Shown here in pieces: positions 1 through 64,000 of a stretch of 64,000 nucleotides of DNA. The stretch is from the human T2T-CHM13v2.0 reference genome, Homo sapiens: assembly GCF_009914755.1 (NCBI RefSeq), contig NC_060926.1, one strand, 5' to 3'. Position 1 is the stretch's first letter. Each line of letters begins with the position of its first letter. Under the pieces are notes generated by a model. That model was given only the letters and a program-made list of their open reading frames with translations. It was not told where the DNA came from and did no database searches. The position numbers and the translations under genes were made by a program.

Positions 1-598
1 CAAATCAGTTCTAACATGATTCATCTTTAGTAGAAATTTGAAAACTGGAGAGAGACAAAAATTATTTTTCAAAACTACAGTAGACTTGTTTTTAGATTCT
101 AGTCTTGCCTAATGTTTTTTCAATTTTTATTATTTTCTACAGTTTGGACCGAATTCTAATTTTTCTTGCCTACGAGTCTTTAAAATAATGTTTTCAATTT
201 TTTTTCAATTATTCCTAAACGAAGCGGTGCTTTCTTAAAACCCTGCAAACTGAAGCCAGACCACTTAAACTTCAGAAGAAAATAACAGCAACCTATTTAC
301 ATACATAAGCCACTTTCATACCTGCCTACTGAGGTATGGACTGCAGAGTAACGTGGCTTATATTGATTTTTCCAGGATTGTTCTTTTGTTTGTTGTTGTT
401 TTTTCTGCCTTCCTCCCCGCTATTTTAACTTCACAGGATGTGAGACTTCACAACCTGCTAAGAATGAGCATTTAGGACCTACCTATCTAGGAATAAACCC
501 TCCTAGCCATGAGAGATCAGATGAAACCCGAGACCAGAGATTCATTTTCTTGTAAAATGTTTTTTCCAAAAGATTTTTTAAAAAGAAAAGGAGAGAGA
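1..598 (+). mobile_element. 3' end of MER4-group ERV internal sequence with polypurine tract
   Basis: Purine tract AAAAAGAAAAGGAGAGAGA (580-598) directly precedes the TG start of an LTR. Confidence 0.7.
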
Positions 599-1031
599 TG
601 TGAAAGGAAAATATCTGGGGCCCCTAAAATCACTAAGGAAAACTCAGGCTGGAAACTGCTTAGGGCCAACCTGCCTCCCATTCTATTTAAAGTCGCCCCT
701 CTGCTCCCTGAGATAGAAGCATATCTGATTGCCTCCTTTGGAGACTAATCAGAAACTCAAAAGAATGTAACCATGTGTGTATCACTCATCTGTGACCTGG
801 AAGCTCCCTCCCTGCTTCCAGTCTTCCTGCGTTTGCTTCAAGTTGTCACATCTTTCTAGACCAAAGCAACGTACTTCTTACATATATTGATTGTTGTCTC
901 ATGTCTCCCTAAAATGTATAAAACCAAGCTGTGCCCTGACCACCTTGGGCTCATGTCATCATGTCCCTGAGGCTGTGTCACGAGTGTGTTCCCAACCTTG
1001 GCAAAATAAACTTTCTAAATTAACTGAGACC
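599..1031 (+). mobile_element. MER4A/MER4A1-like LTR (ERV1), slightly 3'-truncated
   Basis: Starts TGTGAAAGGAAAATATC...GGGCCCCTAAAATCACTAAGG, has TATAAAA (~917) and AATAAA (~1005), and ends ...AATTAACTGAGACC. Matches the MER4A-type consensus as recalled. Confidence 0.85.
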
Positions 1032-3657
1032 TTCATTTGAGTTTGCTGCTGGACACCCTCATTGTGTTTATTGGCCTGTTTCTCTGTTAATGCCTATCAC
1101 GAATGGCTTGGGTAACTAAAGCTTTGGGAAGTAATGTAAAGTGGAAGAGTGTGATGGCTCCACCGACTTTGTATGTGTAGGAACTGCTTTGGGAATGCGG
1201 GGCATTTGATTGTCCCACGGGATTTTTAGTATTGTGTTGTGATCCTATATGGAAAACAAAAATAGGACATGGTCTGTGTTTTTATTTAAAGGGTGCAACG
1301 GACCTTTTTACATGAATCAATGAAACTGCAGGACCTAGCGTCTGTTTCATGCTACAGTGAGGATTTCTTGATGGAGAGAGCATTCCAAATCCTTTCCAGC
1401 AATATTGAATATTATGTTATGATACTGTTAAGCCTAGTCACCCTGCTGTGCCGTACAACACCAGAGTAACTGCGTCTCATCTGAACATCCCTTTGCAGCC
1501 ATTTCCAATCCTCCCCCCAGCCTCTGGTACCCACTGTTGACATTGCTACTCTATGAGATTCACTTTGTTAGATTCCACGTGCATGAGATTTTGCAGTATT
1601 TGTGTTTGTCTTCCTCTGCCTGGTTCATGTTTTTTAACTTAATGTCTTCCAGGTTTTTCCATCTTGCTGGTAGTGAACTGATGTCCGGAAGTTTGATGGC
1701 TGAAGAGTATACCGTTGTGCATATATCCTTCAATTCCTGCATTTTTTAATCTGTAGAAAGACAAGTAGGTTGATTCCCCATCTTAGTTATTGTCCAGAGT
1801 ACTTCATGAAACATGAGAGGGAGATACCTCCTTAAGGTAGGTTTGGTTGGCTTTGCAGGTATACCCAGTGTTGGGATGGCTAGAGGAACTGGTGGTTGTG
1901 TTAATTGTTTCAGAAACCTCCAGCTGTCTCCCAGCAGGTATACGAATTTGCATTCAAACCAGTAGTGTGTAATAGTTCCTCTGTCTGCAAATCTACACTG
2001 CCCTTATCTTCCAAAGTTTTATTGCTGTTTCTGGTCATACTCGTTCTCTGGGAAGAAACTCTTCTGATGTGGACAAACTTTTCTATTACCTGAGAGTCTG
2101 TTTCAGGTTTTTTCAGAAATGGCTATGCCAGTCCTTTGGGCATTTTTAGCATGTGTTTTGGTTTTTGTATTTTTGTCCACTTAGGACCATTAGTTTCTTG
2201 AGTATGTTAGATAAGAAGCCCTTCCAGATTGACAGTTTTTCATAATTTTCTTCTAGTCTGCAAGATGCCTTTTATTTGGGTTCAGTATTTTCTGTCCTGT
2301 GTTGAAGCTGCGTGAAGCTCTGAAGTTGTCCTTAGTCTCACATGGTCACATTAGCTTTTGTTAGTGGTGATTTCTGTGTCCCTTTGAGAAGAAAAGTGAG
2401 ATGGCGAAGCCATTGTATGGTCTATGGGTATTTGGTTCCTATGTCTTCCTTTTCTGTTTGTGGCTTAGGTTCACAGGTTCAAGTTTACCCACAGTAGACA
2501 CACACCCTACGTGTTTTCCTTGGAGATTTTGGTTTCAGGATTGAACTTAGGTGTTCAGTAGATTTTGTGTCGCTTTTTGTGTCTTGGGTAAAGGAAAGGT
2601 TCGGTCCTTTGCACGTGACCCCTCAGTTTCCTCAACCATTGTGCCTTTGGTGTGCTTTTGGAGGAACAACAAGAATCCCATGGGTTCAGTGTTTATAATT
2701 GTGGGTTGATTATTTGGCTCCTTCGTTGTGTCCATTCGGTTGTCTTTCTGTGTTCATGCCACTAATGGATGGATTGGGTCACTGTAGGCTTTTTGTTTTG
2801 TTTTGTGTGTTTTCTTCCTTTTTTCTATTTTTATTTCCAAAGCTGGGTTTTCTAAAATGATAGCTACTTTTATTGTGATCGAGGGGTACGCCTGCAGGTT
2901 CATTTCACTACATGGCTATACAGTAGAATTTTGATGCTTGGGGTCCTAACGTACCTGTCACCCAGGCGGTGAACACAGCACCAGTTGGGTCTTTCTTCCT
3001 CCAAGGCTCCCTGTCTCCCTTTTTTTTCTGTCTGGAAGTACCCAGCGTCTCTTGATTTCATCTTTATGTTGATGTGTATTGGGTGTTGCGCTTCCACTTA
3101 TAAATGAGAACCTGCAGTGTTTGGTCTTCTGTTCTTGCCTCAGTTGCTTAGCAGAGTGGCCTCCAGTTCCACCCATGTTCCTACCGAGGGCATGATTTTG
3201 TTTCTGTGTTTGATTTTCCTTAGTGGCTTTTTAGCATTCTGTGATGTATAGGAACCACATTTTTAAAAATCCAGTTTTCTGTTCGTGGGCATCTAGATCA
3301 GTTCCACATCTTTATTCCTGTCAGTAACACTCCCGTGGACGTGTGAGTGTCATGTGTCTTTTTGATAGACGCATGTGTTTTTCCCTGGGGTAGATGCATG
3401 GGGTAGGATTGCTGGGTCAAAGCATAGCTCTGCCTTCCATCCTTTTTTTTTTCCAGAAATCTTCAGACTGGTTTCCACAGTTTAGGATCTAGTTTGCATT
3501 ACCTCCAAGAGAATAGCCATGTTTGCTTTTCTCTGCTGCCACACTGTAGCATGTTATGTTTTGACTTGGGACAAATGGCCACTCTGACCAGCATGTGATG
3601 GTACTGGTACCTCATCTCTGATGATTAGTGATGTTGAGCGTTTCCCATGCCTGTTGG
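1032..3657 (-). repeat. Degenerate antisense L1 mosaic unit, paralogous to 17985-20760
   Basis: Collinear by eye with 17985-20760, e.g. GGGTAACTAAAGCTTTGGGAAG and GAAGTTGTCCTTAGTCTCACATGGTCACATTAGC occur in both. ORF-track peptides 1537/18584 and 2958/20061 are homologous. Confidence 0.85.
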
Positions 3658-6062
3658 AATGGCAATCCGTTGGAAATGTCTTCTCAGTTACTACCCATAT
3701 GTATGTTGCTCAGGCCACTGTGTGGCCCCAGCACTGTTGGTTTGCATCGGGACTTGGGGATTGTTTGTCGTTGTTAGCCAAGACAAATGTTACACTGCTG
3801 TTCCTACAGTGAGTAGTGGGAGTGGGGTATGGGGACATATGCTTATGCCCACAGTTCCATCAGAAATCCCACTGCCTTAAGACAGTCTCACGGGAACCCA
3901 GTCCCAGCCTTGCAGCACTGGGTAGCCCTGTGGCATTTTGACTTTGGATGTATCTGCATTGTTGAAGTCACTCAGCATGTTGCCATGCATTTATCCACTT
4001 AGGTCAATGTTAAGGGAAGTTCATCGCCTCTGCTTCTTCAGTAACTGATGTCTGGTGCATCAACTGAATGCATTTCAGGCTTTTAAGCAGTTCCCACGGA
4101 TCTATGGGTAAAAAAGGCTTTCACCATGCCCACCTACTCAGTGAGTGACCAATGTCTCATTGTTAGTGCATCTGATGCACAGAGTTTAGTGGTCTGAGGG
4201 AGGTCAGTCGCCAAGCAGAGATTGAAATCACATTTGTATTTACATTATTACTTTTCTACAGCTTGGTTCCTTGCAGGGTTTCACACTATTTAGTCTGGAT
4301 TGAATCCTTGAATTACTTTACTTTGTCTACCAAGGCTTTCAAAGAACTTGATAAACTTGTTCTAATTAGCCAACATATTCATCCATGATGTCCGTATACC
4401 AGGTCTAAAAATAAAACATTTCTTAATGCACACAGGACATGGAAGGCAATCTACACATTTTCAAGTGTAGACTTTGCTTGTGACTCTTTTGTGAGGAATA
4501 GTCATTGTTACTTTAGGAAAACCCTGAGTTTATCCAACTCTTGTTAGAATTGGATAAGTGTAAAAACCTACAATAGAATGCAAGTGTGAGAGCCAAGTCC
4601 TCTGGTAAAATAAACTCATATTATTCTTTATATATGTCTGGTCATTGTATTAATAAAATCAGTTTGTTTTGGCTGAAACACATGGTTGGCCTTTACAATA
4701 GATGTGAAAATGGGCTTATAGATCATTGCTCTTTATTGTGAATATTAGGTTGTATTTATTGCCAAACTCTTTCAACAGCTTCTAAGCAGTGAATTTCAGT
4801 GTGTTGTTGTTGTTCTCCAAGCACAAGCAGCTACTTCAGTTTTACCACATTCATCTCCCACACACTGATGAACCATATGGAGACAGCAGGAACTGCAGTA
4901 GAACCAGAGGGAGTAGTTAGGACAGACACTCTGATTCATTCATTCTGATTCTCACTGTTGTCAGTGAGTAAAGGTCATTGAATTTTTCTTCTGATGAATA
5001 AAATGGACAATTTTCTCAGTGCAATGGCTTACTTTTGGAAGAGCAGCCCTAAAGACTTTACTACTGATCAGTAAAGTCTAAACTGCTTTCTGTGTATTTT
5101 TTTAATTAAACTTTTATTTTAGATTGAATAAAAATGTGCAGGTTTATTGTGTGATACTGAGTTTTGGGGTATGATTGAAGCCATCACTAAGGTAGTGAGC
5201 ATCTCACCTTCTCCCTCTCTTCACTCTGTTACAGAGAACAGACCCTCCCAGTCTTCAGTGCACTCTAAATACTGGCTAATTCTGGCCAATGGAAGGCATC
5301 TGTGGAAGAGAAAAGCCTCAGGTCATGTGCTATCTGTCTTTATTCACTGTGACATATTAGGTAATGGTCACAGCCACTCACCATGGCCCCAGTTTTTAAT
5401 AACATGACCCTGCTTTTGTGTTCCAGTAACTTGTGTTGTTTTCCCAGTCCTAAGTATGATAGAAACTTCCTGCTGCTGCTAATCTCTGGGTTCCATTTAA
5501 AATCCTTCCATCACGTGAATACTATGCTGTGTACTAAATTTTTCCATAATTAAATACTTAGAATTATTTTTGCCTACTTATTTTGCCCCTTAGTGATATG
5601 TTTTAAAAACACTTAAAATGTGTTACAATATATTTAGAAAAGGTAGGGAATGACATTTTTACTTTCATCAGCATTTATGCTAGCATTTATGGAGCAATGC
5701 TATCTAAAGTATTTTTAGTAATTTAAACGTTATATAATACATATGCTTTTGATTCCTTTGTTACTATGTAAATAAATATATTTGTGATATTCAGTAAATA
5801 GTATTGAATACATGTTTCATGTATATAATATAAAGTTATGATTTTTTTTAAACAGTACATCATATTTGCTTGTTGGCTTTATGATAACTTAGAAATAATA
5901 TTCTGGATTAACTGTGTGACTCATGAGAGAGTTTGTGCAACTATGTTTCCAAATTTACTTGATTTTCAAGACTTACACTAGAACTGTGCGAACAAGGTAA
6001 TAAGTAAGCATATGTATTAATACCACCTTTGGTCAACTCTTGGGTAGCCCCAGTGTTGGCCT

Positions 6063-6298
6063 CCCGCTTTGGCCTCCCAAAGTGCTGGGATTACAGGCAT
6101 GAGCCACCGCAGCCAGCCAACATAGAGATAATCTTAAAGACTCCATAAAAAAGAAAAAAAGTGTTAAAGCTGATAAACACATTCAAAATTGAGAATTACA
6201 AAATTAGCATACAAATAGTATTCTTGTTTCTATACACCAGTGACAAACTATTAACTGAAAAACAAATTAATGAAGTAATTCATTTTATAATGGTATCA
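6063..6298 (+). repeat. 236-bp near-identical copy of 6889-7124 (Alu/L1 junction fragment)
   Basis: Direct comparison: offset 826 bp, about 2 mismatches, flanked by GCCCCAGTG direct repeats. Confidence 0.9.
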
Positions 6299-6594
6299 CT
6301 GGGCCCCAGTGGTAGTGTAGGAATTAACATAATTTTTCCTATTAAAAGTATTGGATTTGTTTTGAGAGACCACAGTTAAAAATCATTGACATACAAAGTT
6401 TAAAAGTTGTTAGATTAAAAAATTTTTAATGCATTTCAAGTGGTTTTATAGAAAAATAATTATCTAACTTGGTTTATGTTGATAGGTTGTTTTCTTGGAT
6501 AAGAGCTAGACAAAGAGAAAGGGAGAGTAGTGATAAATGTCCAGGTTTTCAAGTTGAAAAGTAACAATCAGTGTATTATAACAGATGGATGTGA

Positions 6595-6943
<349 letters not shown>

Positions 6944-8160
6944 CAACATAGAGATAATCTTAAAGACTCCATAAAAAAGAAGAAAAGTGTTAAAGCTGAT
7001 AAACACATTCAAAATTGAGAATTACAAAATTAGCATACAAATAGTATTCTTGTTTCTATACACCAGTGACAAACTATTAACTGAAAAACAAATTAATGAA
7101 GTAATTCATTTTATAATAGTATCATAACAAATATAAGTAAATAAAAGACTAAGGAGTAATTTTAATGAAGGATGTGAAATATTTGTATACTGAAAATTTA
7201 TAGCCTTGTTGAAAGAAATTGAAAGTGACATAAGTAGAAAAACATCCCATATTTATGGATTTGAAAAATTAATATTGTCAAAATTTCAATGCTAACAAAA
7301 GCAATCTGCAGATTAAATGCAATCACTATCAAAATCCAATGCCATTCTTCACAGAAATAGAAAAATTAGTCCTAAAATCTGAGTGGAACCACAAAAGACG
7401 CTGAAAAACCAAAGCAATCTTGAGCAAAAAGAACAAAGCCAGAGGCATCAGACTACTTGATTTCAAACAATATTAAAAAGTTATAGTACTTAAAACAGCA
7501 TAGCACTGGCATAAAAACAGACACCTAGACCAGTGTGAAGGAATATAGAACCTATAAATAAATCCATGTGTCTGTGGTCAATTGATTTTTGGTAAAAGGA
7601 CAAAGAATACACAATGGGGAAAGAAAATTCTCTTTAATAAATAATGTAGAGAAAAACTGACTATTCACATACAGAAGAATAAAATTGGATCATTATTTCA
7701 CTCTTTATACCAACATCAATTAGCAATGGATGAAAGACTTAAATATAAACCTGAAACTGTAAAACCACTACAAGCAGAGATAGGAGAAAACCATATGACA
7801 ATGGCCTCAGCTATGATTTTCTACAGATGACCCCAAAAGTACAGGCAACAAAAGCAAAAATACACAAACGAGATTCCATAAAACTAAGAAGCTTCTCTGC
7901 ACAGCAAAAGGAACAGTAATAGAGTGAAGAGACAACCCACAAATGGGAAGAGAATGTTTTTAAACCATACCTCAGGTAAGGGGTTCATACCAATAATATG
8001 TAAGGAACTCAACCCAGAAATGAGAAAACAAGCTTACTAAAAAATAAGTAAAGGACTTGAATAGACATTTTCTAAAAACAGACATACAGAAGGCCAGATT
8101 TTTATTAAAAATGTTGATAAAAAACATCAACATTCCCAATTATTAGAGAAATAGAAGTCA

Positions 8161-8581
<421 letters not shown>

Positions 8582-9499
8582 TCAGAATTGAAATTATTAC
8601 CACCAACTTGGAAAATAGTATGAAGCTTTCTCAAGAATTTATAAATATATTCACATTATGATTCATCAGTGCATCTTCTGGATATATGTCTAAAGAACTT
8701 AAAATCAGTATGTCAAAGAGACAACTGCAATTTCATGTTCATTGCAGAGTTATTCATAATAGCTGTGATTTAGAAACAACCTAAGTGTTTATCAACTGAA
8801 GAATGGATAAAAAATATGTGAAAAATTGAAACCCTTATACACAGCTGACGAGACTTTAAAACAGTCTGGCAGTTCTTCAAAAGGATAAATACAGAATTAC
8901 CACATGACTCAGTAAATTAACTCCTGTGTATACACCAAAAAGAAATTAAAACAAATGCCTACACAAAAAGTAGCATACAAGTATTTGTAGCAACAAGAAG
9001 TAGGAAATAACAGCAATGTCCATGAATTGCGGAGTGGATTAATAAAATGTGGTCTGTCCATAAAATATAATAGTATTTGGCAATAAAAAAGGAAAAAGGT
9101 ATTAATACATGCTCCAAAAAGGATGAACATTGAAAACAGAAGTGAAAGCAGTGAGTCACATGTAACTATATATTATTATGATTCCATTTACATGAGATGT
9201 CCAGAACAGGCAAATCCTTAGTTAGGAAGTAGATGGATGGTTGCCTAGGGCTGGGAGGGGTTTAAAGGAAGAGTGGGGAAAATGGGGAAAGATTGCTAAT
9301 GGGTGCAAGGTTTCTTTTAAGGAGCATAAAAATGTTCTAAAATTACATTGTGATTGTTTATCCACCTAGTTAATACTCTAAAAAATTAAAGTTTACACTT
9401 TAAAAGAGTGAATTAAATAATATATAAATTATATCTCAATGAACCTGTGAAAAATAAAAAAATATGTGATATGCTTACATAGATATACAAAAACTTCTG

Positions 9500-11822
9500 T
9501 TTATTGTATTTTTTTATTTCCATAGGTTTTTGGGGAACAGGTGGTGTTTGATTATATGAGTAAGTTCTTTAGAGGTGGTTAGTGAGATTTTGGTGCACCC
9601 AACACCTGAGCAGAATACGCTGTATCCAGTTTGTAGTCTTTTATTCCTCACCCGCTTCCCACCCTTTCCCCCAAGTCCCCAAAGCCCATTGTAGTATTTT
9701 AATGCCTTTGCATCCTCATAGCTTAGCTCCCACTTGCGGGTGAGAGCATACTGTGTTTGGTTTTCCATTCTTAAGTTACTTAGAATAGTAGTCTCTGATG
9801 TCATCTTGCTGTGAATGCCATTATTTTTTTCCTTTTTATGGCTGAATAGTATTCCATGGTGGGTGGGTGGGGGTGTGTGTGTGTATACTATATCTATAAT
9901 ATATATCATAATATCTTAATCTCATTGATTGATGGGCATTTGGCTGGTTAAATATTTTTGCAGTTGTGAATTGTGCTGCTGTAAACGTGTGTACAAGTAT
10001 CTTTTTCATATAATGACTTCTTTTCCTCTGGTAGATAACTCAGTAATGGAATTGCTGGATTAAATGGTAGTTCTACTCCTAGTTCTTTAAGAAATTTCCA
10101 CGCAGTTTACCGTAGTGGTTGTACTAGTTTACATTTCCACCAGCGGTGTAAAAGTGTTATTTTTTCACCATATCCCCACCCACATTTATTATTTTTTGAT
10201 GTTTTGATTATGGCCATTCTTGCCAGGAGTAAGGTGGCATGGCATTGTGGTTTTGATTTGCATTTCCCTGATCATTAGTGATGATGAGCATTTTTTCATG
10301 TTTGTTGGCCATTTTTATATCTTCTTTTGAGAATTGTCTATTTAAGTCCTTATCCCATTATTTGAAGGGATTGGTTTTTTTTCTGCTGAGTTCTTTGTAG
10401 ATTCTGGATATTAGTCCTTTGTCAGATGTATAGATTGTGAAGATTTTCTCCCATTCTGTGGGTTGTCTGTTTACTCTGCTAATTGTTTCTTTTGCTGTGC
10501 AGAAACTTTTTGGTTTAATTAAGTCTCACCTGTTTATCTTCATTTTGTTGTCACACTTGCTTTTGGCTTCTTGGTCATGAAGTCTCTGCCTAAGCCAATG
10601 TGTAGAAGGGGTTTTCCAATGTTACCTTGTAGAATTTTTATGGTTTCAGGTCTCAGATTTAAGTTGACTTTTGTATAAGGTAAGAGATGGGGATCCAGTT
10701 TCATTTCTTGGGATGTAGCTTGCCAATTATCCAAGCACCATATGTTGAGTAGATTGTCCTTTCCCGACTTTATGTTTTTGTTTGCTTTGTCAAAGATCAG
10801 TTGACTGTAAGTATTTGGGTTTATTTCTGGGTTCTCTATTCTGTTTCATTGGTCTATGTGCCTATTTTTATACCAGTATCATGCTGTTTTGCTGACTATG
10901 GCCTTGTAGTATAGATTGAAGCCAGGTAATGTAATGCCTCCAGATTTGTTCTTTCCGCTTAGTCTTGCTTTGGCTATGCGGGCTCTTTTTTGGTTCCATA
11001 TGAATTTTCAAATTATCTTTTTTAGTTCTGTGAAGGATGATGGTGATACTTTGATGGAAATTGCTTTGAATTTATAAATTGCTTTTGGTGTTATGGTCAT
11101 TTTTGCAATATTGATTTTACCCATCCATGAGCATGAGAGGTGTTTCCATTTACGTCATCTGTGATTTCTTTCAGCAGTGTTTTGTAGTTTTCCTTGTAGA
11201 GGTCTTTTACTTCCTTGTTAGGTATATTCCAAAGTATTTTATTTTATTTTTTTGCAGCTATTGTAAAAGGGGTTGAATTCTTGATCTGATTCTCAGCTTG
11301 CACATTATTGGTGTATAGCAGATCTTTTGATTTGGGTACATTAATTTTGTGTCCTGAATTTTTGCTGAAATTATTTATCAGTTTTAGGAGCTTTTTGGAG
11401 GAGTCTTTAGGGTTTTCTAGGTATACAATCCATATCATCAGCAAACAGAGACAATTTGACTTCCTCTTTACCGATCTGGATGCCCTTTATTTCTTTCTCT
11501 CATTCGATTGCTCTGGCTGGGATTGTCAGTGCTATGTTGAATAGAAGTGGTGAGAGTGGGCATCCTTGTATTTATTGTTGCAGTTCTCAGAGGAAATGCT
11601 TCTAACTTTTCCCCATTTAGTATTATGTTGGCTGTGGGCTTGTCATAGGTGGTTTTTATTACCTTAAGGTATGTCCCTTCTATGCCTGTTTTGCTGAGGG
11701 TTTTAATTATAAACGGATGCTGGATTTTGTCAAATGCCTTTTCTGTGTCTGTTGAGATGCTTATGTGACTTTGCTTTTAATTCTGTTTATGTGATTATCA
11801 CATTTATTGACTTGCCTGTGTT
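9500..11822 (-). mobile_element. L1PB/L1MA-age LINE-1, 3' part, antisense
   Basis: 3' end CCCCAAAAACCTATGGAAATAAAA on the minus strand. ORF2-like peptides at 10540-10734 and 11244-11444. Ends abruptly at ~11822. Confidence 0.9.
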
Positions 11823-11997
11823 AGACCGGAAGAGCTGGGGTGTTCTCAGGAGCCACCGTGTGCCGCGGCAGCTTCGGGATAACTTGAGGCTGCATCCTGG
11901 GGAAGAAACACCTCCTGTCCGTGGCGCTGATGGCTGAGGACAGAGCTTCAGTGTGGCTTCTCTGCGACTGGCTTCTTCGGGGAGTTCTTCCTTCATA
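11823..11997 (+). promoter_or_regulatory. Candidate upstream promoter / non-coding first exon
   Basis: ETS core ACCGGAAG at 11825-11832, CpG-enriched non-repeat sequence, and donor ATA|GTGAGT at 11997/11998. Confidence 0.55.
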
Positions 11998-12320
11998 GTG
12001 AGTACAGAAGCTTTCGTTTTCTGGAATGTTCTACGTAGTCCTGCTGGGTTCTCCTTTTCTTTTTTCTCTTTCCATCTTAGTATGAATTTTACAGTAGTAC
12101 TCATTCCCTGAGGGCTTTTGAGGTTGGAAAGAGTAGGGGGCTTTAGGGCTGTTTCTGAGGGAGACTCCCCTTGTAGATGGAGAGAGAGGAAAGCTCTGGC
12201 TGTGGGAGGAGGGGGAAGCCCGGCCCAGGTGGGGTTTTGGGGCCAGGCTCCAGTTAGGCTGCCTTGCATCCACGCCTCAGGTGGAAGGAAAGGATCCCAG
12301 CCCCCTCTAGGGTTTGCTGA

Positions 12321-12780
12321 TTTTTTTAATTGCTTTTATTTTTTTGGAGATAGGGTCTGGCCCTGTTGCCCATGCTGGAGTGCAGTGTCAGATCTCAGCT
12401 CACTGCAGCCTCCACTTTCTGGGCTCAAGGGATTCTCCAGCCTCAGCCTCCCCAGTAGCTGGGCCTGTGCCACCATGCCCGCTATTTTTTTTTTTTTTTT
12501 GTATTTTTGGTAGCCACGGGGTTTCACCATGTTGCCCATTTTGAGCTCTCGAACTTCTGAGCTCAAAGCAATCCTCCTGCTTCGGCTTCCCTAAGTGCTG
12601 GGATTACAGGTGTGAACTACTGTTCCCGGTCTGCTGAATTTTGTTTTTCATGTATTTTTGATAGAGACAGGGTTTCACCATGGTGCCCAGGCTGGTCTCA
12701 AACTTCTGAGCTTAAAGCAATCCTCTCGCCTTGGCTTCCCAAAGTGCTGGGATTACAGGCATGAACTACTGCACGTGGTC
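12321..12780 (-). mobile_element. AluJ (antisense) plus a tandem duplicate of its left-arm region
   Basis: 12500-12640 and 12650-12790 share private features (GAACTACTG and the flank CTGAATTTT). Confidence 0.8.
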
Positions 12781-13147
12781 TACTGAATTTTTACATTTGT
12801 TTCCCAGCCGTCGGGACACAGGGGTCACTTTTCTCAACACCCTCCCGCCCCCCACCCCCGCCCCGGCAGCATCTGCCTAATTCTGTCCCTCTAGTCAGGG
12901 CCACCTGACTGGGGGAAGCTCCCTTCCGTGTGGTTTAATGTCTTCTTTGCAGAAATGTGTATTCAGGTTCCCTGCTCGGTTTTGGATGGATCATTTTAGT
13001 ACTGTTAGTGTGTGGCATATTTTCTGTAACAACCCCTTAGCTGATAGGTGATTCCTCAAAACGTTCTCCCAGCCTTTCTCTTTGGGCTCATTGTTTCCTT
13101 TTCCTTGCAAAAACTTCACTTTGAGGTAGCCATGCGTGTTTTTTTAT

Positions 13148-13434
13148 GGCCAAGCATTATGGTTCATGCCTGTAATCCAAGCACTTTGGGAGGCCAAGGT
13201 GGGCAGATCACTTGAGCCAAAGAATTTGAGACCAGCCTAGGCAACATGGCAAAACTTCTTCTCTACAAAAAAATATGAAAAATTAGCCAGGCGTGGTGGT
13301 GTGTGCCTGTAGTTCCAGCTATTCAGGAGGCAGAGGTGGGAGGATCACTTGTGCTGGAGAGGTCAAGGCTGCAGTGAGCCATGATCATGCCACTGCACTC
13401 CAGCCTGAGTGACAGAGTCCCTGTCTCAAAAAAA
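13148..13434 (+). mobile_element. AluJ
   Basis: Diverged Alu dimer with J-type GGATCACTTG...GGTCAAGGCTGCAGTGAGC. Confidence 0.9.
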
Positions 13435-16400
13435 TTTTTTTAATCTCTTTAGTAACATTCATTTCAATAAGAGTGAAATGACATCTGAGTTTGGTTTTGA
13501 AGTACTTTTTTTTGATGAATAGTGATGTTGAGGACCTTTTCTCTGACCTGTTAGTTTTATGTCATCTTTGTAGATATCTCTATTCAAGTTCTGTGCTCAA
13601 TATGAGTTTGGATATGTATTTTATGCTATTTAGTATTGCTTTTTTCTGTGTACATGTTTGGTAACAACAATTTGTCACTTCTACGATTCCCTCAAATTTC
13701 CTAACAATTTTTTTTGAGACAGAGTCTCATTCTCTTACCCAGGCTGGAGCACAGCGGCATATCAGGGATTGTGAGTCCTCCAACTTAGTTTCTATTTCTC
13801 AGGGTTCCTTAGACATTCAGGGCCATTTCCATGTGATCATTAGCATTGTGTATTCACATTTCTTAAATTTCTGTGCATAATAAAGTATATAATTAGAGAG
13901 TCTGCTGGGACTGTTTTTCCTCTGGGACATTTTGGTAAATGTATATTTTTAGTAATGATCAAATCAGGGTACTTGCTCTATCTGTTCTCTCATACAGGTA
14001 TTATTTCTCTGTTGTGATAACATTCAAATTGCTCCCTTCCAGCTTTTTTGAAAAATGTCCTATTTTGTTAACCAGAGTCACCCAGCTGTGGTATAGAACA
14101 CAAGAATGTATTTGTCCCAACTAACTGCAACTTTGTTTCCATAACCAATCCTTCCATCTCCTCCTTCCCCTCTCCTCAGAAAACCACTACTGTACCTTTT
14201 ACTTAATGAAGGCAAAGTTTTTGGATTCCATATAAGTGAGATGAATTTGCTTGTTTTTCTATGCCAGGCTTATTTTATTTAACAATATATTTTTCAGGTT
14301 CATCCATATGGCTCCAGAGGAAAATTATATTATTTTGTTATGGATGAAGAGTATTACGTTGTGCAGATATACTGCAGTGTCTTCATCTCTTGATGTGTGA
14401 TTGGGTAGGTAGGTTGATTCCATATCTCCTATATTGTGAATAGCGCTTCTTAAAGCATGGGAAGGCAGATAGTTTTTTACGGAACCAGCTGCCTTTGCTT
14501 TAAATGCATACCCAGTGTGAGAAACTCCCAAGTTTTTTTCACAGTATATACACCAACTTACATCAACATCAGTAGCATATACGAGTTTCCCTTTCTGTAA
14601 GTCTACACAGGTTGCTGCCATCCAAAATTTTTATTGCTGTTTTGGTAATACTCATTCTCAGTGTAGTTTGATGGCATCTGATATCAGAGTGTGATTCTGA
14701 CTTACATGTTTGGAGTGATTAGTGATGTGGAAAATCTTTAGTTTCACCTGTGAATCAGTTTCATGTCCTTTGCAGAAGTGGTTGCGCAGGTCCGTTGCAT
14801 ATTTTTAGCTTGTGTATTTTTTAAAAATCTTTTCCCCACTTAGTAGCTTTAGTGTTTGAGTATGTTAGATAGCAACCCCTTCCAAAATTACGATTTTCCA
14901 CAGTTTTCCCCCAGTCATCCTGTCCGCCAAGGTAGAATACTTTCTCTTTGGGATCATGTTTTCTCCCCCATGCAGAAGCTCTAAAGCGTTGGTCTCACAG
15001 GTTTATATTTGCTTTTGTCAGCATGGATTTCTGTGTCTCATGAGAGAGACAGAGAGAGAGAAAAAAAGAGATGGCAAAGTCATTGTATTTTCTATGGGTA
15101 TTTTCACCCTAAGCGAGAACATGTGGTATTTGGTTTTCTGTTCTTTCCTTAGTTTGCTTAGCATAGTGGCCTGCAGTTTCATCCTTCTTGCTGCTGAGAG
15201 CACGAATTTTTTTTAAGCTGTGTAGGATTTTGCGGTATCTATGTACAACACTTTAAAACATCTAATCAACTGTTAAGGGGGGACATAGGTCGATTTTATT
15301 TTATTTTTTCATGTGAATAGCACTTCCAAGAACACATCCATGCCTGTGTCATTTTGAAAGAAGGATTTATGATTTATTTTCCTTTGTGTAGATACCCAGT
15401 TATGCGATTGCTCATTTGGATGGTATTTCTAAGTTCTTTGAGGAACTTCCAAGCTACTTCTTATAGTGGGAGACTAGTTTTTATTCCTACCAAGAGTGTA
15501 GCAGTGTTTGCTTTCCTCTGCTGCCTTGCCACCATGTAAATGCTTGGACTTAGGACAAATGGCCATTCTGACCGACTTGAGATGGTATCTCAGTGTGCGT
15601 GTGAGTTGCATTTCTCTGATGATGAGTGATGTTGATGTTTTTTTCTTGTCTATTGGTCACTTGTACGTCTTTTTTTTTACAAGTATGTCTCCATGTCTTT
15701 TTGCCCATTGTTTGATTATTTGTTTTTCTGCCTCTTGATTTTTTTAAGGTCATGTTAGAGTCTGGCTATTAGACCTTGGTCAGAAGCGTAGTTTGGGAAC
15801 ATTTTCTCCCATCCTGTAGGCTATGTTTTTACTGTGCTGGTGATTTATTTTGCTATCTGGCAGTGTTTCAGTTTCTTAGGCCCAACTTGTCCATTTTGGT
15901 TTTTCTTGCTGTTGTTTTTAGGGACCAAGTCATCTAAATTCTTTACCAAAGCCTGTGTTGAGAAAGGTATTTCCTAGTTTTTCTTGTAGGACTTGTATAG
16001 TTTGCGGTCTTCTGCTGAAATCTTTCATTCACCTTGAGTTAGTTTTTGCATCTTGTGAGAAGTGAGGCTCCAGTGTTGTTCATCTGCAAGTGGCTAGACA
16101 CTATCCCAGTGCCTTTCATCGCACAGTGAGCCCTTTCCACGTCTGAATTTTGGTGTTTCAAAGGTCAGATGGTTGCAGGTATGTGGGTTGCTTCTGGGTT
16201 TCCTATTCTGTCTAGGTGGAGGTGGGTCTGTAGCTTTTCTGTGAAATTTGAAATTGGAGATCGTGGTCCATCTGACATCGTCTGGATCTCCCAGCATGGC
16301 TTTGGAGTTTCAGAGCATTTCGTGGTCCCATGGGAATTTTAGCATTCATTGTTTCTTCACATTGCTTTCAAAAAACAAAATCGACCCATCCTAAAGGTGT

Positions 16401-18060
16401 ACAAGTAGAGGGTAGAGTGGAATATTTGGATCCATGCATGCATCAGATAGTGATGAAATCAGGGTATATAGTGTCATTTTTTGCCTTGTAGAGTGTTCCT
16501 GTCTTTGAGTTGAGGAGAGCCAGAACTCTTCTTTCTGGCTGCCTTGAAAACTATCCTCTGGTAAAGTTTTCTCTAGTCACCCTGCTGAGGAATAGAACAG
16601 CAGGTTTCATTCCTCTTACGCAGCATGTCACTTTGTACCTGTTTCCTATCCCCACCCGTGCCCAGCCTTCTGTTCCAACCCTGGCAAGCACTGTGGTGCT
16701 TTGTAGGTCTATGTGAGATTAAAGGGTCTTAGATTCCCCATGAGTGAGGTAATGTGAGGTTTGTCTTTCTCTGCTTAGTATTTCATTTACCATAATGTGT
16801 GTTTCATTACCTAGTGTGTTTCATTTACCAGGTTCCACCATGTTGCCGCAGATGACATGATTTCAGTACCTGTGTCTGGCTGAAAAGTGTTTGTTTGTGA
16901 ATGGATATTGTGGTTTCTGGATCTCATCCTCTGTGGGTGGACAGGTAGGTTGATTCCTTATCCTGGCTATTGCGACTGGTTCCACAGGCAGCATGGGAAG
17001 GCAGATGTGTCTTCTGTGTACTGATGACGTATGCTACCAGTGCACACCCAGTGGTAGCGCGGCTCAGTGAAATGGTCGTTGTATTTTTAGTTTTTAGAGG
17101 AACCTCCAGGTGGCCTCTGTAGTGTGCGCACTAATTTACCTTGTCAACAGTTGTGGACAAGAGAGCTCTCCTCTCTGGAAATTCACAGCAACATTTGTGG
17201 TTTCCCTTCTTTTAAGATATATGAAGTTCTTTGTAATACTCTTTCCTTTGAGAGGGACACGATATCTGAGTCTTGTTCTGATTTTCATTTTTCTTATGAT
17301 TAGTGATATTAACTACTAGGTGTTAAGTACATTTGTTTTCAGTTTTAGGTGTTATTTGCAGAAAAGACTCTTTGGTTTCTTTGCCCAATTTTGGTTTGCT
17401 AATTACCTTCTCTTTTCTGCTAGTTAGTAGTGTTAGTTACTTACACCTTTTCTAAAAAAAATCTCCTTAGCTGTGTTTTCCCCTATACCTTTCTTATCAT
17501 CCGTTGGATGTTTGTTTCTTTTCATTCATTGTTTTCATTCTTTCTTTCCCCCAAGCCATATAGTCTGATGAGTCTGATGCAGATTCAGGGGTGTGCAGTG
17601 TTGTGGTTTTCCACTACATTGGTTACTGATGAAATAAAGGACATTCACTAGCATACCAATCTATTGTGAGTTTTGCTTGTTTGTTGTTTGTATTTTCTTT
17701 CCCCCATATTGTTTTCATTTTCCTTTTTGCAAATTGTAAGCATAGATCCAGGTTGGCCCAGGTATCCACACACCATATACTTTCTTCTCAGAGAGTGATA
17801 GTTTCAAGTTTTGGGTATAGGTCTTTCATTCATGTTGAATAGATGATTGTGAATTTCACACAATAAGGACCCTATGTTGTTATTTTGCCTAGGGATATCC
17901 AGTTCTCAGAACGCTGTATTGGACAGACTCTCCCTTCTTGTGGTGACGTTTGTGGTTCTTTCTAAACATGTGCTTAGGCTATACCAATTTGAACTTACTC
18001 CTAGGCACCTTCATTGTGTCCCCTGGTCTGTGTTTCTCTGCTAAGGCCTATCACAAATCA

Positions 18061-18214
18061 TCTGGGTAACTAAAGCTTTGGGAAGTAATTTAAAGTGGAA
18101 GCATGTGATGGCTCCACCGAGTTTGTGTGTGTAGGAATCTGGGTAACTAAAGCTTTGGGAAGTAGGTTAAAGTGGAAGAGTGTGATGGCTCCACCGACTT
18201 TGTGTGTGTAGGAA
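18061..18214 (+). repeat. 77-bp tandem duplication (2 copies)
   Basis: TCTGGGTAACTAAAGC...GTAGGAA at 18061-18137 and 18138-18214. The paralogous unit at ~1108-1183 has a single copy. Confidence 0.9.
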
Positions 18215-18699
18215 CTGCTTTGGGAGTGCACGGCACTTCATTGTCCCACAGGACTTTCAGAAATATGTTGTGATCCTATTTGAAAACAAAAATTTCACAT
18301 GGTCTATGCTTTTACTTTAAGGGCGCAAGGGACCATTTGACATATGGATCAGTGCTGTTGTGATCAAATTACAGGACCTCGTGTCTCTGTTTCAGGCTAT
18401 AGTGAGGATTTCTTGGTGGAGAGAGTATCCCGATCACCCCTTCCCGCTATATTGAATATCATGCTAGGAGACTGTTAAGCCTAGTCACCCTGCTAAGCTG
18501 TAGAACACCAGAATTCTTGCCATTCATCTGAGCGTCACTTTGTAGCTGTTTCCAAGCCTCCCCTCAGCCTCTGGTACCCACTATTGACGTTGCTCCTTTG
18601 TGAGATGCATTTCATTAGGTTCCATGCGCGTGAGATCGTGCTGTGTTTGTGTTTGTCTTCCTCTGCCTGGCTCATTTCCTTTGACTTAATGTCCTTCAG

Positions 18700-18811
18700 C
18701 TTTCTCCACCTTGCTGGAAGTGACCTGCTGTCCAGAAGTTTGATGGCTGAGGAGTATACCATCGTGCATGCATCTTTCATTTCCTGCATTTCTTCCTCCC
18801 TGGATGGACAG
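18700..18811 (+). CDS. Putative L1-derived alternative coding exon (ATG 18768; MHLSFPAFLPPWMDR) able to splice in frame to POTE exon 1
   Basis: Acceptor TCCTTCAG| at 18699 and donor CAG|GTAGGT at 18811/18812. The phase-2 end matches the internal acceptors at 28482 and 28593. Confidence 0.55.
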
Positions 18812-21800
18812 GTAGGTTACTTCCATACCCTGGTTATTGTCCGGAGTACTTCATCAAACACGGGAAGGCAAATATCTCCTTAAGTTACAAGGTTCCTTGG
18901 CTTTGCTGGTATACCCAATGTTGGGATGGCTACGGGAACTGGTAGTTGTATTGTTGTTTCAGAAACCTCCTGCTGTCTCTCCCAGTGGGTATACAAATTT
19001 GCATTCCTACCAATAGTGTGTGAGAGTTTCTCTGTCTGCAAATCTACACTGCCCTTATCTTCAAAAGGTTTTATTGCTGTTCCTGGTCATACTCGTTCTC
19101 TGGGGAGTTTGGCAGTATCTGAGTGTGGTTGGGATTTGCATTTAGGGGATGATTACTGATGTGGAGGAACTTCTATTACCCGCGAGTCTGTTGCAGGTTT
19201 TTTCAGAAATGCCTATGCCAGTCTTTTGGGCAATTTTAGCATGTGTATTGGTTTTTGTGTTTTTGTCCACTTGGGACCATTAGTTTCTTGAATATATCAG
19301 ATAAGAAGCCCTTCCAGATCCACAGTTTTCCATAATTTTCTCCCAGTCTGTGGGATGTCTTCTGTTGGGTTCACTGTTTTCTCTCCAGTGTTGAAGCTAT
19401 GTGAAGCTCTGAAGTTGTCCTTAGTCTCACATGGTCACATTAGCTTTTGTTAGCGGTGATTTCTGTGTCCCTTTGAGAAGAAAAGCAAGATGGCGAAGCC
19501 ATTGTATGGTCTATGGGTATTTGATTCCTATGTGTTTTCTGTTTGTGGCTTAGGTGCACAGGTTCAAGTTTTCCCACACTAGACATGCACCCTATGTGTT
19601 TTCCTTGGAGGTTTTGGTTTCACAATTGCCCTTTAGTGTTCAGTGGATTTTGTGTCGCTTTTTGTGTCTTGTGTAAGGGAAGGGTTTATTTCAGTCCTTT
19701 GCATGTGACCCCCCAGTTTCTTCAACCATTGTGCCTTTGGTGTGCTTTTGGGGGAAAAGCAAGAATCCTATGGATTCAGTGTTTATAATTGTGGGCTGAT
19801 TATTTGGCTCCTTCGTTGTGTCCATTTGGTTATCTTTCTGTGTTCATGCCACTAATGGATGGATTGGGCCACTGTAGGCTTTTTCTTTCGTTTTGTGTGT
19901 TTTTTTGTATTTTCTTCCTTTTTTTCTATTTCTATTTCCAAAACTGGGTTTTCTAAAATGATAGCTACTTTTATTGTGATCGAGGGGTGGACGCCTGCAG
20001 GTTCATTTCACTACATGGCTATACAGCAGACTTTGTATGCTTGAGGTCCTAGCGTACCCATCACCCAGGCGGTGAACACAGCACCAGTTGGATCATTCTT
20101 CCTCCAAGGCTTCCTGTCTCCCTCCTTTTTCTGTCTGGTAGTACCCAGCATCTGTTGATTTCATCTTTACGTTCGTATGTATTCGGTGTTGAGTTTCTGC
20201 CTGTAAGTGAAAACCTGCGGTGTTTGGTCTTCTGCTCTTGCCTGAGTTCGCTTAGCAGAGTGGCCTGCAGTTCTGTCTGTGTTGATGCTGTGGGCATGAT
20301 TTTGTTTCTGTGTTTGATTTTCCTTGGTGGCTTCTTAGTATTCTGTGGTGTATAGGTATCACATTTAAAAACATCTCATTTTCTGTTGTTGGGCATCTAG
20401 GTCAGGTCCACGTCTTTATTCCTGTGAGTAGCACTCCCGTGAACATGCAAATGTCTGTGTCTTTTTGATAGACACATGTATTTTTCCCTTGGGTGGATAC
20501 ACAGGGTTGGATTGCTGGGTCGAAGGGTATCTCTGCTTCCTTTCCCTCTTTGTTGTTGTTGTTGAGAAATCTTGAAACTGCTCTCCACAGTTTGAGACCT
20601 AGTTTGCATTACCCCAAGAGTGTAGCTGTGTTTGCTTTTATCTACTGCTACACAAATATGTTTTGTGTTTGGACAAATGGCCATTCTGACTGGTGTGTGA
20701 TGGCACTGGTACCTCATCTCTGATGATTAGGGATGTTGAGCATTTTCTCCTGTCTGTTGGTCTTTTTTAAGTCTTGTTTTGACTAGTGTGTTTGTGTCAT
20801 TTGCCCATTTTTTACTTGTGTTATTTTTCTGCTTCTTGATTTAGGTAAGGTCCTCTAGATTCTGGCTTTAGAACTTGGTCAGATGCTTGGTTTGGGAACA
20901 TTTTCTCCCATCATGTAGGCTGTGTGTTTACTGTGTTGGCAATTGCTTTGCTGTCCAGCAGGTCTGTAGTTTCTTCGGCCAGACTTGTACTTTTTGTTTT
21001 TTCTTGCATTTCTTTTGGGTACTAAATTGTCTAAGTGGTTTGCAAAAGCCTATGTTGAGAAAGGTGTTTGATAGGTTGTCTGTTAGGACTTTTATATTTG
21101 AAGTCTTCTATTTCAATCTTTGGTTGATCTTGAGTTAATTTTCCATATGATGAGAAGCAGGGCTGCAGTGTTAATTCTCCTGCACATGGCTAGTCATGTA
21201 TCTGAGCGCCATTCGTTGCATAGTGAGCCTTTTCTTTATTTCTTATTTCTGTGGTTTTGTCAAAGGTCAGATGGTTGTAGTTCTGCCAGGCTACTTCTGC
21301 ATTTTCTAACTTGTCTAGGTGAAAGCTAGGTCATTTTTTTCTGTTATGATCTATTTTGATTTCTTGGGTTCAAGAACTGATAAATAAATTTTAGAAACTG
21401 AAGAACCCACTTACTTTCTCAAGGTTAGAAACCATCACCATCACCGTATTCTGTGATGTTATGGGCTTTATTGAGTTACATCTTTGCCCTTTTCCTTCAA
21501 GTCTCTCCTCTGGATTTATTTTGTGAAATTAGATTCTGAATCCCATTTTGTTGCATAAACTGTGCTTGAGCAAAAAAAAGTTTTTCTTTTTTTTTCTAAA
21601 AACATCCTTAGTATACATGGGGTGAAGAACAACAAACCTGTCTCCTCTTTCCACTAGTCACACCATTACACTCCTTTCCAGCCTCTTTGCTGCTACATGT
21701 GGCCATTCAAATGAGCCCTGGCTAAGTACATGTGGATAGAAGTTAATGTTCGCTTCTTGCAAGCCTGGCCCGTGATTCTGTGTTGTGATTTAGAACATAA

Positions 21801-23233
21801 AGAAGAAGTGAGACTTGCTGAATGAGACTCTTGAACGCTTCCTCTGACAAGCTCCAAGGCACACTGGTTGTCTTGCAGTGCTTTGGACAGCTACTCGTTT
21901 GTTGGACAATAATTTCCCAACATGGGGACAACCCAGAGCATTTTCCACTTCCATATTCTGCTTCAGTTGCTCATGGTTTTGATCGAAGCTAGACAGTGAC
22001 TGAACCAGGAGGCTCAGACCCCAGGCCAGCGTGGAGTCCTGTGGTTGAAGACAGGCTGGACCATCAGAGGAAGAAAACAAGTAGCCCTTTTTTCTGGATT
22101 TTCACCTTCTCTGTTTTCAGGAAACCTGAAGCCAATTATGTTATGCAGGCATGACTGAAAAGAGATTATTTTGAGTTGTTTTGGTTGCACCAAGAAATGT
22201 GCCAATGTGACAGCCAAAAAAGCAGAAAGACCAAGGCATTGAGAGTGGGAGAGCCACTGATGATGCTGGGTCTGGTAGGCTTTTCGAGATCTCTCCCAGC
22301 CCCAAAACAGCCAAGCAACTCTGTCCTGGGTTGTGAGTGGGCTCAGCCCCTGTGCACACCCATGCTTGGATTCTGGCACACATGGCACCCACAGGAGGCA
22401 GTTCCCCCTTCAGGAGACTGGTTGGCAGGACCCTGTCTCCACACACAAAGACAGCAGGCAGAACCCACATGTCCTCTAGTTTTCCCAGTGTCACTCGCCC
22501 ATGGGGGTTCACGATGAGACCCCACGGGTCCAACCTGCAGGCAGAGTTGCCACCCCAGCCTGAGGCAAAGTGGACCTTTTTCTGCCAGAGGGGTCTGCTT
22601 TCCCATTGGCCAAAATGGCCTCAAATGACAGGGACAGAACAAGGCACAAGTGTACCCATTAGAGTGTCTGAGCCCGCCTGGTGTCTGCTTCCACACATCT
22701 CCTGGGAGGTCCCAGCAGGCACCCAGGCCTGGGCCACAGCTCACCCCACATTCAGAGGTGGGTAGCACAGCTGCCCTATGCAGGCCTCAGGGAGGAAAGG
22801 GAGAAAGAGATGACAAAAGCAAGACACAAGAAATGCAGCAAAAGCACACAAACACACACACTGACACTCATCTGGGGCAGGCCATCCTCTCACCCATGAC
22901 CAGCAGTGCAGGCAGCTGAGAGTTGGGCAGGAGGTGGTGCCACCATCCCCTGAGTTAGGGCCTGGATCCAAGGAAGAACATAGAGTCCCTAGAGTCAAGC
23001 GCCACTGACCTCAAGACCTGCAGTTTGCAGGGAGGGGATGCTGTGAGAAGAACTGTTCTAGGTCACAGCGAAATATGTCTGACTTCAAGAAAATATTTGA
23101 AACCAAAGTACATTTATTGAAGACTCTCAATGATATAAAAAAGCACAGTTTAGAAAATGTGAAAGCAATCACTGAACATATTCATATATTTTCATCTAAA
23201 TTTAGTTACAGAGTTTTTCTAAAACTGGGATCA

Positions 23234-23520
23234 GGCCAGGTATGGTGGCTCAGGCCTGTAATCCTAGCACTTTGGGAGCCTGAGGCAGGAGGATCGCTTG
23301 AGGCCAAGAGTGGAGACCAGCCTGGGCAACATGGTGAGACCCCTCATCTCTACCAAAAATACAGAACTTGGCCAGTCATGGTAGCACACTCCTGTAGTCC
23401 CAGCTACACAGAAGGCTGAGGTGGGAGAATTGCTTGAGCCTGGGAGGTTGAGGCTGCAGTTAGACAAGACTGCACCACTGCATTCCAGCCTGGGTGACAG
23501 CCTGTCTCAAAAAATAATAA
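23234..23520 (+). mobile_element. AluJ
   Basis: Diverged Alu dimer with A-rich tail. Confidence 0.9.
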
Positions 23521-24249
23521 CAGTAATTCCCGATTTTAATAATTATTCTAGAGTTGTGTAAAAGAATACCCTTAGGAAATGCACACTTTGGGGTAATTAT
23601 GTCTATAGTTTACACTGAAATCATTAAAAAAGGTATGTAAACAGACAAAGCAAATGGGACAAAATGGAGCAAATTTCTACAAATTTTAGAAATTGGTGAG
23701 TCTTGGTTAAGAGAAGGAGGAGGATTCTTGGTACTATTCTTGTGACTTTTGAAATTATATAAAAATTTTAAGTTCCTAAAAACTGGCTGTAGAACTATAC
23801 GCTCAGAGTGAGCATTTATTTTGTAAAATAGTGATTAAGACCAAATCTTTAATCAGTTAAAAATCTGATCAAATAAAAGTAGTAACATATTACGGTATTT
23901 TTGACATCAAATCATTGTAAAGGGGCAATAACTTACAAGTTTGTCTCCAAGCACAGTACATTTTTATGGATTTTTAAAGAATTCACGTTCCCGTAATTCT
24001 TACCTTCCTCCACCTAAAGTGACACAGTTTACCAAATAATTTGGAGTAATGGTTAGATTGGGTTAAATTCTCAAGGCTTCCTCTTTAAAAATCATACATT
24101 TAATTCGGGTAGGGAATGACTTGGCTTCTTTGTTCCTGTGAAAGAAGTATATAAAAATGCCCCCTTAGTAACTATGCAGTCAGCTTACTATCTCAGCAAA
24201 GTCATTGTGAACTTCTTCCCTGTCTCAGGTTGGAAATAGGAACCAATTC

Positions 24250-25670
<1,421 letters not shown>

Positions 25671-27749
25671 GATGGAGAGGTTATGCCCAAGCCTCCAGAG
25701 AGGGGCTCCTTGGATCCGCACAGCACATCCTGCATACCTGCATCCACTGCTGCGCTATGCTCCTCGTATCTGAGCCTTCATGCTCTGGTCCCCGAGGCAG
25801 GTGGTGCTGACTCAGGTGGCCACACTGTGGACCTGGGTGTTGGTGGCCCAGAGGGTGGGTGCTAGAGGCTTCCTGCCCTTCTTGTTCCACTGGGACCAGA
25901 CGGAGCCAGGCAGTGACAGGGTACCACCTTCTTGACTGGATCCTGGAACACAGGAGTGTCACCTGGCCCCTCGTCATCCCAACTTAGCACCCAAAGTACC
26001 CCCGGGCCGGGGCCATGGCTGGGCTGGAACTCAGGATGGTTAGGATGCAGCTCAAGCCTTGTGGCATCTCTGGGTTCTCTGTCCACTGAGGGTGCCCTGG
26101 GATGCAAAGCTGGTGGAAGAGGTTGGCATTTCCCCAGCCTATCCTCACTCATGCCAAGCACCCCAGACTGTCCTTCCTGGTCCATCGCCCTGGTCACATT
26201 CCCCAGGGCAGCTCAGGGCTTTGTTCAGGGATTTCCTGTAGTCAGGTGCCTGATAAGTGTTGAGACGTGCAAGGCCACGTGGGCAGATGGGGAGGTGCTC
26301 TTTGGTGAGCACCCCCAGCAGGGCAGTCCCCCACCCAGGTGTCTGCCTGCTCCTGCTTGTGTTTGACTGTTAACAGCGCTTCATGCCAGGGCCACCAGCT
26401 CCCATCCCTCCTGTCAGGAAGGACACAGACAGCAAGTGCCTGGGGGGTAAGGCATTTGCCAGGTAACACAGGTGGCAAGTGCCAGAGCTGGGATTTGAAC
26501 CCGGATCATGGCACTCTGTGTGGGGCAATGGAAGGTTTGAGAACGCCCATGTAGGAAGGAAGGGCAGCCTGGCCCCACTGAGCCCAGCTGCTCCCTGTGA
26601 CCCTGGAGGAAACTACTCAGCCCCCAGCTGGGGAGAGAGTCCAGGAGGCCAGGCTTCCCCTTGCTTCCTGGCTCAGGGGATCACAGAGGGACAAGGAAAT
26701 TTAGTGTATGTGTCTTCTTTTTGTTTCATTCAAAGTTTAATTTAGTATCAAGCAAGAGAAGCTTTAGTATCAAGCTCCTCTTTTTAGTATCAAGCAAGGT
26801 AGCTTAACCCTTCATAAGACTTCAGTTACAAAATAGTACTTTTTTTTTTTTTGCACTTGTGATTGGCTTCCCCTCTACTTCTTTTGGTAAGAGTAGGTTG
26901 GTGTCCAGGCTCAGAATCCATTTTTCCTCCCACACCAAAGCACCTGTGGTTTGGGTGAAGCAGCCTGGAGCCTGGCTGCATAAAGCTTTGCAGCAGGAGG
27001 GTCCCGGTAGGAGGGTCGAGGTGCTACTTGCCCTGGTCCAGCTCAGAGGCCAGCACCAGGGAGGCTCAGTGTCCTGTTCCCAGGATCTGCACATGGGGTT
27101 GCCTTTCTGCATCTCCCCATCAGAGTGGTAGGTGCTCCTCCAAGCCCCCTCATGCCGGCCTGGACACAGCGGTCTGCACCTTGACCCTATTGCATGCCAG
27201 TGGAGCAGAGCCCCCCAGGCCAGAAGCCCCACAGCTGTTGGCCCTGGCTTGGACACTGGGCAGGGGGCACCAGGGCAGGAGCTGGCTGCAATCCTGTGGC
27301 CCCAAATGCCCCCTCGCTGATGGCCTCATGTTCTGTTCTGGGTGCGGAGCAAAGAGGAGCAGGTGTCGAAGGCACCTCAGGCAGGCGCTGGGCTTAATGG
27401 GCGTCTTGTGCTCCATGATTTTGAGGCCATTTGCAGCCAGCTCCGCCAGCCCGAGCTCCGAGCTGCAGCTGCTGCCATGCACAACAGCACCACCATGAGT
27501 GTCCTGGGGGCTTTCTTCAGGGGAGGCTGTCAGCATCCTCAAGTTCCAGCTGCTTAGCCCCAGTCCTCCTTCAAGAGGCTTTTTTTTTTCACCAGCGGCT
27601 TCTCAATGGCCTGAAAGCTCAGCTGACTCCCACAAAGTTTGCCGGGAACACAGGGCTGTCAGTGACATTCCTGGCGCCAAGACTTAAGCACGTGGGTTGC
27701 ACGCATCGGCCAGTGTCTGTGCCACGTACACTGACGCCCCCTGAGATGT

Positions 27750-27960
27750 GCACGCCGCACGCGCACGTTGCACGCGCGGCAGCGGCTTGGCTGGCTTGTA
27801 ACGGCTTGCACGCGCACGCCGCCCCCGCATAACCGTCAGACTGGCCTGTAACGGCTTGCAGGCGCACGCCGCACGCGCGTAACGGCTTGGCTGCCCTGTA
27901 ACGGCTTGCACGTGCATGCTGCACGCGCGTTAACGGCTTGGCTGGCATGTAGCCGCTTGG
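27750..27960 (+). repeat. ~50-bp tandem repeat (about 3.5-4 copies) carrying YAACNG MYB-type motifs
   Basis: TAACGG at 27799, 27849 and 27899; TAACCG/TAACGG at 27830, 27880 and 27931. Confidence 0.85.
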
Positions 27961-27998
27961 CTTGGCTTTGCATTCTTTGCTTGGCTTGGCGTTGGTCT

Positions 27999-28055
27999 CT
28001 TGGATTGACGCTTCCTCCTTGGATTGACGTTTCCTCCTTGGATTGACGTTTCCTC
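27999..28055 (+). repeat. 19-bp tandem repeat x3 with CRE half-site TGACG
   Basis: CTTGGATTGACG(C/T)TTCCTC at 27999, 28018 and 28037. Confidence 0.9.
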
Positions 28056-28375
28056 TCTCGCGTTCCTTTGCTGGACTTGACCTTTTCTCTGCTGGGTTTG
28101 GCATTCCTTTGGGTGGGCTGGGTGTTTTCTCCGGGGGGGTTGGCCCTTCCTGGGGTGGGCGTGGGGTCGCCCCCAGGGGGCGTGGGCTTTCCCCGGGTGG
28201 GTGTGGGTTTTCCTGGGGTGGGGTGGGCTGTGCTGGGATCCCCTGCTGGGGTTGGCAGGGATTGACTTTTCTCTTCAAACAGATTGGAAACCCGGAGTTA
28301 CCTGCTAGTTGGTGAAACTGGTTGGTAGACGCGATCTGCTGGCTACTACTGGTTTCTCCTGGCTGTTAAAAGCAG

Positions 28376-28785
28376 ATGGTGGCTGAGGTTGATTCAATGC
28401 CGGCTGCCTCTTCTGTGAAGAAGCCATTTGGTCTCAGGAGCAAGATGGGCAAGTGGTGCTGCCACTGCTTTCCCTGCTGCAGGGGGAGCGGCAAGAGCAA
28501 CGTGGGCACTTCTGGAGACCACAACGACTCCTCTGTGAAGACGCTTGGGAGCAAGAGGTGCAAGTGGTGCTGCCACTGCTTCCCCTGCTGCAGGGGGAGC
28601 GGCAAGAGCAACGTGGTCGCTTGGGGAGACTACGATGACAGCGCCTTCATGGATCCCAGGTACCACGTCCATGGAGAAGATCTGGACAAGCTCCACAGAG
28701 CTGCCTGGTGGGGTAAAGTCCCCAGAAAGGATCTCATCGTCATGCTCAGGGACACGGATGTGAACAAGAGGGACAAGCAAAAGAG
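28376..28785 (+). CDS. POTEKP: POTE exon 1: two 37-aa Cys-rich repeats and start of the ankyrin region
   Basis: [35 protein letters not shown]...; donor AG|GTAACC. 111-bp repeats at 28433-28543 and 28544-28654. Confidence 0.95.
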
Positions 28786-29318
28786 GTAACCAGGCCTGGG
28801 CTGGGAGGAGGTGGGACTTGGGGGGATGATGGGGACATACCGTCCTGATGGGGGAGGAGGGGGACCTGGCTTTCTCGCCTCCGCAGGCCTCACACCACCC
28901 TGGATGTGGAAACCTCAGAGAGGTTAGGGCACAGGCCCCTTTATGAGCAGCAACACAAAAACAAAACTTTAGCTGATTTCCGATCAAGTTATAATTTGCC
29001 TCGTAGAACACTAATAGACTGTTTTAAAGTGATTTAACTTGCAAAATTATTGATGCAGCAGATTTTTTTAATCTACAGATTGTAAAACAATGTTCTATAC
29101 CTTACAGAAAACTGTATATTGAGAACTAAGAACAAAGCCCCATAACACATCAACTTCAGGGCTAAATATTCTTCAAATAAAATCCAGTATGGATTTTATA
29201 TCAATGTACACTATGTAAATATGTTCTTTACTGAGGAACCTTAGAAGGAAACTGAAATGGGAAGATGGTTCCTGTGCTTGAATAGGAAGATTGAATTTTC
29301 TTAAGATGTGAGCTTTTT

Positions 29319-29649
<331 letters not shown>

Positions 29650-30087
29650 TTAGCACTTTTACCTAAGCCAAATAAAAATAGCAAAGTTTTAGCGTTTTTA
29701 AATTACACATGCTGTCTTTTATTATTGTGATAAACTAATTTTTTGTAACAGAATGGAAAAAGGATTGCTTTTCCAGATATCAAAATGTGCATGTTATTTA
29801 TTTCCACAAATTGTTTACTAACAGCTGAAAAAACATCAATGAATAGAACAGAATAGGAAATTTAGAAATACCCAAATATATGTAAGAATTTAGCACTTGA
29901 TAATGGTGATGTTTTGTATTATTTAAAAAAGATGGATTGTTCATAATTCATTTTTGGAGAAAACTAGCTAGATTTTTATGTCACAGAAATAAGAGTATAG
30001 ATTAAAAATTTTAAATATACAGAAAGAAACATACCAGAAGAAAACACAAATGCCTATTTATATATGCAGATATATATATATATATAC

Positions 30088-30378
30088 TTTTTTTTTTTTG
30101 ATGGAGTCTCATTCTGTTGCCCAGGCTGGAGTGCAGTGGTGTGATCTTGGCTCACTGCAGCCTCTGCCTCCTAGGTTCAAGCAATTCTCTGCTTCAGCCT
30201 ACTGAATAGCTGGGATTACAGGTGTCTGCCACCACGCCTGGCTAATTGTTTTGTATTTTTAGTAGAGATGTGGTTTCACCATCTTGGCCAGGCTGGTCTT
30301 GAATTCCTGTCCTCGTGATCCACCCACCTTGGTCTCCCAAAGTGCTGGGGTTACAGGCGTGAGCCACTGTGCCTGGCC
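30088..30378 (-). mobile_element. AluS (antisense)
   Basis: Poly-T followed by Alu reverse complement. Confidence 0.93.
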
Positions 30379-30553
30379 TATATATGCAGTTATAATAAAA
30401 TAAGCTCATTTTAAAATTGGGCAAAGTACTTTTTTGCATATCTACTAGTGACCTATGCACATAGGAAAAGATAACGTTCCTGGTAGAAGAAGGAATATAA
30501 GTTAGAAGAGGAATGAAATACTGTTTTCTATTTAAGTTAGAAGAGGAATGAAA

Positions 30554-30872
<319 letters not shown>

Positions 30873-32049
30873 CTATCCACAAAGTTTGTGAGGATGAAGA
30901 ACAGTGGTACTTATATAGTTGTTTAAAGTTTAAATTGCTACAGCGCTTCAAACAGACACTTTAGTGGTAAGAACCACATTTTAAAAATGTTATGCTTTTT
31001 ACTCATCAATTCCATTATACTGAAATATCTTTACCAAATAGATGTCTGTTTTTCTTAGTATTGATTAAAATAGCAGTGTATTTAGAAGAACCCATATAAA
31101 GATTTCATGAACAAATTTCAGTGCATCCATAGGATGGAATAATATGTAACTATTGAGGGTGTCAGTAGTTACAGAGATATGTCGACGTGCAAAGATGTAC
31201 TTTGCTATAACAAGTGAGAAAAAAGTCAGTTTGTTACACATATACACGAACAGAATCTGCTTGTGTTAGCTGAAAACCTGTAGAAAATACAATCAAACTT
31301 GTTTCTGGGGATTTGTAAGTGAAGTTTTTCCCTTTCTCTTATCTGTGATTTCTGCAGTGAACATCTGAGGTTTTAGTTAAGGTTCATTAGTAATGAAATA
31401 ATCCTTGGGAAGAGAAGGAATATGCTTCTTGCATAGATGCGAATAATTTATCACATTCTATTATTTATTTTTCTTTCTGTGGTTGGCTATCTTCTGTGAA
31501 CTTTTACCCTCTTCAGAAGTAGAGGGGTCGTGTTTACCTGTTCCTGTAGATTTTATTATATATACATTTTATTACATAATTATTTTTTCATTATATATAG
31601 ATTAACATGTAAAAAGTATGAATTATTTCAGTTGAGTTATATATTTATGAAAATTAAAATAGCAAATATAAATGACTGTTACTATTGGAAATGTATTGCC
31701 CTACTCTACAGGAGTTTTCTTTAAAAATACTGAACTCCCAAGCTGTGTTCATCCATTCTTTCAATCCATTTAGTCATCAGACATAAGCCAGACACCTGTT
31801 ATGTGGCAGGCATATTCTACTATCTCTCAGGATCCTTCCATCTTTGAAAACTTCATGTTTACCTGCTGGGCTTGAGCAAGCTGAGAGATTTAAAATTGGT
31901 GCATTAGGACTTAATCTCAGTTGAAGCTTTTCCTCCCTCCTTTCAAACAGAAGCATTTCTGAAGGTAGAAAATAGTAAAAGACACCCCTTAACTGCCCTT
32001 TTGAAAATTTACAAGTCTTGGATAAAGACTGTTTTAGTTGTCTTAAGAA

Positions 32050-32445
32050 CTAAAATGTGGTACATAAACAGCATGGAATACTATGCAGCCATAAAAGAAG
32101 GAACGAGAGCATGTGCTTTGCAGGGACATGGATGGTGTTGAAAGCCATTATCCTTAGCAAACTAACATAGGAAGAGAAAACCAAATACTGCATGTTCTCA
32201 CTTACAGGTGGGAGCTAAATGATGAGAACACACAGATACCTAGAGGGAAGCAACACGCACTGGGGCCTATCAGAGGGTGGAGGGTGGGAAGAGGGAAGGA
32301 AGCAGGAAATAGAACGAACGGGTACTGGGCTTAACACCTGGGTAATGAAATAATCTGTACAACCAACCCCCTTGGTGCACGTTTACCTATGTAACAAACC
32401 TGCACATCCGGCACATGTATCCCTGAATGTAACAGTTGAAAAAAG
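32050..32445 (+). mobile_element. L1PA (older) 3' end fragment
   Basis: ATGGAATACTATGCAGCCATAAAA...GTAACAAACCTGCACATCC. Confidence 0.88.
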
Positions 32446-33452
32446 CTCCACAAATAGTTTCATAAATCCATTTTAAAAAGAGAACATTTATAACAGTCTT
32501 AAATCCTAATATGAATGATTGGAAATACCTGATGTAGATATATTGTATAAATCTAAGTATTGACAAAAATGAGCCCATGCTATTCATTTGAATTCCAAGT
32601 TTTCTTTGGCTTAAAGTTTATTGAAAACCAAAGTAAGAATTGGTTTATTTTAGAAATTTATTTTTGTTTTCGCCTCAGCTTTCTTATTCCATGGTTCTTT
32701 TAAGAACTAAAATTTATCTAAATGCTGGTCATCTGACTGGAACCGCCCCAGACCTGTTATAACATATTCTACTTAATGTAAGACACCAGGGATTGTATGA
32801 TGCCCCATTATTTTATGTCTCAATAAGAGAATTATTTAAATGCCGCCAATTATAGTAAATCATGAATTGTAAGTGGTATTTCAGTGGAGACAACATGGAG
32901 ACAATGATCATCTCAGAATCACTAAAATACAATGTTAGCTGTAATATTTAAAACACACCTCAGTGTAGGTATAATTGTATCATCTCAATTCAAATGTTGT
33001 CTTTAGTGGTATCAGTAAAAATTATAATATCTAACAATTATTGAGCTGTTATTTGTGTTAGGAACTATTCTATATCTTTTGTGCAGAGTCTCATTTAAGC
33101 ATTACGGTGGTTTCCTGTGAGAAAGCTACTATTCTCATTCCTATTTTATTGATGAGGAAACTGAGACCCCAAAAGGCTAAGCAACAGCTAGGAAGTGACA
33201 GAGCTTCAAGTAGGATTCCAGCCCAAGTTGAATGTCATCCAAGGGCTATGCTCTTTGTATTCATATAGGCTGCTCTTTCATTAATACAGCGAGCAATGAG
33301 AGAAAATAGTGTGCTTTTTTCATGGGAAAGTTAAATGTTTGTTTTGAAGGCAGAGTAATAGCAGGCTATTCAGTGTTTGCAAGTACATGAATCATTAATG
33401 TGGCTGTAGCTAGTGCACTACAATTTCCTAAAAAGTCTTGTCACTCTCACAG

Positions 33453-33567
33453 GACTGCTCTACATCTGGCCTCTGCCAATGGGAATTCAGAAGTAGTAAA
33501 ACTCGTGCTGGACAGACGATGTCAACTTAATGTCCTTGACAACAAAAAGAGGACAGCTCTGACAAAG
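33453..33567 (+). CDS. POTEKP: POTE exon 2 (ankyrin; [15 protein letters not shown]...)
   Basis: CAG| acceptor, AAG|GTATGC donor, 115 bp, frame continuous. Confidence 0.95.
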
Positions 33568-33723
33568 GTATGCAGTAGCCAACTATATCAGCGTGAGGTG
33601 GGTTTGATTTCAATACATAGCATAAAAATGAGTTTTCTGCTTTAAATATAACTAGTTGGTGAAAGCTGTGGAATGTTATTTTGAATTCCTAGGATTTGTA
33701 ATTTGTTTTTGGTCTAATACTGA

Positions 33724-33903
<180 letters not shown>

Positions 33904-35121
33904 TAGATCTACTAATTTTATCTTCAAAATACTGAAATGCATTCATTTTAACATTGACGTGTGTAAGGGCCAGTCTTCCGTATTTGGAAGCTCAAGCATA
34001 ACTTGAATGAAAATATTTTGAAATGACCTAATTATCTAAGACTTTATTTTAAATATTGTTATTTTCAAAGAAGCATTAGAGGGTACAGTTTTTTTTTTTT
34101 AAATGCACTTCTGGTAAATACTTTTGTTGAAAACACTGAATTTGTAAAAGGTAATACTTACTATTTTTCAATTTTTCCCTCCTAGGATTTTTTTCCCCTA
34201 ATGAATGTAAGATGGCAAATTTGCCCTGAAATAGGTTTTACATGAAAACTCCAAGAAAAGTTAAACATGTTTCAGTGAATAGAGATCCTGCTCCTTTGGC
34301 AAGTTCCTAAAAAACAGTAATAGATACGAGGTGATGCGCCTGTCAGTGGCAAGGTTTAAGATATTTCTGATTGCTCATGAGGCAGAAGTGGAAAGGGAAA
34401 AAGAGAGCAATCAGAAATATCAAGGCCAATTTGGAAATTAAGTAATAGAGGGAAAAGACCACGAAGAAGTTGTGTGTGTGTGTGTTGTTGTTGTTGTTGA
34501 TTGATTTGTTTCCTTTGTATGGTGAGACAAGGTTCTCTTCAATTTTAAAGAATGACACTTTTCAGTTTGGGAGAGGGAGTTAGTGGGTTGGAAACTGAAT
34601 AGAGATCAATTTTAGGAGGCCTCTGAGGAACCAGATAGGCAGTGAACAGGTGGTAATGTAAGAGGAAACCCTTGAGCAGAGGGAATATCAAGTAATTAAC
34701 TGACTTAGTATCCTATTCTGGTAGAAATGGCCAATTAGAGTCTCAGCTCTGCTTTCAAATCTAGTGTGTCTGGATGGGAAGGTAGAAGATAAATAAGTAA
34801 CAAAATCAAGTTGGATTTTGAGTTGACTAGACCCTGTTCTTCTCTTACTGGGGAAAATCATGTGGTGTTTTCAGCAAATGGGTCTCTCTCCTACTCCTTA
34901 CTCTTTTTGGCCAAATCTTCAAATGAGAAAGGGAATTGGTCATGTGGGTGAGAAATGAGACTGAAATAATTGTCTGTTGCACTAGCTTTCAGCTAGAATT
35001 GTGCATCCCAGTAACCTGAGGAAAATGTTTAAATAATCAACAAGTCTAGGCTTTTTCTGAATATTTTGATACAGTAAGTCTAATAAATCCTGGATATGTA
35101 TATTTGAAAATGTTTCCTTGA

Positions 35122-35257
35122 AGCCAGGCATGGTGGTGCATGGCTGTAGTCCCAGCTGCTAGGGAGGCTGAGGTGGGAGGATTGCTTGAGCTCAGGAATT
35201 CGAGTCTAGCCTGGTCAACATAATGAGACCCTGTCTCTAACAACAACAGCAACAACA
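35122..35257 (+). mobile_element. FLAM / Alu monomer
   Basis: Single Alu monomer with (CAA)n tail. Confidence 0.85.
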
Positions 35258-35419
35258 ATTTTCTCAAAATCTGGATACACTCCTGCTTAAGAACCACTCA
35301 ATACATAAATGTAATATGTAAATTCTTATGTCTCAGAAACTTAAGGTATTTCTAGAAGAGTTGGGGTTGGATATGTGCTGATTTCTTTAAATCTTTCCTT
35401 TCCAATAACATTAATCTGA

Positions 35420-35682
35420 CTTTTTTTTTTTTTTTCCCCCGAGATGGGGTCTCACTCTGTTTCCCAGGCTGGAGTGCAGTGGTGTGATCACAGCTCACTG
35501 CAGCCTCGACCTCCCCAAGCTCAGATGGTCCTCCAATCTCAGTTTTTTTTTTTTTTTTTTTAAGTGGAGATGAGGTTTTGCCATGTTTCTCAGGCTGGTC
35601 TTGAACTCCTGGGCTCAAGCGATTCACCCACCTCAGCCTCCCCAAATGCTAGGATTACAGGTGTGAGCCACCATTCCTGGCC
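35420..35682 (-). mobile_element. AluJ (antisense, internal deletion)
   Basis: Alu reverse complement with J-type motifs. Confidence 0.88.
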
Positions 35683-36661
35683 TAGTCTGACTTTTATCTC
35701 TGTGGTTGAGACATTAAAATGAATATTATTGGTAGTATGTATCAGCTTACAGAATAATACCTTTTCCTTTCTACCATCAGTTATTCACTGCCATTCAGAA
35801 GGTCTTTAGAAATTTGCTGTGAGTATGGCCCTCTCAGGATTTTGTGTCTCTTTGTTCAGTCATTCAAGTACTTAGGTCAGTAAGTCGTTAAGAGCAGAGT
35901 TTTCTCAATTAGAATTGTAGCAAATTCTAAACCATTTTTTGTCAATTGACGCTGTATTATGGACTATCCAGTGTGTCTCTTAAGTATGTAGAGCTTTGGC
36001 ATAATCAGAATGGCAGTTTTAAACACTAAAAACCATGGAGTTATTAAGAATACAGATAGGAATTCTGTTAATTTAGTTTCAGTAGTCCTATGAACTGATG
36101 ATTTAGTTAACAATCTGGGAAAATTAAATACAAATAGATTTTAAATAAATAAATGTTGGAAAATTTTTTCAAATGGGCAGTATGAGTTTTAATAGCAATT
36201 TTTGTTGCATGTTGGAGGTTGAACTTTTGGTAAAACATGAAACTAAAGAAATACTTTACATGCAGATTCTTGCTTTATACACAATTTGTCTTAGGGTTGA
36301 GGATATAGAGACAAAAGATACAGCCCCTGCCCTCAAGGAGCTCTTTGTTTAGATGGGAAAAATATTATCATCCAATAACACCATGCCAAATGCTGAGTTA
36401 GAAGCAAAGAGCCTTGGAAGCAGTAAATGTTTAAAGTGAGTTTTTGAGATGATTAGAGTTACTGTGGTGAGGCAGAGAAGGGGTGTTTCCAAGGGAAGGA
36501 GCAGCGTGTGGGAAAGCACAGAAGAGTGAGAAGGAAGCGACTACATTTTATTTACTTTCTATGCGTGTAAGTCCATAAGATCTTATATAAAGTTTCCACT
36601 TCAGTTGAGGAATATGTACTTTTTTGAATTACATAGGTTTTTGCTTTATATTGTTTTACAG

Positions 36662-36768
36662 CATGGCCTCACACCACTGCTACTTGGTATACATGAGCAA
36701 AAACAGCAAGTGGTGAAATTTTTAATCAAGAAAAAAGCGAATTTAAATGCGCTGGATAGATATGGAAG
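36662..36768 (+). CDS. POTEKP: POTE exon 4 (ankyrin; [16 protein letters not shown]...)
   Basis: TTACAG| acceptor, AG|GTATAG donor, 107 bp. Confidence 0.95.
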
Positions 36769-38079
36769 GTATAGTTCTTTCTTTTAATCTGTGTGTTCTA
36801 GATGGATAGCAGTCACTCAAGTCATAAATATTAAATTAATAAGATTAATGTATACTTACTGGGATATAGTGATCAGTATCAACACAAATCAGTTAGGTAG
36901 AAAAACAATTACTTGGACTGGGCAACATAAAGACCAGTTTTAATAGGATTCATCTTCTCATTATATTGACTGATGTTATTTGTTATATGACATTTTTGGT
37001 TACATGATCTTATGTTAGCTAAAGGGATTTCATATTAATTTAATGAAGTTTGAACTTTAACTTTTAGTTTACTTTATGACTCAGTATTGAACTTCTTAAC
37101 CCTTTCTAATAGTTTTTAACCTCCGTGTCTTACATGCTTTTCCACTAAATATGCTGTATTAAACATAAATAGGGGTTGAAAATCCTTTTGTCTTTTCAAT
37201 GACTCTGCTTTAAGTTGCTTTCTTTGAAGAATATTAATGTTAGCTTATCTCTACATGACAATTAATTGCTGTTCCCACATACTGTGGGTTCAACAGCTTT
37301 TTTCCTTTTTTATTTCTAGTGTATTTTTTATTTTTATTTTTAATTGGTATGGAGAGAGGGAGTGAAGATAGTTTTAAGTGGATACACTTTTCCTTTAATG
37401 AAGGCAAGCCGTAGGTGGGTGATAAAGAGAAAAGAGCTAGGCTTTGGATTCACACAAGACTGGGTTAATTCCTAACTTTCTTACTTGCTAGGTGTGTGAC
37501 CTTGGGGACGTTATTTACCACCAAATATGTTGTCATATATGAAAAGTAGGAGAATATATCCTTCAAAGTTGGCTGTGCATAAGTAAGAAAGATACATGTG
37601 GCATTTAATTCAGTGCCTAGCACATGGTTATTGGCACCATTAACTGAAACTCCTACGACTACTATTCTTACCATTATTAATACTGCTTTGAGCATGCAGA
37701 GAGCTCTTATTTCTCTCACCCCCTAGCTGATTTTCTATTACAGCATATCAGTCTAGGGAAGCTGTGACAAAATCTTCACTTAAATCTTTGTCCACTTCAG
37801 ATAAGTGGCCCTAACATTGTTTCTTGCCCATCAAAGGACGTTAAATTAGTAGCTTCTGCTATACAATACCCCACTGAGATGAGAGGCTTTTTTTTGTCCC
37901 TGTCTTTTAACCTTTGTGGTATTTTAGAAAGATGAACACTTGAGCCCTCAAGATGCTTATGTCTTTTATTGCATGTAAATGTTTGATTCTGCACAGACAG
38001 GCAAGGTCTTACATTGGTAAAGTATATCAGATTAGCTTTAAAAATAACTTTATTACAGTTCCTATCTCTGTCATTTTAG

Positions 38080-38213
38080 AACTGCTCTCATACTTGCTGT
38101 ATGTTGTGGATCAGCAAGTATAGTCAGCCCTCTACTTGAGCAAAATGTTGATGTATCTTCTCAAGATCTGGAAAGACGGCCAGAGAGTATGCTGTTTCTA
38201 GTCATCATCATGT
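38080..38213 (+). CDS. POTEKP: POTE exon 5 with 4-bp frameshifting deletion
   Basis: 134 bp. [15 protein letters not shown]...SQDL then shifts to [14 protein letters not shown]. The family residues [12 protein letters not shown] lie in another frame. Confidence 0.9.
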
Positions 38214-39446
38214 GTAAGTGTTTACATTAAAAGGCTAGTTAATGCTAAATTGAGGTTTAAAATAATTACAACAGTTGCATCTTACATATCAGGTGAGATG
38301 TCATAGTTTGGTTCAGGTAGTTTTCGCGTGTCAGTGAGTTAGTCCCCTGCATCAGCCAGAAATCAGACAAAAAGCAAGACAAGTTAGAAGTGCCAATGGG
38401 TGCAGGATTCTTTATCTCAGGACTTTTAAGACCTTTATCCCTAGAGATCCCAGCATTGTTCATTTGATCCAAGCATAACACCTATGCAGGGATAAAAAAT
38501 AGTGTCACATCTTTAATTTTTCTGATTAGTTATTTGGGTCTTGAAATGTCCAGTTTAGCAGAAAGTCTTGTACTGTTTTCTGGGGACTATGTCCTACATA
38601 CTCCTTGAATTTTTCAAGAACCGAAGGGGTTTACTAAATCCAAGGAAGACAGTCCCTTTTATCAAGTCAGAAGGAGGAGGAAAAAAAAGGACATTGCAAT
38701 CATTCTTTTGTTTCCATTGATTCTGTTGCTGCATTGTTGCCACTCAAACTGGTCCTGCTGTCTTAAGATGAATTGGTAGATTCAGATCCCTCAAGTCTTC
38801 ATGGTGATTCATACAGTGACTTTCATGTTTTTTAGTTCCCATACCTATGCTTATATGCTCAGCCATTGTTCCCAGAGCACCAGCCCCCTGCTCTGGCCGC
38901 TGGGCATCCTGACTTTATCCGCACACAAAGTGAGCAAATTGACCCTTCCCCACATATTCAGAACCTAATGTGGAACCCACATCTTAGCCAGGAATTAGCT
39001 GAGACCTTCATGGTAAGAGGTCCTTTGAGGCTGTTGTTGGTCTTTTCTCTGGCAGATATTAGTTGGGCTTGTTCTAAAGGGTGAGAGGGGTTCAAATAAT
39101 GTGGCAGAAAGAGATCAGTGTTTGTTTCCTCTTTGCTACCAGATCTGTACTGTGAGGCACCTTTATATCCTGTATAGAACCTTGGGCAGTAGAAAGTCCC
39201 ATATGAACCTTGCCCTGAGCAGTGGCTCCCAGCTGTGGTTGGCCCCTTGAGTGATCTGATTTACATGATAATGAAAATCGTTGAAGCTACTTCCATCTCT
39301 AGCTCAAGATTTTAAAATATTTTCAAACTCTAGCTCACAGGAAGCCACTGAAGAGAAATCTCAGAATCTCAAGTAGGTTAGTTGGACTCAACAGAGCCAA
39401 GCCTTGTCCATGACGCATCACTAATCATGTGTAAAAGTAGGGCTTT

Positions 39447-39552
39447 GTGCTTGCTTCGGCGGCACATATCCTAAAATTGGAACAATACGGGGAAAGTTAG
39501 CGTGGCTTCTGCATAAGGAGGCAGCACAGATCTTTGAAGCATTCCATATTTT
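39447..39552 (+). pseudogene. U6 snRNA pseudogene, 5' part of a chimeric retrocopy
   Basis: GTGCTTGCTTCGGCGGCACATATCCTAAAATTGGAAC...GAAGCATTCCATATTTT. Full length and diverged; the ACAGAGA box reads ACGGGGA. Confidence 0.92.
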
Positions 39553-40674
39553 GTGCAGTCACTGGAAGGTCATTTGACTATTTGCTGACTAGCTCTAAGG
39601 AAATAGTGTGAATCAAAGCAAAATGGGTGCCACCCAAATATTGAAATTGTGATTTGCGCGGCAAAAAGAGTCATGTAAGATGGTCTATGAGATGACTTTG
39701 AGCTGAATAACGTGTTTGGTGCAAAATATATTGTTAGTATGTATGTCGAAAATCACAGAATGTCAGCTTGCTACTTCTCCGTGGAAACTAAAAAAAATAA
39801 AAGTAGACTTTTGGTCTCCCATGTCAGCTGTAACTGAACATCAATATAAAGCATTATCCTAACAAACATCTGCTGGCTGAGAGTTTGAGTCTGTAGAGAA
39901 GGATCGTTGGTCCAAACCAGGTCTTAACATCCATTGGTTTTTCTGCCCTTGGCGTGATTGATCAACTCCGTAATAGTGGACAATCACATTATCTACTTTA
40001 ATGAGATATTTAGGAATAAATTTAGTTACAAACTATCACATAGTTGAGATGCACTGAATTATAAGCCATAAGGAGTAGGACAACTAAGAAGCAAAATTAG
40101 GACTTAATAATATCTTCTGAAAACTACAACGTTTGCATATTAGAACCTATGAACAAAATACGCATTGGGTTTTATTTGGGATTCGAAGATAATTTCGGTC
40201 ATAAAGTTTAGGAACAAATTATTCCATTGCTTTACTATTTCTCTCAGCTTTTAAAAAATGTTATCTTGTTAAATCTTTGTAACAACCTAGTGAAATAAGG
40301 CAGCAAAGTCCTCACTTTGTTGAAGAAGACATTGAGCCTAAGAGAAGCAAGTTGTCCAAGAACAAATAGTTGTTCATTATGGAGCTAGGACTTATGCAGA
40401 GTTGGGACACTTTCTATTATATCAGGTTAATGTGAGCTAATTTACTGGGTCACAGTGCCCTTGATTTATGAGTATTTCAGCTTACATTTTTTTCTTCTTT
40501 AATTAGAAGCTTAAAGAGAAGTTTGTAGAATGTACTCATAAGTGGACGGGATAATATTGTTGGGTTCTGATATTCTGATATTGTTTGAAATATGCTTAAG
40601 AATTTTACATTTGGTAAGTATTTTTTGTATCAGTATTAAAATAGTAATTTGGTTTATTACATTTTTACACATAG

Positions 40675-40745
40675 AATTTGCCAGTTACTTTCTGACTACA
40701 AAGAAAAACAGATGTTAAAAATCTCTTCTGAAAACAGCAATCCAG
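40675..40745 (+). pseudogene. POTEKP: POTE exon 6 ([23 protein letters not shown] in the ancestral frame)
   Basis: ATAG| acceptor, CAG|GTAAGA donor, 71 bp. Its first two bases complete the premature TAA. Confidence 0.92.
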
Positions 40746-40776
40746 GTAAGACTTGTGTTAGTGAATTACTTTAGGT

Positions 40777-41303
40777 TAGTTGTCCCCAACCTTTTTGGCA
40801 CCAGGGACCAGTTTTGTGGAAGACAATCTTTCCATGGGCTGGGGGAAGGTGGGGATGGTTTCAGGATTATTCAGTCACATTATACTTATTGTGCTACTTT
40901 ATATTATTATTACATTGTAATATATAATGAAATAATTATACAACTTACCATAATGTGGAATCAGTGGAAGCTCTGAGCTTGTTTCCCTGCAACTAGATGG
41001 TCCCTTCTGGGGGCAAAGGGAGACAGTGACAGATCATCAGGCATTAGATTCTCATGTGAAGCACACAACCTAGATCCTTCAGATGGGCAGTTCACAACAG
41101 GTTTCATGCTCCAATGAGTATCTAATGCTATCACTGATCTGCCTGGAGGCAGAGTTCAGGCGGTAATATGAGCCATGGTGTGTGGCTGTAAGTACAGGTA
41201 AAGCTTCCCTGGCTTGCCTGCTGCTCACCTCCTCCTGTGTGGTGTGGTTCATAATAGTCCATGGACTGGTATGAGTCTGTGGCCTGGGAGTTGAGGACCC
41301 CTG
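40777..41303. mobile_element. MER1A (hAT-Charlie DNA transposon)
   Basis: Termini GTCCCCAACCTTTTTGGCACCAGGGACC and GTTGAGGACCCCTG; about 527 bp. Confidence 0.88.
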
Positions 41304-43034
41304 CTCTGCGTGGTCCTACCATAGATAAAAAAAGTAAAAGTAAGGAATTTTTGATCACAAAAGAACACTGAAGCACAAGTCATGTTACATATGCTTGTCC
41401 CAATAAGGTCTCACTATTATTGACTTCATTCCTCCTCATTTGAAGTTGGAAAGAGATATATTTACTTTGTTGGAACAAGATGTGTTCTTCTACCTGCTGG
41501 CGCTAATTGTCATGATAACAGTAATTTTGTTAGAACAAGGTGCTCTGCTACCATTTGCCAAAAGATTGTCATAATAAATACACAAATTGCCCAACTCTAG
41601 GCTCAGCAGATTATAATAAGAGCAGAAAAATGTTTCACACTAACAAAAATGCTAGTATGCTACCTGGTTGTGGGCACCTAATACATTATATAATCCAAAC
41701 TTTATGAGGACACCTTTAATTTAGCCATCTATTTGTCAAAGAGCTTATGTAAGTTAGGTTTTATAAGTTACAGGAGACAAAGATGGAATAGATGTGGTTT
41801 TGATCTTTAAGGTGCTCATAATAGAGCTGTCTCTATTTCATTTCTGTGCTTTTTCAATGGAATTTACAAAGAAAACATTTCTATTTATGTTTTCACTTGT
41901 CCACTTAACAAATAACTATCAAATGTATTTTAGATACTAACCATTTTTCTAATGCTAAAGAACACAACTAAAAAGGCATACAGGAGCTTATTATCATTGT
42001 CATTTTCATTATTTTACTACTTTATTCAGTGCTTACTGTGTGCTAGATGCCCACTGGAAGCTTATAATTATGATTTATTATATATTGATTATGTGCCAGA
42101 CATATGTGATGAGGAATGAAGGTTTTGGAAAAATGTAGGTATGATTTAAGGTAAGCATGCAGAGAAGAATTTTTCTAGGTAAAGAAGCAGAAGAAGAATG
42201 TTTGGCAGAAGGAACATGTAGTGAGATTGTGTGTTTGCCAGAAGGAACATCTAATGAGATTGCCTGTTTGGCAGAAAGAGCAGCAAGTGCAAAAGACAAG
42301 ATGCTTGAGTGGACTTTGCAGGGTTTCTGAGCAGTTCACTTTTGCTAGTACCAAAAGTGTGAGATACCAGAGGTTGGGAAAGAGGTGAATAGTTAGCTAA
42401 GGCAAGTTTATGATAGACTTTTTAATACTATAGAAATGAGTAGGTCTTATCTTGTGGGCCATGGGAAATTTACCAGGTAGAATGCTTTGGACTGCAAATA
42501 CTAGATGAGCAGCGGCTAAAACAGTAGGAACCAGAATTGTTTTTTTGTTCATTGATATCCTAGGATCCCACCTGTCCCTCTTTCAGCTGTGGTGTTGGCA
42601 GTGTTTTATTCACATCTCCTTTCATGGTTGGCTAGTCCCCAGCAGCTCCAAACATCATGTTCTCACAACACAACATCGCAAGGGCTGCTTTTCTTCACGT
42701 GTGTCTTTTAAACAGGAGAAAACTTAGAAGCATGCAAGGGGCTTCCTGTAACATTTCGTTGGCTGGGTCATACCACATGCTCATTCCTAAACCAGGCACT
42801 GGGAAGGCAAATACCTGATTAGCTTAGAATAAACATTTCTGTTTCTGAGGCTGAGGAGGGGGATTGGGATAATAAATATCCCAATAGACTTGTGTTTCTT
42901 CTGCAAGAAAGAATGAGGAATGGCTCTTGATAGGGAGCCAACAATGTGTGCTGCAGGGGCTCATTGGAGAAATTTGTGCAGGGGAGTCACAAGATTAAAT
43001 TTGAGTATTAAGGCATTCTGGTTATGGTGTAAAA

Positions 43035-43250
43035 TGGGTTAGCAAGCTTTTTCTGTAAAGGACCAGGTGGGAAATATTTTAGACTATGTGGTCTCTGTCA
43101 TGTCTGCTTAACCCTGCTGTTGTCTGCTGTTGTAGTGTGAAAGCCACCATGATTATATGTAAGCAAACAGGCATGACTGAGTTCCTATAAAACTTTATTT
43201 ACAAAGCCATAAGGCAGATTGGATTTGGCCTGTGGCCTATAGTTTCCTGG
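43035..43250. mobile_element. MER58A-like DNA transposon
   Basis: GCAAGCTTTTTCTGTAAAGG...ATAAAACTTTATTTACAAA...GGATTTGGCC. Confidence 0.75.
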
Positions 43251-43823
43251 GATTGATGGAAGATAACCATGTAAAGAAACCAGGAGACAAAGGAAGCTTT
43301 TGCAGTAGTCAGCTATAGTTTCCATGTCACACATCCTTGGACTAGTATCAATGTATTATAAGGTTTTCACCTGTCCATGGTGAAGTAAATAACGTTAGGA
43401 ATCTCAGTTACTCATTTAAATATGTTAGCCTTCGTTATGCCTTTTTCATTTGTTTTGCTTAATTTTTTTCATGTAAGAAATAACATTAAGAGTTGGCAGT
43501 TTTCTTTTAAATAAAAGCCATTTTGTAAATGTTTGTGTTCCCAGTGGCAGTGGGAATATAAAACGGAGGCAGAAGAGAGGTACAGTCAATATGATCTAGT
43601 GATAATTGAATGAGAAAGGCTTGGGGGACAGAAGATTTACAGGTTTCCAGGTTGTACACTAGTATTTAACCTGGACATGAGGAAAGAGTAGGAAATATTC
43701 TGGTGAATACAGAAGAACAAAGAGCAGCAGGTCAGCAGGAATGACTAATTTTTTTCTATGCAAGTTTAATAGAATATTCGTGTAGGATATTTTGAGTAGG
43801 TAATTGGATGACCAGCATTTATA

Positions 43824-44066
43824 ACTCGCATCCTGGTAGTTTGACTCTCAGTAATAAGACTTGTCAAAGATCCAAGAATCTGAAAGTTGATGATAAATGT
43901 CCATGTATATCACCATCCGTGACCGAAAGTCAGCATCCACAGAACACAGAATTGGGACAGATGAACTTAATAGATAAAGATGAATATCGGAGTTGTTCCT
44001 CTTAGGGAATGATACTCTCCATGACCTGTGTGAGTCACAGCTGCCAGAAAAGAAAGAGCAAGGAGC
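43824..44066 (+). pseudogene. Fossil CCDC144/ANKRD26-family exon in intron 6
   Basis: Translates to [21 protein letters not shown]...ELGQMNL... and GNDTLHDLCESQLPE, matching CCDC144A as recalled. Frameshifted, with no AG at the expected start. Confidence 0.75.
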
Positions 44067-45326
44067 GTATGAAGGCAGCACAGCAAATTCAGTCCTAGAG
44101 TGCCCTGCTTGGCTTCATGTCATAGTTCTGACTTCTAAAAAATCATTTTCTGCAAAACGTGCTTTGTGTTTTTCCCTCTTGCCGCCTGCAGCCAATCAGA
44201 ATCTTTTTAGCATTGCATTTTTGTGTTCTTCCTTTAAAGAAGGCAACGTATGAATAATGAAAAGAAGTAAGAGAAAGAATGTTTTTTTGTATGAGATAGT
44301 ATTTAATGTAAACTTAAGAGTGAGTGCCAGGATTATACTTAGAATTTATGGACTGGATGGGAAGACTGGATACAAATCTAAAGATTGCTGACTCAAACAC
44401 AATGTGGTTTCTTTGATTTATTGTCACAGCTCTGAAGTCACAACTCTTAGTTGTATTCATATGCACTATAACTTTACAAAGCATCTTCCCAAACCAAATG
44501 TTTACTGATTTATTATAATTTGTATGACTTCATTATAGAATTGACTTTCCAAGTGTTCATGAGAATTGTTTAGAATTTGCTACATAGTATCATCTCAGCT
44601 GTGTCCACATGAGCTATCTGTCACCTTGTCTTAATGAATAATAGTTCACTGGTAATATTGGTTTTGGCATTTAAAGTGATCTATGTCTAATGCAGATAGG
44701 ACCCAGGACCACTCTTGAACATTAATGTCCAAGCATCTTAAAATTACACATAAGGCTTTCATAATCTGACTTCTGCCCCACTCTCCATCTTTAGCCCTTT
44801 TCCCTGTGTGCCCTTTCTCTGGCATTACTGAGCTGCTGGTAATGCCCTACTCACTCATCCTTCTATTGTAGGCAAATACTTTCACTCTTTCAGGCCTTGC
44901 TCCTGCTCTTGCTGCTGCGTGGCATGCCGTCACCCTTTCCTGCCCTCTACCCCTTTTAATCTGGCTAGTCTCAATATTTAAGTCTCTGCTTGGGCATGTT
45001 TTCTAGAAAAGCCATCCCTGACATGCTTTATTTTCATTCTTTTTAGACCCTAACGCCTAGCATATATGTAGCAGGACTCAATAAAAAATTTTTGAGTAAA
45101 ACAAAGATTGTTTTTACAAAGATGATGTGCAAGACTCTCCCCTGCAGTCTTGGAGCAGGGGGGACAGACATGGAGGAATAATGTACAGTTTAGGTGGTAA
45201 AGATGCAGTAGAAAAATCAGTAACGTAGTAAGGCAGCCTCAAGCAAGGAGGTACCTGTTTATTTGGGGAAAGACATGCAGAATCAAGGAAGACTTCACAT
45301 AGCATTGTTTCAAAAGATGAAAATAA

Positions 45327-45603
45327 GGCCAGGTGTGGTGGCTCACACCTGTAATCCCAGCACTTCTGGAGAGGATCACGAGGTCAGGAGATCAAGACCA
45401 TCCTGTCCAATGGTGAAACCCCATATCTACTAAAAATACAAAAATCAGCTGGGTGTGGTGGTGGTTGCCTGTAATCACAGCTACTCAGGAGACTGAGGCA
45501 GGAGAATCGCTTGAACCAGGGAGTCGGAGGTTGCAGTGAGCTGATCGCACCACTGCATTCCAGTCTGGTGACAGAGCAAGACCCTGACTCATAAAAAAAA
45601 AAA
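45327..45603 (+). mobile_element. AluS (Sc-like, small deletion)
   Basis: Alu dimer; TSD resembling ATGAAAATAA. Confidence 0.9.
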
Positions 45604-46042
45604 TGAAAATAAATGTGTCAGAATAGTGGAGGGAAACATTTTAGATATTAGGAAGATGTTGTACACTAATAAAGGTGTCAGCAGTGATTTTGGAAATCAT
45701 TTATAAGGTACTATTAGGAAGTGGAGAACAGTATACTGTGTCACTTTATATGTTTCTGCTGTATTTTGAAGCTGTGTTTCTGGTGGGTTTGTTCATTGAT
45801 GTTGGGTGGATGAATTTGTAAGGGAATTTTTGACATGTTTGTATGTCTTCAATCTGGTGACATCTGGTATCTCCCCAAGTGGTTTTTTGAAGTTTTTGAG
45901 AATTTTTTCTTAAATGACAATTTCATGAAAGATTAAACGCCCAATTTATGAAATGAAATGTCTTAAATCTGTTTTTAAAAGGCAATAGTTTTTAACTGTT
46001 CTAAGTGGTTTATTTTAACTGAATATATGGATTTTTCAACAG

Positions 46043-46113
46043 AACAAGACTTAAAGCTGACATCAGAGGAAGAGTCACAAAGGCTTAAAGGAAGTGAAAA
46101 CAGCCAGCCAGAG
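46043..46113 (+). pseudogene. POTEKP: POTE exon 7 ([24 protein letters not shown]), GC donor
   Basis: AACAG| acceptor, GAG|GCATGG donor, 71 bp. Confidence 0.88.
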
Positions 46114-46248
46114 GCATGGAAACTTTTAAATTTAAACTTTTGGTTTAATGTTTTTTTTTTTTGCCTTAATAATATTAGATAGTCCAAATGAAATTACCTA
46201 TGAGACTAGGCTTTGAGAATCAATAGATTCTTTTTTTAAGAATCTTTT

Positions 46249-46546
46249 GGCTAGGAGCGGTGTCTCACGCCTGTAATTCCAGCACCTTGAGAGGCTGAGG
46301 TGGGCAGATCACGAGATCAGGAGATCGAGACCATCCTGGCTAACACGGTGAAACCCCATCTCTACTAAAAATACAAAAACTTAGCTGGGTGTGGTGGCGG
46401 GTGCCTGTAGTCCCAGCTACTCAGGAGGCTGAGGCAGGAGAATGGCATGAACCCGGGAGGTGGAGGTTGCAGTGAGCCGAGATCCGCCACTACACTCCAG
46501 CCTGGGTGACAGAGCAAGACTCTGTCTCAAAAAAAAAAAAAAAAAA
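46249..46546 (+). mobile_element. AluY-like
   Basis: GAGATCGAGACCATCCTGGCTAACACGG; TSD AAGAAT(C/A)TTTT. Confidence 0.92.
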
Positions 46547-47797
46547 GAATATTTTAATAGATTCTTAAAATTTATTGTAATAAATTCAGTAACCTTATTA
46601 ACAGAAGAATCAGTAGATTCTAATTTAATATTTGATATTTAACTTCAATATAACCCACTATAAAATTTAAAATACTCTTATTTTAAAATATTCTTATCTG
46701 CCTTCTTGATTAGCTTATAGCTTATCTTTCCTTTTGGAATAGAGGCAAAAACAAATTTCAGAACTTTGTTTGTTCTTTTATTTTTACAACACCGTAACAT
46801 GATAAAGAAAGTAACATCAATTATTGAATCATATGATTAAGTAATGGGAATTATGAACAATGTAACACTGATGGTCCCTGAGCTGGATTCATGGTTAAAG
46901 AGTAATCATGGCCAGTGATTGAAAATCTGTGGTTTTATATTGCCAGTCACTGATACCAAGGTTAAAGATATATTCTGCCTTGTCTCTCATTGACCTCAGT
47001 GTTTCTGTTCAGGGAGGGAACCAGGTCATAAAAGCAACCCAACTGCCTATTACAAGGATCATATCTTGCAGAATGGAACCTTTGGTGTTAGTGCACAAAC
47101 ACAATAATATTCTAATTTATTTCAGTTACAGAAAATCAGTACAGATTAAAAATTTTTATCTGCTGTCATTAGTACACATTAGAATGTATTAGAACTGGAC
47201 TTAAGCAGATAATCTGGATACATAACACTATCATATTACAGTATATAATTTTAATTAAAATTTGAGAATTTGCATTTCTTTCTGTTTGGTGTTGATTTTG
47301 GCTCCTAATAGTTTAAAGGGTGCCTACAATCCAGTTAGGGATCTTTTAAAAAAGCACTTCAGTGCACTGTAGGGGCTCACTAGTTAGGGTTTCGTGAGGT
47401 AAACTCTTTGCAAGTGAGGAAGATTTTGCAACACTACAAATCATCTGCTGATTCATTTTTGGTAGATTAACACATAACAAATTAAGTTTAGTCCAAACAA
47501 ATAGTGACAAAGTTAAGTTTGCTGGTTCATGTTTTTTTCTCCCGTTGTCTAAGGTGAATTATTTTTCACATGTTAGAAGCCAGTGATGTGGCAGTAGCTA
47601 AACATAGATTAAAAAGTTAATTCTTAATTTTAATTATTATTTATTTATTTTAACAGTTTAATTTTAATTATTTTCTAATTTTTATTGTCCATACTTGATT
47701 ACTTAAGAATAAAATTAATTTAAAAACATGCACTCCAAAAGAGGAGACGTCACAGAAATACAACAAGGAAATTAACCTTTTGTTTTTGCATCTGCAG

Positions 47798-47842
47798 AAA
47801 ATGTCTCAAGAACCAGAAATAAATAAGGATGGTGATAGAGAG
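47798..47842 (+). pseudogene. POTEKP: POTE exon 8 (KMSQEPEINKDGDRE)
   Basis: TGCAG| acceptor, GAG|GTATAC donor, 45 bp. Confidence 0.92.
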
Positions 47843-48189
47843 GTATACCTGTATATTCAAATGTTTGTGTTGAATTAGATTTTTACACTATGTTGTTTAA
47901 CAAAGTGTAGTAAATGTAGGCATACATGATCCTATCATGTAAGTAGCATAAATCATCAGTGAAAAATTTAATACTTAACTCAGAATTCTGTACATTGAAT
48001 TTTAAAGAGATGCAAACCCCAGAGATATTCTTTCATTATTATGGAATAATCCCGAATGGTGCTGTAAAATGCTAGGTAATGCCACTTTAGGAGCTTTGGA
48101 CCAATTATTTTATCTTTCTTGGTTTTAGTCTGATTATCAATAGATAATGTGGCTAAAGTAGATAATTTCTTACTCTGTGTACTTTCCAG

Positions 48190-48374
48190 CTAGAAGATTT
48201 TATGGCTATTGAAGAAGAAATGAAGAAGCACGGAAGTACTCATGTGGGATTCCCAGAAAACCTGACTAACGGTGCCGCTGCTGGCAATGGTGATGATGGA
48301 TTAATTCCTCCAAGGAAGAGCAGAACACCTGAAAGCCAGCAATTTCCTGACACTGAGAATGAAGAGTATCACAG
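48190..48374 (+). pseudogene. POTEKP: POTE exon 9 ([20 protein letters not shown]...EEYH)
   Basis: TTCCAG| acceptor, AG|GTGAGC donor, 185 bp. Confidence 0.9.
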
Positions 48375-48614
48375 GTGAGCCTAGTGGCAACATTGAACAG
48401 GAGGTAACTATGTGCTGTCAAACTAATCCTAATTTGGGCTAATAGTCATGATGAACAAATTTTATACTTTTACTAGGATATTCAGCCTTGCCTGTTAATC
48501 AGAAAAATGAAAATCAGCAAACAATGAGTTACCATTTTTTTCCAGTCATTAATTTATTTGAAAAATAGCCAGTATTGGCAAATGTGAGGGAAAAGGCATT
48601 TTCTTCTCTTTTCA

Positions 48615-48945
48615 GTGAAGTTTTATTTTAGCTTCGGGGTACATGTGCAGGTTTATTATATAGGTAAACTGTATCATGGAGGTTTGGGGTACAGATTATT
48701 TCATCAGCCACATAGTAAGCACAATACTCGAAAGGTAGTTTTTTGGTCGTCTCCCTCCTGCCATGCTCCTCCCTCAAGTAGGCCCCAGTGTATGTTATTC
48801 TCCTCTTTGTGTCCATGAGTTCTCATGTTTAGTTCCCACTAATGAGTAAGAATATGTGGCATTTGATTTTCTGTTCCTGCATTAGTTTGCTTAGGATAAT
48901 GGCCTCCAGCTCCATCCGTGTTGCTGCAAAGGAAATGGTTTCATT
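48615..48945 (-). mobile_element. Old L1PA 3' end (antisense)
   Basis: GGGGTACATGTGCAGGTT...GGATAATGGCCTCCAGCTCCATCC. Confidence 0.85.
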
Positions 48946-49544
48946 GAAAAAGACATTTCATACACGGTTGGTAAATACATTTTGAACATTAATTGAGTAG
49001 CATATTCACACAACACACATATATAACAGAGTAAGCATATATAATACATATAAAGGATATTTGTATAGATATGTTACATGTATACTTACATATAAGGACA
49101 TTTATTATAGCATTATTATATAAAAAATTTGGAGCTATTCTAATTCCTTATCAATAGGAAATAGCTCAATTTCCATACCCCCAAAATAATGTATTATGCA
49201 ACCATTTTTAAAAAATGAGGTTAGATCTAGAGTATACTGATCATTTCACAATTAAAATGTATTTAAAGCGTTTAGTTTGATGACACATCTTAAGAGTTCT
49301 TGTTAGAATTCTTGTAGTATCTGCTGTGTTGCAAATGGAAGCTACATGCTACATTGACACTGTACCTTGTTAGCAACAAGATTGCTAGTTACTAAATTTT
49401 TGTTGTCAGTGCTGAAATATGGGACCCTCAATCTGAATATTGCCAAGGGATTGTACATGGGGATCTGTATTTAATATAAACATTTCAGTATATTGGGTAA
49501 AACTTTTATTAAAATACATCAAATAATCTTTGATCTACTAAACC

Positions 49545-49885
49545 AGGAGTTGGCCAGCTTTTTCTGCAAAGAGCTAGTCGGTAAATATTTTAGGCTTTGT
49601 GGACTACATATATGTATTTTCTTGAGACAGGGTCTCACTCTGTTTCCCAGGCTGGAGTGCAGTTGTGTGATCATGGCTGACTGCAGCCTCGACTTTCTGG
49701 GCTCTAGTGATCCTCCCACCTCAGCCTCTCTACTAGCTGGGACCACACGTGTGCAACATCACACCCAGGTAATTGACACTATGGACTGTAAAGTGAATAA
49801 GCATGGCTGTGTTCCAAGATACTTGACTTAAAAAAACAGGCAGTGGGCTGGATTTGGCCCACAGGTGCTTATTTGTTGACCCTAG
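49545..49885. mobile_element. MER58A-like element interrupted by an antisense Alu monomer (~49620-49770)
   Basis: CAGCTTTTTCTGCAAAG...AAATATTTTAGGCTTTG, then Alu, then GCATGGCTGTGTTCCAA...GGATTTGGCCC. Confidence 0.7.
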
Positions 49886-50595
49886 TGCTAAAAGGAAGGT
49901 GCTGCTAATGCAGTGACTCCTACTTGTAAAAGTGCCCTGCGTGCGTGACATTATCCTTCCTTTGAGAAAAGGATATATTTCAGTATTCACCTCACCATAT
50001 TTTTCCGGTGACTTCATATGATTTTGAAAACTTCATGTATAAAATAAGATTATTTCCTGCATTTCTCCCACTTTATTCCTGTTAATAGAACTCAGTATTT
50101 TACTGTGATCAGTTACTTTGTATATTTGATGAGTGTCAACTGTCCTAGAATTAGCTGATTTTTATCAAGCAAGAAATATTCTCCTTGAGACTTTTAGTAT
50201 TTCTTGGTCTTTATGTATAAGCACGAACAAAATGATAATCAGCTTATGTAATCTAGAAATGTTCAAGGGGCCTTTAAAACCTTGGTCTGGCATTTTTAAA
50301 TGCCATATGTGTATAATTTTTATAACCTTTAAAATATATAATTGTTACATAAAATTTGAAAACTCCACCTGTTATGTAAAATTTGGAAACTACTATTTCT
50401 TGTCTATCACTTTTCCATGACTGTGGACGAAAATTACATCATTCTCAGTCATGAGTGTTGAGTATGTTGTCCTTAAAGAACTGTCTACACTCATGAATTC
50501 AAATTTTCTTTCCATTCACTCTTGATCTCAATGCCGGTAAGTCTTCAATTTCAGCACTCCTCCAGAGTTGTTTTTCCTCCAGATTATCACTAATT

Positions 50596-54262
<3,667 letters not shown>

Positions 54263-54464
54263 AGATTATCACTAATTCTTTTCTGTAATAAATCTAGGCA
54301 TTTTTCTTTACACCTCATTTAATCTGTCAGCAATATTTCAGCCAATGGAGGGCATCTCTTCCCTAATGGCGTCTTCACTTGGCTTTCAGGACCTCACTCC
54401 CTCAGGCTTTTCCTCCTGACTTTCTAGTCCGTTCATCATGGTCTGTTTTGCTTGCTGCTCCTAA

Positions 54465-54820
<356 letters not shown>

Positions 54821-56507
54821 TCCTCGTGACCTTTTCTACTGTGTATATGCTAGTGATTTCCAAATGTATGTCTCCAGCTCAGATCTCTCTCCTTAATTTC
54901 AGATCTCTATATTAGCTCCCCTACTTGACATCTCTATTTGATTAGCTGTTGGGTATCACACACTTGTCAGATCAAAAATTGGGCTACTGATGTCCTTCCT
55001 GAAATCTACACCTCATGTAGTCTTTCCTACTTTGGTTAACGGCAGCTCTTCCAGTTGCTCTGCCAAAAACCTCAGTGTCATTCTTGACTCATCTTTCTCT
55101 CTGTCTTGACACTTCACATCTAATCTCTCAGTAAATCTCGTCAGGTCTACCTGAAGAATATATCCAGAAGCCAGTCTATCTTGTACATCTGAGCCACCGT
55201 CATCTGTAGTCTAGATGAGTGTCATAGACTTGGAATTGATAGTCCTGGTTTTTAAAAACTTCCCCTTTTGTCAATTCTTAACTCAGTGGATGTATTTAAA
55301 ACATAAGTCAAATTGTGTCATTCCTCTGCCCCAGCCCTTCTGATTGCCTCCCATTTCACTCTGAGTATGTGCCAGAGTTCCTCCTAATAACTGAAAGGCA
55401 GTAAACCATCTGGCATGTTACCTCTCCTGCTTAAACTTCTGTTTCTTATGTCTTTTGCTCTGTTTCAGCCACACTGAACTTGTTGCTATTCCTTACCTAC
55501 CCTACTGCTTAAAGATTCCAGGCACACCTCTGCACTTAGCAGTTCCATGTGTCTGGGGTGCTTTTTCCCCAGATATTCTTCTAGCTTACTCTTTCCATTA
55601 CTTCAGTTCTTTACTTAAAATCCCCTTTCCAAGAAGAAGAAAAAGGGTAAAAAGAAACACATTAAGGAATTACCACTTTTTGAGGAAGAACCATGTACCA
55701 GCACAATTCCTAGTCCAGAGAAAATGAAGAAAACGAAAAAAAAGAGAATGATTACTAACAGAAAGGAATTAGGATTGTATCACCAGGATGCGTCAGGCTT
55801 GAGATTCAATTGGGAGCATACCAGGGATGCTCTCTAACGTAATTGAGGGAAGGTTCAATGAAACAAAGTGATTTATCATCTCTAACTTCAAACCTATTTG
55901 TGTCTTGACATCAACTCTGTTAACATCATCATTTTTTAGAGTCTTTGATGTACAAATAAAAGTTTCTTCATATTAAAGAAAAATCTCTTTCTCAGCAGGG
56001 ACTTTTCTGGCCATCCTAACTTTCCCACTACTCTTCCCATCAAAGACATGAACATTTCATTTTCCTGCTTTAGTTTTTCTCCTCTAACGTACTGTATATT
56101 TTGCCTTATCGGTCTGTTGTTCTTGTGTGTTTATCTCACTCTCATGAATAGGGGTTTTATTGTTCATTACCATATCCTCACTTCCTAGAAAAAGGCCTAG
56201 CATATCAGACGTAGCTACCTAATAAATAGGTATTAAATGAATGAATGGAGTTTATCCTGGGTATATTGTTTGATTGATTCTCACTTAAAAAATGTTCGAT
56301 AAGGTGCATTTTAACAATTTTGCCTGGTAATTGTATGTATTTTTAAACTTCTTTTGGCTTTTTATAATTGGCTACGTTCTTTATATTAATATTTTTTCAC
56401 TTAGGGAGAAAAGTCCAATATTGTGGTTATTCACTATTCTTTTACTGGTAATCATGATAATTGCAATTATGGTAAAATGAGTCAGAGGAATTGCAAACTT
56501 TACTGGT

Positions 56508-56804
56508 ATTTTATGTATTTAGAGACAGAGTCTTGCTCTGTCACCCAGGCTGCAGTGCAGTGGCATGTCCTCATCTCACTGCAACCTCCGCCTCCTGGGT
56601 TCAAGCGATCATCCTGCCTCAGCCACCTGAGGAGATAGGATTACAGGTGCATGCCATGACGCCCGGCTAATTTTCGTGTTTTTAGTAGAGATGGGATTCA
56701 TCCTGTTTGTCAGGCTGGTCTCGAACTCCTGACCACAGGCAATCCACCTGCCTTGGCCTCACAAAGTGCTGGGTGGATTACAGGCATAAGCCACCACGTC
56801 TGGC
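56508..56804 (-). mobile_element. AluS (antisense)
   Basis: Alu reverse complement. Confidence 0.9.
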
Positions 56805-57702
56805 CACTAGTATTTTATTTAAAAAAAATTAGGGTGGTAAATGTAATGGACTGACAAATTCTTTCCAAGGGATTGTGGACCTTTGGTATTTGACATAAAA
56901 AGACAGAGTTGGAATTTTTTGCTTCCTATAGTAACTGTATTTGTCAGGCAATGTCTATTCTGATGGAGCAGCTGTTGCTGCTTGGCTGTCTTTCAGAAGC
57001 AAGCTGCTCACATTGATATTGGTTGGTGAGCAAGGCCAGTGGTCATTGATCGATTGACTAGATTTTGAACTGGCTCTGGGTGGCGTCTTGTGACCATGGC
57101 TACAGGTCAATTCTTCCCTAAGTTTCAGTCAACTTTAACTAGAAATTTTCTGTTCAAAAGTTGCCTTCCATTAGATATGTTCAAAATGAAACTTTTTAAT
57201 ATTCCAGAATTGTGGATTTAAAGTTTTGATTATGATGACTTGGTTAATAATAGCTCTCACGAAGATTTTTTTTTTCATACATTGTCTTAACCAGAAGAAT
57301 TCTCTGTATAGTTTATTTCTTAAAAATAATTGTTTTGCTTTTGTTTTTGGTATTTTTAGAAGCTTTTGCTATAATCTCCAGTAGGAGATTTTAGTCTCTT
57401 TGTCAGTTCATGTATGTATATGATAGTCATATTCTGTCTTTTTAAATTCCTTTTCATGTTCACTTTTTTCTCTGTACAATAATAGTGATATTGTTATACA
57501 TTTTTATCTCATTAAAAAGTTGTTACAATTTTCTGCTGGCAAATCTAGCTTTTTCTATATTTTGACTGAATAGGTTAAAAGTGAAGAAAATTTACCAGAT
57601 CATTTTATTTTCAAACAAAATCATAACTAATAAAAATTGCTATTTTGAATTATAAATAATGACATTTAGATATTTTAAAAATAAGGATAACCACCCCCCC
57701 CC

Positions 57703-58040
57703 AATAGTTTGGCTTTGTGTTTCTATGCAAATCTCATGCCAAATTGTAATTCCCAGGTGTTGAGGAAAGACCAGCTGGGAGGTGATTGGGTCATGGGGTC
57801 GGTTTCCTCCATGCTGTTCTTGTGATAGTGAGTGAGTCCTCACAAGAGCTGACGGTTTCATAAGGGGCTCTTTGCGCTTCACTTCTCTCTTCTCTCTCTC
57901 CTGCCGCCTTATGAAGAAGGTGCCTGCTTCCCCTTCCCCTTCTACCATGGTTGTTAAGTTTCCTGAGGCCTCCCCAGCCATGCGTAATTGTGAATCAATT
58001 AATCCTCTTTCCTTTATGAATTACCCAGTCTCAGGTATGT
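57703..58040. mobile_element. MaLR solo LTR (THE1D/MSTA-like)
   Basis: GGGAGGTGATTGGGTCATGGGG...CTGAGGCCTCCCCAGCCATGC...AATTACCCAGTCTCAGGTA, followed by a 31-bp tandem duplication at 58015-58076. Confidence 0.85.
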
Positions 58041-58149
58041 ACGTGTATGAATTACCCAGTCTCAGGTATGTACGTATGTATATGTGTGAGTGTATATACA
58101 CACATACATATATATGATACATATATGTGATGTGAGATATATATATGTA

Positions 58150-59760
58150 TATACATCCAGTTTTTTTATTCCACTCATCAGTTGATGGACACTGGTTGAT
58201 TCCATATCTTTGCATATTGTGAATTGTGCTGCAGTAAACATATGTGTGCGGGTGTCCTTTTGAGAGTACGATTTCTTTTATTTTGTGTAGATATCTGGAA
58301 ATGAGAATGCTGGATAAAATGGTAGGATCTACTTTTAGTTCTTTGAGAACTCTCCATACTGTTTTCCATAGATTTGTATGAAGTTGCATTCCCACCAGCA
58401 GTGTATCACTGTTGTCTTTTCACCGCATCCACCCAACATCTGTTGTTTTTTGATTTCTAATAGTGGCCATTCTGGCTGCAGTGAGGTGATATCTCACTGT
58501 GGTTTTATTGTACATTTCCCTGATGATTAGAGATATTTAGCGTGTTTTTATATGCTTGTTTACCGTTTGTACATCTTCCTTTGAGAAATGTCTATTCATG
58601 TAATTTGGCCACTTTCTAATGGAATTATTTGTGTTTTTCCTGTTGATTTGTTTGAATTTCTTGTAGGTTATAGATATTATTAGTCCTTTGTTAGTGTCAT
58701 AATTTTCAAATTTTTCCCATTGTATAGGTTGTTGTTTTACTCTGATGATTATTTCTTTTGCTGTGCTGAAGCTTTTTAGTTTAATTAGGTCTTATTTATT
58801 TATTTTCATTTTTGTTGGATTTGCTTTTAGGGTCTTCCTCATAAATCCTTTGCCTAGGCCAATGTTTTCAGGTCTTAGGTTTAGGCCTTTCATCCATCTT
58901 GAATTAAGTTTTGTATATGGTGAGAGATAGAGATCCAGTTTCATTCTTCCACATGTGGCTATCTTTTTTTCCCAGCACCATTTATTGAATAACCTGTACT
59001 TTCTCCAGTGTATGTTTTTGTATCCTTGCTCAGAGATCACTTGGTTGTAGTGGCTTTATTTCTGAGTTGTCTGTTCTGTTCCGTTGATCTATGTATCTGT
59101 TTTTATACGAGTACCACGCTGCTTCTGTTACTGTGGTCTTAGAGTATCATTTGAAGTCAGGTAATGTGATGCCAACATATTTGTTCCTTTTGCTTGGTAT
59201 GTCTGTTGCTGTTCAGGCTCTTTTGTGGTCCTACATGAATGTCAGCATTTTAAAATAATTCTGTGAAGAATGACATTGGTACTTTGGTAGGAAGTGTATC
59301 GAATGTGTAGACTGCTTTGGGCACTATTGTCATTTTCACTATATCACTTCTTTCAGTACATGAACATAGGATGTATTTTCATTTGTTTGTGTCATCTATT
59401 ATTTTTTTCGGTGGTGTTTTCCAGTTATCTTTATATAGATCACTCACTTTTTTCGTTAAGTATATTCTTAGGTATTTCACAGTGTTTTGCAGCCACTGTA
59501 AAAGGGATTGGATTGTTGATATGAACTCTCAGCTTGGTCGTAGTTGGTGTATAGTGGTGCTACTGATTGGTATTCATTTATTTTGTAACCTCTGAGACTT
59601 TACTGAATTCATGTATCAAATCTAGGAGTGTTTTGTAGGAGTCTTTAGGGTTTTCTAGGTATAAGATCATATCATTGGTGAAGAGATAGTTTGACTTCCT
59701 CTTTTCTAATCTGGATGCCCTTTATTCCTCTTGCCCAATTGCTCTGCCTAGGACTTCCCA
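58150..59760 (-). mobile_element. L1PB/L1MA-age ORF2 fragment (antisense)
   Basis: ORF2-like peptides at 58021-58395 and 58792-59040. Confidence 0.85.
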
Positions 59761-59989
59761 GTTTTATTCTTAATATGCATGAAATAAAAGTAAAATGGAA
59801 GGTGCTTAACAATTAGTTTATTTCACATCTCTCTCATACACCGATAAAATTAATTCAAAGTCATATGTTAAAAACATAATATTAGACCCTGTGTTGTTCT
59901 AAAAGGAATTTCTAAGTTGTTTATAAAATACATAGGAATCAAGAATATAAGTGGAAAGTGTTTCCAAAAAATAAACATAAAAGTATGTG

Positions 59990-60492
59990 TTACAGGCCAC
60001 GGACCAGTAGCAGTCCCTGGCCTGTTAGGACCTGGGCCACACAGCAGGAGGTTAGAGGCAGGTGAGTAAGTGAAGCTTCATCTGTTTACAGCCACTCTCT
60101 GTCACTCGCATTACCGCCCGAGCTCCTCCTCCTGTCATATCAGTAGTGGCATTAGATTGTCCTAAGAGTGTGACCTGAACCCTGTTGTAAGTTGCTCATG
60201 CAGGGGGATATAGGTTGTTCACTCCTTAGAATTGAATTCCTTATGATCTGTCACCATCTCCCGTCACCCCCAGATAGGACCATCTAGTTGCAGGAAAACA
60301 AGCTCAGGGCTCCCACTGATTCTACATTTTGGTGAGTTATATAATTATTTCATTATATATTAATAATAATAGAAATAAAGTGCACAATGAATGTAATGTT
60401 CTTGAATCCTGGAACCATCCCCCACCTCAGGTTCCTGGAAAAATTATCTTCCACAAAACCAGTCCCTGGTGCCAGCATGGTTGGGGACACCT
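59990..60492. mobile_element. MER1A, opposite orientation to the 40777 copy
   Basis: CATCTAGTTGCAGGAAAACAAGCTCAG...CCAGTCCCTGGTGCC...GGTTGGGGAC. Confidence 0.82.
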
Positions 60493-60637
60493 GGTTAACA
60501 GATGTGAGACCCCTTTGCCTTGCTTGGAATAATGTGCAGATATACATTGTGTGAATGACATCTGATGGCGCCATCTTGCCCTGTAGATCATTTTAGGGAC
60601 ACCTCCAGTATTTCATGAAAATTAAAATTTCTTCTAA

Positions 60638-61098
<461 letters not shown>

Positions 61099-62589
61099 TT
61101 ATTTTCAAATGTTTTTATATGTGTATATATTTTTAAAAAACTAGATATTTTGGAAATATAAAGGATTTTTAAGTCATATATATGTGTGTATATATTCTAT
61201 ATATCCTTTGTCATGTACCTATATATGTACATATAGGATAAAGCCATGTTCTTAATTCACCTCCATTTGCCTGCAACAGTCGAGTAGTGACCTTCACAAT
61301 GGCCTCAGTCCAGAGGAGAAGCATTTGATACTTTTCATAAGAATTGATGATCTTTCCATATAAAAAGTTTTGCTGCTGAAAACAGATTTTCTTGTTTTTG
61401 GACATTAGTTTTTAAAAAAGTGTTAATAGAGAAGTCAATTGATTGTTTTCACTGATAGGAAAGTAGGAAATGTATAGCTGGGTCAGAGGCCACATTGTGG
61501 ATGTCATTATCCTTACTTTTGTGGAGAGGAACAGTTTGCTCCAAGTAGTTTCTCATTTCAATGTAAAGAGGTTAGAAAACAATGACATGCCATGATACAC
61601 ATTTAGTGATCATTTATTGATAAGTATTTTGTTCCTAGAGAAATAGTTCAGTATATTTCCCCTATTTCACAGTTACTACTGTTTCAAATATTATAAAGAG
61701 GAAATAAGTTATCACAATGGGAAATAATCTCATGATTTCTAAGAAAATCTCTATAAGTTGTATCTTATTTACCATTCATATTTTGAAACAAAAGGCTTCT
61801 TTTGTATTTATATATTTACACCACAGAAGTAACTGTGGTTTTGTGGAGGATCACTAGAAGTAGCATCAGCAGACCTGGGGAAAATCCTGCATCTGTGTAT
61901 ATTTTTTGACCTCTCCTTTTAAGAATCGCGATCTTAAATGAGTTCAGTATTGTATGTAGAAGTGCAATGCCTAGATACAGATGTGTACAGTGTGGAAGGG
62001 TACAGTGCTTAGATTTGACAGTTATAAATAAATGTAATTCTTATAACTGAGTATAGAAATATTAGAAATGTAGAATATCGGTAAAACGTTCTTCAGTAAA
62101 AGAAACTTAAAGAACTTTGAGAAATTGCTTCTGTCCAAATATATGCATAGCAAGGCTCTTAGGATGGTGTGGTTGATAGGTTAGATATCAGAGAGTAAAC
62201 CTAATCTTAAAAATATAGTCAAATGTATTAATCTTATATTTTATGCCTCTGGGTTTTTTGTAACTCACAGAAAGTCTTTTTTAATTCTGAGATTCTTAAA
62301 AATCCTCTAGTGATTTATTTTTCATAGTCTTTAAATAAATATTTAAACTTTTAGGAATTCAGGAGAAGATTCCTAAAAGTTTAAATATTTATTTAAAGAC
62401 TATGAAAAATAAATCACTAGAGGAATTTACACTCTATTAGGTTTGAAGTTTTGTCCAATTTTTTTCCAGTTAAATATCCACTATGTGGATTCTTTCATTA
62501 TACAAATACACGTTATTTTTTAATTTCAGAAGAAATCATGATATGTCAATCTATTGAGTGCTAACTAAAAGTTCCCTTTGTTTACTTAG

Positions 62590-63918
<1,329 letters not shown>

Positions 63919-64000
63919 GTGGACTCTGACTTAGTTGCGTTACACCCTTTCTTGACAAAACCAAACTTCTCAGAAAACAACATGAGATTGGCGTGGCTTT
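63919..64000 (+). other. ACTB-derived 3'UTR including the zipcode region
   Basis: GTGGACTCTGACTTAGTTGCGTTACACCCTTTCTTGACAAAACC is homologous to the ACTB proximal 3'UTR. Confidence 0.9.

What the first reader, a model, noticed from the sequence alone, without database searches (positions are those of the whole stretch)
11823..28785. Candidate upstream transcription unit that replaces the POTE N-terminus using L1-derived cassette exons
Seen in sequence: an ETS-box, CpG-rich first exon ends at donor ATA|GTGAGT (11997). Each successive antisense-L1 repeat unit then holds a homologous ~110-bp cassette with an AG acceptor and a GTAGGT donor: 14298-14408 (alternative donor 14404), 16832-16944 and 18700-18811. 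The last has an ATG at 18768 encoding MHLSFPAFLPPWMD plus AG (phase 2). Joined to the cryptic acceptor TGCTGCAG| at 28482 in POTE exon 1, it reads in frame ...[11 protein letters not shown]. Through exons 2-5 this gives an 879-nt ORF (292 aa) ending ...[15 protein letters not shown]. The paralogous cassette at 1653-1764 lacks this ATG (CATATATC vs CATGCATC). Inference: a captured promoter plus an exonised L1 array makes a second, chimeric isoform of a supposed pseudogene. From memory and unverified, this peptide resembles an isoform of the breast/prostate tumour antigen B305D.
Basis: partly seen in the sequence, partly recalled or inferred. Interest (0 to 1): 0.85.

Follow-up and report, generated by a model that had tools for sequence, protein, structure and literature searches.

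The report
L1-derived alternative 5' exon of POTEKP
Upstream of the human POTEKP pseudogene lies a stretch of old backwards LINE-1 pieces, one of which can supply a new start codon spliced into POTE exon 1, as an orangutan gene model does, but in human it feeds a broken reading frame.

Summary
Every sequence fact in the finding checks out: coordinates, AG/GT motifs, ATG 18768, the in-frame join to 28483 and the 292-aa ORF. One correction: the stop TAA is completed by the first 2 nt of exon 6.

The cassettes are homologous because they are the same piece of LINE-1, ORF2 codons about 1211-1248 read backwards. Their AG and CAG|GTAGGT motifs also occur in unrelated L1 copies. About 13 equally good decoy donors lie in the same 16 kb, and paralogs show no exon-level constraint. 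On their own the motifs prove nothing.

One independent result supports the core of the model. A protein search found an NCBI orangutan model, "POTE...B-like isoform X2", 894 aa, POTE-actin. The human model aligns to it ungapped over residues 1-278 (90%). No human record and no paper carries this peptide.

The first exon, C1 and C2 remain untested. The first exon is not a CpG island, but its CpGs are unusually preserved against chr22 (8 of 10 vs 40 of 208).

Translation in human is unlikely: 2-10 upstream ATGs, a weak Kozak context and a premature stop. The B305D recollection found no support.

Verdict: partly supported, moderate interest.

The parts
9914..11815 (-). Antisense LINE-1 fragment (ORF2 reverse-transcriptase region) lying just to the left of E1
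   Evidence: Collinear with the masked L1 at 50973-52907. The minus-strand frame 11468-11776 gives a weak RVT_1 match, E 4.8e-4, below Pfam's cut-off.
11823..11997 (+). E1, candidate first exon. GC 0.59, 9 CpG, donor ATA|GTGAGT. Untested as a TSS.
   Evidence: It has 14 genomic copies. All other copies have G at donor position -1. CpGs are kept in both window and chr22 at 8 of 10 sites, against 40 of 208 elsewhere. It is not detectably L1.
11826..11832 (+). ETS-like core CCGGAAG, straddling the point where homology with the older copies stops (11828/11829)
   Evidence: Homology with the chr5 and chr22 copies starts at 11828/11829. The motif is present in the chr14/22 proximal copies and absent from the distal, chr8 and chr13 copies.
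12933..13120 (-). Further antisense L1 ORF2 fragment inside proposed intron 1
   Evidence: nhmmer with an L1 profile built here: E 4.8e-23, profile positions 618-835.
14298..14408 (+). C1, an L1-derived pseudo-exon or cassette (alternative donor at 14404)
   Evidence: Crude matrix scores: acceptor at the 91st percentile, donor at the 98th.
16832..16944 (+). C2, an L1-derived pseudo-exon or cassette
   Evidence: Acceptor at the 97th percentile, donor at the 99.8th.
18700..18811 (+). C3, an L1-derived cassette. It is the antisense of L1 ORF2 codons about 1211-1248 and carries the alternative start.
   Evidence: 8sxt_A residues 1211-1267, E 0.006. The orangutan isoform X2 N-terminus matches its translation.
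18768..18770 (+). ATG of the chimeric ORF (weak context: T at -3, C at +4). Among the nine human copies of C3 found, it is present only here.
   Evidence: The chr22 and chr14 copies read CTTGCG. The distal and chr8 copies read CATATATC.
18743..18745 (+). Upstream out-of-frame ATG inside C3. Its ORF overlaps the chimeric start.
   Evidence: 74-aa ORF when C3 is joined to 28483.
27600..28000 (.). True CpG island next to POTE exon 1 (the presumed canonical promoter), which the proposed intron spans
   Evidence: GC 0.61-0.68, obs/exp 0.86-1.3. Every POTE paralog found shares homology at least from window 27291 up to about 27584-27600, the island's upstream edge.
28376..28785 (+). POTE exon 1 coding part, from the canonical ATG (313-aa ORF)
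   Evidence: 95% identical to ape POTE proteins.
28483..28483 (+). First base after the cryptic acceptor TGCTGCAG| inside exon 1. A second copy is at 28594.
   Evidence: Crude matrix scores 5.9 and 6.1, about the 99.8th percentile of AGs. Same join point as in P0032.
38213..38213 (+). First base of the premature stop TAA, completed by 40675-40676
   Evidence: The alignment to the intact orangutan protein ends at residue 278.
1653..1764 (+). Paralogous cassette of the distal tandem copy; it has no ATG
   Evidence: 1035-3657 matches 17987-20760 at 83%.

Best explanation
Window 11.8-28.3 kb is the old 5' flank of the group-3 POTE genes. It is a mosaic of ancient antisense LINE-1 fragments, partly duplicated in tandem.

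Each fragment that keeps the end of ORF2 carries a ~110-nt pseudo-exon inherited from the L1 consensus. The pseudo-exon has an AG in front and CAG|GTAGGT behind.

The last one, C3 (18700-18811), is a real substrate for exonisation. When transcription comes from upstream, its donor can pair with a strong cryptic acceptor inside POTE exon 1 (28483). Its ATG then replaces the first 35 residues of POTE by 14 L1-derived residues plus the junction codon. An orangutan POTE-actin gene model has exactly this structure.

In human the start codon survives only at POTEKP. There the downstream frame is broken, with a stop at the exon 5/6 junction. Any such RNA is therefore most likely a rare, non-productive 5' variant of a transcribed pseudogene, prone to nonsense-mediated decay.

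Shown: the sequence anatomy, the L1 origin, the paralog history and the orangutan model.
Inferred: that human cells make the junction, and that the orangutan model rests on RNA evidence.
Open: whether E1 is the start site. Its preserved CpGs hint at an unmethylated, occupied element in the germ line.
For: - P0032 (NCBI 'isoform X2', Pongo pygmaeus, 894 aa) matches the human model in 13 of the first 15 residues. The human spliced model aligns to it at 1-278, ungapped, 90.3%.
- It is the only one of 59 retrieved POTE proteins with this start. It is also the only cluster with it among proteins of 30-1565 aa.
- C3 is antisense L1 ORF2 residues 1211-1267.
- The C3 donor and the 28483 acceptor score as high as the annotated POTEKP sites on a crude matrix.
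- The whole flank is collinear at 92-93% with the POTEH/G/M flanks.
- E1 CpGs: 8 of 10 kept against chr22 versus 40 of 208 elsewhere, Fisher p 1e-4. It is the best of 25 windows.
- The premature stop has four exon junctions downstream.
Against: - No human RNA data could be consulted. RefSeq on T2T has no model in 1-28722, and its single POTEKP transcript starts at 28723, downstream of both acceptors.
- The exon-like segments evolve no slower than their surroundings: 35 of 511 mismatches against 687 of 11953, window vs chr22.
- 0 of 6 CpG sites in the cassettes are kept.
- E1 CpGs are not kept against the older distal copy: 2 of 13 vs 17 of 89.
- The window's E1 donor has A at -1 where all other copies have G.
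- POTEE/F/I/J lack the block. Their homology starts at 27133 or 27267.
- I did not see the orangutan record's evidence line. Its RNA support is inferred from NCBI's practice of naming isoforms only from aligned transcripts (recalled).
Confidence: 0.5

Rival explanations
1. Legacy motifs only. The AG...GTAGGT cassettes are what any antisense copy of this L1 subfamily looks like. In human nothing starts at E1 and nothing is spliced. The orangutan model is species-specific or a pipeline artefact.
For: - In other L1 copies the acceptor AG is present in 7 of 7 and a GT at the same place in 5 of 7. Among the 4 copies unrelated to this locus the figures are 4 of 4 and 2 of 4.
- 29 equally good exon-like pairs lie in 12000-28300.
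- There is no exon-level constraint.
- RefSeq has no model here.
- No paper mentions upstream POTE exons.
Against: - The exact junction and start codon recur in an independent orangutan isoform.
- The C3 donor and the 28483 acceptor are intact in human.
- E1 shows CpG preservation.
Confidence: 0.3
2. An ETS-driven promoter at E1 makes E1-C1-C2-C3-POTE mRNAs that are translated from ATG 18768 into a 292-aa chimeric protein, a possible tumour antigen.
For: - The ORF arithmetic holds.
- The same N-terminus is annotated as coding in orangutan.
- E1 has an ETS core and protected CpGs.
Against: - There are 10 upstream ATGs in the full model and 2 in E1-C3. The last ones open ORFs that overlap the start, which itself has T at -3 and C at +4.
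- The stop lies before four exon junctions, so nonsense-mediated decay is expected by the established 50-nt rule.
- No human protein record or paper carries the peptide.
- E1 is not a CpG island, and its donor is weakened in this copy.
Confidence: 0.05
3. C3 is used, but the transcripts start elsewhere: in or near C3, in the distal tandem unit, or by read-through from upstream. E1 is then a separate regulatory element (an enhancer, or a promoter for another or minus-strand RNA).
For: - Only the C3-to-exon-1 part is corroborated.
- The distal copy of the unit lies 22 kb upstream.
- E1 belongs to an old low-copy family whose dispersed members carry a CTCF-like motif about 110 bp upstream of the E1-like part (motif recalled). 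This suggests a regulatory rather than an exonic role.
Against: - E1's GT donor is kept in all 14 copies seen.
- Nothing distinguishes the alternative start sites.
Confidence: 0.15

Closest known systems
NCBI predicted protein 'POTE ankyrin domain family member B-like isoform X2' of Pongo pygmaeus
   Same: It has an N-terminal peptide from the same L1 cassette, joined at the same point of exon 1. 13 of the first 15 residues are identical, and the human model aligns at 1-278, ungapped, 90.3%.
   Different: The orangutan ORF is intact (894 aa, POTE-actin fusion). The human one stops after 292 codons. Two substitutions lie in the L1-derived part. The record's exons and evidence were not visible to me.
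LINE-derived cryptic exons from antisense L1, repressed by MATR3/PTBP1 (Attig et al. 2018, PMC6108849; passages read)
   Same: Antisense L1 supplies ready-made splice sites. Older L1s are more often exonised, and most such exons are seen in testis.
   Different: Those are mostly internal exons in long introns of expressed genes. Here the cassettes lie upstream of the gene and would act as 5' exons, one of them with a start codon.
L1 antisense-promoter (ASP) chimeric transcripts (Criscione et al. 2016, PMC4908685; listing and abstract start only)
   Same: An L1-containing 5' exon spliced to a neighbouring gene.
   Different: ASP transcripts start in the 5'UTR of a young L1. Here the L1 pieces are ORF2 3' parts of old elements, and no L1 5'UTR was found. 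E1 is not detectably L1.
Canonical POTE isoforms (MVAEV... start)
   Same: Same exon 1 from the Cys-rich repeat onward, same ankyrin exons.
   Different: The first 35 residues, including half of the first Cys-rich repeat, are replaced. The canonical or a truncated start occurs in 58 of the 59 proteins retrieved.
B305D / ANKRD30A (NY-BR-1) isoforms
   Same: Recalled only: ANKRD30A belongs to the same ANKRD26-like family as POTE.
   Different: No test was possible. No record with the peptide was found, and the C3 DNA has no match near an ANKRD30 gene among the 40 places scored. Patent sequences may not be in the databases searched.

Membership tests
LINE-1-derived (antisense) exon | The sequence derives from L1 | tested here: met
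   For C3, the minus-strand translation aligns to human ORF2p 1211-1267, E 0.006. There were 160 first-look genomic candidates, with matches on many chromosomes. C1 and C2 are L1-derived by alignment to C3. C1's own frame gave only chance matches.
LINE-1-derived (antisense) exon | The element is antisense to the transcript | tested here: met
   The ORF2p match is on the minus strand, while the cassettes are read on the plus strand.
LINE-1-derived (antisense) exon | Inclusion in a spliced RNA | not testable with these tools
   No human transcript data are available here. There is indirect support for C3 only, from the orangutan isoform X2.
Alternative promoter / first exon (E1) | A mapped transcription start (CAGE, 5' RACE, full-length reads) | not testable with these tools
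   No such data are available. RefSeq lists no gene in 1-28722.
Alternative promoter / first exon (E1) | CpG-island-type composition | tested here: inconclusive
   GC 0.59 and obs/exp 0.60 over 175 bp. Only one 200-bp window (start 11851) passes GC>=0.5 and o/e>=0.6.
Alternative promoter / first exon (E1) | Evolutionary sign of germ-line hypomethylation or constraint | tested here: inconclusive
   CpGs kept against chr22: 8 of 10 vs 40 of 208. Against the distal copy: 2 of 13 vs 17 of 89. Overall E1 mismatch is 11 of 175, no lower than the background.
L1 antisense-promoter chimeric transcript | The transcript starts in an L1 5'UTR | tested here: not met
   E1 has no significant similarity to the L1 segments available (best nhmmer E 2.4 and 4.6). 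Note that those segments cover the ORF2 3' region, not a 5'UTR. The L1 pieces identified are ORF2 parts. No L1 5'UTR reference was available.
POTE protein family | Cys-rich N-terminal repeats plus ankyrin repeats, homologous to POTE proteins | tested here: met
   The exon-1 translation is 95% identical to ape POTE proteins, and the hits carry ankyrin Pfam domains. The spliced model is 90% identical to P0032 over 278 residues.
B305D / ANKRD30A isoform | Sequence identity of the N-terminal peptide to a B305D record | not testable with these tools
   No B305D sequence is on hand. The peptide is absent from papers and from protein clusters other than P0032.

The most novel reading that the evidence does not exclude
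The L1-derived start is a conserved great-ape feature, not noise. An upstream, germ-line-active promoter at E1 drives a POTE-actin isoform whose first Cys-rich repeat is replaced by 14 L1-encoded residues. In human the only copy that keeps this start is POTEKP. Tumours or testis expressing POTEKP would then display a transposon-derived, locus-specific N-terminal peptide (and junction) usable as a marker or antigen, even though the protein is truncated.
Probability: 0.07. Interest if true: 0.6.

Novelty: new member of a known kind. Interest (0 to 1): 0.4.

Why it matters
POTE genes are cancer-testis antigens, and the origin of new protein starts from transposons is an active question.

If human RNAs use this junction, POTEKP (and, without the ATG, POTEG/H/M) have an unannotated upstream transcription unit. 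Expression and antigen studies that count only the annotated exons would miss it.

The evolutionary picture is also of interest. The ancestral POTE flank carried an L1-borne alternative start. It is annotated as coding in orangutan. The expanded human POTE-actin copies (E/F/I/J) lack the block because their homology begins closer to exon 1. The start codon is mutated in G/H/M. It is stranded on a pseudogene in POTEKP.

If no human RNA uses the junction, this is one more set of L1 pseudo-exons, and the finding is ordinary.

Tried and rejected
1. E1 as a relic of alpha-tubulin exon 1. Most copies end ATG|GT and TUBA3D is nearby, but there is no similarity to the TUBA3D 5' end apart from Alus.
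2. E1 as a fourth, diverged copy of the L1 cassette. The position fits (an L1 ORF2 piece follows about 430 nt later), but profile searches both ways are not significant (E 2.4 and >=4.6) and shuffled controls gave nothing.
3. E1 as the terminus of a transposon or an L1 3'UTR. The common boundary at 11828/9 is the window's own breakpoint. The chr5 and chr22 copies run on to the left. Unrelated L1 copies lack E1. The origin of the 14-copy E1 family stays unresolved.
4. Rfam, 1-30000: no family.
5. Pfam on 22 minus-strand frames: only one weak RVT_1 hit, nothing for the cassettes.
6. PDB search with the C1 frame: only chance nanobody matches.
7. Literature.
   - Peptide strings and 'B305D'.
   - POTEKP.
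   - POTE papers, passages read.
   - POTEKP plus 'transposable element': 0 papers.
   - POTE plus LINE-1 or chimeric terms: nothing relevant.
   - One badly chosen query returned noise.
   - The three early POTE papers that may report 5' RACE (PMC139254, PMC1693842, PMC7233169) are not held, so their data could bear on the start site.
10. One genome search was swamped by a young repeat in the query and was repeated without it.
Full report
**What was checked.** The window is T2T chr2:131,998,001-132,062,000.

All coordinates in the finding are right:
- E1 11823-11997 ends ATA|GTGAGT.
- Three cassettes (14298-14408, 16832-16944, 18700-18811) each follow an AG and end before GTAGGT.
- ATG 18768 opens a frame that ends in phase 2.
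- Joined to the base after TGCTGCAG (28483), that frame runs through exons 2-5 for 292 codons.
- The stop TAA is the last base of exon 5 plus the first two of exon 6.
- The canonical ATG at 28376 gives 313 codons with the same stop. The pseudogene's frame is therefore broken whichever start is used.

**What the cassettes are.**
- The four cassettes, including the distal one at 1653-1764, align almost without gaps.
- The minus-strand translation across C3 aligns to residues 1211-1267 of human LINE-1 ORF2p (PDB 8sxt_A, E 0.006).
- The C3 DNA had 160 first-look candidates in the genome. The 40 scored include matches on many chromosomes.
- The left neighbour 9914-11815 is another antisense L1. It is collinear with the masked L1 at about 51-53 kb and gives a weak RVT_1 hit.
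- 12933-13120 is a further ORF2 piece.

So 'antisense-L1 cassettes' is correct.

The splice-like motifs come with the L1:
- In seven other L1 copies the AG is present in 7 of 7, and a GT at the same position in 5 of 7.
- Among the four copies unrelated to this locus the figures are 4 of 4 and 2 of 4.

A crude splice matrix (frequencies recalled, not from a tool) puts the candidate sites in the same percentile range as the annotated POTEKP sites. It also finds 29 equally good exon-like pairs, from about 13 distinct donors, on the + strand of 12000-28300. The motifs alone are therefore weak evidence.

**History of the region.**
- The whole stretch 11000-29500 is collinear at 92-93% with the DNA upstream of the POTE exon-1 copies on chr22 and at two places on chr14 (POTEH/G/M by position).
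- An older tandem copy of the unit lies upstream. E1' is at window -10180 (84%), and 1035-3657 matches 17987-20760 at 83%.
- A block on chr8 (47.509-47.556 Mb) with no POTE exon 1 is collinear from E1 to window about 27584, at about 80%.
- Other POTE genes share only the last 1.1-1.5 kb before the ATG. The four other chr2 copies start at window 27133 or 27267. The chr15, chr18 and chr21 copies start at about 26844. The chr8 POTEA copy starts at 27291.
- The true CpG island (27600-28000, obs/exp 0.9-1.3) lies just downstream of that shared part.

The upstream block is therefore old flanking DNA, kept by POTEKP and POTEG/H/M. The human POTE-actin genes lack it. It is not a recently captured promoter.

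**E1.** E1 has 14 genomic copies:
- the four proximal and four distal POTE-flank copies;
- chr13, and chr8 twice;
- three old dispersed copies on chr5 and chr22 (66-70%), which are collinear with window 11829-15100, L1 parts included.

What it is not:
- It is not TUBA3 exon 1.
- It is not detectably L1.
- It matches no Rfam family.

Its origin is unresolved.

The ETS core CCGGAAG straddles the point where homology with the older copies stops, 13 bases to the right of the flanking L1's end. It is absent from the distal, chr8 and chr13 copies.

E1 is not a formal CpG island (9 CpG, obs/exp 0.60).

One signal speaks for function. Of CpG sites present in the window or in chr22, 8 of 10 in E1 are kept in both, against 40 of 208 elsewhere (Fisher p 1e-4). 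E1 is the best of 25 comparable windows. This is what an unmethylated, occupied element in the germ line would show.

Against it:
- The comparison with the older distal copy shows no excess (2 of 13 vs 17 of 89).
- E1's overall divergence is ordinary (11 of 175).
- This copy's donor has A at -1 where all others have G.

Taken together, the exon-like segments evolve no slower than their surroundings: 35 of 511 mismatches against 687 of 11953. No cassette CpG is kept (0 of 6).

**The decisive result.** The part of exon 1 after the cryptic acceptor was used to search 5.8 billion proteins. This returned 59 primate POTE proteins.
- 58 begin with the canonical MVAEV-type start or are truncated.
It is named by NCBI 'POTE ankyrin domain family member B-like isoform X2 [Pongo pygmaeus]'. 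It is 894 aa, a POTE-actin fusion, and represents a cluster of 8 sequences.
- 13 of its first 15 residues are identical to the human model.
- The human spliced model aligns to it from residue 1 to 278, without a gap, at 90.3%. The cassette, the start codon and the join point are therefore the same.
- Two further searches with its first 40 residues found no other cluster with this start, and no human record. They covered proteins of 491-1565 aa and of 30-490 aa.
- No paper in the library contains the peptide.

NCBI names extra isoforms from aligned transcripts (recalled). The orangutan junction therefore probably rests on RNA, but I could not see the record.

**Human consequences.**
- Among the nine human copies of C3 found, only the window has the ATG. 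The chr22 and chr14 copies read CTTGCG and have a weaker donor, GTAGAT. The chr2 distal and chr8 copies read CATATATC; the distal copies on chr14 and chr22 were not read at this position.
- Translation from 18768 is unlikely. It is the 11th ATG in the full E1-C1-C2-C3 model and the 3rd in E1-C3.
- The preceding ATGs open ORFs that overlap it, and its own context is weak (T at -3, C at +4).
- The stop is followed by four exon junctions, so nonsense-mediated decay is expected (established rule).
- The known POTEKP product in print is the actin-like ORF, not the N-terminal part (PMC13272525, passages).

**Mechanism.** Antisense L1s are a rich source of cryptic exons that MATR3/PTBP1 normally repress. 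Older L1s are used more, and testis shows the most such exons (Attig et al. 2018, PMC6108849, passages). The present case fits that class. The twist is that the cassette sits upstream of the gene and brings a start codon.

**Verdict.**
The L1 origin and the C3-to-exon-1 chimeric start are corroborated. E1 as the start site and the use of C1 and C2 are open. A 'captured promoter', a translated human protein and the B305D likeness are unsupported.
- My odds:
  - about 0.5 that human cells make the C3-exon 1 junction as a rare non-productive variant;
  - about 0.3 that nothing is made;
  - about 0.15 that the start site is elsewhere;
  - about 0.05 for the full translated model.
- Interest is moderate (0.4).

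Noticed in passing
L020 (chr22:21.51 Mb) about 3735-3750, L021 (chr22:25.91 Mb) about 3670-3685, and the chr5 relative: The old dispersed relatives of E1 carry a CTCF-like motif (CCATCAGGGGGCGCC type; consensus recalled) about 110 bp upstream of the E1-like part. The window's copy is cut off before it, at 11828/9.
   Followed up: no
chr8:47,509,050-47,555,948 (L010, L022-L024): A block on the q side of the chr8 centromere is collinear with the whole POTE upstream flank, from E1 to window about 27584, at about 80%. No POTE exon 1 was found there. POTEA lies at chr8:43.57 Mb, on the other side. It may be a remnant of an early POTE locus.
   Followed up: partly
window 27409-28639: The CpG island and the start of exon 1 are far more diverged from the chr14 and chr22 paralogs (78-85%) than the rest of the flank (92-93%). 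The number of Cys-rich repeats in exon 1 differs between paralogs.
   Followed up: no
window 23560-25379: An insertion relative to the chr14 and chr22 flanks (Alu plus L1 pieces). It contains the RefSeq 'enhancer' 24988-25137.
   Followed up: no
window 6060-6298 and 6886-7124: A 239-bp direct repeat at 98.7% identity, much younger than anything around it.
   Followed up: no
window 46113/46114: The annotated POTEKP exon 46043-46113 is followed by GC, not GT (CCAGAG|gcatgg). This is a GC-AG intron or a decayed donor.
   Followed up: no
window 11930 with 18700-18811 and 28376: If E1 were joined to C3, and C3 to the weak AG just before the canonical ATG (28376), one open frame of 373 codons would run from an ATG in E1 into POTE. 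That ATG is ACG in the chr14 and chr22 copies. This is probably coincidence.
   Followed up: partly
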